Assembly: GCA_030141605.1 (NCBI GenBank)
Contig: JAQGDQ010000046.1
Coordinates: forward strand, 186,001-250,000
Direction: 5' to 3'
Origin: Tubiluchus corallicola
Lineage: Eukaryota; Animalia; Priapulida
Length of the DNA: 64,000 nucleotides
Shown: piece after piece, positions 1 through 64,000 of the stretch
Layout of the letters: the number at the start of each line of letters is the position of its first letter
Position numbering within the stretch: the first letter of the stretch is position 1
Position numbers and translations under genes: made by a program
Notes under the pieces: model-generated
What the model was told of the DNA's origin: nothing
What the model saw: the letters and a program-made list of their open reading frames with translations, nothing else
Database searches by the model: none

Positions 1-63
1 CGGAGTCAGATTCGAACTGAGAGCCTTTGCATTAAACGTGCAATGTCATGATCCCTAAATCAC
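1..63 (-). mobile_element. tRNA-derived SINE head / tRNA-like relic (truncated by window edge)
   Basis: Minus strand reads ...TTGCA CGTTTAA TGCAA (anticodon-like stem-loop) AGGCTCTCA GTTCGAATC (Pol III B box). The A box is degenerate and there is no intact acceptor stem. Confidence 0.45.
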
Positions 64-3000
64 ATTTCTCATCAGACACCTGGCAGGTATTAGTTCTGTT
101 TTAGCAGCTTACCCAACGAAAGAAGCAATAGAACAAGTGTTAGTTTACTTATGATAGTTAGAGTAATAATCAGTAATTATACTAATTTAATTTTATGAAA
201 TCGATTTAAAGCCTGAACTATCTGTAGGTGGTAAGCTCTTAGGATGCAGACAATAGAGGTCTATTTGATCGCATATGTAATAAAAATTGCAAACAAGTTT
301 ATAATTACCAACTGAAAAAAGGTGCAATAAATTATTCCAAAAATAAGTGACTTGCAACCTTATGCCAATATATATAGGGCTGTACAATAAATAAACACGT
401 TTTTGACATTCTATAATAATGCTTATTTATAATTATCTTATAAAATAGATGTCATTTAGAGTACGTCTAAGAGTTGCAAATTGCTAAAAGAAAAGCCCAC
501 CAGTCTAACAAATTTGATAATATAATATAGATAGTTGGATACCAATTAGATATCTCAAAACTTTGTAAATCATCATGACATTTACATTTTAAAACACATA
601 GATAACATTTTTTAAAACACAGTGTGGTGCACATTTATAATTCCCATATTACTAAGCTAACTAGCTGCGGACAGCTTTTATTCATAGAGTTATAAGCTAT
701 GTTTGTATGTCACAGTAAGTCAGTAACAAAGGTTACTAAACGATGCACAATGCCAGAGTCAATGTTATTTACTGCAGGCAATATAAACTGTCGCTGGCAT
801 GACGGCCAGCAATCACGCAAACATTTGTCTGCTAGTAGTTTAATTAAAAACATAAGAACAAACCAAAAATACTCGTAAAAAATAAGAACAAAAATTTTAA
901 TATTCCAATGAATACTAGACATTTAAAGTAAAGCCCAATTAAAAGACACTATAACAATAATATAAAATTTAACAAGGTAGTAGATAAAAATTGAATGAAA
1001 ATGTAGTGACAGAAGCCCTTACATTACTTATAATTGAACAGAAATTTATTTTTTCCTCAAATTTACAGATGTTCAGTAAGTAACCACTTCCAGTCTGCTA
1101 GGGTGCAATAGATGAATAGAATACAGTAAATGTAAATAGGGCCTAATTCCTAGTACTAAATGAAAAGGAGAGAGGATAGCGAGCCAGCCAAAATGTCATC
1201 AAGTCAGCCATTCTTTTAATATGTTAAAATAGTAAATGATCACAGGCAGCACAAGGGAGTAATGAGGTGCAGACAATAATAGTACTATGTCAGCCTTAGG
1301 TTCGTGTAAATGTATTATGCATTACATTACGACAGTAAGCATTTTGACATTTGGCACACTCAACAATAACTGTCCAATCGATCTTTACAGCGAGCTACCA
1401 ATTTCAAATAGCTCGAGTTTAGTGGCATGGTTTTGGTATAACATTCTAATTTTAATTACAAACTTACACAAGACACAGCTTAAACTACAAAGAAATGACA
1501 CCCCGTGTTCAGTTTACTATTCACAAATGATTGATAATACGCCATCAATAACTATTACATTATATTGACTCACCTAAATTACTCGTATCCCATATAAGTG
1601 GAATTAATTAAAAATGCAATTAGAAATCCAACTTTTGCTCTACCACACAATCCACGTCCACTCGGCTGGTGACTGGCTGACTGCTTTGAACAGAACACTA
1701 AGCGAGTTTCCTGCTGTACATAAACAAAGACCTACTTGAATTCATTTTCGTCGCGTGCTGCCATCTGTCGTTCAGTTTAATATTTAAAATGTTTTTAGTA
1801 GTCAAAACCTTATTAGAGCAAGCAAAATAAAAATTTAATCTATAATACACACATACTGATCAAACGTCAGAATTATATATACAATATTCGGCTGATTCGA
1901 ACAGTAATCAACCTCACATAATCGTCATGTGAAACACGTCCCTAAGTAATCTCTCTTATCATTAAAATTATTAATTTTACAAAATTAATAGACAGTAATT
2001 ATTATTAATGACAATAAGTTCAAAGTTTTCTAATTTCAAACCACGCTTACAAAATCTATTAGATTCAGAAATCTTTCACCTAAATAACGAATTCCCATGA
2101 TACTCAAATTCTCGCTTTCAACGGTAATTCAATGTTATACGTAGCTGTCGTCAGCTAGACGGCCTCCCAAGTTTTCAGTTTTCAAAAAAGTGTCTCAAAA
2201 ATTAGCTGTAAAGTACACTTCAAGTTTTATTTACCACAGCTGTGACCTTGGTAGTTTGACACCCTAAGCAAAAATATTTTAGCGTACCCTCTTCAACAGT
2301 CAACTCCTTCCCTCATGGTCCTCACCATGCTCTATTGAAATTTTCTTGTATAATATTGTAATGTGTGATGGTACTTGTGTGTTACACTATACATTTCTAA
2401 TAACGTACTAATCAAGTACAGTTAATTACCTTTCCACAACTTGGACTGCTTAAATCTGAAATTTGATTTATGATCTTACTGTACGCTTTATGACTTGCTA
2501 GCTTTTTTATCATTTGTTTCCTATATTGCACCCTGATATTGATTTCAATTCTTATGGCAAAAACAGCATAATGCGTCATAAATGTATGCGTGAAGTGACA
2601 ATCTTGGGAAACCAGATGAAGCTAAAGTGTTTGGCTGTGGGAAGACTCTTGATGGCAACAATGAACTATACATTTTGATAGGAAAATAATGCAATTTGTT
2701 TGTTTCACTTAATTAGTATAGTACACTTACAGATTACACATAAACTATGCTACTAGTTATACTAAACTTAAAAATTAAAGAATCGTGTCAGAATTTGGCA
2801 CCATAGGCAACTGCCTAGTTTGCCTTGCGGTAGAGCCAGCCCTGTTTTCCCTTACACATTTTACTCAGTTAGTTCATTCCAACTCGGTATTAGTTCTTAA
2901 TTAAATATATTTTTATGCATTCATTGAAAACTTGTGTACATTATCTAACAGATATTTAATTATTGCCAAGAAGCTTAATAATCACCAGCATACACCTAGT

Positions 3001-3905
3001 ATATCATTTGCATGACAGTCAGAGCTTAATATATATAGTCACAGACTGTTATAGTCATCACATAGTGCACCACATAATGTCCAAAGAAAAGAAATTTTTT
3101 TTATAAAATATAATAAACAAAATTTAACAGAAATCATTCATTATCAAGAGATCTTTCACTGGCATTGCCTTATAATCTTTTTTAATCCCTTTCACATTTT
3201 ATTTATGCTAAAGTGACTCTCACCCATTAATGGTTCTAAAATTCTCTGTGCATTCAATAACAGGAAAATAAGCCAGCAACGAAAATGTAAAACATTAATG
3301 TATGTGCTCACAAATTTTATTCTTTATTAAAAGAATGTTAAAATTTTTTTAACAGGTGAATGCAAAATGTTTGTAATGACTACTGGATGATTATCGGCTG
3401 TGCAAATTCAAACACATTTTTTTATCATTTCAACACATTTCAGGAATATCAATATTTTTCTAACAGTGATAACAGATTATAAATTACTGACTACAGGGCA
3501 ATTTAGTTGCTATAAACAGTAAGTCACAAAGCAAGTGCAAAATCTAAATCACAGAAAGGTATTGCTGGTGGCTTCTACCCTAATGTTTTTTTGATAGGAG
3601 TTACAAATTCCACATCGTCAAACATAGCCATGTTGTGCCTGACCTTTCCGGTAAAGTCACACGAATGTGTACTATCTCACTGAGCTCTAAAAAGAAATTT
3701 TATAACTCTAAAGAACAACAAAATAACTCAAAAAAGAAAAAACTAGTACTATCACTGTCATTGTTATATGACTCAGTAACGACTATATCACTTCACAAAA
3801 CAGCAATGGACAGCCACCATGACAAGAAACGCAATGCGAGTCCTCGATTTCTCCAGCATTACTAAATAATGTTGATCTTCAGAGATTTCTCTGACAATAA
3901 AGCCA

Positions 3906-6900
3906 TCAGCTGGTAATGTCAGAAAAATTAAGAATACTTTTAACAATGTCATTAACTGCCTGTAACGCTTTGGAATTTGGAAAGAAGTGTGCAAGGTTTT
4001 CTCCCCTTTCTAGTGCAGTTGTCAGGTCTGGATCTATAGGGACACAACCTGCAAAAAAACAAAATTATTAATAAGCACATGGTGTTATTCTACAGTTTTT
4101 CACAATAGTAGCATTCTAGTTTAATAGATCACAGAGATCGAATGTGAAGCCAACAAAGAAAATTGCTAGCAGGACAGGGCATTGCAGAAAGTATAATAAC
4201 AATGTTCTGTAATCCAGCAAACTTATAAATTGATAAGTTGTGACTATTCCAAAACCAACTAGTCAATCTACTGACAAGGAAAAAACATTATAATCTGGCA
4301 TCCCTTTAATTAGGTTGCTAAAGCATTGGACTACCACACTGACATTGTTTTAACAGCTGATAAAGGAAAAACAACAGAGGTTTTAAGACACATTCAGACG
4401 TCCAGAAGTACAGGAAACAAAGATGAACTCCAGAGAACAAAATTTTGAGATCACTCAATTGTAACTTCAAATTTAAATAATGCTAAACTTATTCTCTGGC
4501 AATGACAGACTATTTTAACAATGAAATCACAGTCAAAAAGCATGACAATAACAGCAATGGAGAATTGTTTTACAAACTGACTTAAATAATGAGAAAATTA
4601 TGTTTAGCAACCGGAAAGATGCTCGCGGACAAAAGTAATTCAGAAAGTGTTAAATTAGTAAATTTAAAAATAGGTGACAAAAAGTTTGGCAGTGAAAACA
4701 TCACATTGGAAATGACAAGTACTTAAATTTGGTCAACGACATACACTGATTTTTATTAGGCACATTTAAAAGCTCAATGATATACAGTTTTAGATACATA
4801 ATACAAGTTTGCAGAAAAAGTATTATATGATATTAAAATCAATATTTTACCTAAAAATGGAACGCCAACTTGATGTGCTAACGATTCTCCTCCCCCTTTT
4901 GAAAATAAATTAGTGCACTCCTGCAAAAACAAATTGTGAGGTGTGATCAATAGAACGTAGTCAGGGTAAAACGATAACTAACGATAAGATATGCAAATTA
5001 CATTGAAAAGAAAAGTAAAAAAACATACGTGAGTCAAGAGGATTAATTTAGCATTTATTTGGGTTCCAGTTAAAAATGAAGTTCTTAATAGCCAAAGTAA
5101 GCTTCTTTCAAGTTCAAATTTTCCCACTGCAGGACTAGCTTTCATCAAATTCAAATTGTCAAGTTTTTAAGAAAGTCTTTGAGTTATTAAAATTAATTTT
5201 TGAGAAAGGGAAATCTTGTTCTGTATTCAGACACATTTGCTGTCATTTAATTTGTAAAAGCAATTCAACAAATTAAACCAGAAATCAACTAAATTACTCC
5301 AGGTATGAATCATTTCAATAAATTGTGAAAGTTTACATTTTTTCACTTTCTTATTTGAGATTATAGAAATGCTTTATGGACATTCCTTAGGGACTTCAAA
5401 GAAAATAAATTTAAATTTTAAGTTTGCATTTGAAATTAAAACACACTAGTTTAAGTTTGGAGATTTTTCAAGATGGAACTCGACTACACAAAAAAATGGT
5501 TTATCCATACACAAAATAGTACAATACTCAAAGCCAATTGTAAAATTAAACTAATAAATAAATTAGAAAATACATACCGAGCAATGGGGACAAACAAAGC
5601 TGCTCATATTTTCTATAATTCCAATTATTGGTATTTTGGTCTTTCTACAAAATGTCACCTCACGGCGTACGTCACCAACAGCTATAGCCTGGAGAGAAAT
5701 AAAAAAATGTTAACATTTTTATAATCATACGTTTACAGAAAAAGCCATTAGCTAAAGGTGAAAGAAAACAACTCAACATTCAACTTCCTATTAATCATGA
5801 CTGCCATCAGTTATATGACAAAATTGTATTGCTTCTAGTTGATCGTGCAACTAAAAAAGTGAAACCTGTGGAGTTGTCACCAAAACAGCGCCATCTACAT
5901 TTGTAAACCGACGTAGGTTCTCCATCACAGTGATATGTTCATCGGAAGTACCGGGTGGAGTGTCAATAATGAGGTAATCTCTGTCAAACCAGTGTACATC
6001 ATCAATGAACTGTTTTATCATAGCTGAAAGAAAATCAGTTAGGAAAATCAAGAAAAGAAAACATCAAGTCAACAACATTGTTACCAATAAAATATTCAGC
6101 AGATTTAACATGTAAAACTTAATTCCTGAACAAGGATAGCATTTCAAAACAAAGACACATAAGATATTACTGGCACGTTTAACTGGACAGTTATGCAGAC
6201 AGCTTACTGAAGAAACTAAAAACACATCCATCTATTTCCTAACTACTGTTTCTGTCATCACGTATGCCTTACTTGTTTTCCTTTGTTGTAAACAGCTAAA
6301 TTTCTAATTAATGGATTTTAATATTGTTAGTATTTTTGACACACAGAAAATTGCGAGTTCAAGTCTTGGGACAGGGCTGTGAAAAGATTAGTTACGTACC
6401 ATTTTTCTTGGGTCCTCGCCATACCACAGCATCATCCTGATGGTTTAGAAGAAATCCGATTGACATGACAGCTAGCCGTTGCTCTTTATCCACAAACACT
6501 GGCACCCAACTAAAAATAAAACAGATCTAACTTCCACACCTTTAAAACATTTTACTAAACAGCCTAAACATTCAAACTGTTTCCCTAGAATTTTGTCAGT
6601 TCTAAGGAAAATTTGTTACCGTATGTAGTGGTTTTAGGCAGTGGTACTTGTTACTTTTTAACTTACAAATAAACCTTTGTTGAATCACCATATCAATGAG
6701 TATAACATACTTAACAATGGCATACTTTTCTTAAATATACCACTTATGAAACTGGCAGATGGTCATATAAAGTCTCAAGTGGTGTTTACCTTGGTATCCG
6801 GAATGTGTTATGCGTTATGCACCTACCTGTGGAATAGCAGTGTGTAAAAAATCAATAGGAAATAGCTGCAGAAAAAATAACACATAACCCAGGTCTAGTA

Positions 6901-9900
6901 AATGGGAGCATTGAAAACAATATAAACATTGAAAACAATCTATTCTGCATCTGCATAACACATAAGCATTCAGGATGCCAGGTAAATGCCTGTGACGCAT
7001 ACTGTAGATGGAAGTACGCTGTACAGCAAACTGCACAAATTGTAGAAACACTGTCAATACAATACAATGCATGCTTTCTTACATTAACATACTTCTTTAC
7101 ATCAAGGTACAGTACAGCATTTCATAAACACATATGCTTGCATGTTGATCTGATTGCGAAATGAGTTGTATATATTGCTAAATGGTATATGCACAACTGG
7201 CTAGTTTGACGGTTTATACTTGCCCTTCAGCACACTGATGAATATCATGCCCTTGTAAATTTAGCATTTTGGGAATGCTTGGGCCACAAAGGTCAACATC
7301 GAGAATTCCAACCTGAAACAAGAAACAAAACAGAAGTGCAAATACAAAACATAACAGCAAGATAAACATGCACTCAAATTGCACACACTTGGCCTGGAGA
7401 CAGTATTGTTTTGTCCCGTGTATCCACCATGTTGTTCTGTTTACAATTACGTAATTTAGTTCCTCAACCTGTAATCAGTTACATTAGACTTGCAAATAAT
7501 TTCATGCACAACAAACAATGGATGATTGCCATATCAGATTAATATTACTTGGAATGGTGTGTTCAGAAATATCACTTCGTAAACAAGGCTTTGAAACTCG
7601 ACTCACAAAAATTTAACTTGCATTACATAAAGTTATGGTCATGTGAGAAAAAAACTGCCCACTGTTAGAGACTAGGTGAGTTATCAGAAAAGTGAAACAT
7701 TTCTAAAGGTTGGCAACATGGCCAGTTTTATTAAATTGATTATGTTGAATCGAAAAGAAAAACTGCTACAAACCTGAAATTGGCAGAAAAGGAACAAAAA
7801 TGCAAAAACAAAATGGCTACGAAGTTTTCCACAAACTATACGATTCAAAAGAAATTCCTAGAAAATTAACCTTAAGAGGTGATTACAACATCTACTCCAG
7901 AGTAATTTGACCTAACGAAAAGTGACCCGTTTTCAAAATGTCTGCCACGCAAAATGAAACTATGCCAAACAAGCAATTATATTAGCCACTGCTTCACCTA
8001 GGCACATACTTACTTGGTTAGTTAATTTTATTGACCACAGGCTAGTAGGTCCAACAATAGCATAACAAAAGAATAATAATTGACTCAAATGCATAATAGG
8101 CACACAATCTAACTTAACACAATGTCAAAACAAAATACTTATAAAAGTTAAGTATAGACATACTATATAAATCAGAGGCTTCAAGTCGAGTATTCATATT
8201 TTCATAATGCATTTTGTGTTAATTGACAAATAATTTTTGGATCTAAATTCCGTAAAGCATCAACATTAATAATTGTCTGACTTATGTATTTAATACGTAA
8301 ATTCTCAGTTACTGCACAATTAGTTATACATCAATGTTTTTCAGTTTGAACACTTAGACTGCACTCACAAAGTTATAGGTCGCGGTCAACACATAAGCAA
8401 TGCCCAGTTTCAACTCCCAAGTAATGTGAAATGTGTCTCATGCCAGAAAAAGATATACATGTATGTTCAGAAATACTCTTACTACTATAGACTGAGTGGA
8501 AACTTCAATTTGGATTTAATTCAGTTCTATAAGTAACACTTTTTGTTTTATCTGGTAACAATATACGTACTTTGATTTTCTGTGCTCATACATGTATTAT
8601 AAAAAGCAAAGCAAATTTTTGTACTAATTCGAACTCGCTGGATCTAAACAGCTGCTACTAGTTCCCTCAAAAAGAAACAAAATGAAGACCCAGTTCCCTA
8701 AGATCACATACCGTAGCAGAATGGTAAACCAGGATTTACAATATACCTTTTTGAGTTTGTCTTGCAATCCCAGTGCTAGCTGTACAGCAATGGTGCTCTT
8801 TCCTACGCCACCCTTTCCAGACAGTATTAAAATCACATGCTTAATAGTAGAAAACTGGACAGATTCTGATTCTGAAAAATGATGCAAGACTCAGTAATCA
8901 CAGTTTACAGCTATTATAAAATTTTATAACCTATGCAATATACACACAATGCACTATCACTTGAATTGACCTTCATTTTAGAAATCAGAAGAAACTCTGC
9001 AGCTTATTTGCCTGTGGCTTTACAGTTAAATTAGTATTACAGAAAAGATTCTAAATTAATGAATTATCATCATCATATGCCCATTATGTAAATTGTAGAC
9101 ATCGGGCAGGCAGAATTCTAAAATAAAAGAAATCCACCCTCAAGACAGGTGTGGTGTTTTTGCCTTGGTTAAAACCCACTTAACCTTTGCTACAACAAAT
9201 GATGCCTTCGCTGGGAGCAGACGTGCTTGTTTGCGAAAACTAACTATACGTATAACCGATGAAGGCGCGCAACAAGAAAATCATGCCAATTGAGAGTCGT
9301 TGGGATGCTCGATATACAAATTAATTTACCGAAGATTATTTTTAGTTGAGCTTAAACATTTGTTATTATTTGTTAGCTGCAAAATAATTAGAAGAAAGTA
9401 GATGACAAAGTAAACTGTAAAATAAGCAATTTAGTAGCTTATTAAAAAGATGCCAATGAAAATAAGTAGCAGTTGCTTGAAACCCTCATTTGACATGCAG
9501 TATGGTATCACCTGGCAAAGCGCATGCGCTGAGCACCGCGTTTGTGTATAAAGCAAGTGTTTTAGCCGAGATCAATGCATTCACTGCCCTGCTGAGAGAA
9601 AAGCAGAGAAAAACAAAAACCTGCAGTAAAGGTGAGAAATTAAAACTCAAACTTCCAAATTGAAGGATGAAATAACTCAAATTGCCTCAGTCACATGAAC
9701 TTGTGACTGAATTAAGGCAGAGATGTACAAATATTTATCTGACAAATTGAACAGCCCACTTCATTCTGAAATAGAATGATACAACCTTAAATTAAAAATG
9801 TGTCAATTTCAATACTCAGTTTTAAGTTTGCTCCGAATAATAAAGTTGACTCCTACTTTATGGAATGTTTACTATCACTTTATTGTATCTGATTTATGAT

Positions 9901-10224
9901 TAGAAAAAACTGGTTAAACTTAATTTCTTTGTTTGCATTTTCTTTCCACATGTTCAATTTAATCCAATTTGGTACACACACGCAGAAATGGAACCAAACT
10001 TTATACCTACACTATTATTTTAGTGAGGTTAATGTACTGTGGTGCACACAATTCATTCCCCTAGACAACAAAAATGTTAATAATGCCAAACAGTGCAAAC
10101 CACATTACACAGGTAAACACAGCATTAATCTAGTAAAAAACTCGACATTGCTATATGCCAGTGACTTGTCAACATAACCATGATAAACACGTGAAATATA
10201 TTACGTACCAAAGGGCGCAGACAT
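3906..10224 (-). CDS. NUBP2: Cytosolic Fe-S cluster assembly factor NUBP2/CFD1 (Mrp/NBP35 P-loop NTPase), 8 coding exons
   Basis: Exons 10209-10224 (MSAPF), 8747-8871 ([12 protein letters not shown] Walker A), 7224-7312 ([14 protein letters not shown]), 6400-6509 ([17 protein letters not shown]), 5866-6023 ([20 protein letters not shown]), 5578-5688 ([14 protein letters not shown]), 4851-4920 ([15 protein letters not shown]), 3906-4048 (GCVPIDP..stop TGA). All phases join. There is no N-terminal Cys-rich extension, so NUBP2 rather than NUBP1. The first coding exon is the least certain. Confidence 0.95.
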
Positions 10225-10453
10225 CTTTGCTTTCCCAGAATGCCAAATACCAAATTACAGTATCTGCAAAATCAAGGATAGGATAAAAGCCCATGTATCA
10301 CACAATCAAATTCAATTAAATTTATTTATTTCTTTATTGTTTCTGAAAGAAAATTCAACGATCTGGCAACAATAGAATCAACTCTTTGGTACACATCTTC
10401 TTATAATGTGGATTCCATAATTGTAAACAATACAGAAAATATAGACTAATCGA

Positions 10454-10840
10454 TCGGGGTGAGCAATCTCTACCAGAAAGTGAATTTGAATCGAACCTAA
10501 CTTCACTGTTTCGAATTTGAATAATCGAATAAATTCGAAAGATTTGCGAACAAGTTTTCGAACCCCCGGTAAAAATTAGTCTTACAAAGATCATGCATAT
10601 TACTTGATTTTGTTCTACCAATAAAACCTCTAATAATTTGTTTAAAATTGTGCACAGAAATCAAAGCTAAATTATGCTAATTGCATGATATTTTAATAGT
10701 TTTAATGATAAAGAATATATGTGATTGAAGTGCTGAATTATTCGAATCTATAATTTTAGGTTCGAATAGAATTCGAACTAAAATAACTCCTTCAAATTCG
10801 ATTCGAACCTTCGAACTAGAAAGTTTGATGCTCACTCCTA
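10454..10840. mobile_element. hAT-like MITE
   Basis: 12-bp TIRs TCGGGGTGAGCA / TGCTCACTCCTA (2 mismatches), 8-bp TSD CTAATCGA (10446-10453) / CTAATCAA (10841-10848), many subterminal TTCGAA motifs. Confidence 0.8.
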
Positions 10841-11268
10841 CTAATCAATTAAGTAATTATAGTAACATTAACAAGAGGTCTTTATATATTTCTAAGATGT
10901 ACTCATAATCATGTATAAAAAACTTGTATAATTACTTTTTTTAGCTGATTCACACACTGCTGATCTCAGATTTTATTATATTGTGAGGGCTATTCTTCAA
11001 ATTTATTTTATATGAATTATCAACTTATATTCATACCACAATTTCATTAAAAATTTTCAAATCTGCAATGTATCACATTTGCCAACAGTAAACAGCACTT
11101 CCCAATCATTGCTCACTCCCATAATCGTTAAATATTTTTCTATGAAGTTGGTGACATTGTTAAAGAGTATTTAGACTGCAAATTACCTCTTTATCAGTAT
11201 CATCAATGAAAATAAGGCAAAACGAAGCCCCAAGCAATAGTCCCTATTTTTAATTAATAACTATTTCA

Positions 11269-11310
<42 letters not shown>
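11269..11310. repeat. (ATT)14 microsatellite
   Basis: Directly visible. Confidence 0.95.
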
Positions 11311-11312
<2 letters not shown>

Positions 11313-11500
11313 TAATGTCGGTATAGGATTTGACATCGATAAAACTTAGTATTAGCGCAATGTACGGACTTCGTCTGTGTATAAGTGCTCATAACCAGGG
11401 CTGAATCTCACAATCATCTGTATCAGTGCAGGCAGTAGTTATAATGCTGAATCACTTGTGGTGTCTTAGTCTTCTTGTATTTAATAGTCTATGGCTATAA

Positions 11501-12143
11501 TAGTGTTGTCTGAGCCCGAAAAAAATCGATGTGAACCGAGCCGAACCGAATCAATACCAAACCGGCACCGATTTTTTTATTATCCTCAAAAACCAATACT
11601 GAAACATCACTGATATTTTTATTTTCCTTGAAACTCATATCGAACCAATACTGATCCCGTGTTTTTGAACATCAGTATTGATTTCCTAGAAATCGATACT
11701 GATTAACTGATCAGTAATCATCCGAAGATTAAGATAGCTAGGACATCTTCTAAGATTACCAAATGAAACACCAGCAAGAATCGCCTTAAAATCTTGCAAA
11801 AAAACAAGGTAAACCTGAAACTTGGATAGCGAAGTGTTTTTCAAATTTGAGATGCTTACTTATCTTTACATTTAATCCTTCTTGCAGCTACTGCTGGAAG
11901 CTCGAATAACATATTATATTATTAAATTATCAAGTAATTATGCAATGTGAAACATTCACAGTTTGCTCTGAAATGTGTATACACGACACCAGTGTTGTTC
12001 TGAACCAATGCCAATTTTTTGTTTTGTTTGAAACTGATACTGACCGTTACAAATTATTTTATTTTCCTTGAAACCGATACCGAGCTAATACCAATCCTGC
12101 GTTTTTCACAAAAATCTGCAACCAATCTATTGGAACAACACTG
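11501..12143. mobile_element. Degenerate hAT-like MITE(s) with (C/T)AGTGTTG ends and AACCGA/ATACCGA subterminal repeats
   Basis: TAGTGTTGTC at 11501, internal CAGTGTTGTTC at 11990, inverted GAACAACACTG ending 12143, repeated AACCGA/ACCAATAC motifs. No TSD recognised. Confidence 0.5.
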
Positions 12144-12604
12144 GTGTTTTGTTGTTGTAGCTACAATAAATAATATACTTTTTTTTCTTTTAATAACTGT
12201 ACTCAATTTATGACTGTATTATGAATATGAATGATTATTATAATTTATATATATTACTTACATGAATAGTTGTTGTAAAAAATCTGCATTTTAATCTTTT
12301 ATGCAATTTTTTACATTTTCGACTGAATTATTTTAGTACACAGTGGTTAACTGAATTAATTGCATTTTAGAGCTTAAATCCTCCCAAGAAATAAATGTTG
12401 ATGAAACCTAGTTTTTCTTTTTGGGGCTATTGTTATCTTTCCGAACCAGAATGATTAGCATATGTCAACAAATGTTTACAAAATCTAGTAAACCTTGCCA
12501 ATCATAAACTTAAATCAAGCAAAAATTCGGATTGTTGGCTTTCTTTAAACAAAACGAAATCCTAATGACCAATTTTGCGACCAGTCAATCATACAAGAAC
12601 GCAC

Positions 12605-12763
<159 letters not shown>

Positions 12764-12799
12764 ATACAGTACTGTTTTTTGGTGTCATTTCTAAGTTTT

Positions 12800-13030
12800 A
12801 TAAATTAATGCAGCAGTCGTGGAGACTGCGTGAAATGTTAATTTTATTTCATTTCAAGTTGTTTTATTATTTAAACTAATTGCGATCAGTTATGTTCCCG
12901 ATGCACGTTTTTTTGTTTCCACTTTTCTTTCCCGTTTCCGTCAATCGGAAAGTTGGCAACACGGCTTTTTAACACTTAATTTGTTACTGCACTTTTTCGT
13001 GAAAGTTTTGATTTTTAAGCCTTAAGGTAA
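12800..13030. promoter_or_regulatory. Probable shared promoter of NUBP2 (-) and TMEM165 (+), with first non-coding TMEM165 exon ending at 13026
   Basis: Local CpG enrichment, ETS-like TTCCG/CGGAA, GTTGGCAAC motif at 12952-12960 and a strong donor AAG|GTAATG at 13026/13027. Both ATG-bearing exons are preceded by acceptors (10264-10265 on minus, 16103-16104 on plus), implying upstream UTR exons. Confidence 0.45.
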
Positions 13031-13525
13031 TGCTCTGCTTTCGCAATGTTATTGTTCTCCAGTAAGTATTTTGCTCAAAAAGCTAATCTAAGCAGATCAA
13101 TTTATTGTTTTTTCACCGTCCCTGCGCATAATTTTAGTGACAACTAAACTGTGGATACACACAAGACTAAACCGCATAGCTGGTCGCCCAAATTTGTAAT
13201 AAATAGTTTGTATAAAATTTACACCGGCATCTCTGTACCTTGGATTACTTGAATATCAATTTTGGGTCTACCAAATAGCAGGTTTAGCTCAAGCGTTATT
13301 TCTCATTTTTTTCAAATAAACAATTTTGAATCATTCCTTAATAATAAAATTAAGTTAATCTATAGGGCCGGTCACAAAACTTTTGTTCCTGTCTTACCTT
13401 TTGAATTAAAAAATGTCAATAATAAAAGAGAAAAATTTTTGTAGCTGTGCGAATTTTAAAAGTGAAATGCAGAATATTTAAATTCATTTCTAAAACATCA
13501 TTAAATTCGTATTTTATTACATATA

Positions 13526-14105
13526 CACTCATATCTCGGTTTGCCAGATAAAAGTGGGTAGATGTAGGTCCGAATTTGCCGATTGTCCGTATTTACCGAT
13601 ACTGAGTTAGTACAGTAGGCGCCGTGTATTAGACTCACGGTAATGTAGAATCAATTACCTAATTGTTTCTAGTACGGGCCGCTTTTATGCAAAAGTATAT
13701 AAAAACTGTCGGCAGTTGACTCAAATAACTCCGCATAATTGACTCTATTTTTATATGTAGTAGTAGTAGCAGTAGTAATAAATATAACTTTTGTGATAAA
13801 TAGTTTTTCCACTCTAATTGCAACAAATTCAACATAATATATATATTAGATTATCATCAACACCTAGGTGGCTCCACTGACAGGTTTTCTTACTATAATA
13901 TGTAATCTCACATGTAATATAGAGATATACACGTGGTTACACTGGTGTAGTGATGTAAACGAAGTGACGCCCCCCAGCTAGCTGTCAGCATTCGAAACAA
14001 TGGACTGTGTCCTTAGTATGTGGGACTTTTTCACTATCCAGATTTTTAACGTCCGATTCTTCCAATATCTGTAAAAGCGAGGCCCGGCAAACCGAGATAT
14101 GAATG
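13526..14105. mobile_element. Tc1/mariner (pogo/Tigger-like) MITE with a nested fragment of a second family
   Basis: TIRs CACTCATATCTCGGTTTGCC / GGCAAACCGAGATATGAATG, TA on both sides. The internal TA-CAGTAGGCGCCG... at 13611 matches the left end of the 17756 element. Confidence 0.8.
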
Positions 14106-16135
14106 TACTAAACTTTGTAATTTGCTTACTGAAAATCATGCAATAAATTAAAACAGCTATAATTTGAAAACAGATTCATTTTTTGTATTATTTCACTTAA
14201 CAGCTTAACAGAGGTACCATGTTTAAATACCGAATGGGGCTGATTGACAATGAATTTTGTACTTGTGGTCTCAAATCTCGAAACGTCTAATATATGAAGA
14301 AGTGATAAACGTGCCTTTGAAATATATATTAGTATTGTTTGTGAATTAATTAGAATGAAATGATCAGCAATTAAACAGGATTCCAAATTATACATAGTAA
14401 CAGTATTCATTGTCAGATGTTATTATCGCGTCTATAACAACTTAGGAAAGTAACACTTAAAAATGCCAATTATAATTGGAACTTTGCAATTAGACTAAGT
14501 CTACTTTGTTATGTGCCTATTTGCAAAAAGCAAAATCTAGTCAAATGTAATTAATGCTTGAAACTGTAAACGTTATTGTAACCTTTTTTGTATTTCAATG
14601 TTAATATATATTGTGATGTGTAAATAAGCTTAATCTCTAGCATTTAGGTAAATTTCGTCACTGTGCCTTGTAAATAGAGGGCTTGTTTGGATTGCAGATT
14701 TGCATTATGTGTTTTCTGAATAAGTTAGAGTTATAATAATAATAATAAACCTATTAGAATAACCACAGCAATCAATATATACAAGCTGTCCACCATATTT
14801 ACTAATTAATGCCATGGCACTCGAGAGAGGTTGGTGCTACAAAACCAGTGCCTTGAAAACTTATAAAAATTTATAATGAAATATATCATTCCACCACCAT
14901 GTATTATGGCTAGGTGTTTAAAAGCACTGATGCACGGAATACAGTGATTGCATTATTCAACTGGCAAAAATTTAAGTAGCAAAATTAAAATTTTTGTAAG
15001 CACTTTCTTAAACTTTTTGGCTATATAGTATAATTGCAGCTTGCTTACTGTGCTAGCATGTTGCATTTACCCAATCATCTATGTTACTCATGACTGCGAT
15101 GATTCTAAAGACCTGTTCTAGGCTTCTTTGAATGAAGGTGCAAGTAGTCAAACATGTTGTAACCACTGATGACAGTACGCAAATAGGTTGTTTTATTGCT
15201 GGCTTCATACAGTAACTGTTATTGTCTCAGTTTCTGTGAAATAATAGATTTCTTTTAAATAGAATAAAGTGCTGTATAACAATTATTTATTTGAACAAAA
15301 AATTTTGAATCCAATATAATAAACATGATTTTTCAATAGCTGAAATGCTTTTGCAATTTCTATCGCATATTTCATTAGTCGAATTTAACCTCGATGCTGT
15401 ACTGTTAAGTATTTCAGCAAATGTTTTCGTAGTATCATTTTTTTACCCGGTTGTTTCACAGATGCAAGCATCGCCTGTTCTTTTCGCAAAAGACATTAAT
15501 ACAGAAAACTAATCATAGCATATGCAGCTGCTGTTACTCTGATCACTCAAATGGCAAAAATTAGCTGTAGAGAAACATGGCTTTGCCCTCGCCGAAACAG
15601 CGATGTTATGATTATTTTTGCGTTTTATGTTTTAAATTGAAAAAATATCACTTTTATATGACTGCGCCAGGTAAGTATAAGAATGCACAAAAAATTCCTG
15701 ATTGGGTGTGCTATGACAAAAAAATTATCTTGCGATTAGACGGAAACAGATGTATTTTTATTGGCCTAGTAAGCAGAAGTAAAGTAAAGCGCTAGGCCAG
15801 CTACGTTAGTGTAAACAATTAAAGATATTTTTAAGTTTATTTGCAAAGTTATTTTTAAGAAGTTCACTCTTACTCTTAGTGTGGAAAAAGGAATTGAACC
15901 ATAGATAATGGATGAAAATTCAGACAAGGATTAAAAATCTACAGGATGGATGTAATGTAGTGTAGGAAAACTCAAAAAGATGAATAAACACATTAGGAGG
16001 TTAATCACAAGTAGCACAATAGTTTTGCTATTAAATGTCCTCTTAAGCATCATATGAAATTATGTGATCTCATTATCAATTATATAGTAGTATGTGCTTT
16101 ACAGTGGCTAGCCAGGTCTTTCTTCAACAAATGGG

Positions 16136-19100
16136 ATGGAGAGCTGTAAGTCACATTTTATCTTACTAATGGCAGTCGCTGTGATTTTCTTTCTGATATT
16201 ACTGGTAGTTCCTGTTACCGTAGCAACTGATAAAGACCTGAACATTGAACCTAAAAAGGCATCTTTGGAATATCCGCCAAAAGAAACCGGAGCTGAGGTA
16301 AATAACAAATGAATCTGTTCAAATAGCTGAACTTTTTTTTAAAGAACAAAAATGCTTTTGAAGTTTCTTTTCTTAGCTGATCCTGGTGCTGTGCTGTACA
16401 TGATACTTTGTGTAAAAGTGTACTGTGATACGCTATGTAAAACTTGTAGTTGTTTTAGGCCTGTGTTGTTACAGAGTTAATGCATAATTTTGTTTTCATG
16501 TTCTCATAAATTGCTAACCTTTCCAAGAGTGGACTTTTGTTAAATTTCTTTTTTAGTCTACCAGTTCAAAACAGGGAGTTGTTATTGCACCCGCTGGAGG
16601 ATTTGTTCATGGTTTTATCGAGACCGTATCTGTCATCATAGTGACAGAGCTAGGAGATAAGACATGGTTCATTGCTGCTATAATGGCTATGAAATATCCA
16701 CGAACTGTAGTTTTTACTGGAGCCATGAGTGCTCTTATTATTATGACAGTTCTGTCAGGTAAAAAAATTTGTTATTACGTTCAACAGTGAAGACTACAAT
16801 CTCATTATTTTACATGTACTGATGAAATCATTATTGTACATCTTGTATTCATTACTATTTGCAAGCTGCCTGTTAATTGCTCACCACTGCAATAAGACAA
16901 CTGACAGTATTCAATATGTAGCAGTATTAACCAAATTAAACTGGTTGAGTACTTCAAACATAATAACACATTATAGCTTGCATTATAGCACATTAATGTA
17001 TTTGAAATTGTGCTGTAATAGCTAATTGGCTGTATTACATGCACTGAAAAATTACTATTACAGGCAAAAAATTGCCTTTCAACACCTAGCGTTTCATCTG
17101 AATAAATACAGTACAGAGGTACAACGTCGAAGCCGATATGGCTAAATCAGTGCGAGTCAGATGTCCATTGTCATCATGGAGAAAGAATTAGCACTGAGAC
17201 GCTTGCGCGCGAGAAGAGATGGCCGCGCAAAGTCCACCTCCACTTGGCAGATAGAGTGTAGATCGGCGGCATGAAGAGACACGACGGCCGCACTCATAAT
17301 CTGTTGCACCGCAGTGAAGACAACCAGAAAACAGGCCGAATCGGCAAAATGAACTGAAAGCTTCTCGATGAGCCATGCCATGCCAGAAGACGAGTTGCCA
17401 GCCTTGCACGCCATGAACCATCATCCACACAAGCTGCTGCCCTTGTGCTTGGGTGCCTTCATCCGCTTTTACAGCCGTTGGGAGTGGAAGATTCCTCGTC
17501 CGCCTGTCAAACCGTTGAGGACTTCAGTCGTATCCCTGACCAAGGGGGGCGCGCTATACCCCGCACCACTGGGTCCTTGCCTGAACTTAGTTACTGCTCC
17601 CGCAGCATCCACCCCCGCGACTAGGACGCGCCAGACAAGAGTTGCCCAAGTGCATCTAGAGAAGAGGGCTCTAGATACCAGAGGCCGGGTTAACTCCTCT
17701 GTGTGAAGCCAGAAGAGAAAGCACAGAAGAGAAAAGAAGAAGAGAAGAATAAATACAGTAGGCACCGTTTATTAAACTCACGGTTAATAGAATCAGTTGC
17801 CTAATTGACTCAAAAACGTCTGGTGCAGGCTGCTTTCATTCAAATGTATATAAAAACTCTCAGTAACTGACTCGATATTTTTCCTTCACATACTTAAAAT
17901 AAGGTGCTTGTGTGTGCTCAAAGAGCTTTTGTGTCATCTTTACTCCAATTTTGTACATTATAATACATGTAGAAATAGTCATGTTTGGTACAGTTTTGTT
18001 TGTAAGTAGGTACAGTACATTTATCATATGTGCTAACATGTTAGCATAGCGGTTTTGCTTTGAATCTGTCACCTGCTTTTTCGCTATAGTTAACCTCATT
18101 GTTTCTGGAAGCTAAACGTTTTAATCACTTGCCCAGTGGTTTGCTTTTGAAGTTCTTACTGCTTTTCACCGGGGAAACAAGATCGTCACCAATTGCAGCT
18201 CAAGCACTAGGTGACTAGGTGTTTTGTCTGAATATGTGCAGTATAGAGCAACTGATTTTCAAAGTTTTTATCATTATGAGATTTTCATAAATCAACTTCT
18301 TCATGAAAAAATGAAGCAGCCGACCTTGCATGAACTTTTGTAATTTTCAGGGTTAGGAATCAGATTTGTACATTTTTTTTATTTTCTTTTTTTATTAATT
18401 CACTTATATAATTAGTATTCTTAAATAATTGCACATAGGAATTTTAACATTAATTCATTTCTAAAATTCATTTAAGGCCTTTAGAATACATAATAAGTAA
18501 CAATACTTCTATAGTTGTATCAGGCTACACCCATCGGCTAATTGAATCAGTCAGTTAATTCGGTCAAAACACTTCCATCCCAAAGTGAGTCTCTTAGCAC
18601 CACCTACTGTAATAAGAAACATAAAAAATTAATATGTTCACTCGAATGGTTTTTAGCACAACAAATGTTAAAACTCTATGTGAGTACATTAGTAGTATTA
18701 AGCAATGCTTTAACTGAAAGAACAATACATGGTGACCATGTAATTTACCTATAAAATTTTGTTATTAACCACTTTTTGCTTGCAGCGTTATTGGGATATG
18801 CTACAACGATTGTTCCACGTACTTACACGTTCTATGCTTCGGCAATTCTGTTTGCTGTTTTTGGCATTAAGATGTTGAAAGAAGGTATAGTAAACACCGA
18901 AATTTACACAACATAAAGCAATAGCACATTCATTTGATTTTTGGTGTTAATGTTTTTGACTGTGGTAAAATTAAATTGGTGATTACTGAAAAAAAATGTT
19001 TGTAAAGAAATAAGTTTCCTCTCTGGCTACTTAAAAACATGAAAGGCCTACTCATAACTTCTTTAAATGTTGATTCAGGCAAGAACATGATAAGAAATGT

Positions 19101-22086
19101 AATGCACAGAAATTTTGAAAACAATGAAAAGAAAAACTAAAAAGTATTGTAAATACTACAAATATATTAAAGTACTAAATATCACCTTGTGCAAACTTTT
19201 GTTGTGAACTTTTAATGTATGCGCAGTGCTTTTGTGAATAATTAAATTGTCAGCTGTTATGTACACGAACATGTCGAACAACATTTGTTAAATTAATGTT
19301 AAGAAAATCACACTGGTATCTGCAAACTTGAACGATTTCTAAAACAATGCACAAACTAGACAATTAGATGTTTGTCTACTGTACACACACTATGTCAGTT
19401 ATGTAACTCCTTTCTACTGTTCTGACAGAATAAACTATTCAGTGCATTTGATCAAAGTGCCACATGGAGTAGACTCAGCTCCCTTGCTACACCACTGATT
19501 CTGAAATTAACCATATCTCTACTCACTCACATGTTAAGATTTTATACACTGAATGGCAGTTCATAAGTGTGTCCTTTCATTTGTGATAGGATGGTACATG
19601 TCAGAAGATGAAGCGCAGGAAGAGATGGAGGAAGTGACAGCCGATTTAAAAAAGCGGGAAGAAGATCAGGTAACAATAGCATCTTTATTCCTGTTTGGAG
19701 TTAGTAGATTTTTATGGTGGAGGTATAATTCTATACCTGGCTACTCAGCCACAAATCAGTATAACTTGCCACATCATCTTTTATTCACAATAAAGGGTTA
19801 TACAACATATGTGGGTGGTTGTTTAGCAGTTTTCCGGGCTACAACCAAAGCGATAAAATGCTCACTTGAAAAGCTAGCGGTCCTAAGCCATGATCTTATT
19901 TTTTACCGGGCTCTGCTTAGGAACTTATGGTTTCTCATGTTAACCAGAACAAGTATCGATTTTCTGCATTTCAACAGCAAAATTTAGTATGAAATGGAAG
20001 AAAAGATTATGATTCGTTTTACTATTTTTATTTATTAACTTTTTAGCTGGTTTAGGAAATCAAATATCACATTATAACAAACTGAATAACGGTTCAAAAG
20101 ACAGCAATAACTTCTACAACATAGTAAAAAACGAAATTTATACTTAGGAATACGTAAACCCTTCCCTTGGGGGGGGGGGGATAAGGAAATGGAAGAGGAG
20201 TTCAGACGTATCTCACGGCTTCACGTATTAGTAACTTCAGTCTTTGAAATAACCCTCAGTGGTGATGTTGACTGCTACAGCACTTAACAAACATGGGCTA
20301 AAAAATGACTTTCATAAGTCCTCCTAGTTTACGCTCAGCTCAAGATACGTCTTCACCCTCGGGCTACTTGTGGCTGATCACCTCACTATTTAGTTTGGCT
20401 TAGGATTTGGCACATTGTAGACCATTCTAACATTCAAAAGCAAGATCAAAGCTTTATCCACAATTTCAGTGGACTGATAGTCCCTTTATGTCAGATAAGT
20501 AAACAGCTGTGCACAAGCTTAACCAAATTTAGATAACCATTTTTATAGAGTAAAATCAAAGTGAAGGTAAAGGCATCTTTAGGCAGCTTTAAGGGTCAGC
20601 AGTTCCACTGTGATGACCTGAATATTAGTGTAATGCACCTTCCAAGATCGTATTATGAGCATAGTGGGTAATGGGTAGGAAGCCCTTCCGGTATACTATA
20701 ATACGTTAATGGCCAGTTTAGCTATGTGAACCTTACAATGCCTTTTTGTAGATAACTATAAATAGTTTAGTGTAAAAGATGTTAGTTATGCTGTTTGTTA
20801 CTGTGTTAAAATTATTACTTTATGTACGTATTACTGTTTTTTAGCAAACTGCAAAGACACAACCGCAAGATATAGAAGGAGGGGGTTTAGGACGTAAAGT
20901 TCGACGTCGTATATTTCCATGTATATCGTATATATTTTTTGAAGCTTTGAGCTTAACATTTTTGGCTGAATGGGGTGATCGATCTCAATTAGCAACTATT
21001 GTTTTAGCAGCTCGAGGAGTGAGTACATTCACACTGAGTTTTTGTTTATTACAGCTTTCATTGTAAACAGGAAAGAAATATTTAGAATTTGAAATAACTT
21101 TGTTTATTAACTCACATTAGACATGTTTTATAAACTTTGAGAATCCCACTGAGAATATGCTCTAAAATTTATAAATTAATCAATTGCCCTGTCAGTCAGT
21201 ACTTCATTCCCATGGTACATCATTGTAAGATTTGGCAGCTTTTAAGGCTCTTTAGGGACAAAACTGAAAACTACTGACATCCTGCTTAATCAGTCGATGT
21301 GACACACAAAAACAAATTTGAAAGACATTTTGTTTTAGTAATTATCTAATAAATCTAATCTAATGTCATATGTAATTAGTTATTTAAAAAATAAAACTGC
21401 AATCTCTAGCATGGTTCAATTGACAATGTAGGTAAAACCTTGTGCTTAAATAATTTCTAGTTTAATGGTTTTTGCATATCATCTAGTATGAAAAACAGTA
21501 AAACTAAGTTGTTAATTCAGAATTGATGACATTTCAATGTCGCTGTGAAAAACCTGTCATTTTTTCAATCTACAAATGCCATTTAATGATTTTGTAGAAT
21601 TATACAAAAATACTTGCTTACTCAAAAGCTAATTTTTGAAAAAATAAAACTTGGCATGGACAACGTTTTCCAATTCTTGCGTGGCATTTAGTGCCATACT
21701 CATGTAGGCAGTGTGTATGTTATTGCAGAATGTCGTAGCTGTAACATTAGGTGGCATATTTGGTCATGGACTCTGCACTGGTTTAGCTGTAGTCGGAGGA
21801 AAGCTAATAGCATCCCGGATATCAGTTAGAACAGGTAAGGTTGTGTTACACCAATCAACAGCAAATTATTAGCTGATGTTGACTCACATTTACATGAACT
21901 TTCTAATATTTTTGCTTTTGACTGGTTAACATGAATGTTAAATTTGATGAAAGACTAACTGTTGCATTTAATTTGATTGTAAATGACATTGTTTTTCTTG
22001 TTGTAGTGACTTTGATTGGCGGAGTTGTTTTCTTGCTTTTTGCCATTTCCTCGCTGTTTTTGGATCCAGAGGAACGGATGAGCTAG
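16136..22086 (+). CDS. TMEM165: Golgi Ca2+/Mn2+ antiporter TMEM165 (UPF0016/GDT1 family), 7 coding exons
   Basis: Exons 16136-16297 (hydrophobic signal peptide), 16557-16758 (ELGDKT motif), 18786-18884 (LFAVFGIKMLKEG), 19590-19669 (acidic loop QEEMEEV), 20845-21018 (FLAEWGDRSQ motif), 21729-21834 (GHGLCTGLAVVGG), 22007-22086 (stop TAG). All GT-AG and phases join. Confidence 0.96.
17107..17753 (-). mobile_element. GC-rich insert, probable 5' UTR region of a non-LTR (RTE-like) retroelement or derived SINE
   Basis: Sharp rise in GC against the AT-rich intron. On the minus strand a CT-rich tract is followed by hairpins and an HDV-like ribozyme fold. No recognisable EN/RT coding sequence. Confidence 0.45.
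17576..17669 (-). ncRNA. Candidate HDV-like (CPEB3-type) self-cleaving ribozyme
   Basis: Minus strand order: P1 GCCCUC .. P2 CUUGUCUGGC, P3 GCG, L3 UCCUAGU, P3' CGC, P1' GGGGGU, P1.1 GG, P4 UGCUGC-GGGA-GCAGUA, J4/2 ACUAA, P2' GUUCAGGCAAG. Folded by eye. Confidence 0.65.
17756..18609. mobile_element. pogo/Tigger-like MITE (~850 bp)
   Basis: TA|CAGTAGGCACC ... CACCTACTG|TA ends, subterminal GCCTAATTGACTCA/GGCTAATTGAATCA motifs. A second left-end copy lies at 13611. Confidence 0.7.
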
Positions 22087-22469
22087 TGATTCCATCTTGT
22101 AGGAAATTACAATTTTTTAAATATTCAAAAACTAGTTAAGTCACTGTGAAAATTACAGTATAGAAATCTTTATGAAATAGCAAAAGGACTGTTTGTGAAT
22201 GTTGCTTAGGGAGTAAAAACTAAGAAACTAAGCTGAGAATGAAGAAATGATCTTAGGAAATATAATCATGGTGAACACCCACAGTTATACAACTGCTAGC
22301 ATTTCACTGTCAACTACTAGTATCACGTATGAGAAAAATAAATTTTCGTGGGCAATTTTGCAAATTTACAAAAGTACACGCGTGAATTAGAAATATTTTT
22401 TTACATAAAATTGATCATCTTTTAAGTTGTTAACCTACGTTGATCATCGTTTATTGTTCGTTTTCACAT

Positions 22470-22648
22470 ACAGTTATACTTCATTATAATGCCAGCCTTG
22501 CTCAAATGCCCACATTTTGGCAAAACAGAATGTTTATATTTGCATAGACATGTAGATATTAATGTACCTTGTTATAATGCCAAACTCACGTAACTCGCTA
22601 CCTTTTTTTGCTGTTCCAAAGTAGGCCGTATAAAGAGGTTTCATTGTA
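22470..22648. mobile_element. Short Tigger-like MITE in the presumed TMEM165 3' UTR
   Basis: TA|CAGTTATACTTCATTATAA ... TATAAAGAGGTTTCATTG|TA. The internal sequence (GGCAAAACA..ATTTGCATAGACAT..TTAATGTACCT.GTTATAAT) is shared with the 55058 copy. Confidence 0.6.
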
Positions 22649-25308
22649 TTTCTTAAATTTAAGCCTTTATCCATCTGCTGATTTTGGGGTACTTTCGTTA
22701 TGAGTGAAAAAACTCTATCCTGCTCACGAAAATAGAACATTTATTTTCTTTAAAAAGCTGAAATTGTATGTTGTCATTTCTCCAAAGTACGGAAAAGTAT
22801 GTAGCTAATTTTTGTCTTGCTCTTTTTTCTAAACAGAATAGGCAAATAATCTACTGATTTAATTCAAAAATGAACCAAAAATGAAATCAAATAGTTTCCA
22901 AAAAAATCCTTATTGTTAATGTTGGAAAGCCTCTGTCTCTACAGCTACAACACAGTGTATTTATATAGAAATGAACCATGTATTACGTTTGAAAAAATCA
23001 GGACTTCGCTTAACTTCTAAATTGCACTTTATCAACAATAAACAAAAATTTGCTTTGTTAATTTTCATGGGTAAAAGTAAAGTAATCTGCAGTTTATTTA
23101 TTAGCAGAGTATATGCCTGCTTACCAAAGATATCAAACCAAGACTTTAATAAAGATATTGAAAGTTATTATTCTTGTTGTAAAAAATGTACTTATTTTAC
23201 AGTTTTTGTGATAACTGCATTGAAGGTGGCGCCAGCCATGTCATAAAAAATTGAGTCGTCTAATAGTAGATATCTTCATTGACAAAATGTACCAATAATA
23301 TTGTTTTATTACGCATGTAATGTATAAAGTTAATTAAAAATATATAATATTTGTTATGTTGTAATAATAATTATAATGTTGGTTGTACATAGTATCATTC
23401 ATGGCAAGTGAAAATTTCTTTGTGAACTTCGTGTCCTTTGAAAAAAATGGCAACTTAGTTTGGTGCATTGACTGCTGACAAAAAAGTTATTAATATATCT
23501 AAGTCGTTGCATTAATCTACCAATACAGATACCTTACAAATTTCGTGAGACTTGGTGCTTATTAATCTTGATGCATAAGTATGGACTTTCTGATTTACAT
23601 TCTTTAATCTGAGTCCTTGCGAACTTCGTGATGTGTAAGGTAATAATTTGATTTATTAGTTATTGTGAGTCCAGAAATGATAAAATGCTAAAAACCTGAA
23701 AATGTAATAAATTCAACAATCTATTTGGATAATATTTTGAGAAAATTCAATGAAAAATATTGTTTTAGCAATTATATCAAATTTTTTCATCTTTGATGTG
23801 GCTACATCTGTTCACTCATCAGAAGTGTTACTTTGTGTTTCTTCATTGCAACTATCAAACACTTATATGTATGTATTACATAATAACGGCAGCTAATTAA
23901 GTAAAGTAGAATTGCAGTGTTGTCCTGGCTGCTCTCTGAATCTCTCTACATGAGCTTTGCAGTTATTTTTATTTTTTCTATTGAAAGTGCTGTTAAATTG
24001 AAACTATTATTTGGCTATTGCAGTATAAAACCGTAACTCATTGGCAGCAAATCTTGTATATAAAAATTCTATATTGCTGCAAAATGCCACAGTGTGGCCT
24101 AGTTGTGATAACTATTTTGTATATTGCGGAAATGGTTAGTGTTGTGTATACTACACTCAGTGCATTAATTATTATTATGGTGATGGTGCTATTATGTAAA
24201 TTAAGAACACATAGGCTTTGTTAAAAAATTTTGAATGTTGTGTGGAAGATTGTTTGTTCCTGCATCAGTTCTTGGATGCAGAGTGGTTGCTGTTTCAAAG
24301 AAAACCCCCTTTGATTATAATGATTTTGATTATGACTCCAGGAGTTTTGACAAATATTAAAAATCAGCCATACTTTGTTGACATCTGTATTGCACGCGTA
24401 TTCCTGCAATAAACATGATGTTTTGGAGGTTTTTTGTTACCGTATTTGATTTATGCAGCTAATTTGATTACAAGTTAAATTATAGTTAAGTGGGTGATTT
24501 TCACATTAAAATTTTTATTAGATTTTGAAAATATAATAAGATTGACTGTCCATAATAATAAAATCACAGTAATGCAAGGCATCAGCCGAGATGCATGTAT
24601 CATAAAATGCGGTATTAATTCTTTGTACAATGCAAGTAATCAAGGTCTCACCTGTACATGATCAATACATTCAAATGTACTACAAAGATGCCTATTTGTA
24701 CACTAATAACAGCAAGGTTGACGACTATGTTAAACAAGGAAATCAAAAACATCAAAGCATAATACATCATAAAGATGCAAATTTTTACAAAATTTTATAT
24801 AAAGCCGATTAACATTTTAATAAAACAGTGACATGATCCAAAACATTATCTGCCTTAGCAGTTTAAAAATACACGTTTTAAGCAATGCACATAATTCAAG
24901 TCTTTTAAGCAATTAAATTCCTAGCATGCTAAAGAACAAGACAAAATTGTGTTAATGAAAAAATATGTTGAAAAACATTAATTATGTTTTAGAAAAGAAA
25001 CAATTTAAAATTTTAAGTGGTGATTAAATATTTACAAAAACATGATTAACAAAGGTAGAAAACACAATGAGTTAATGATTTTAGATAATTCACCATAATA
25101 AGAATGTCTAATAAGCATTGAAGGTCTTCCACACCTTGCTGACAGGAACATGAAATTAATAGTCCTTATATGCATTTAATTGCAAAAAGACAAAATTAAA
25201 ATTACTTATTTGGCGGATAATTAATAAATTAAAAATAACATCACAACAAGGGAATAAGAAAAGAATGAAAAACAGAATTATAATTAAATTACTTAATAAA
25301 TACACCAA

Positions 25309-28300
25309 TTAATTTACGACGCACGCTGACTTCTTGGATCTTTGCTGCTGTAAAACAGACAAAAAGTAAATATAGTAGAACTCATACAGCTAAGAAAAAT
25401 AAAGAAAACATGGTACACAACATTTTTGCAGAAGACACAACATTTAATTGAGATAAATTTTTAAATGTCAAAATTATTAAGATCTCCTGCACAATTTGTT
25501 CATAGTGTTGAAGCACTATTAAATAACATAAACAAACCTGCGAATATTCCTGTTCACTAGCCGCTAATGCCCGAGCCAAAGCTAAATCTTCTTCCTCTTG
25601 TACGTTTGTGCCTTGTCTGCGCAAAGAAAAATTATTTCTCTTACTAGCAGTTTTCTCCAAAACGATACTAAACAATAAAATAGCAATATAAAGTCTAAGA
25701 TACCATAGGTGCCTATTAATATATAATTCAACAGAAATTACATGTTTGGTTTAACAGTTATGGAAGTGAAGTTGAGTGTAAATTTCAGTTAACAATTAAT
25801 TAAGGTGAAAAGCATATCTATTTTATTCACTAGTGATCAATTAACTCAAAATCATGAAAACACACCTTTGCTGTTGAGCTGGTTGAGAAGACTGTGGAGT
25901 GGCAGCTAAGGAGAGTTGGAGAGCCCTAGCCATTGCCTCGTCTTCAGACATATTACCTTGAACTGCCTGAGCCGAAGTGTTCTGAGTTGAATGTGCGCTA
26001 GGAAAATAATTTTAGAAAATTAACATTTTGATTTTTTATTCACAACACTATTTTTCCTACATGTTAAATATACTTACACAAGCCGTACAGTAGCACCACA
26101 TGTAGAGTCATTCTATAGCCAAATCAATGCTATTTTGGTATTCCTACGATCAAGTTGAAAAAAATCAGCTACAAAATATTTTTGTGATTATAGCTGGATA
26201 TTGGCAATAGCTTAAATAACTTCAAAGTTTAGTATAATTTTCTTTCACATGAAAATTAAGCAAATGACCTAGAATTTTAGGTATAATTTATAAAAGCAAG
26301 CACCAATATACAAATTTACAGAAGTACCTATGTATGGCAGCTGATGGTCTGTTTGGATGAGGTCTTGATAACTGTGAAGCCTTGGAGCTTGAACTAATTA
26401 AACCTTTGCTGGTTACTTTATTTTGATTACGAAAAATAGCTGCAGCCCTGTAACACACAACCAAATAAATTTAGGAAAAACTGTAAAGAGAACAATTATT
26501 AGTAATTCTTGAGAAGCCAAGTTTGAAAAAACATAATACTTAAATTATAAAGTAAGAGAACTTCACAATGTGGTAAACTTAAGTTGCAAGACAACTTACT
26601 CACCACCTGACACGCCCTGCCTGGTGCCCTGAAATCCTAGGCAATCATGGATACTATAAAGTAAAGAGAACTTCACAATGTTGTAAACTTAAGTTACAAA
26701 GTAACTTACCCAGCACTTGACACGCCCCGTCCGGTGCCCTGAAATCCTTGGCAATCATGGTCAGTTTCGTGCCTATGCCGAAGACAGAAGTTCTTCCTGC
26801 ATTTGTCACATGTAACTGGTACAAGTTCCTTCTGCTTGCAGCCTGTGACTGAGCACTTGTTAGTGTAAACCTGCATAAAACACTGAATATATATGCAAGA
26901 ATCAACGTAATGGATCTCCACTCTGAACAACCTCTACACCAAACAATGAATAAAGAAATATGAAGCACAAGCATCAACCTATAGATAACCACCGGAACAA
27001 AGTTGCCCCTTTTGATATTTATTACCTTTTATGCACAAGTTAAAAAAATAAATTTAAAAAATACACTGGTATTTATATACATATTTCTCAATTCACTATA
27101 GCTCCTGATTCTATACGAATTAAGCTACTTCAGTGCAAAGTTTTCAACAATTACAAATTTTAATTATGAACTTTATGTCAAAACAGTTTTTTAATGCACA
27201 TATTTGCATTATGAATACTTTAAATTTGATGAGACTAACCTTTCTTTTAGCTTTAGCGGGATCTGACTGACATTCTCTATCAATGTGTTCACCTACTTTT
27301 ATGTCTGGTGTTTCACCTCGCTTAACAGGAACTGGTGCATTACATAAGGGACAGACTGGTACTTGCACATCTTTCTTATATGCTGCTTCACAATGATGTT
27401 TCTCGTATGGAAAATGGTCTCTACTAAAAAACAACACAAATACACCTGATTGTAATGCAGCAAACTTTAAAACAAACCTATTAAAATGGTGCAATAGACC
27501 ACTATATAGTGTATTATTCATTCAACCCTCCTGTTACGTATGTGCTATAAAAATAGAAAATCTCAAAAAGTTGAACTACACACTTAATAATATATTAGAA
27601 GCAAAAACAAAACAGAGAATTCTTGAGAGTGAGCTTCCTGGGTGATGTTACAATAAAACACAATAAATTTCATATAACATAAAAAAAGATCCTGACTGTC
27701 AAGAAAGTAATTATTTCTAATAATTGTGATTTCATCACTGCACACAATACAGCTATATTTACTTAGCAGTTATTCAGCTGAGTGCAAACATTAATAATTA
27801 GCTTTTTTATATGAATGCAGCAATCTGCAACAGGGTCTACTCAGTTTGTGACATGAACAGAACCTTTAATTTGTTAAACTGATCTCATTATCAAGGTTTT
27901 CAAAGATGAGTCACTGAACAAACAGATGTGTCTCAGCCAAGTTCTGGTATATACAAGGTATCCACCCTCTACAAGGTAAACAGTTGAATGATAGCGAGCA
28001 TAGAGAAGCGCCCACCTAGGCGGTCACAAACTGTACATAACCACAGGGCTATGAACTCAACAGCAGACATCGCAAACTGTAGTCAATATAGCTACGTTTT
28101 AATGATTACCCGCACAAAAAAAAAATAATGAAAATTGACACTAATTGAAACTTTAGACACTACTGCTTACCAAAAGATTCTTGAACATGCATCACATTTC
28201 ATGGGTAAAAAATCTGAAACATAAATTAAAATTGGTGCTTAATTAATATTTCGAGATTTCAGTTTTGTTAAAACACATTCACTGTAATTATTCAGTATCG

Positions 28301-28749
28301 CACCTATGGCAATAACTATTGATTAATTCAGCTATTTATAATTATAACTCAAATTGCATGGCCTAAAACTAGGAACCTACCGTAAGCATTAATATTACAA
28401 GTCTGCAATGTGCTATGATAATACTAAAACTAAAAGTGCTACCATTTACAAATATAAATCTATGTAAATAGTAATTCTAATGACATGACTTATAAAACAA
28501 CCTGTTAAAAAACAAATCAGTAAGAGGTTCAAGTAACTTACATTTACGTTCGTAAAAATGAATCACACCAAACAAAACCAAAAATAATAAAAATAATGTT
28601 TACGCGCCAGAGCTTCATTTAGTTTTGGGTTGTTCGATTAAGTTAAACACCGAGGAGCCCAAATTTACAAACTTAATTAAATACACGTACATACCTAATT
28701 GTTTACAGGTAGTCTCAGAGCAGTGTTCTCCTAAAGTGGGAAATTCCAT
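25309..28749 (-). CDS. ZFAND2B: AN1-type zinc finger protein 2B / AIRAPL (two AN1 fingers, two UIMs, C-terminal CaaX), 8 coding exons
   Basis: Exons 28695-28749 (MEFPTLGEHCSETTCKQL), 28171-28213 (DFLPMKCDAC), 27240-27423 (KKDVQVPVCPLC), 26710-26870 (second AN1: CSVTGC..CDKC..FCLRHRHETDHDC), 26328-26447, 25866-25997 (SEDEAMARALQLSL), 25538-25616 (EEEDLALARALAASE), 25309-25347 (..SACVVN*). Phases join. Confidence 0.94.
26546..26760. repeat. ~110-bp diverged tandem duplication spanning the 3' end and donor of ZFAND2B exon 4
   Basis: TATAAAGTAAGAGAACTTCACAATG...GGCAATCATGG at 26546-26650 and again at 26655-26760. Confidence 0.92.
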
Positions 28750-28943
28750 GATTTTAATTAGCGTTATTTTATCGTATAAGTCTTTCTCTTTTTTTTTATT
28801 TTATCATAGATCTAGATCATAAACACACAAATTTTGGTAAACGTGCTTCGCCTACAAAATTTTCATGATGACTGAGCAAAAATTGATGACAGAGCCGTTA
28901 TATACCCTAGTGGAAATTTCGAGAAATAGGTAACAAGAGAACA

Positions 28944-28976
28944 TGTTTATGTAACCATAGAAACTGACTGTAAATA
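28944..28976. promoter_or_regulatory. RFX X-box with flanking forkhead (FOXJ1-type) sites in the ZFAND2B/LRRC6 bidirectional promoter
   Basis: GTAACCATAGAAAC (28951-28964) matches GTHNYYATRRNAAC exactly. TGTTTAT lies immediately 5' and GTAAATA 3' (28970-28976). The site is ~390 bp upstream of the ATG of a motile-cilia gene. Confidence 0.7.
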
Positions 28977-29347
28977 AAGTCTCCCGTGGAAGTGATTATT
29001 TTAAAATAATTAATATTATTTTAAACATTCTTTTGGCTTGGAAGTGGTGCTGACAAGCCACTGACATAGTAGTATCTAGTTGTTTTTACTGGATAACTGC
29101 TGTGTTTACCTGTTTTGAAGGTAGTTTTCTTTTATTTTCGAAGTCTGCCTGCCCAATGTCTACAAGTACAATAGACGTTATGATGATTTTAAACATACAA
29201 CGAAATTATTTTGTTCGAATTAAATTTAACAATCATAATTATTTTTTGGATTTTTTAAAGTATAAACATTGTGAAGAATTTGAAGAAACCACTAAGCGTT
29301 CGTTTTTGTGCCTAAGAACTTGCTGAAACTGGGAAAACAAGCTGGAA

Positions 29348-32300
29348 ATGGTTAGAAGTAGGTGATGTTTTTTATCCAAATTCTGCTGCTCCACCAACAG
29401 TATCAGTAATTAGAACTTGTTGTTGGGCGCCGAGTAACCTACTAGCCAAAGTATTTTATTCTGACTTGGTAGAACGGACAATATTAAATTTGGCTTCGAT
29501 ATTAACGTTGCTGAAATGAAATAAACCACTTTTTAGGCGATTTCAACATTTGTTTAAGGTACATCATTTTTTATTTTGTCTCGCTTCACAGACAGGTGAT
29601 TCATTTCACTACCTCTTGGACAAATAATTACTTGCTCCTAAGTTAACATTGTAGTGATCCATGTGCCCTACATTCTACACTTCACACCTATATTTAAACA
29701 AAATATAATATATTAAATTTAATACTATCAAACAAAAGCGAATGAGCGTGCATGAACTAACGAATCCTTTCAAGCAGCCATACCATTCTTCACATAGTAT
29801 AACCAGGCCTCAATCGTGCGGACTTCGAACATCTGTCATCTTTATCACCTTAATCTGACAGCAATTCTGGTTATACTGACTGTGAAGAAACAATTTTCGC
29901 CATCAACTGCAACAAAAAGCTATAACACACAATTACGACAAATACTATGATGTAATTAGTTACCTTAAATTAAACACCGATGGTACACCCAGGATGAATT
30001 TGTTTAATAATGGCACATAATTATTCGATATTGTTAAATCTGCACGCCTTGTAATTTGAATAAAATTAGCTAATATAAGCTATTTCCTACCATCTGATTT
30101 ATGAACAGCCAGAACATATTGCAGTCCTAAATCAGGTAACTTGACCAGCACAAGCTGGTTTGAATCAGTAGAGCATCTGATGATATTCCTACTAAAGTCA
30201 CTCAGCTTCAGATTTGCTTCTGGAAGATCCCTTCTCTTCCATTTCAAATATCTAACCACTTCAACACACTTTGCTACACTGATGATAACAGAATTTTTGG
30301 CTTTCTCTAATGCAAAAATTGCAAAAATTGTGTTTTTGCAAATGTATAATTAAGCGCTGTGTTGTATGGAGAAATGCAGCAGAAATATTCCTCTTTTTAA
30401 AGCTGTCACTCGACCCGTTTTAGAACACCTGTCGTGTGCTCTGACCTCTGCAGTATGTTATTTCTGTTCCGTCTATAGACAAAATGTTCTCACGTGTATA
30501 ACTTTTCCACATTATGCTGGATGACTACTACCTAATGTACCAAAAAAAAATATGTACGGGTGTTTGCCATTTTTGCCAAAAGGCCTCAATCCGGCAAATG
30601 TGCAAAATTTTAAAATGTTTAAAGTTTGTTGCCAAAGTTGCAAAAAAGCCACCGTATATTAGTCTGAACATGCATCAAATATGCCACTAATTATTCCTGA
30701 CATTTGTCAACAATTTCAAAGCCTATGCAAATTTGGAGAAAATTTTGAAATACTTTCGCAAATGCTGCGATGACTTTATGACTATTTTTAAAATTTTAGA
30801 GAACTATGGTTGTCCTTCACTTCCTTCCGCAACAGTTCTATGAAATAAGTCATGAAATGATCCCAGTACTATATTTACTGGAATGTCGTGCAACATTCGT
30901 ATTGTCGCATAAGTACCACAGAGGTCACCAGACAGCTGCAAATGTGTCGCAACCATGCTGTACTAAATGTGCCATTCTGCCAATTGTCTGTTTTTTGCTT
31001 GAAAAAAACCTAAAAATTTAAAAAAAGTAGTGACACTTGCGCAAAATTATTTAGAACTTTGTACTCAGACTGATTTGTGACCTAGGCAACAAAACACAGT
31101 CTCATGAATTTTTTGCCAATTGCTGAACTTTCAGTCGTTGCAAAAGAGGTGCATCTCCATAAAACTCTGGCTTAAGACAGGCCATACCATAACATCATTT
31201 ATATGTTCAGTAATTGTATATGCTGCCATACATAGATTTGGTGTTTGGTATATCTACTATAAAAATACTTCACCTATTTATATTTTTTGCTGTTAAGTCT
31301 ATCTTTTAAAATACTGGTACAATGATTTAGATATATTTTCTAATAAGTCCATAAATATTCACATGTACATGCCTCTATACATAAGGCTGTATCAGTTTTG
31401 TTAACTTATATTTTAGTAACAGAGGATATGGTTCGTAGACGTGCTGAACACAACAATTGTGAAATATTCTCGCTAGAGGAACTGTCTTTGCACCAGCAAG
31501 ATATTGACAGGTAACTAAAATAAACATAATTGCAAATGAATTGAGGAAATTATGAATAGCATCTTCATCTTTTTTGAATTTAATGCAATTTTGGAAGAGC
31601 AATTAATTGAGTGAGAAAATGTTTAAATACTTATTTGCTGTAAAACATAAAGCGAATAGAACCATGGCTCTCTATGTGTGTCCGTGATATGTGCTTAGCA
31701 GTTGAAGTTAAGCATTGCAGAGCCTGGTCTGTAGTGGATAGGTGACCGTCATCTATTTACCTTGTTGAAAGAAGCTGTATACTCATCTGAATCTTGTTTG
31801 ATACATTGGAGTGTGGTTGAATCCTGGTCTTGAATGTTGGAAGAGTGCCATCGACAATGGCCTGTTGCTTATGAATGCATTTCATAACATGCTTGACTAC
31901 TGATTTGCAGCTATATTTATATTAGAAGAACTTACATAGAAGTGTAGAAACAAATGGCTTTTTTCAACTGTTTGATATACTAACATTTCATTTGTTACAT
32001 TTATACCACATCCAAACATTTTATTGATACCTGATATATGTGTGCATGCATATATTTTTTAGATTTCAGAACTTGATAATGCATTGGTAGTAGGTACCTA
32101 CCAGCAAGTACTGTTTTTTCAACCTATTTAGTACCTTTTCATTTTTAGAATTGAGTTTTTGGATAGCTGGTGTCGTGACTTAAAGATTTTGTACTTGCAA
32201 AACAATCTTATTTCCAAAATAGGTAAGAAATTATTATAATAATATGTACCTTGCACTAGTTATTTTATCTGATTTATTGATCTCATAAATGTTAAGTAAT

Positions 32301-35300
32301 AAAATTATTATGCTAAGGAATTTGTTTAGCAGCATGGGCAGTTGATTATTTTAACTAACTAAGACATCAACATGTTATGAATTAAGTTTGAAAACATTTA
32401 TAATGAGTTTTTTTAATTTTGAAATTATCTTTGCAAGTGCTGTTATTTTTTGCACTTTTTGTAATAATTCATTAACATTGCATGTCTATATATATTTGAC
32501 CTAGTATTCATTCTTAGTCATTTATTTGCATTCGACAGATCAGTAATTAAATAGTAATTATATTTCAGAACATGTTGGGCGGTTGAAAAAACTTGAGTAC
32601 ATTAATCTAACTCTAAATAATCTGACACAAATTGAAAATCTAGAAGGTAAATTTATAATATTTTAGTTACCAAGAAGTAAAAGGACTTCGTTAGCAGTAA
32701 AAGGCACTATAGTTTTTTGCAGTAATTTGATATTGCTGTTCGTTTTCATGATTTACTATGTGTTTGGTAACAGCTATTTAATGTAACTGATTTGAAATAA
32801 AAAGAAAAAAATTACAATCAACTATTCATAAGTAATAGTCAGGCATAATAAAATGAAGTAAGCGTGCTTGAGTGTTAATTGATATTGCGAGGCAAGTGAA
32901 GATATGTATTATCTATTTTTGTCTGTTCAAAGAATTATAAAAATTGTTCAAACAAATAAAAAATTGTAACTAGTTGACAATATTTCTGACGTTGTCGGAA
33001 ACTGAAGATTTTGCAAACAATAATTGTAAGACTGAGCCTTGAAAATAAACAGACGACAGCCTTTTTTTTGAAAGTGCTTATTTTCTTTTATTGAAGTGCT
33101 TGAATACATGGAAAGTGCATTTCACAATGAAACCTCAGCATTTGACTGTTCAGCTCATCACCCATCAATGGTCAACAATCTTGACATAACTTATATCATT
33201 CAGTTTGTCTCATGGAGACCTTTCATTTGATATACAACAGCCTACTTTTGGTAGATCCTGGAAGGCATTTGTCTCCTCGATCCCCATTTTGTCCCTTAAC
33301 TGGGCCACAGGTTAACGATTCACATTGTAACCCATACCATTCGATTCGCCTCATCAAGATCTTTCATTTGACGTGCTATATGTACTATTTGTAGACACTC
33401 GATACATTTCTGTTCTCGATCCCCATTTTTCGGTTTTTGCCCCTTAGCAGGCTTGCGGTTTAGCCATTCTCATTGCAACCTATGCCACTCGACTCGTCTC
33501 ATTGGGACCTTTGATTTGATATGCTACACGTCACTATTCTAATACCCTTGTGCATTTCTGTTCCCAACTCCCATTTTTTGGGTTTTGCCTCCTAGCAGAA
33601 AAATTTCCCCCTCCAAATCACCCATATTCTGCCATATCCAACAACTTGGCCCTACCTAACCATATACCAAATATTGTTGCCCTAGCTCAGAACTATGGGA
33701 GCAGACGGATCCTAAAGAAAAATAAATGAAGACCCGCCTGCTCCATGACCTTTGACCCAGCAACTCGGGTCACACTTATACGTAGATAACTTTGGCCAGA
33801 GAGTTTACCCTGTGAGTTTTGTGTCCTTAACCTTCAGCATGTAAAATTTCACAAATTGCGCGATCCCAAGTTTTGAATTTTGGCCCCTCACTGGGGTGTT
33901 TAAAGCTTGTCAGCTTTTTAAAACCCCAGGTGCCCCACAGTACCCAAATACTTGTGAAAAAAATTGGAAAAAAACGAAAGCCCTAGGAGGAGTGCGACTT
34001 AAATGGAAAGGTGACTGATGTCTACTGCCCTTCCCCCTTGACAAGTGGTCAGTGGTCACCACACGGTTGTATGTCCCCCATCCAGGTCTACCAACCCTGC
34101 AAGGCTTGCAAGCCTTATGAGTTAGTAAGCGTTAAAGTGGCGGAGAATAAATTAATAATAACTAGTTGACAATGTTTCTGACGTGGTCAGAAACTGAAGA
34201 TTTTGCAAACAGTAGTTGTAAAATTCAGCCTTAAAAATTAAGAGATGACAGCCTTTTTTGAAAGTGCTTATTTTCTTTTATTGAATTCACCTTGCTCGAG
34301 AACATAGAAAGTGCATTTCACAATGAAATCTCTGCATTTAACTGTTCAGTCTGTCACCCACGGGTCAAAGGTCAACCAATGTCAACATAACTTATTTCAT
34401 TTAGTTTGTCTCACTGACATCTTTCATTTGATATATGTACTACAAGCTAGTTTTGGTTAACACTTAAAGAAGTTTGTCTTCTCGACCCCTATTTTGCCCT
34501 TGCTGGGGTCAGAGGTCAACCAGTCTTGCCATAACTTATGCCATTAAAGCTCACTGAGACCTTTCATTTGATATACTACAAGCTACTTTTGCTCAACCCT
34601 GAAAGACATTTGTCTCCTCGACCCTAATGGGGTCACAGGTTAACATTTCTTATTGTAAATCATACCATACTCATCGAGACCTTTCATTTGATATGCTACA
34701 TGGTACTATTCCTAGACAATCGATGCATTTCTGTTCACGACCCCTATTTTTAAGTTTTTGCCCCCTATTGGGGCCTGAGATTAACCGATCGCTATGCAAT
34801 TATTACCATTCAATTTGTCTCATTGAGACCTTTGATTTGATAGACTACAAGCTAGTTCCAGTCAACACAAAGGCATTTGTCTCCTCGACCCCTATTTTGC
34901 TGTTAAATGATTCTTATTGTAACCTATGCCATTCGATCCGTCTCATCGAGACCTTTCATTTGATGTGCTACAAGGTACCGTTGCTCAACACTTGAAGCTC
35001 TTCTGTTTCCGATCCGCATTTTTCAGGTTTTGCCCCCTAGCGGGGTCGCAGATTAACTATTCTCATTGTAACATATGCCATTCGATCCGCCTCATCGAGA
35101 CCTTTCATTTGACGTGCTACAAGGTACCATTGCTCGACACTTGGTGCACCTCAGTTCCCGGCCCCCATTTTTCGGTTTTTGCCCCCTAGTGGGGTCGCGG
35201 GTTAACTATTCTCACTGTAACCTATGCCATTCGATCCTCCTCATCGATACCTTTCATTAGATATGCTACAAGGTACCATTGATCAAGACTCAGTGCACTT

Positions 35301-38300
35301 CTGTTTCCGACCCCCATTTTTCGGTTTTTGCCCCCTAGCGGAGACTTTTGCCATATGCGCGCTTCCCATATTTTGCGATGTGCAAGGCCACGTCACCACC
35401 TAGCAATATACCAAATATTGTGGCCGTGGCTTAAAAACTGTAGGAGCAGATGGATCATAAAGAAAAATAAATGAAGACCCTCCCGCTCCGTGTCCTTTGA
35501 CCCGTATCCCTAGCTGTCAGCATGTAAAAGGTCACCAATCAGGGTTCTCCAAATTTTGCATTTTGACTCCTCCATCGGGCAGTTGAAACTTGCCAGGTTT
35601 TTAAAACCCCAGGTGCACATCTACCCCATTGTACGCAAATACTTGTGAAAAAAAATGGAAAAAACCAAAAGCCTTAGGAGGAGATGTGACCTAAAGGAAA
35701 AATTGACCAATGCCCACTGCCCTTCCCCTTGACCAATGGTCAGTGGTCACCACACTGTTGTACATCCCTCGCCCAGGACTACCAACCCTGCAACTTTGGT
35801 GACCCTAGCTTGCAAGACGTAGGCGTTATTAAGCGTTAAAGTGGCGGAGAATGAATAAATAAATAATAATAACTCAATAAAAACAGTAAAATTTTGCTAT
35901 AGCAAAATCTTAATTACTGGGAAAACTGTCATATTTCGACAAAGAGGCAGTCTGGAGAAATCCTGTAATAGTATCGTACATTCTTGCTTCTTTATTTTTA
36001 GGTTGTGAATCTCTGACCAAACTGGATTTGACTGTGAATTTTATTGCTGACCTTACCAGTGTAAAGTCACTGAAAGCAAACAAGTTTCTGGAGGAATTGT
36101 ATGTGCAAGGAATTGAAATTATCATATATGTGTAAACATTTCTGAACACAGGCTTACATTGTCAAGCTTTTAAAAGTGTAATCGCACATTTTAGATCTAT
36201 AATCTGCTGCCTCATTTGAATGCAATTAAACATCAAAAATCATCTGGTCCACCTATGAACATTAAAATGTATTTAATGAAAAAAGATGCACCTATAAAAA
36301 TATTAAATTTATGTAAACTTTACTAAGTTGCTAGTATATGATATGATGACACTTGTTTGTGTTTTAGTGGAATCGGGTTGATCTTTGTGTTTTGTTTAAG
36401 GTGTTTGAAGAGAAATTTTGTGTTCCTACTAGTTTTTGCCTTCTGTGGAAATGTTATTGGTCAAGTAGAAACTAGATTGCACAAATTTAGTGTATGAGGC
36501 AAAATTAGTGAGGCAGAAAGTGTAGTTACTGATGCAGCATTTTTAAACAACATATGCATATGTATTACATATGTGAAGTGATTATATTAATCACATATTT
36601 GATACCGCTTTCTCAGAATGATTGACTGAAACCAATATAATAAGTATCAGATAGCAGAAAAACAGAATAGTAAGGCAAAATAGTAAAACTGGCAGAAATT
36701 TAAAAGAGCAATCTTATAAGAACAACTGGAGAAAATGTTTCAAATTAAAGGCTGCATATAGTACATGCAATAGGGATGCAAATTTATAATTTTTTATCAT
36801 TTAAACTTTTGCAGCTCGGATGCAGGCTAATGTAGTATGTAACTATTCCAGGTATTTAACAGGAAATCCTTGCACTGACTTTGATGGTTATCGGCAGTAT
36901 GTAGTAGCTACTTTGCCGCAATTGAACGTACGTAAATTACCTGTAGTTCATATGAACTAGCATGGAATATATGTTCAATATTGGACATTTATAATATGAT
37001 GTTGCTTGGAAACTAGTAGCATAACTATAGACACACAGGCCCTGCAGTTGCAAAGTTCCCTTTCATTGGAGGAGTCCTTGGTCAGTATTGGGATAATTTC
37101 TTCACTAATGTAGCTGTTACAATCGCAGTTGCATTTTTTAAAATGCATAATTACTTTTCACACTCTCGAATTCTCTTTAGTCTTATATCATTTTTAAGCA
37201 TTCACGGCTCTAAATTTGCGTGCTTGTTTCATAGATCATACTGTTAATATTAAATGTTTCAAGTATAGTATTTTGATGTTGATTTGTTAATGATTATTAT
37301 GTTGTGTATCTTTCCTCTTAACCATGTAAGTGTAGAATATTCATGCCTCACTGGCACTTTTGTTCCTATAAGAGAAAATGAAGTCGAGTAACTACCTGCA
37401 AGCTGTTGCAGTTACAGTATATAGCAAAAATGTGTGTTTTGCTTTCTACTTATAATAGTGTGTGTAAATCTGGTGTAGAAGGGAAACATTGTTTTTTGCT
37501 GTTGCGGGCCTGTTTATGCAGACATCAATTTTGGCTGTTGCATTATGCAGTAACGCAGATCTTGTGTGCCTGGGTGAAGTATGATATGCAATTAATTAAA
37601 AAACTTTTGGTTTGGTTTGTTTTACTAAATTCTAAGCAAATGTAACCGAAAAAGTAATAGTTGTTTCCATATATGCTACAGCAAAAAGAAACTTGTTATA
37701 GTTACAAATTACTTCAAAAAGTTTGTAATTCTTTACAGTTACAGTATCACATTTCTGGAGATACTCTACAATATGTATACATTTGTAACGTGTTACTTGG
37801 TCACGAAGAAGACTGCGAGTGCACCGAGTGCATAATTAGGTTTACCAAATACTTGCTAACATGTAATCACGAAGAAATAAAATTTAAAAGCAACTTGTAA
37901 CAGTTTATATCAGATTTTAAAATTTGTACTACATCCATAAGCCACAAAAATTTTACTTTTGAACTATAGGGGCCTAATTATTTTGCAAAGTGACAAAAGT
38001 ATAACTATGCTAGCCAACCCAGGAGAGTTTAGCATTACAGACTAGAAACACTTGGCTGTTTGAATTGCACGTATGTCTGCTATGGTAGAATTACTTTTAA
38101 AGTGATCAATGTGCTTGACAAAAATACTGAATGCTCACAATTGTTATGACTAATATCTGTTGAATGTTCAGTTCTTAGATGTTGTAGTTTTTGTGTAGAC
38201 ATCTTATAAATTCTTTTTACAGAGGCTAGATGGCAAAGAAATACTTAAGTCAGAGAGAATAGAAGCCATGCAGGTAATTGTTCTTTTTACAAAAATTAAA

Positions 38301-41300
38301 TATTTAAAATATTTGTAGAGTATTCTGTGTCCCTAACAAAACTAATAAAAGCTGTGTAACCTTTTCATAAAAAATGTGTGTATCTGATGGAATTGGAAAC
38401 ATATAGATATATTCTTGCTATTCAAAGAAAAAAATATTCTAAATTTCTATGCGTTCGCTTTGAAAGGTACAGTAGCTTTTTATGAGAAGCGCAACCATTA
38501 GCTCTTTCTGTCAAGTTATTTTATGTGTTTGAAGCTTTTTAATTTAAAATTTGTCATTACCGTTGCAGGATGCTAGCATATTCGAGCAACTAATGTAAAT
38601 TTTGACTTATGAAAAAATGTTGCAATTGTGTGTTAGTGAGATGTATTGCCTTTCTAAAACATAAAGCTGTCTGGCAAAGTGAACAGTCTAGTCCCATTTT
38701 CAGAGAAGAGGAACCCTAGAAGCATTTTTTTCTAAAAGTGGGCAATACAGCCAGACTTACTAATTTGACTATGTTGAATCCGAAAAAAGCTGTTATCAGC
38801 TCGTGAAATTAGCGGAAAGGAGTCAAAAATGGCCGCCAAGTTTTTGCACAACCAATGTAAATTAAAAGAAATCTAACATTAAGAAGCCATTATGACATCT
38901 ATTCCAGGGTAGTTGGACCATGGAACCCTTTTCTGTAATTTAATTTGAAAAATGATGACGTTTCCAAAATGACCGCCACTAGACTAGAACAAAGTCATGA
39001 AAAGATGCTTCTATAAAGTTATAGGACATTTTTTTCTAAAAGTGGGCAACATTGCCAGTCTTATCAATGTGGCCATGCTGAATCCGAAAACAGCTTTTGC
39101 CGGCTTGAAAAATTAGCAGAAAATGGTCAAAAATGCAAAAAAAAACAAAACAAAATGGCTGCGAAGTTTTTGTGCACACAATGTAGATCAAAACAAGTTC
39201 CAAGAAAATTAATAATGTGAAACGATATGATGACATCTATACCAGGATTTTTGCAATCTATTTCTGTTACTTTTATTACATTATGGCAACAGCTTAGTTC
39301 GGATTCAGCATAGTCAAATTAATGACTGGCTATGTTGCCCACTTTTAGAAAAAATGCCCTTAGAACTTTATAGAAGCACTCTTTCAAAATTTGGGCCTAG
39401 ACTAGACATAACTGTTTAGAACCGAAGTTCTGTTGTTGTTTTGTTGTTTTGACATAGGTATATGAAGAAGTATCTGCAAAAATTCTGAAACAGCAGCAAG
39501 ATTACTTTGAAAAACAGGTAAAAAATTGTTTAATTTAATAAGTAATCAAACTGGCACTTGTTTAGCAAAATATCAAAATTGTAATAATGAACAAAATGAG
39601 CTTTTATCAAAATCACACCGAGTAGCATCATAAATGAATAACATAAAAACTGCATCAAAATTTTTGGTTTTTCGTTAATTTTTAATATGTTTTAAAAAGA
39701 CAATCTGCTATAAGTCGTAAAGCCACAATATTGTACTTAAAATTTTGTAACGTGTTTTAATTTTATTGCGCATTAGATAGTTTTCACTAATACTGATGTG
39801 TTTTTATATCAGGAAAGAAAAGAAGAAGAAGAAGCTGAAAAGGAGAGGAGAAAAGCAGAAAAGCAGCCTGGATTTGATGGTCATTGGTACACGGATATCA
39901 ACACTGCTGACACAATTGACAAACATTCTGATTTGTCTAAACCCGTTGTCGACGACAATAAATTTTGGAATACACCTGAATTGTACACTCCACAATCACG
40001 GATTGAAACTCATGAATATTTACAGCAAATGAAGAAAAAGGATCCCAAGACCAAGCATGTTTTTATATTCACTTTACTATTAATAAATGGTTATTTTTCG
40101 TTAACAAGACAAATATTGACGATAAAAACTTTCAGTCTTTCTTGCCAGGAAGCACAGAACAAATTTGTTTTTATAAGACGAAGCACAACTGTGCGTAGTT
40201 ACAGACATATACTACGGTAAAATCTATTTGTAATAACAAAACGGTGAATTCCTATTCATGTCAAAACAACAAAAAAGAATAATAGATGGTTAAAAACAAA
40301 AGAAAGCGAGACTCTGTCAAAAACAGTTTAAAATAGAATCTATTATAGAAAAATATCACTGAATCATGTGTTGCAAATGAACCATTGTGATTGGCTTACA
40401 GATAATAAATACACAATATTTTTTAACTACTGTTTTTCGTACAATAAATTGGGTTACGTTTTCATGTTATGATACGTCAAAAACATTTAACTTGATTTTG
40501 CAAATATTTATAAATAATGTGCAGTTTAAGAGTGCAATAATATGTATGGTGATAATTAATTATACACCATTAACATTATTTTAACTTTTTATTATAGATC
40601 ACAGTTATATGAAAAAGAAGCAAAAAAAACTGTAAAGCTTGTAAAAGATGATGGACAATTTTTAAATGTCAATGAGGCAAAGTATGTACTTATGCAATAA
40701 AATTTCATGGATTAAAAATTGAAAACTAATAGTCACTGTGTATGATGAAGTAGTACACAAGAGAACAACCCTTTACCAGACCTGACCAAATAATCTCGGC
40801 AGTTTGCATTGCTCCTGCGTATCTGAGGCATTAAGCAGTATTTACCCTTCTCACTTGAGTGCAGGTAGGAACCTAGTAAGTCCCACTTTTTGAAAATAGG
40901 CAGCTCACACAGGTATTTAGTTCTGCTTCAGCGCAACCTAGCACATCCATTATAATTAATTTAAGAACTCTTCCTTTTACAAAATGATAAATCAACTTTT
41001 AAAGTGTAGACAGGGTAATCCATTAAACCATTGTTTCTTGGCAAGCAAAACAGTTTTTCACCGTGTTTCTCCTAACTAGCTGAAGTGTACTTAACTAGAT
41101 ATTTCCAGAAGATGGGAGATTTCCACTTTGTCCATTAATTCTGTCATTTTCATGTCAATTTTAATTTTTATCAGCATTTTCCTTAATTTCAGAATTGACT
41201 TTTGTCTAACAGATGACAACTCAAATTTATATTTGGAATTACATCTATACAGACATATGGATACATCGCTGGTTGATTTAGATATTCATCCAACTCATGT

Positions 41301-43573
41301 TAAAGCCATTATTAAAGGAAAGGTAGGCTAAAATGAGAATTATGCCAGAAGAAGTGCTTTACTGCATGGAAAATAATGCATTTTAAGCAGCAAGACTATA
41401 TAAAGAATTAGCCTGACTTTTTGTTCAACTTTTCTAATGAAAAGTACAATAATGTAGTTTAAATCATTAAACACAACACATTTTCTAATAAGCCTAGTTT
41501 CGTAAAGCTGTATTTCTAAATGCCTTGGTTTTTAGCCTTTGTTTCTACTGAATGCTGAAGACTTTTTCTTACAGGTATTTCAAATGGTTCTACCTGAGGA
41601 AATCAAGGTAGATTCAAGTACAGCAAAAAGGTCACAAACAACAGGACATTTGCTCATTACAATGCCAAAAGTATAAACAGTTTGAGTGTTAATTAGTAAG
41701 AAATAATTGCAATATAATTGTTCTGTAGCATTTTTTCATTTAACTTTAACTGATTAATAGAATTTTAAATGTACACGTTACATACTGAAAGTATGAAGAA
41801 GCTAAGCCTAAGACTAAATCTTTAATTCTGTTCAAAATTATATTGGGATCACAAAATATTTCAGCATGACACATATATGTATAGTATAAATATATGCAAG
41901 GTAAATAGATGAGAAACCCTGCTGTAGTTATTATTAAGGTCGTTGCTTCACTGTAGTATCTTCTTGATTCACCTTCAGTTTTTATTTTTTTTTTATTATT
42001 TGCATCTTTTTGTTTTTTAATATTTACCTACACACAGGGATAGGGTCACAAGACTCCCTGGTAGGTGGGAGGTAGACTCCTGAGGATTTATGTTTATATG
42101 CGATCTGTCACATTTGGGTCAAAGGTCACGGAATGGGCGGGATTTATTGTTTCTCGTAAGCTTGACCTTCTAGTTTTTGATATGTGGTTAGGTAGGGTCG
42201 AGGTCTTGTGCTTGGCTGAATATTTGCCATTTGCATATGTGAACAATTTTCGGTTAAGGGCAAAATCAAGGGTCTTGGGGACATCAGTCAAGTAAATGGG
42301 TATGTAATACATTGTGTTGAAGGTTTCAAAGAGACGAATCGAATGGCATAAGTTTTTTCGAGTTCGATGTAGACTCTGTACAACAAGGTCGCAAGTTAAA
42401 GATGAACAGGTCCGATTTAACAGGTGAAATGTTCTCGAAACACCATCAAGGACAACGTTCATTGGGCATGTCATGGGAATGTTTAAGGGATTTTTATAGT
42501 TCCTGAGAGCTGGGCAAATGGCGGTGTAATTTTTTTGAAGATACCTAAAAGTGTCCCAACTATTGCGAAGACCGCGATATGTTAATAATTGTCATAATCC
42601 TAATCATAGCATATGTATTCAACTGCAATTTTATTTGGCAATATCAAAAATTTGTTCTGTACAATGAATCAATTATCAGCTTTAACAAGCCTAATGAGGT
42701 GCTGCCACTGCTCTGAAATTATTGTCAACAAGACTTTCTTACTACAACTTATGTATATATATATATATATATATATATGCTTGCTCATATCTGGGTAAGC
42801 TTGCTCTCTACCTCTACCTCTTCCAGTTCAGACTTTCTCGTATCATCAAAAATACATTAAATTTCCCACTTTAGTGTATCCATATATTATGTTTACATTT
42901 GTTATGCATTTATACAAGTACAGTTTAGTAAGAATTCCTGATGTTCACAGTCCTGAATTTCTACATCTATCAAGTTTGTCCGATTTGGGGCCGTCGTGAC
43001 ACCAACATTGACCAACTAATCTCAGGTTGAATAGTGCAAAATTTTGCATGTAAGTGATCAGAGTTCGAATCCTAGTGGTACTTTTTGAAAAACACTTCTT
43101 TATGTGTAAGTACAAAATAAAGCTGTCATTTAAAGCACCTCCTGTCACAGAAGTAGAATCTTGCCACAGTTTTTTACACAATTAAAAACGTTTGCTAATT
43201 TATAATTCACATATTCACTGTCACACATTTACTTTGTATGTACATGTTTACCTAAAAATTGCCTAATCTAAACCAATTAAATTTAGCAAATTTTTTTCAG
43301 GTCAACAGAATGCCAGAACTTTCGGCCAATAAAAACCGAGGTAACACAGATCAAAAACAGCATTCAACAGTTGTTGCAACTGACAACTTTTCCAGGAAAT
43401 CGTGCCAAGAAAAACTGGAAGTTAAACCACTGCATGCAATGACTGACATTGCAAACTTCGTGAATGATACAAAGAGGACAACTTTGTGTATGGAAAAGAA
43501 CAGAGATAAACTGCAAGTGTGCACTAATAGTGAAAACTTTTTTGATAATCCTGAAGTACCACCGTTGGAGTAG
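29348..43573 (+). CDS. LRRC6: Dynein axonemal assembly factor 11 / LRRC6 (tilB, seahorse): LRRs, LRRcap, CS domain; 13 coding exons
   Basis: Exons 29348-29357 (MVR), 31417-31510 ([30 protein letters not shown]), 32149-32222 ([15 protein letters not shown]), 32569-32646, 36002-36098 ([15 protein letters not shown]), 36852-36927 ([19 protein letters not shown]), 38223-38273, 39458-39517, 39813-~40054 ([18 protein letters not shown]), ~40598-40681 (LNVNE), 41193-41322 ([13 protein letters not shown]), 41575-41670 ([16 protein letters not shown]), 43301-43573 (DNPEVPPLE*). Confidence 0.95.
31704..31750 (+). mobile_element. 5S rRNA-derived fragment (SINE3-like head or 5S pseudogene)
   Basis: GAAGTTAAGCATTGCAGAGCCTGGTCTGTAGTGGATAGGTGACCG parallels the 5S internal control region (GAAGCTAAGCAGGGTCGGGCCTGGTTAGTACTTGGATGGGAGACCG). 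Confidence 0.7.
32967..34158 (+). mobile_element. Non-autonomous Helentron/DINE-like element, copy 1, with internal ~141-149-bp tandem repeats
   Basis: Starts TAACTAGTTGAC with 5' hairpin TTTCTGAC-GTT-GTCGGAAA, has about 3 internal repeats and ends in GCGTTAAAGTGGCGGAGAAT plus a TAA-rich tract. Colinear with copy 2. Superfamily is inferred from architecture. Confidence 0.7.
34159..35912 (+). mobile_element. Non-autonomous Helentron/DINE-like element, copy 2, with expanded internal minisatellite
   Basis: Same start, hairpin GTTTCTGAC-GTG-GTCAGAAAC, about 7 internal units (the last three at 149-bp period: 34921, 35070, 35219), TAA-rich tract and 3' palindrome ATTTTGCTATAGCAAAAT (35891-35908). 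Confidence 0.75.
38685..39403. mobile_element. DNA-transposon-derived MITE with long (~100 bp) imperfect TIRs and an internal duplicated left arm
   Basis: AGTCTAGTCCCA..TTTTTCTAAAAGTGGGCAA..GACTATGTTGAATCCGAA is mirrored by TTCGGATTCAGCATAGTC..TTGCCCACTTTTAGAAAAAA..TGGGCCTAGACT. A third arm copy lies at ~39000-39100, and there are CAAAATGGCCGCC motifs. Confidence 0.8.
41928..42590 (-). mobile_element. Related Helentron/DINE-like element (reverse orientation)
   Basis: Terminal TTATTATTAAGG + imperfect hairpin + ATCTTCTTGATT (shared with the 47068 copy). Contains the reverse complement of the minisatellite core TATGCCATTCGATTCGTCTC. The right boundary is approximate. Confidence 0.5.
43015..43080 (+). 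mobile_element. Degenerate tRNA-derived SINE head
   Basis: B box GTTCGAATCC at 43063-43072 with a weak A-box-like sequence upstream. Confidence 0.35.
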
Positions 43574-43576
43574 AGT

Positions 43577-43657
43577 TCTTTACAGGCATGTGCTATACTA
43601 AATTAGCGCCTGACGACTCTTTACAGGCATGTGCTATACTAAATTAGCACCTGACGA
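43577..43657. repeat. 41-bp tandem duplication just after the LRRC6 stop codon
   Basis: TCTTTACAGGCATGTGCTATACTAAATTAGC(G/A)CCTGACGA x2. Confidence 0.93.
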
Positions 43658-46054
43658 AGTGCTGTTATGCAAAACAGCAGCACATTGGATCGAGTATGAT
43701 TTTAAATGTACGTAGTTGTAATATTGAATGTGTCGAATCAATGAAGTCGAGCAATTATACTGTGCCAAAACAAGTTAACGGCAATTCCTTGATTTTGCTA
43801 GCATACCTATATAAACATTGGTGATTTCCCTAGAATTGCCTGAATGTATATGAAAATTTGATTCACAATGTACTAAGAAAAAAGCACTTAACATTGTCAC
43901 TGTTAGAAAGAAAAGTTTATTTAGAAATAACAACAAAAAATACTGCCATAAAATCGAATATTGCAAGCTGAAAGATTAAAACAGTAACACTAAAGTTTTA
44001 ATAACAGCAAATACGCATGTGTTTGGATGCTGTAGTGTCTATAACAAAAGTACTATATAGGACATCTTGTTTTTTTTTTACTTTTTACAAATCCAGCCAA
44101 ACTAGTAGATCATTGTTCATGAATTTTCTGTTGTTCTAAGTTAACTTGGTAAGATTTCCTAATAAATAAGCACCAAGGGCAAGAGGTAATTTTCACAACT
44201 AATTCAAATGCTACACAGTAATTTAGCATCCAATTCATAAAACAAAATTACATCCACTTTTGAAAGTAAACAATATTTAAATCAACATTTTCAACGTAAC
44301 ATTAAAAAGCAAAAATATACAATTAAAGTTCTTTCTACAATAATGACACAAAATAGTCTGCAAAAAAACTGTGAAAAAACATGAAGCCTTTTTGACAAAG
44401 CAAAAATGTTAACAATACAATCAGTCAATATAACCCGCTTTGGAAGAAAGCATATGTGCAGCAAGTGACCACCTAAATAAATTAAGTGTACCAATGCAGT
44501 ATATGTAATGATGGTAAGTAAGTCTAACAGCTGCAAGAATTAATTGCAATGAACACATTATAGGTAGTCTCAACTTTTACAGAACTTTTAGAGATTTTTT
44601 ATGGCAGCCTATAACTCAAAAATTGGATGACTAGCATTTGAAGCACTAAACGGGCGTTACTCTTTACATTAAAATATCAGAACAGTATCAGAAAATTTTG
44701 AGCACCAGGAATGTGAATCCCTCAAATTGAAATGTCATACTGGCAATACACCACAGCAACAGCAATCACATAATTATTACAAATCAATAAATAATTATAA
44801 TTATATTAATATTTCAAGATTGGTTATTATACATTAAGGGGGCTTCTTCACAATGGAAAAAATTAACTATCATTACTTGGTTATATCATTATGCAACACA
44901 TTTAGCTCTTGATACTGAAGTACTGTGTAGGCAACAATTCACAACACGCAATGTCTAAAAAGCTGCAACCTTTGTATATCACTATTTACAAAATGTAACA
45001 CAAATATAAGCAGTGGTGACTTATGTAACAAAGTCACTGCTGTTGTAGTATGGCCACCTGTACATTTGTTGTCTGAGCAAGTTACACTAGAAAAACAATC
45101 TGCAAGTTTATAGTATTACTACAATATCTTCCACAAATAAGAAACATTAACATCCTACATTACTAACAGACAACAGTCATAATAAGACAACTACCTAACT
45201 GTTTAATAGGCCTAAGCTTAGTTGCAAAGCATGTCAAAAAAGTTATAACATATCATTAGTCTTTGGTATATTAAATGGCACATACACAACATATACTGTG
45301 AAATTAGGTATACTCTATTGCTAGCAAGGATATTATGTAAAAATGGCATATCAAATTTATTAAATCATAATATTTCATTATGCTTCACAGGCTGTTGGAA
45401 GATATATGGTTTTGGCAAATATTTATTTGGAATATCACATAACTAAATTAATTTAATTATAAATGAATATACTATGAGCTCAACTTTTAGCAATTTTGTT
45501 TGATCACTTATAATAATGTTTGAAAACCTATTAATTTTGTTGGTATTAAAATCAAATATCAAGATTTCATATGCAGTATAAATTGTACGACAAATGCTCA
45601 TAGTTTACTCTAAATAATAAACAAATATGCTTATTTTAAATTCTAAATTCTGATAATAGCAGACAGTAACAAATGCAAACCATTCGCTTCATGTATTTTT
45701 TAATTGTTTTACAGATTTATTGTTTGCATGATTAATTTTTTAAGAAACAATGCTTGCTACTAAATTAAACAATACTTGTGCTTGGCAAATACTATGAACA
45801 TTAAACAAGCATTTATCAAGACGTTTTCATCATGTATATATATCTGTTACAGGCAATGTGTGAAATTGGGTACTTCATAGAGTGCCAAAACAAACCAGGT
45901 AAATTGTCTAAAATAATTCCTTCTACACTTTTCCTTGGTTTTATGCACAATGCAAAAGTTTGTCTAATTACTAGATTCTGAATATATATTTTCCTAGGCA
46001 TTTTACATAATGGAAATAGGGAATGTGTTAATTTGAATTTGGTAGGCTGGTTGG

Positions 46055-46140
46055 ATGACAGACGGATACATAGATTAGACAGATGACAGATAGATAGATA
46101 AAAAGGTAAACGGACGGGCAGACATAGAGAGTGACAGAGA
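46055..46140. repeat. Degenerate (GACA/GACG/GATA)n microsatellite, typical of DINE/Helentron-type element tails
   Basis: GACAGACGGATACATAGATTAGACAGATGACAGATAGATAGA..CGGACGGGCAGACA. Confidence 0.55.
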
Positions 46141-46550
46141 TGCAATCCTTACGGCCTGCTGTGCCAGTTATAATTTGTAAATTGTCTGAACACAAAAAAT
46201 TGTTTTCTGCACCTCAGATTTCTATTACTAATCTCTTCTTCCACGACAATACTAGTCGTAACTATTTAAATCCTGCACAGCATGCAAAATTATATTTAAA
46301 CTCTAGGCCTTGTGCAAAATTGAGAACAAATTTAAGATTTTTACAAAAACAGCCTGATAAATCCGTTTGCATGTACTGCTAAGAACGTTCCTACGCACAT
46401 GCATGTTTATGAAAAAAATTGTTCCTAAGAACTCTGATAAATCCGCCCTCGTGCTTCCTAGCTATTGAAGGTGATCCACCAGATTTAGAAGCATGTCAGA
46501 GATGGTGACAATGCACCCACCGTTAGATTAGTTTAGTATGTTGGGTAACA

Positions 46551-46840
46551 GGGTGTTCAGACTGTCAAGTTTTCTCGTTAATGTTAACTCGCCAAGTAAC
46601 TTGCAAGCATATTTAGACTAGACAGCAAAACTTGCTGCGAATTACTCTCCGACAGTAAGTGTAAGCTGATTCTGTTCTTCTTTATTCACTGCAAGAAATA
46701 TCAATAGTAACTCACCGAGACGTTCACTTTAGACAGTAACTCGCGGCAACTTGCAGTAACTTGCTGACAGAAACTCGCAATTCGCAATTCACAATTCAGA
46801 GAAAAAATTCGTGACAGAAAACTTGCTAGTCTGAACAAGT
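46551..46840. mobile_element. MITE with 22-bp TIRs (possibly PIF/Harbinger-like)
   Basis: TGTTCAGACTGTCAAGTTTTCT (46554) vs AGAAAACTTGCTAGTCTGAACA (ending 46837), 2 mismatches. Internal AACTCGC/AACTTGC repeats. Confidence 0.7.
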
Positions 46841-47067
46841 CATTGCATGCATTCCATACAATGCCTAGTCAATGTATAACATATCAAGCAAAAGTTCCAT
46901 TCTACACAAATTATGTTCATTTTACACATTGCCAAAGTCAATTTACGTATTTTGTATAAATCCTGGCAAAAAGGTTCATTTCACGTGATTATATGAAATT
47001 CCTAAGAATTTTACAAAAAGTCTGAATTTTACACATTGACTACAACATACCCAATATGAACCAAATA

Positions 47068-47530
47068 ATTAAGATTTATTGCAAAATCTTCTTGATTGTT
47101 AATCACTTATTGCTTAATAATACATTAGCCTTGCAAGCTAGAGTAACAAAACTTACAGGACGGGTAGCCCTTCTTGGTGAAGAGCAGCAGTGGAGCGACC
47201 TCTGATCTGTGGTCAAAGGTTTCGTGGGTGTGCGAGTCATTCCACTTTTCTGTTAATATACATCTCCTCCTAGGGCCTTAGGTTTTCAATTTTTTCATAC
47301 GTATTTAGGTATTGTGCGGTAGATGTGTATTAGACTAGCATATCAAATAGGGGTAGCAAGTTGCGATTTCATTGTGAAGTACAGTTCCTAGGTAATCAAG
47401 CAATGCATATTTAATAAAATCACATTTATAACTTTCAAACAAAGGGTCTTCACTTTTCATTGTCTAATTCTGTAACTATTGTCTGCAAAACTCAGTTTCA
47501 GATCATGTCAGAAACACTGTCAACTAGTTG
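47068..47530 (-). mobile_element. Internally deleted third copy of the LRRC6-intron Helentron/DINE-like family
   Basis: Reverse complement begins AACTAGTTGACAGTGTTTCTGACATGATCTGAAACTGAG and contains CCTAGGAGGAGATG, CTAGCTTGCAAG and TATTAAGC blocks matching 35600-35835. Terminal hairpin AAGATT..AATCTT. Confidence 0.75.
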
Positions 47531-47803
47531 TATCGAATTCTAACAATTTCATAGTACATTCTCGCCCTCAATATAAATGTTAGTTGCTAGAAATACTACC
47601 TTCTACAACTACGGTCATCATAACTATATTACAATAACAGTACCCTGTTTTACACTAATGTATGGATCAACAATGGTACCTATAACTAATTACAGTCAAA
47701 ATGACATGTACCTGATAAAAATCATGAGCATAGATAATTGCATAAACTAATGCTAAACTAATGGCATAACTACTAGTAGTTATATATTTTTATGCCACTT
47801 AAA

Positions 47804-50800
47804 CTATGAACTATCTTTAAATGTTTCATTTGCAGACGTCTGCTTGCTTTTTTCTTTTGCCTTTTCTTCATCTTGGCTGACATATAGGATAAGCCTTTCA
47901 AGTATGACTGACAAAACCTAAAAAAGGATAAGACTGAAGCACACTACAGAAGAGTTCAAACATATGAAACAAAGCATGAAATGTTAAAGAGAATATCACC
48001 CAGTATAAAACAACACTGAAAACAAAACAATACCAAGGAAACGTAAAAGACTACATTAAATACAGAAATACATTTGCCAGTACTCTACTTTTAGTTTCCT
48101 ATTGCTAATTAACAAGTACACAATAATTACAATGTAGATATGCTCGATTATTAAAATACTGCTAAAAGTCTCATCAAAATTATCTAAACTATGCTTGAAA
48201 GTTATATATATATACATGTGCACCTTGTCTACTGGATCCATGAAGCCTCTTTGTATCCATTTCGGAATAGTTGTCCTAGCATGAGTGAAGCCAAGCTTTT
48301 GGAGAATATAATCCACTCCATAAGGTTCAATCGATTTGCCAGCCCAGGACATTATTCTTTAAAAATTTACCCAACAAACTACCTCAGCATCAACAAAATC
48401 TTCTTTTGCAAACAAATGAATAGACGTTTAGAACACTAATGCACCTGCAACTCTAAACAGTCGACAGTAGTTGCAAGAGACAAAAAAACATCAAAGTGAT
48501 ACTCATGAAGGATGTATGTGCTCCAGACTTTACACTTAGATGATGAAATTCTACTCTTACTCTTAAAAGCTGGGCCAACAATGCAAATACAAGGTTTGAA
48601 CAGGGTGCTTGGTACCAAGGAAACAGCATCATTTGTGAGCATAAAAGTAATGACAATGTAAGTTAAGTCGGATTTTAATGTGGAATGTATTTGTTAATAT
48701 CCAAAAACATAGGCAAAAAGTCTGCAAATAGTCATAACAAAATATAGAATCCAAAAAATTCATTCCCATAAGATTTATTGTAGTGGAAATCTAACCACCA
48801 CCATAATCATCAGAATCTAAAACGTTACCTGACAGTAGGCTCAAGATGCCACGTCTGACAGACAAATTCCCTCCAATCTTTCTTCAACTCCTCTGTAGGA
48901 TTTGTAATACGGCGGCGTTTGTCAGGATCTGGAGAATTTGCCATTGACATTACTGAAGTCCGTGAAAAATCTATAAAATTAAAAGAATGGCTAGTTGATT
49001 ATAATACAAAGGTATATTAAATAAATGTTGGTCAAATGTCAACTTCATTAAATCGTGTTAAAACACTTACATATCAATAAGGTATCACTGCTACGAGTAT
49101 CATTGAATGCACTTTCAGCACATGCATATTAATGACATAAAAAACTTTACCCTTAAGCTGGTAATAAAAAGTTTCTCTAATTCATACACAAACAGAATTG
49201 CTACGGCCACATAATTCATCTAAGGTTATGGATAAATTTTTGTCAAAACCCTCTAGGGACAATTTTCTGGTACTTACACAAAAGCTCTAAATCTTATAAA
49301 ATCTACATCTAACCCACACAAACTATTGTGATCAGTATAAAATATGTATCTAGAAAACAAATGTAATAGCCCAGCCTTTGAATGTTAAATACATTTAATT
49401 GGTGGTGCTAATTAATTAAATGCAATACTGAATGGAATTTGTGTTTGTGTCAGTAATTTTACTTGACAAAAATTGTAACTGTTGTTAATGTACGATAAAG
49501 TTAAAGCAAATTTTCTTTGGGTATTACAAGTATTAGTATAATCTAATAATAATCTAAAAAGAAAATAATAAGACATACTAACCTTTATCCTTCTCTTTTA
49601 CGTATGACACCACAAGATCATGAAGGAAAAAAATGGCTTCGGCATCCACAGCAACAAGGATATGATCTTCAAAATCAGTAACAAAACTGTACTCCACACG
49701 AGGCTTCGGATCTGAAAGTCAAAAACGTGTAAGAGGGTTGCTTCAGAAACTGAGTTCACCAATGAGACTGCAATGTAATTTATACTGGTTACAGCAAACT
49801 TCAATCAACTAAGCTTTTCTTCAATTAATGTGAGGAAATCTCATTGCAGCAACAAAGTGCAAACAATTTTCAAGGCTTAATAACTGGCTGAGTCACTGAT
49901 GATAAACAAAGATGATAGCAAATTTTCAATTTATGTACGCTTTTGTCAACACTGTAAAGTTAGAAAAAATTTGAAACTTTAAAGATGGAGAAGCACTGAA
50001 TGTCCGAGGTTCCTAAATTACCCTTTCTTTAGTAACCAAAGCTGGAAAAGTGTGAATAAAAAAAAGAAACAGTTACTTGCAATGCTAACATATATTATAC
50101 AATATTTACATACACAAACAACATTAACAACAGTACAACAAACAAGCAATATTAATCAGCATAATCTACTACGAAAACTTGTCTACAAGTAATCCGTCTA
50201 AGTGGGGGTAACGTTCTGGTTTCTCTAAGACACAGTATCTAGACATTACCAGTGCGTTAGTTTGACAGAGGGCTTTTATAACATTCAATATTCATTATAT
50301 CTAAAAATAGATTAGGAACGAGTTTAAGATCATGTATGCCATGTTACCTTTACGAGGTCAAAACTACCTATGAACGCAGCTTCGACAAGTGTTTGAAATC
50401 GCGACTGTTTTACATTTGCAAGAGTCAGCGACAAACACTTTGACTACAACAGTTTGTGAGATTTCTATCAATGCTTCAGCCAGCCCCAGAAAATAATCAA
50501 AACAAAAGAATAACGATATTTTGTTAGTAAAAATTTATGGTAAAGAATAATGTGATTTTTCTCGATGGATCTGGAAAAAATGTGAAAAGCTGTTGTAATT
50601 TTTTTTGCAAGATCTGTCACACATGTGATGTTTTTTCAACTCGTAAACATAAATTTTAGATAATTTTAATGACTATTCTAAGTTTTCTCAACAGTGGCTG
50701 TCATGTAATCAGACTACTGAAATTTATGATAGGTAGCTTTTTTGATCCTATGTCTGAACCTACATTCCATCCAAAATACAAAAAATGATATACGGACGTT

Positions 50801-53800
50801 GTGTATCAACAAATTGCTCCCAAAAAAACAAGATATCCTAACTGTTTAAAATAACAGCAATAACAAAGCAAAATAAATTACTTGATTGTGTAGGTTGGTG
50901 TTCTTCTTGTAAATGCTCTGTCTTCAAGTTAAGCTGGAACACTGGTAGAGCAAAGATCATCTCAGTGATGTGACCATAGTCCTTGCTCTGATGACGTGAT
51001 TTTTTGTCAAGTCCACTGGTAGCTGATTCAAGGCGTTCATACTCTACTATGGGAAACCTACTCATATCTGAAGCAAAAACAGATTAATACACTTCTGTAA
51101 GTAAGAAACAGTAAAAGGTCAGTGCAATAAAGTGAGTATAAGCTTGTTATTAAGCAATGATTAGCAATGGATATGCTTATTATTTTCTGTAACATGTAAG
51201 TTGCAGAAATAATTAGCCGCCACAGTGTGTTGACTGCTAAGGTGAATTGAAAATGTCAACAATGAAAGCCCTTAACAAATTTTCTGCATGTCAATTAAGA
51301 ATATAAAACACAAAAGAAGTTACAATTGAAAAGTTAGCAATTTTCGATAATAAAATTAAAATGTGTTTTGGCAGATAGGATTCAGTCCGTTTCCTGAAAC
51401 TGTGGTACATTTAAATGACTGGTTTCATTCAGATTCATAATGCGTAAACATTGCGCGTGAAATTGATAGAATCATTTACTACTGTTATTTCGCTTTACAC
51501 ACAATTACATAAGACACATAATGGTTGACAAGAGAACGCGCTGACAAATAAACTACATAACCTATTAACAATGCTGCTAAATTTTTCTCTATTTAATATG
51601 TACAGCCAACTCGGACTGTACGTTGTATAAGCAAATGTAAAGACAAAAAATTACTTTAAACTCGCATATCGATCATATACTTTCAGCAATGTACCTCAAA
51701 CAAACTGAAATAATTATCTATGTAAGTGGCATGTGCAAAAACTGCTTGACTCGGTCATCTAGGAAAATAATGAAGATGCCTAATTGCAGACTTAAACTTG
51801 TAAGTAGCCATTTAATCCCTAATTAAAATTCTGCATCTTCTGGTGCAGATTTCTATCACACAGATTTTGTGATTAGATAATCTTTAAAATTAGACCCTAT
51901 TGCCCACACATATAGCTGATGATGAATAGGTGGATAAAAATGTTTATAACTCCCACTAAGTCACTGAGGTTTGCAACTTACCATCAATTTCACTGGATGC
52001 AAAAGCGTAATTGAACCAATCACCCACAGCGCGAAACTGTGGTGGAATGTAATGACTTCGGGTTATACGACAAATAGTTGCCATGTCTTTGCTATGTGTA
52101 TGTTCTGTTGTGTGGTGGCCCAGTCTCAACGATAGGTTCTGAACTATGTGTGTGCTGCAAGACTCTAAAATATCGAGAATGACCAAATCTAGTGAGACAA
52201 TTATGATATAGGACTATTCCACTCTTTAATGCTCTTCAAAAAGTAAAAGTATTTCTAAGTTGTACATCTTAGTTATCACTTAATATGCAAAATATCTGGG
52301 TTCAAAAACAGTGCAGTAACAACTATACTGATAAAATAATAATGATTTTAAATAGGCAAAAACAAATGAATATATCTCCAAGGTCTTTTGACTGAACGTG
52401 ATTATGAACGACCAAAACAAACTTGTCACAAAAAACAAGTTTATAGAAAAATTAACAACTAATTGGGATAAATATTATCACTCACCACCAGCCATAACAT
52501 CCTGAGCTTCAGAGGCAAAAGCAATGTGTGGTTCTCTCAAACTAAATAGTGCCCACGATTTTGATCTAAAATTGATACCATGAAAGCATGCCAGTGAAAT
52601 ATTGTTTCCCGTCAGATCGATTGTGCCACCAAGAATGGTGCCATGCTCAGGGAGTACATTAGCGAATGTACCAAGACGGAATCCTGATACTAGCTCCAAC
52701 ACTTTCTGCCAATGTCTATGATGTCGTACAAAGTCTTCTGCATATTCTAAAAAATGAAATAATCACAAATGTTGAAACCGCAATTAAGCAAAAGATGAAA
52801 CAAATACATCCCATTTAAAAAAGTGATGCGTGTTGACCTAAATGCAATATCCCTTGGCAAGGCTCTTAGAAATGGAGAAAATAATTCTACTACATAGGTA
52901 CACACTAGTTATACATTATTAACTGTGACATTAATGATATATGTTAACTAGTGATATAAGAAAGGAGCAGTGAGATACACATAGTTAAGTGAACTCATCT
53001 GGTCGATGATATTAGGAGGAGATCAGCAGCAATGAAATCACTTGAAGATGAAAAACTTTCATATAATTAACAGAAGGACTGAAAAAACTGTATAGAAGTA
53101 GAAATTTTTATATGACCTAATAAAAGGAAATAAAAAAATGATATACCAAGATCTTCTCTTCAATTAATCATAATTATAAAACATAAGCCCTTCTTGAAAA
53201 TGATGGTTTTGAGGACTGATCAATACCTCGTTTTTTAACAATCCTGTTACTGTGCTGAGAGTCGCTTAAAATAAATTGGTTTAGCAAGGCATGATCAAAA
53301 ATGAAGTAAAATACTAGGGAATGTGTAGAATCATACAGTAACAAACAATAAAAAGAGAAGTTTATTTGGCACATAAGGGCAACACGTAACTTAATGTGAA
53401 CTGCTAATGACAACACGCTTGCCAAATTTGAGTGGAATCGTTTTTTTAAATTTAAATCCTTTTCAACCAACTCCTATAATATTCATTGTTGTGATAATGT
53501 TGTACAACCTTATGAATTCTTTGAAAAGCACAAAAACTTATTAACAAACCATCAGCAATAGTGGACAACTTTCGTCGTGTTCTAATAGACCTAGCTGTCG
53601 ATGTCCTGGGCTGCCAGACAGTTAAAACTCTTTTGCTACTATCAAACTGTTGATTGAAAAACTCCTCTAGTTTGTTTGTCATACGAAGCAAATCAGCTGT
53701 CGTTGAACGAGAGATCATTAGATGGAGCTGGTCCCAGTGAAGGTCACCAATAACAAATATGTGTGCATTCCTAAATGATAAAGATTGTGAGACTTCACAT

Positions 53801-56800
53801 AAAAATCCACTTTGCCTGCTCACCATTATTAAAAAGAATGCAAGACAACTGGAAAATTGCTGCTTATAAAAATTACACTGTTCAAACAAGTGACCAAAGG
53901 ATAAGTTTTTAAAATGACATTTTTAACTTTGTAATTAAATTTCCCATTATCAAAATTTTTACACAAACAAGGCTAACTGAAATCACAAACAAATAATTTA
54001 TATCAAACGTGTGTTATCAACAGAGTAAAAAAGACGAAAATATAATTTAAAGATGTACAGAACGGTTTGAAAACCCAGGCAACATACATCATATCGCAAA
54101 TAAATCTTACACATACAGATAATTTAACTACCCGTACCATTTTTCATAGTTTCCATAAATATGACTATTCTTTATTGATTACAAAATACTACCACACCGT
54201 GGCACACTCATTTGAAAAAAATGCATATAACTATTGGTTGGTATGATCACTAAAAAATAAGAAACCTTAAATCTTCTATGTTATCTATAAAATACCTTTT
54301 TGTTGCTGAAAGTTCTTTATCTTCTATTGGTGAACTAACACACCATTCATCATTTACTAACACATTTAATGAACTGATGCGAACCATTAATACACTTGAT
54401 CCCATGTAGTCCAACTTCGATTCCAGTGCCCGCAATGACACACCTAGTTTATGATATGGCTCCATGCCAACATCTTCTTTTACGTGTGCTGTATGTTACA
54501 CAATAAAAAATTGAAAGTCCTTTTATTTAAATGTTCAATGACAAACAAAACAAAACGTTTCTAGCAAACCTCAAGTAAACCTCAATTTGAAAAACAATTA
54601 GAGTAGCAACACGTGAAAAGAGATTGGCAACTTAACTTGAAGCAATAAAATCGGATGTTGTGCAGGACTATTTTAACTTTTCCATCGATTAGAATCACAA
54701 GCATATAATCATGTCTCAACAAAGCACAATAGACTTCAACGCAGAATTTACAGGAACGCATGAAAAACTGTAAAAAATATGTACCGTAACAATATAATTC
54801 AGATAATCCTATGGTACCACCCACAATACCACCTTTCCCATCAACAGTTGATGTACCTAAACCCATGGAAGCAAATAAATTCTTATGCCCTCGACTGCCA
54901 ATAGAAAAACGACCTTGAGATTTCAAGTCTTTGGTCAGCCATCTGAAATACATGCAAAACATTTTAAAAAATGTTCATCAGTATATTAGTTTAAGAAATA
55001 ACAAGTTTGCTTCCCAACAAAATTAAACATATTTGCCTTTGAAATGTGATCTAAGTACAGTCAAACCTCGTTATAACATCCCACTTTATAATTCCAACCA
55101 TACTTATTGCCCAGACTTTTGGCAAAACAAAGTGTCTCTATTTGCTGGCAAAACAAAGTGTCTCTATTTGCATAGACATATATGCATTAATGTACCTGTT
55201 ATAATACTAAAGTCACTTAACGCCAATTTTTTTTGCAGTCCCAAATTAGGCATTGTAAAGAAGTTTGACACTAATATGAAAAAGCTTAAGATTGCATGAG
55301 CAACACCTGTTATTCACAATCATAGGTCATAAAGTCACTTGAAATCCCTGACTATTCATCACAAGCAATGCAGTTCAAGAATACTCGCCATTACACGAGA
55401 TTTCTCCTGATTACTGGTTATTCATGATTAGATGAGATTGATCAAAGGTCATACGTGTAATTTATGATTACCAACAATAGTATGATTATTCGGTTTAATC
55501 AAGTTTAATCTTTGATTATCAACAATAACCTTACTCACGTGCAATTCCCCATTACGTTCCCCATATTCATATGAATCTCAAGCCTCGCCAGATTCACTGC
55601 AAATAGAACCAGAGTTTCCCATATTTTGCTGGATTTAGGGGGGTGAGCTCCGACAGTCAAATGGCGACGCGCTGTCACATCAGTAGCAGCCTCAGTAGGC
55701 TTTAAAACGGTACCCTTTTCTGAAGCAACTTCGTGCCTCTTTTCTTCTTGTTTTTGTTCTTCTTCACCAATCTTTTTTGATTTTATAACTGGTTGTGATA
55801 AGCGAGTTGTTTGGGGTATAGAATCTGAAACATTAACAACAGCATACCAGCACTACTTCCCTCATAGATGGAAAAATGAACTACAGCAAAGAATAAATTC
55901 CTAGTTTTTGCTATTATTACTTTAGATGAGATTTTACCGGAATAAACTGAAACTACGTACTAATTAAAAAAAAAACAGATATAACAAACATATTAAAGAA
56001 AATGGGAAATCCAAGGTGCTGAAGAATCTAGTATAAATTATTGGAATAAAAGTTATTTTTATTTTATTGCTGGTGTTGACATTTTTAGTGAGAATCTAAC
56101 AGAGCATAATGTAGACATAAGAACAAAGGTGAATTGTTTAACACCATTAATTGTAACCTGGAAGGCTTTTGCAAATTTGTGAATCAGTAAGGTGCAGTGG
56201 CTTCATGTCCATCCCATGGTAGTACGAGGCCACTGACATTTTTAGTGAGAATCTAACAGAGCATAATGTAGACATAAGAACAAAGGTGAATTGTTTAACA
56301 CCATTAATTGTAACCTGGAAGGCTTTTGCAAATTTGTGAATCAGTAAGGTGCAGTGGCTTCATGTCCATCCCCATGGTAGTACGAGGCCACTGATCAGAA
56401 GAGCCTCGCCGATGAGACCGCCTACTCATCTCTCCTGGCAGTTCACATTTTGTGTAGAAATAGGTAAGATCGCTTTCTACAGATGATCCGGAAGAAACAC
56501 TGCTGGTCTCATCTACACAAAACAGTCGAAACGTAAACTCAGATCCTTAGTTACATAATTACCAATTTCCTATACAATGAATGATTTTTAGTTAATCAAT
56601 TAATCAATTAGCTGGCAATTAACTCATTTACACAGATGTTTTAATTGCAACTAGCCAGAATTAATACACTTTGTGGTTAGGTATAAGTGATGCCCAAATG
56701 TACAAGAGTATAGGTGGTGCTGTTTGATTGTGCATGGTGGAAGGATGGATTCAGGCCTTCTCTGTCCAGTGGTGGGTTCATATCTTAGATGATTAGAGCA

Positions 56801-59800
56801 AGTGGGCATAATCCATTGGCCTCAGGCACAAGTCCCGATATATTCACAATTTTTTAGCATTATCTCTTTCTGTAAAAAATTTGTCATAAGACTAATTGTT
56901 GCATATTCTAACTGTAAAGTTCATATATTCTGACTAACCACAGTACTCCTTGAATGGATTAATTGTCAGGTAATTTAAAATTCATTAACTAAAAGGTAAT
57001 GGTTAGCAGTGGTATAGATGGTTGTGTTTCACTGTATCTGCTATACAGCTGAGAACTGCTAAGATAGATAGAACAAGTGAAAATGTATACACGATTTTTT
57101 AGCATCATCTCTTTCTGCGACAAATTTGTCATAAAACAAATTGTTTTCAAATGATTTTTGACAAACTATTTGATGATACAGAATTTCGACAAAATTTTTT
57201 AGTTCTACAACTTTGGATTAACATTTAAGATGTTGTATTCAGGAGCATAACAGCGGGCGAGTTACACTTGGATTTCATTAGAACTCTTCTGTACACTAAT
57301 CAATTCTCATAGAAATAGGCACACTGACAGGTAAAAGAACTGTTTCCTAAAACGCCATTTCACAAAAGAGAATCTGCCACAATCTAATGAAACCATCAAA
57401 ACAATCTCCATTCAAAGTCTTAGTATAACAGTATGGATAAAGTAACAGTATACTTTATTATGAATTTTAAATAACACGTATAATATATATATATGGGAAA
57501 CCTTCTGAAGAATATACTGTCACTCCACCACTTTGGTCTCCCAGAAACATGCGACGAGCAATGCTACGCCGATACCAAGCTTTTGGAAAGGCAAGAATTT
57601 CTGTCAGCCTCCTCATGTCATACTTAAACGATGCATAGCCAATGTCACATACAGCTAAAGAAAAATATTTGCTTGCTTAACATAAAAGTTTGAAATGCAA
57701 GGATCAAAATACAATACAGCACACTTGTGAGGAATGTCTTTTAGCAAACTTGAAGACGAATGTAAAGTGTTATTATGCAATCGAGAACTTACTAGAGAAC
57801 TTAATGATTGCTCTGTGTTTTGTTGATGGAGATCGGCCTGTCAAGCCATCTGACATCGCACTTTTGGAAGTGCAAGCCTCTTCTATCTTCCGACTACGTG
57901 ATATATTGACCTAAGCAAAAATGAAATGAAAACACAATTTAGATGTAGCACATTCAGGGTGTAATCTTGAGTAACCAGCCACCTACTGCCTATAAAGTAA
58001 AAGTTATGGAAAAATATTGATGTAGGAGACCATAAAAGATAAAAAAGAACAGAATATGTCTTCAAAATGCAACTTGGCTATAATACAAATCTTGGAATTC
58101 CTAGATTTTAAATTTCTAAGAATTAAACAAATGCAACATTTGCCATTAACGAACTTACCTCTGAATTAAATAAATATTCAAAATGACAATCTAACTTATT
58201 ACAGTTTAATAATAATAATGTTTACTGTCAATTCCTCGCTTCAAAACTTCATAATAAAAAAATATAAAAGCAGCTTTACTCACTTTCACAAATTCCACGT
58301 TAAGGCTCAGAGAATCTTTCCGGACCATATCTATGTAAGGGGACGCATGTTCTTGCTTTTTGCCTGCAACACCTAGTGCCACCTATATACAAGCATGATT
58401 ATCAATAAGGCTAAAAATATAAAAAATTCAAGATAAAATCTTGAAGCAACCAAAAAAAACCAAGCAAAACTTATTAGTGCCTTGTATTTCTTTGTAAAAA
58501 GAATTACAAAGCAGATGCCTTAATGAAAATAATACATGAAACTGTCTGAAATATAGTCAGTACTAATTTAGCTGCGCTTACAGTAAATCAACCAAGTGTG
58601 TAGTTTCTTGAGCAATTTTGTAAAACATGGTCAAATAAATCACTAATAAACTGTGGTGTCAGTGCCAAATACTAACAGATGATATAAATTTGTTATCTTC
58701 AATTTACATTTTTTATGTTTATAAAACGTGTTTGTATTACACAAAATACCTCATGCAAGACTGTTAAATTTTTGTTTAATTTTACTTTAATTTAACTTTG
58801 CCATAAATAATGCCAAAAAAAAGTACGTTAACGTAACAGGTGGGTTGTTAGCACCTGGATTTTGTCCAAATGAGACTATCAGTTCACAGTTTTATGAATT
58901 ATTAAACCTGTTAATTGCTTGCCGGATTTTCACAATGCAATTAATTATTTAATCTTTACTGTATGTTAAGGTGTATTGTAAACATAATAGGCTATACAGG
59001 AATGATTTAAAGTCATGTAAAGTTACCGGTTTGCATAGTAGACTTAATGTTACAAGCTATTAACTTTGTAACTAGTCATAAAGTGATTCTTCAATTTCTA
59101 CTAAACTAATTTCTCTAGTACATATCGATATAAGCTTGTTCAGGGAGTTTCTCCCTAGAAAACAATTATTATGTGTTACAGGGGATATACCTAATTTCCC
59201 ATTTGTCTAGGCAAAGCAGTTAGTATGCACAATGTAACAACTAAAATGCTAGAGCAGATGATGTAAAAAGTTGTTTATTTATAGTTAAAACCGTGATATT
59301 GTATACTACCCATAATGTGACATCTAACCAAGTTATCATCTATCATCATTTCTTAAGCACAATTAACTATAGTTTATAAAACCATAAATAACGAATTGAC
59401 TTTCTCAACCCCTTGTGCAGAATTGTTAAATTTTTAAGCTGTTGGTTTCTATATCAGCATAGTAAATAAGTAGGTCACTGCAATAGCTGGGTTATTTAGT
59501 GCCTCCATTTTGTGCAAATGAGATGGTCATTTTAGAATTTGAGGAACATTACACATTCAAAGACATCATACAAAAAATGCACTAACAGAGCTACCCAGTG
59601 GATTGTATTTTCAAGGGGCACTTACCTTTTTTCCTGCACCACCATACGGGTGGAATATATACATAGAAAAGTCAGCCAGGCTAGCCGTAATGCTGATGCC
59701 ACCACCACCTACAGTAGTGCCACCAGTGGAAGAATCTTGACTTAGGCTAGTACTGAACGAACCCCGACTGTTACCACTGCTGGTACGCGCACGTTGTCCC

Positions 59801-62800
59801 TTACTTGTATCTACATAACAAAAAAAAACTGTGTCAAATTCAACAAATTACATATGACGTACATTTTTAATACTTCCTGCACGTGCAGTGGAAAATTGCA
59901 AAATTGAGAAACAAAAAAGATTATGACATCATATTCCTGGTCCACAACTTCCGACCTAGAAGCCCCCAGCTCTGGAACTTAATGAGGCCCCTTACTGGAT
60001 TCGCACGTCACCTGGTTCTCGAGTTTTGACACTAGAATTACTGTACATTAAGCGGAGGGTATTGAATAAGAAAATCATATTGCAATATATCGCGATATTC
60101 TTGCACAATGCAATATGTATTGTGATGTATTGCCATTTTTAAAGGAAATATAAGTCAATATGTAGAGAGTGATGCACAATGCAGGAGAGTGATGCACAAA
60201 CGCAAGCAGCACATTTCAAAATTTCACTTCCCCGCAGTGCAGCTCTCATTAGTATACATGAAGTGTGCATTGTTCAGTTCTGGTAAGCTTTAGCAGTTCA
60301 GTTTGTTGAAAGTGTAATGATTTGGGAGCTCGTAGTTTAGGTGGTTCTTGCTAATGTATCTACAATTGCCCAATTGCCAAAATCACCTAAATTGCAAATA
60401 TGCTATAACCTGAATCAAAATTTGTGAATTTGATGAACTGATTTAAACTGAGATTGAATGAGAATCTTACATAATAGCTCAGTGGTTTGCAAATTTTGTA
60501 ACAATATTGTCCAGTCAAAAGACATTAGGTAAATTGTCAAGGTGCTCCTAGTGTAATGATGACCTCAAGCAGTTACTGATTAACCTTAAAAAACAGTTTT
60601 AAAATATTTAATGAAATGATCATATTTGTTACACGTTGCAGGATTATAAGTTTTCGCTGTGAATTGAAGCAGCACAGTGAAAAATGCAATAACCAGAAGG
60701 GCCACTCTTGCTCAGAGACCCTTCAGCGCTTACTGGGAAAGCCAGCATGGTAGTTACAGCCCAGGGCAATCTGTCAACATCCCCAAAAAAACTGGTTCAA
60801 TGTCTAGAATTGTGAAGACACATAAATGCATCTTAAAAACATCCTAAAACAAAACAAAATACAAATTATAAATTATAGTATGATACAAACTTTTGACATT
60901 TGAAAAAGATGTCTCATGTGATATATTAGCACTGGACAAAGCATCGCCCGTCTCATCGGTCTTCTTTGATGACACAACAAGATCCACTGAGGGCAGCCTA
61001 AAAAAATCAACAATGGCGATTAGCATACTGGCAAAGTGATAACTTATTCATGATGATCACACCTCACACCTGGTTTGCAAAGCTGTGTATGTGATGGCAT
61101 GGCTCCTTTAAACAAATAAATCACATGACATTTCAAAATCAAAACAGAAAAGTACGATACGATCGTTATGTAATGAGGGCATAGCTTGAAAAGCCAGATT
61201 GCTGAAAGTGCAATAGGACTTATGGCAAACTCACAGCCAATAAAAAGGACTTAGAATCTCATACATACAGTCACTATGATGTAAAACCTCTTAAGTAATG
61301 AAATTAAAACTATTCATATAGGACCTTATTCGCTATATAATAATTAACTTATACCAGACTGCCAGACATACTATTTCAGGCAGAAGCAATAGGTCTCTAG
61401 CTAAAAACACTGCATTTGTAGCACTCGTCTTCACAACTTTATTAATGCAGTATTGATTTTTTTGCTTAACTTATAATGTTAAGCTTGCTGTATCATAAGG
61501 AACTAATAGGTACAAATAGTAGGTGATGCTACAAGTAGTAGCAGAAACTAAAATGGCCTTGAATAAGATAGGTATCATAGTAATCTTACACTTAAACTTT
61601 ATGGTACATATTGATTTCAAATTTTACAAAAAGAATCTGATTTCATGTATTAAGACACTTTCATGCTCGTTCAGAATTTGTACTCTTTCACCAGCAACAC
61701 ATCCAGTCTTTTCTAATTCACTTAAGTACAGTGTTTCTGGAGAAACTCTCAATGTACATTTATGGAAGACAAAAGTATGGATCTACTAAAATTACAGCAA
61801 AATCTATGTCGAGTTTGTTGTTTATGAATTAATTAATATAACTTTTAAACTACTTGAAATGCAAAACATTGACAGGTACATTCTAAAACACTGACATAGG
61901 CATTTTGTTTCAGTTTTAACGTTTGTTAGCCTAGTAACTCCTTCCTAGTAACTTAAAGCTTACCACAGTAACACGGAGACAAGAAGAGAATTAAAAACAC
62001 ACTAAAAATCTTACAACATGCAGTACAGAATAGGACTAAACAATGACTAATCATCATTTAGTGAACAACTGACTGATTACCTCAACAAGCATTCGACACG
62101 GGAAACTGGAAGGCAGCTAAATCGAAATACACTAGGCTGAACCCTCAGGTAGACGACGACATCAACAGGAAATGATGCGTAGACATAGTTGCCATCAGAT
62201 ACTAATGATGCAGATGATGCTTCCATGTTGAAAACACTTCCTACAGCTTCGCTGGCTAATGAAGATAAAAGCTGGCTGCATTAATGTGAATAACTGTTAC
62301 AAAAAGCTTAACTATAATAACAATTTATGTGAAGGTTATGTAATATCATTTGCAGAGACAACTTTGTGCAAAATATTCTAAATGCAAAGGTTTGTATACA
62401 ATAACGGACTAAGACTAAATAATGACTAATCATCATTTAGTGAAAAACTACTTAAACAAGCATTCGACAAGTTTGGAATAAAAAATGTAAGTATCACCAA
62501 GTTTATATAAATGCTGTATATTATATACATACACATAATATTCTTATACAACAAGAAACAAAAGTCTTGTTAGACAAAGTGAAGTTCAGCACAATACTCA
62601 TGCCACATAAATGACAATTTCTACTCTTTTTACAAAAAGCAAAAAAACATTTCCGGTGCCTTTGCGATTTATGTACTTACTTTGTGGAATGGCAGGCTTT
62701 TGCACTGTGCCACCTTGTTGTAAAGGAAACACGTCCAGTGCTTCTTCCAAGAAATCTAGCAATGTCGGGCTAATAAATGTTTCCTGTAAGACCACAGTTA

Positions 62801-63461
62801 TAAAATACTTCATACGTACCAAAGACATAGTTTTTTTGAACCTGAGGGCAGGCCATTATTATCTTAGAACCTACATAGGTCAGCAAAACTAAGACGTCAA
62901 CTAGTTACTTTTGGAGTGACCTATCTTTTAAAACAAAAATGATATCTATAGCAACTTATTAGGATGTTCTTGTTAAGAAGCATATAAAGCTAGCATGAGA
63001 ACAAGGCAATTCAACTTACAAAGTGTTCCGCATACGATAGTATATGATCAGGCTTTATAATACGTAACAAATCGGGAACAACAAAAATTGTAAACTCGGT
63101 TGTTGGAAAAAACAATTTCATAATGCTTTGCACAGAGAATTAGAAGCAAAAACATGACTGAGGCTCGTTCATCATATTTGCACCCATTTGGGGAACAGAC
63201 ACACCTCCTTCGAATATACCCACATCCCTCTTGACATACCTCTACAGTTTGTAGACTCAACCAAGCATACAAATTTGCCCTTTTCATGCCGCTCTTCCGA
63301 CTGAGTCCTGACAGTGCTGCTGAACTGCAAGTTCTTTGTAAAGACAGGTTTTCTGTAGGTACTGATGAAATAAGATGGCCTGCATTAGTTGGTAAGGGCT
63401 GTGCAGGTAAACCCAACATTGCTGTAGGTTCTGTCGAAGCCGTTTTAGAATTGTAGTGCAC
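47804..63461 (-). CDS. BLTP1: Bridge-like lipid transfer protein 1 (KIAA1109/Tweek/Csf1/LPD-3), 3' portion; gene continues beyond the window end
   Basis: Exons 63240-63461 (ANLYAWLSLQ), 62681-62783 (ISPTLLDFLEEAL), 62081-62255 (SFPVDVVVYLRVQPS..FSCLPVSRVECLL), 60891-60997, 59626-59810 (DFSMYIFHPYG), 58284-58382 (RKDSLSLNVEFVK), 57793-57910, 57502-57654 (FKYDMRRLTEILAFPKAWYRRSIARRMFLGD), 55539-55824, 54785-54942, 54296-54488 (LDYMGSSVLM), 53550-53770 (SRSTTADL), 52486-52746 (LACFHGINFRSKSWALF), 51982-52164, 50882-51067, 49583-49711, 48829-48970 (DWREFVCQTWHLEPTVR), 48224-48356 (GVDYILQKLGF.HARTTIPKWIQRG), 47804-47917 (stop TAG). Confidence 0.95.
55058..55271. mobile_element. Short Tigger-like MITE (same family as 22470) with internal 27-bp tandem duplication
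   Basis: TA|CAGTCAAACCTCGTTATAAC ... GTAAAGAAGTTTGAC, and TGGCAAAACAAAGTGTCTCTATTTGC x2. Confidence 0.7.
56077..56394. repeat. Near-perfect 157-bp tandem duplication in a BLTP1 intron
   Basis: Units start at 56077 and 56234. The only difference I saw is one extra C in CATCCC(C)ATGG. Confidence 0.95.
56845..57145. repeat. Two diverged ~55-bp direct repeats ~245 bp apart
   Basis: ATTTTTTAGCATTATCTCTTTCTGTAAAAAATTTGTCATAAGACTAATTGTT vs ATTTTTTAGCATCATCTCTTTCTGCGACAAATTTGTCATAAAACAAATTGTT. Confidence 0.8.
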
Positions 63462-64000
63462 CTGAAAATAACAATTTTCATGTAAGGCCAAATTTCACTA
63501 AAGTGAGAACAATAAAACAAGCCATCGAAGAGAAAAATTACTAATCCTGTATGCATACGTTACAACAATTCTCATTAAGCCATTAATTCAAAAAAATGTT
63601 CAGCCTTCAATTGTTTTTAATATGATGAATAATAACAAATCACGATAAAGTATTTTTAATGAACAAAGCACGTACAATAATATTAGCACCTGTATTCGTC
63701 TACATAGTTGTATTCAAAAGCCAAGATAGATGCTATATCACATTTTCAATACCGAAGTATGATAAATAAGCATTTCTAAAAGTACAGCTCACTACACTAA
63801 TATTTAAGCGCTCTAATTTCCTTTTAACGTTGATTTTTTCCAGTGACGCAGTCAGTCAGTCATTTGACTCGTTCCAATTTTTAGGTAAACTAGTCTTCTT
63901 CTTAAGCTAACACATCCAAATTTTTTAATATCATGATGGTAAATGCAAAATGATGCATATGCAAAATTGGTAAATGCAAAATGCTAAGTAACAAAAACTT

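What the first reader, a model, noticed from the sequence alone, without database searches (positions are those of the whole stretch)
17576..17709. HDV/CPEB3-like self-cleaving ribozyme fold hidden antisense in a TMEM165 intron
Seen: the minus strand reads CUUGUCUGGC-GCG-UCCUAGU-CGC-GGGGGU-GG-A-UGCUGC-GGGA-GCAGUA-ACUAA-GUUCAGGCAAG. This gives, in the correct order, P2 (CUUGUCUGG pairs with UCAGGCAAG), a 3-bp P3 GCG/CGC closing a 7-nt L3 that starts UCC, a P1 3' strand ending in U, the GG that pairs with the L3 CC (P1.1), a 6-bp P4 capped by a GNRA loop, and a J4/2 with the catalytic-C motif CUAA. A P1 5' strand GCCCUC (G1 at 17669, G.U wobble at the cleavage site) lies upstream. Alternatives are GCCUCU (17685) and GCUUC (17709), which would put one or two strong hairpins (GUAUCUAGAG/CUCUAGAUGC; CAGAGG/CCUCUG) in J1/2. 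Known: this is the nested double pseudoknot of HDV and CPEB3 ribozymes (CPEB3 also has GCG/CGC P3 and a 7-nt L3), and such ribozymes process the 5' ends of R2/RTE-type retroelements. Caveats: P1 here is 6 bp rather than the usual 7 (possibly one G lost from the G run), and the best P1 strand is sequestered by a competing 10-bp hairpin, which could inactivate it or act as a switch. Inference: a possibly uncatalogued ribozyme family in this lineage. Being antisense it spares TMEM165 pre-mRNA.
Basis: partly seen in the sequence, partly recalled or inferred. Interest (0 to 1): 0.78.

Follow-up and report, generated by a model that had tools for sequence, protein, structure and literature searches.

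The report
Ribozyme head of an RTE retrotransposon
The predicted hepatitis-delta-type self-cutting RNA sits at the front end of a young, likely RTE-type jumping gene that has inserted backwards into a TMEM165 intron in some chromosomes but not others, and it likely trims the start of that element's own RNA, an arrangement already known from other animals.

Summary
The HDV-like core is real as described (minus 17640-17575); it is the only descriptor hit in both strands of the window (background 0.3-1.5 per Mb). It is not a host-gene feature. It heads a 633-nt insertion (17114-17746) with a 14-bp target duplication; the empty allele exists in 2 of 4 runs. Just downstream lies a 70-nt block shared with the 5' UTRs of 10 named RTE LINE families, so the minus strand is the element's sense strand. 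A second family changes 7 visible positions, none in the core, and keeps the catalytic C. This copy looks internally deleted and has a weakened P1. Cleavage, expression and the APE-RT protein were not shown. HDV-like ribozymes at RTE 5' ends are published, and this scan noted the same kind of element in other genomes. Verdict: new member of a known kind; low interest.

The parts
17747..17760 (.). Target-site duplication, copy at the element's 5' side (14 bp; starts with T in element orientation)
   Evidence: Longest direct repeat flanking the GC-rich insert; empty-allele joint 17099->17747 with 14 letters fitting both sides in X1 and X3
17723..17746 (-). 24-nt pyrimidine tract between the duplication and the element head; resembles repeated copies of the element's own first ~12 nt, likely added at the 5' junction of this copy
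   Evidence: Sequence; family contigs do not continue into it; origin is inference
17717..17722 (-). Predicted P1 5' strand, G1 = 17722, predicted cleavage site just 5' of it; GCUUUC here, GCCUUC read in a family copy
   Evidence: X1 record 5 and X2 record 15 run exactly 3 letters past 17719 and stop; X3 loose end after 17719 is GGC then unrelated flank; X1 record 6 aligns to 17723 then flank; duplex -2.5 (this copy) vs -5.3 kcal/mol (family variant)
17695..17716 (-).
   Evidence: Predicted fold (J1/2 z -3.05, 3 of 200 shuffles as stable)
17644..17685 (-). J1/2 hairpin B (10-11-bp inner stem 17679-17650, 7-nt pyrimidine loop); holds G17685 and G17669 paired
   Evidence: Predicted fold, both Gs ~99% paired; inner 7 pairs kept in family B with C-G to U.G and U-A to G.U changes, read by eye from a 30-letter loose end
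17630..17640 (-). P2 5' strand
   Evidence: Pairs with 17586-17575, one bulge next to P3
17617..17629 (-). P3 (GCG/CGC) and 7-nt L3 UCCUAGU
   Evidence: Sequence
17609..17616 (-). P1 3' strand GGGGGU and GG of P1.1
   Evidence: Sequence; no change listed in family B
17592..17607 (-). P4, 6 bp with GGGA loop
   Evidence: Fold; family B has loop UUAG and base pair U-A changed to G.U on both sides
17575..17591 (-). J4/2 with predicted catalytic C17590, then P2 3' strand
   Evidence: Family B changes only the variable base of CNAA (U to C) and keeps C17590 and 17576-17588
17455..17524 (-). RTE 5'-UTR motif, 199 nt after G17722
   Evidence: Four exact blocks of 13, 8, 9 and 12 nt in the same order and spacing (one spacer 18 vs 17 nt) as RTE-2_Croc; like blocks at positions ~140-300 of 10 RTE families in the supplement of PMC5786205 (compared by eye)
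17171..17454 (-). Rest of the 5' segment; an open frame 17420-17172 without homologue found; family copies continue past 17171 with other sequence
17114..17170 (-). 57-nt piece from a much deeper-covered repeat, likely the element's 3' end joined by internal deletion
   Evidence: Depth 27,620 vs about 1,500-4,800 on the 5' segment and 205 on the flank in X2 (summed depth, no copy number); junction at 17171; 3'-end identity is inference
17100..17113 (.). Target-site duplication, copy at the element's 3' side

Best explanation
This is a predicted HDV-like self-cleaving ribozyme forming the 5' end of a young, likely RTE-clade non-LTR retrotransposon, present here as a likely internally deleted 633-nt copy inserted antisense into a TMEM165 intron with a 14-bp target duplication. 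Mechanism: a read-through transcript enters the element on the minus strand (inferred); P1 forms between G17722-17717 and GGGGGU across a 76-nt J1/2 whose two hairpins hide the competing G-plus-pyrimidine sites (predicted); C17590 catalyses cleavage 5' of G17722 (inferred from the family's known chemistry); the freed RNA starts at G1, so full-length new copies start at that G (family contig ends fit this); target-primed reverse transcription from the 3' end makes the insertion and its duplication (duplication and empty allele shown, process inferred). This particular copy carries a C-to-U change in P1 and an added upstream tract, and probably cleaves less well than the family (I put efficient cleavage of this copy at about 0.4). 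It cannot cut TMEM165 pre-mRNA in cis because it is on the other strand.
For: Core geometry and rarity. Insertion with duplication and empty allele in 2 of 4 runs. Multi-copy: X2 depth about 1,500-1,700 on family A and 1,331 on family B vs 205 on the flank. RTE 5'-UTR motif in sense orientation 199 nt after G17722. Four family-A records in 3 DNA runs (2 samples) end in a way that fits a 5' end at 17722; other right-hand ends at 17702 and 17570 fit 5' truncation, while no scattered left-hand ends are listed. Family B: 7 listed changes in the 46 visible positions 17576-17621, 0 in the 36 core positions (P about 1e-3 if counted as 4 events; core set chosen by me after seeing the data). Family B's X1 contig runs 3,390 nt beyond the ribozyme in the 3' direction, a length that fits RTE LINEs of 3.1-4.3 kb. 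P1 of 6 or 7 bp and early P2 mismatches are common in R2 ribozymes. RTE is among the clades with 5' HDV-like ribozymes and with bipartite derivatives.
Against: No cleavage or expression data. No APE or RT domain was seen: the open frames gave no real homologue, so the clade call rests on one 70-nt motif, and PMC5786205 notes that another RTE-type UTR block also occurs in an Ingi and an R4 element. The three letters past 17719 were read directly only in X3; in X1 and X2 only their number is given. In this copy the nested-layer energies for G17722 and G17685 tie (-43.3 vs -43.1). 5 of family B's 12 differences lie near the ends of the match and were not listed, so P2 5', P3 5' and most of L3 are untested in B. 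One X4 contig has only four Gs in P1'. No Rfam ribozyme model scores even at E 10. That the 57-nt piece is the same element's 3' end is not shown; it has no obvious tail apart from a CTGTA repeat that overlaps the duplication.
Confidence: 0.8

Rival explanations
1. Same ribozyme and element, but the cut is at an inner site (G17685, or G17669), with the hairpins acting as a folding switch.
For: These strands make stronger isolated duplexes with P1' (-6.4 and -8.1 vs -2.5 kcal/mol); G17685 ties with G17722 in this copy's nested-layer energy; family B still has G plus five pyrimidines at the 17669 position.
Against: Both Gs are about 99% paired in the leader fold; the G17669 arrangement costs 6.6 kcal/mol more; family copies extend to 17722, which a cut at 17685 or 17669 would remove; the family variant of the 17722 strand is 2.8 kcal/mol better than this copy's.
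Confidence: 0.11
2. The element is plus-sense, the purine tract at 17712-17746 is its 3' tail, and the ribozyme lies antisense at the tail.
For: The tract looks like a GAA-type RTE tail and shares GAA with the start of the duplication; one plus-strand frame at 17106-17261 resembled an RTE C-terminus by eye.
Against: The RTE 5'-UTR motif reads on the minus strand; family copies lack the tract beyond 17722 and two end at 17702 and 17570 with no tail; that frame spans a junction of two repeats and has no Pfam or database match.
Confidence: 0.03
3. The pairings are a chance or non-catalytic structure in a retroelement UTR.
For: No Rfam hit; imperfect P2 junction; weak P1 in this copy; 0.04-0.2 descriptor hits expected per window; no assay.
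Against: It sits exactly at an RTE-type 5' end; family ends coincide with a P1-competent G; family B spares all 36 visible core positions and keeps P4 and hairpin B through two-sided changes.
Confidence: 0.06

Closest known systems
[quoted passage not shown] 2011; paper not held; seen as cited in passages of PMC6765202 and PMC5786205)
   Same: HDV fold at the 5' terminus of an RTE-type element, intronic location, RTE 5'-UTR motif downstream, target duplication
   Different: Different sequence; no Rfam model matches; activity untested; host lineage not determined
R2 ribozymes (PMC3774820; passages and section 16 read)
   Same: 6-7-bp P1, 3-bp P3, long J1/2, tolerated P2 defects, variable P4
   Different: R2 is 28S-specific and often takes its P1 strand from 28S rRNA; here P1 is the element's own first six bases and the insertion is in an intron with a 14-bp duplication
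Bipartite non-autonomous RTE derivatives such as RTE-N2_Lch, 5' 214 bp plus 3' 70 bp (PMC5786205 passages)
   Same: 5' end of the LINE joined to a short, abundant terminal piece (552 + 57 nt here)
   Different: The junction is seen at no more than single-copy depth, so this looks like one deleted copy, not an amplified family; the 3' identity of the 57 nt is inferred
CPEB3 ribozyme (features recalled; Rfam model gave no hit)
   Same: GCG/CGC P3 with 7-nt L3; intronic
   Different: CPEB3's is sense to its host gene, single-copy and conserved, with a very short J1/2; this one is antisense, multi-copy and polymorphic
Twister variants at the 5' end of Perere-3 in Schistosoma mansoni (PMC8501958 passages)
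   Same: Ribozyme cut site defines the element's 5' end next to the target duplication
   Different: Different ribozyme class; there the duplication supplies part of P1

Membership tests
HDV-like ribozymes | Order P1-P2-P3-L3-P3'-P1'-P1.1-P4-J4/2-P2' (nested double pseudoknot can form) | tested here: met
HDV-like ribozymes | 3-bp P3, 7-nt L3 starting with U and holding the G near its 3' end, 1-2-bp P1.1 | tested here: met
   GCG/CGC, UCCUAGU, CC:GG; the consensus for L3 is partly recalled, L3 G noted as important in PMC3774820
HDV-like ribozymes | P1 of 6-7 bp starting with a purine-pyrimidine (G.U) pair at the cut site | tested here: met
   6 bp for G17722, G17685 and G17669; 6 or 7 bp typical in R2; weak in this copy
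HDV-like ribozymes | P2 of 5 bp or more stacked on P3 | tested here: met
   9 contiguous pairs plus 2 more across one bulge
HDV-like ribozymes | Catalytic C and conserved A in J4/2 | tested here: met
   C17590-U-A-A; kept in family B as C-C-A-A
HDV-like ribozymes | Covariation across homologues | tested here: inconclusive
   Only one diverged family, partly visible: two-sided changes in P4 and hairpin B; none visible in P1, P2, P3
HDV-like ribozymes | Mg2+-dependent, C-dependent self-cleavage | not testable with these tools
   Needs an assay
Rfam ribozyme families (HDV, CPEB3 and other curated models) | Score at the gathering threshold | tested here: not met
   0 matches in the window; 3 matches at E up to 10 in 17000-18200, none a ribozyme
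RTE-clade LINE | Single ORF with APE endonuclease and RTE-clade RT | tested here: inconclusive
   This copy lacks it; full-length copies could not be read; frame searches blank or spurious
RTE-clade LINE | 5'-UTR similarity to named RTE families in sense orientation | tested here: met
   70-nt motif, 10 families
RTE-clade LINE | Target-site duplication | tested here: met
   14 bp, empty allele seen; starts with T in element orientation as in the abstract of PMC6007223, but only a TTT lies upstream
RTE-clade LINE | 3' tail of short tandem repeats | tested here: inconclusive
   Only a CTGTA repeat that overlaps the duplication
Bipartite non-autonomous RTE family | 5'+3' junction shared by many copies | tested here: not met
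   Junction zone 17150-17170 has depth 112 in X2 and 0 in X1 and X3; family contigs continue with other sequence in 3 of 3 DNA runs

The most novel reading that the evidence does not exclude
An undescribed pair of RTE families in which a G-only P1' strand could pair with four different G-plus-pyrimidine sites in the leader, and two conserved J1/2 hairpins choose the cut site; refolding would give alternative 5' ends, making the leader a tunable processing switch, with a polymorphic intronic copy as a natural test of its effect on antisense transcripts of TMEM165.
Probability: 0.07. Interest if true: 0.5.

Novelty: new member of a known kind. Interest (0 to 1): 0.22.

Why it matters
It adds two related, apparently recently mobile RTE-type families with 5' HDV-like ribozymes from an invertebrate genome, and shows in sequence data alone that copy ends coincide with the predicted cut site. 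That supports the accepted model (ribozyme frees the element RNA from a host co-transcript) but does not change it. It has no evident role in TMEM165 biology: the insertion is absent from some chromosomes and is antisense.

Tried and rejected
No whole genome is held, so copies were seen only through contig tables (tables cut: 7 variant rows, 427 loose ends and 3,444 records not shown; 5 loose ends and 25 records). No RNA holder listed; the one run guessed as RNA had 0 records laid: no evidence either way on expression. My first idea, a plus-sense element with a GAA tail and an antisense ribozyme, was dropped. My guess that this copy lost a U from a 7-nt P1' pairing with G17709 was dropped: family contigs have no insertion there. 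Pattern scans for relatives: metagenomes 0 and 1 bacterial chance match; viral contigs 120 loci for a loose P3-L3 pattern, none similar to the insert by blastn at E 0.01, 9 of 120 passing a looser descriptor, 0 and 2 chance loci; prokaryote genomes 0 and 2 chance loci. Protein searches with the element's frames: none, 2 hits that are repeat-driven and unrelated, Pfam 0 of 6 element frames. Loose ends at 17712, 17718, 17745 and 17748 were set aside as unrelated GA-rich matches. Host lineage could not be fixed: the 90%-identical unnamed TMEM165 is 47-64% identical to 13 named animal proteins with no clear winner. No covariance model was built because only one full sequence was in hand. Papers PMC3308841 and PMC3256349 are not held. 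Literature searches run; none was aimed at this host, so 'not described' is not claimed.

Full report
Observation. All quoted elements are at the stated positions on the minus strand. A descriptor for the HDV core finds one hit in both strands of the window, this one; Markov backgrounds give 0 and 2 hits in 2 Mb each and 3, 9, 4 and 2 hits in 6 Mb each. The descriptor was written knowing the sequence. Rfam gives no match at gathering score in the window and 3 weak non-ribozyme matches at E up to 10 around the site. P2 has 9 contiguous pairs and needs one bulge next to P3. TMEM165 is on the plus strand and the site lies in the intron 16759-18785, so the fold is antisense to it.

The fold lies in an insertion. 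GC rises to 51-60% in the 100-nt bins from 17200 to 17699, against about 33% around. A 14-bp direct repeat flanks it at 17100 and 17747. Public contigs of X1 (depth 72.6) and X3 (6.65) join 17099 to 17747 with 14 letters fitting both sides, so the empty allele exists in 2 of the 4 runs laid (the 4 runs are at most 2 samples, and one may be the source of the window). X2 holds the filled left flank and X3, from the same sample, the empty joint, which suggests a heterozygote. The insert is covered far deeper than the flank in X2 (about 1,500-1,700 for the main long contigs vs 205), so it is a repeat, although summed contig depth is no copy number. The ribozyme core of the main family (A) is identical to the window in X1, X2 and X3 contigs, without gaps; one X4 contig has one G fewer in the G run.

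Which way the element points. I first read the purine tract at 17712-17746 as a plus-strand tail. Three results reversed that. First, the minus strand at 17524-17455 shares four exact blocks (13, 8, 9, 12 nt) in order and spacing with RTE-2_Croc, and like blocks stand at positions about 140-300 of ten Repbase RTE families in direct orientation in the supplement of PMC5786205 (I read part 4 of 15 and search passages, compared by eye); the paper calls this region RTE 5' UTR (passages). Similarity was seen only over these 70 nt. Second, listed family-A ends scatter on the right (17570, 17702, 17719-17723) and not on the left, where all 3 DNA runs continue with the same other sequence at 17171. 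Third, the plus-strand frame that looked like an RTE C-terminus spans that junction and finds nothing.

The cut site. X1 record 5 and X2 record 15 align to 17719, run exactly three more letters and stop; the X3 loose end there is GGC followed by unrelated sequence; X1 record 6 aligns to 17723 and then departs. On the minus strand this puts the family's first base at G17722, reading GCCUUC in the X3 copy and GCUUUC in the window. Both pair 6 of 6 with GGGGGU (-5.3 and -2.5 kcal/mol). The 76 nt between this strand and P2 fold into two hairpins (-29 kcal/mol, z -3.05, 3 of 200 shuffles as stable) in which G17685 and G17669 are about 99% paired and G17709 is in a loop. With P1 and P3 forced, nested-layer energies are -43.3 (17722), -43.1 (17685), -36.7 (17669) and -35.0 (17709) for this copy, so energy alone does not separate 17722 from 17685; the copy ends do. 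The 24 nt between G17722 and the duplication resemble repeats of the element's first dozen bases and are likely a 5'-junction addition. In this copy G17722 can also pair with the P3 region before P1' is made, another reason to expect weaker cleavage here.

A second family. Family B matches 17551-17646 without gaps and with 12 differences in X1, X2, X3 (records) and shows the same variants in X4. Seven are listed: four replace the P4 loop, two turn the bottom P4 pair from U-A to G.U, one changes the variable base of CNAA. None falls in the 36 core positions among the 46 that the table can show (P about 2e-6 for 7 independent changes, about 1e-3 for 4 events; I set the core after seeing the data and inferred the visible zone from the table). 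Five differences near the ends are not listed, so P2 5', P3 5' and most of L3 are untested. B's X1 contig runs 3,390 nt past the ribozyme in the 3' direction, compatible with RTE lengths of 3.1-4.3 kb, but its letters were not available.

This copy. It has 552 nt of 5' segment (17722-17171) joined to 57 nt (17170-17114) of a much deeper repeat (X2 depth 27,620 at 17110-17141). Abundant 3' ends are what 5'-truncating LINEs leave, so an internal deletion is the simplest reading (inference); RTE is one of four clades reported to give such bipartite forms. The junction is at no more than single-copy depth. No APE or RT domain could be shown.

Comparison. A phage contig met in passing carries a compact HDV-like fold with nearly the same P3-L3 and a 6-bp P1. 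The primary RTE paper is not held, so I could not compare sequences with its ribozymes; its supplements may hold a close relative. Earlier notes of this scan report the same kind of element in other genomes and another HDV-like repeat in this genome; none matched this sequence. They are unchecked; one gave me the bipartite lead.

Verdict. Works like, and on every feature testable here belongs to, the HDV-like class; most likely the 5' processing ribozyme of an RTE LINE (0.8). It is not a member of any Rfam family by score. New member of a known kind; interest 0.22.

Noticed in passing
L020 1036-984, minus strand (IMGVR_UViG_3300045988_075351): Compact HDV-like fold in a 151-kb phage contig: 6-bp P1, 1-nt J1/2, 7-bp P2, GCG/CGC P3, L3 UCCCAGU, no clear P4, CUAA; no tRNA within the 2-kb locus. 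Resembles the minimal phage HDV-like ribozymes (recalled).
   Followed up: partly
window 17754-17900 and 13611-13722: Very high-depth MITE-like repeat beginning TA-CAGTAGG; the retroelement's duplication includes its first bases, so the insertion fell at the MITE's end.
   Followed up: partly
window 32955-35862, with related pieces at 47112-47529: GC-richer array of diverged ~149-bp units.
   Followed up: no
window 56077-56394: 157-bp tandem duplication at 99% identity; recent duplication or assembly artefact.
   Followed up: no
window 38723-39405 and 7700-7912: Cluster of direct and inverted repeats of 70-200 bp, possibly a foldback element.
   Followed up: no
window 11269-11311 and 12593-12764: Long ATT and AAC microsatellites.
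   Followed up: no
supplement of PMC5786205, near part 11: 5' ends of Vingi-1_BF and a region of Vingi-2_SPur, and SINE2-1_AMi, show by eye a CPEB3-type ribozyme core; the main text has no occurrence of 'CPEB3'.
   Followed up: no
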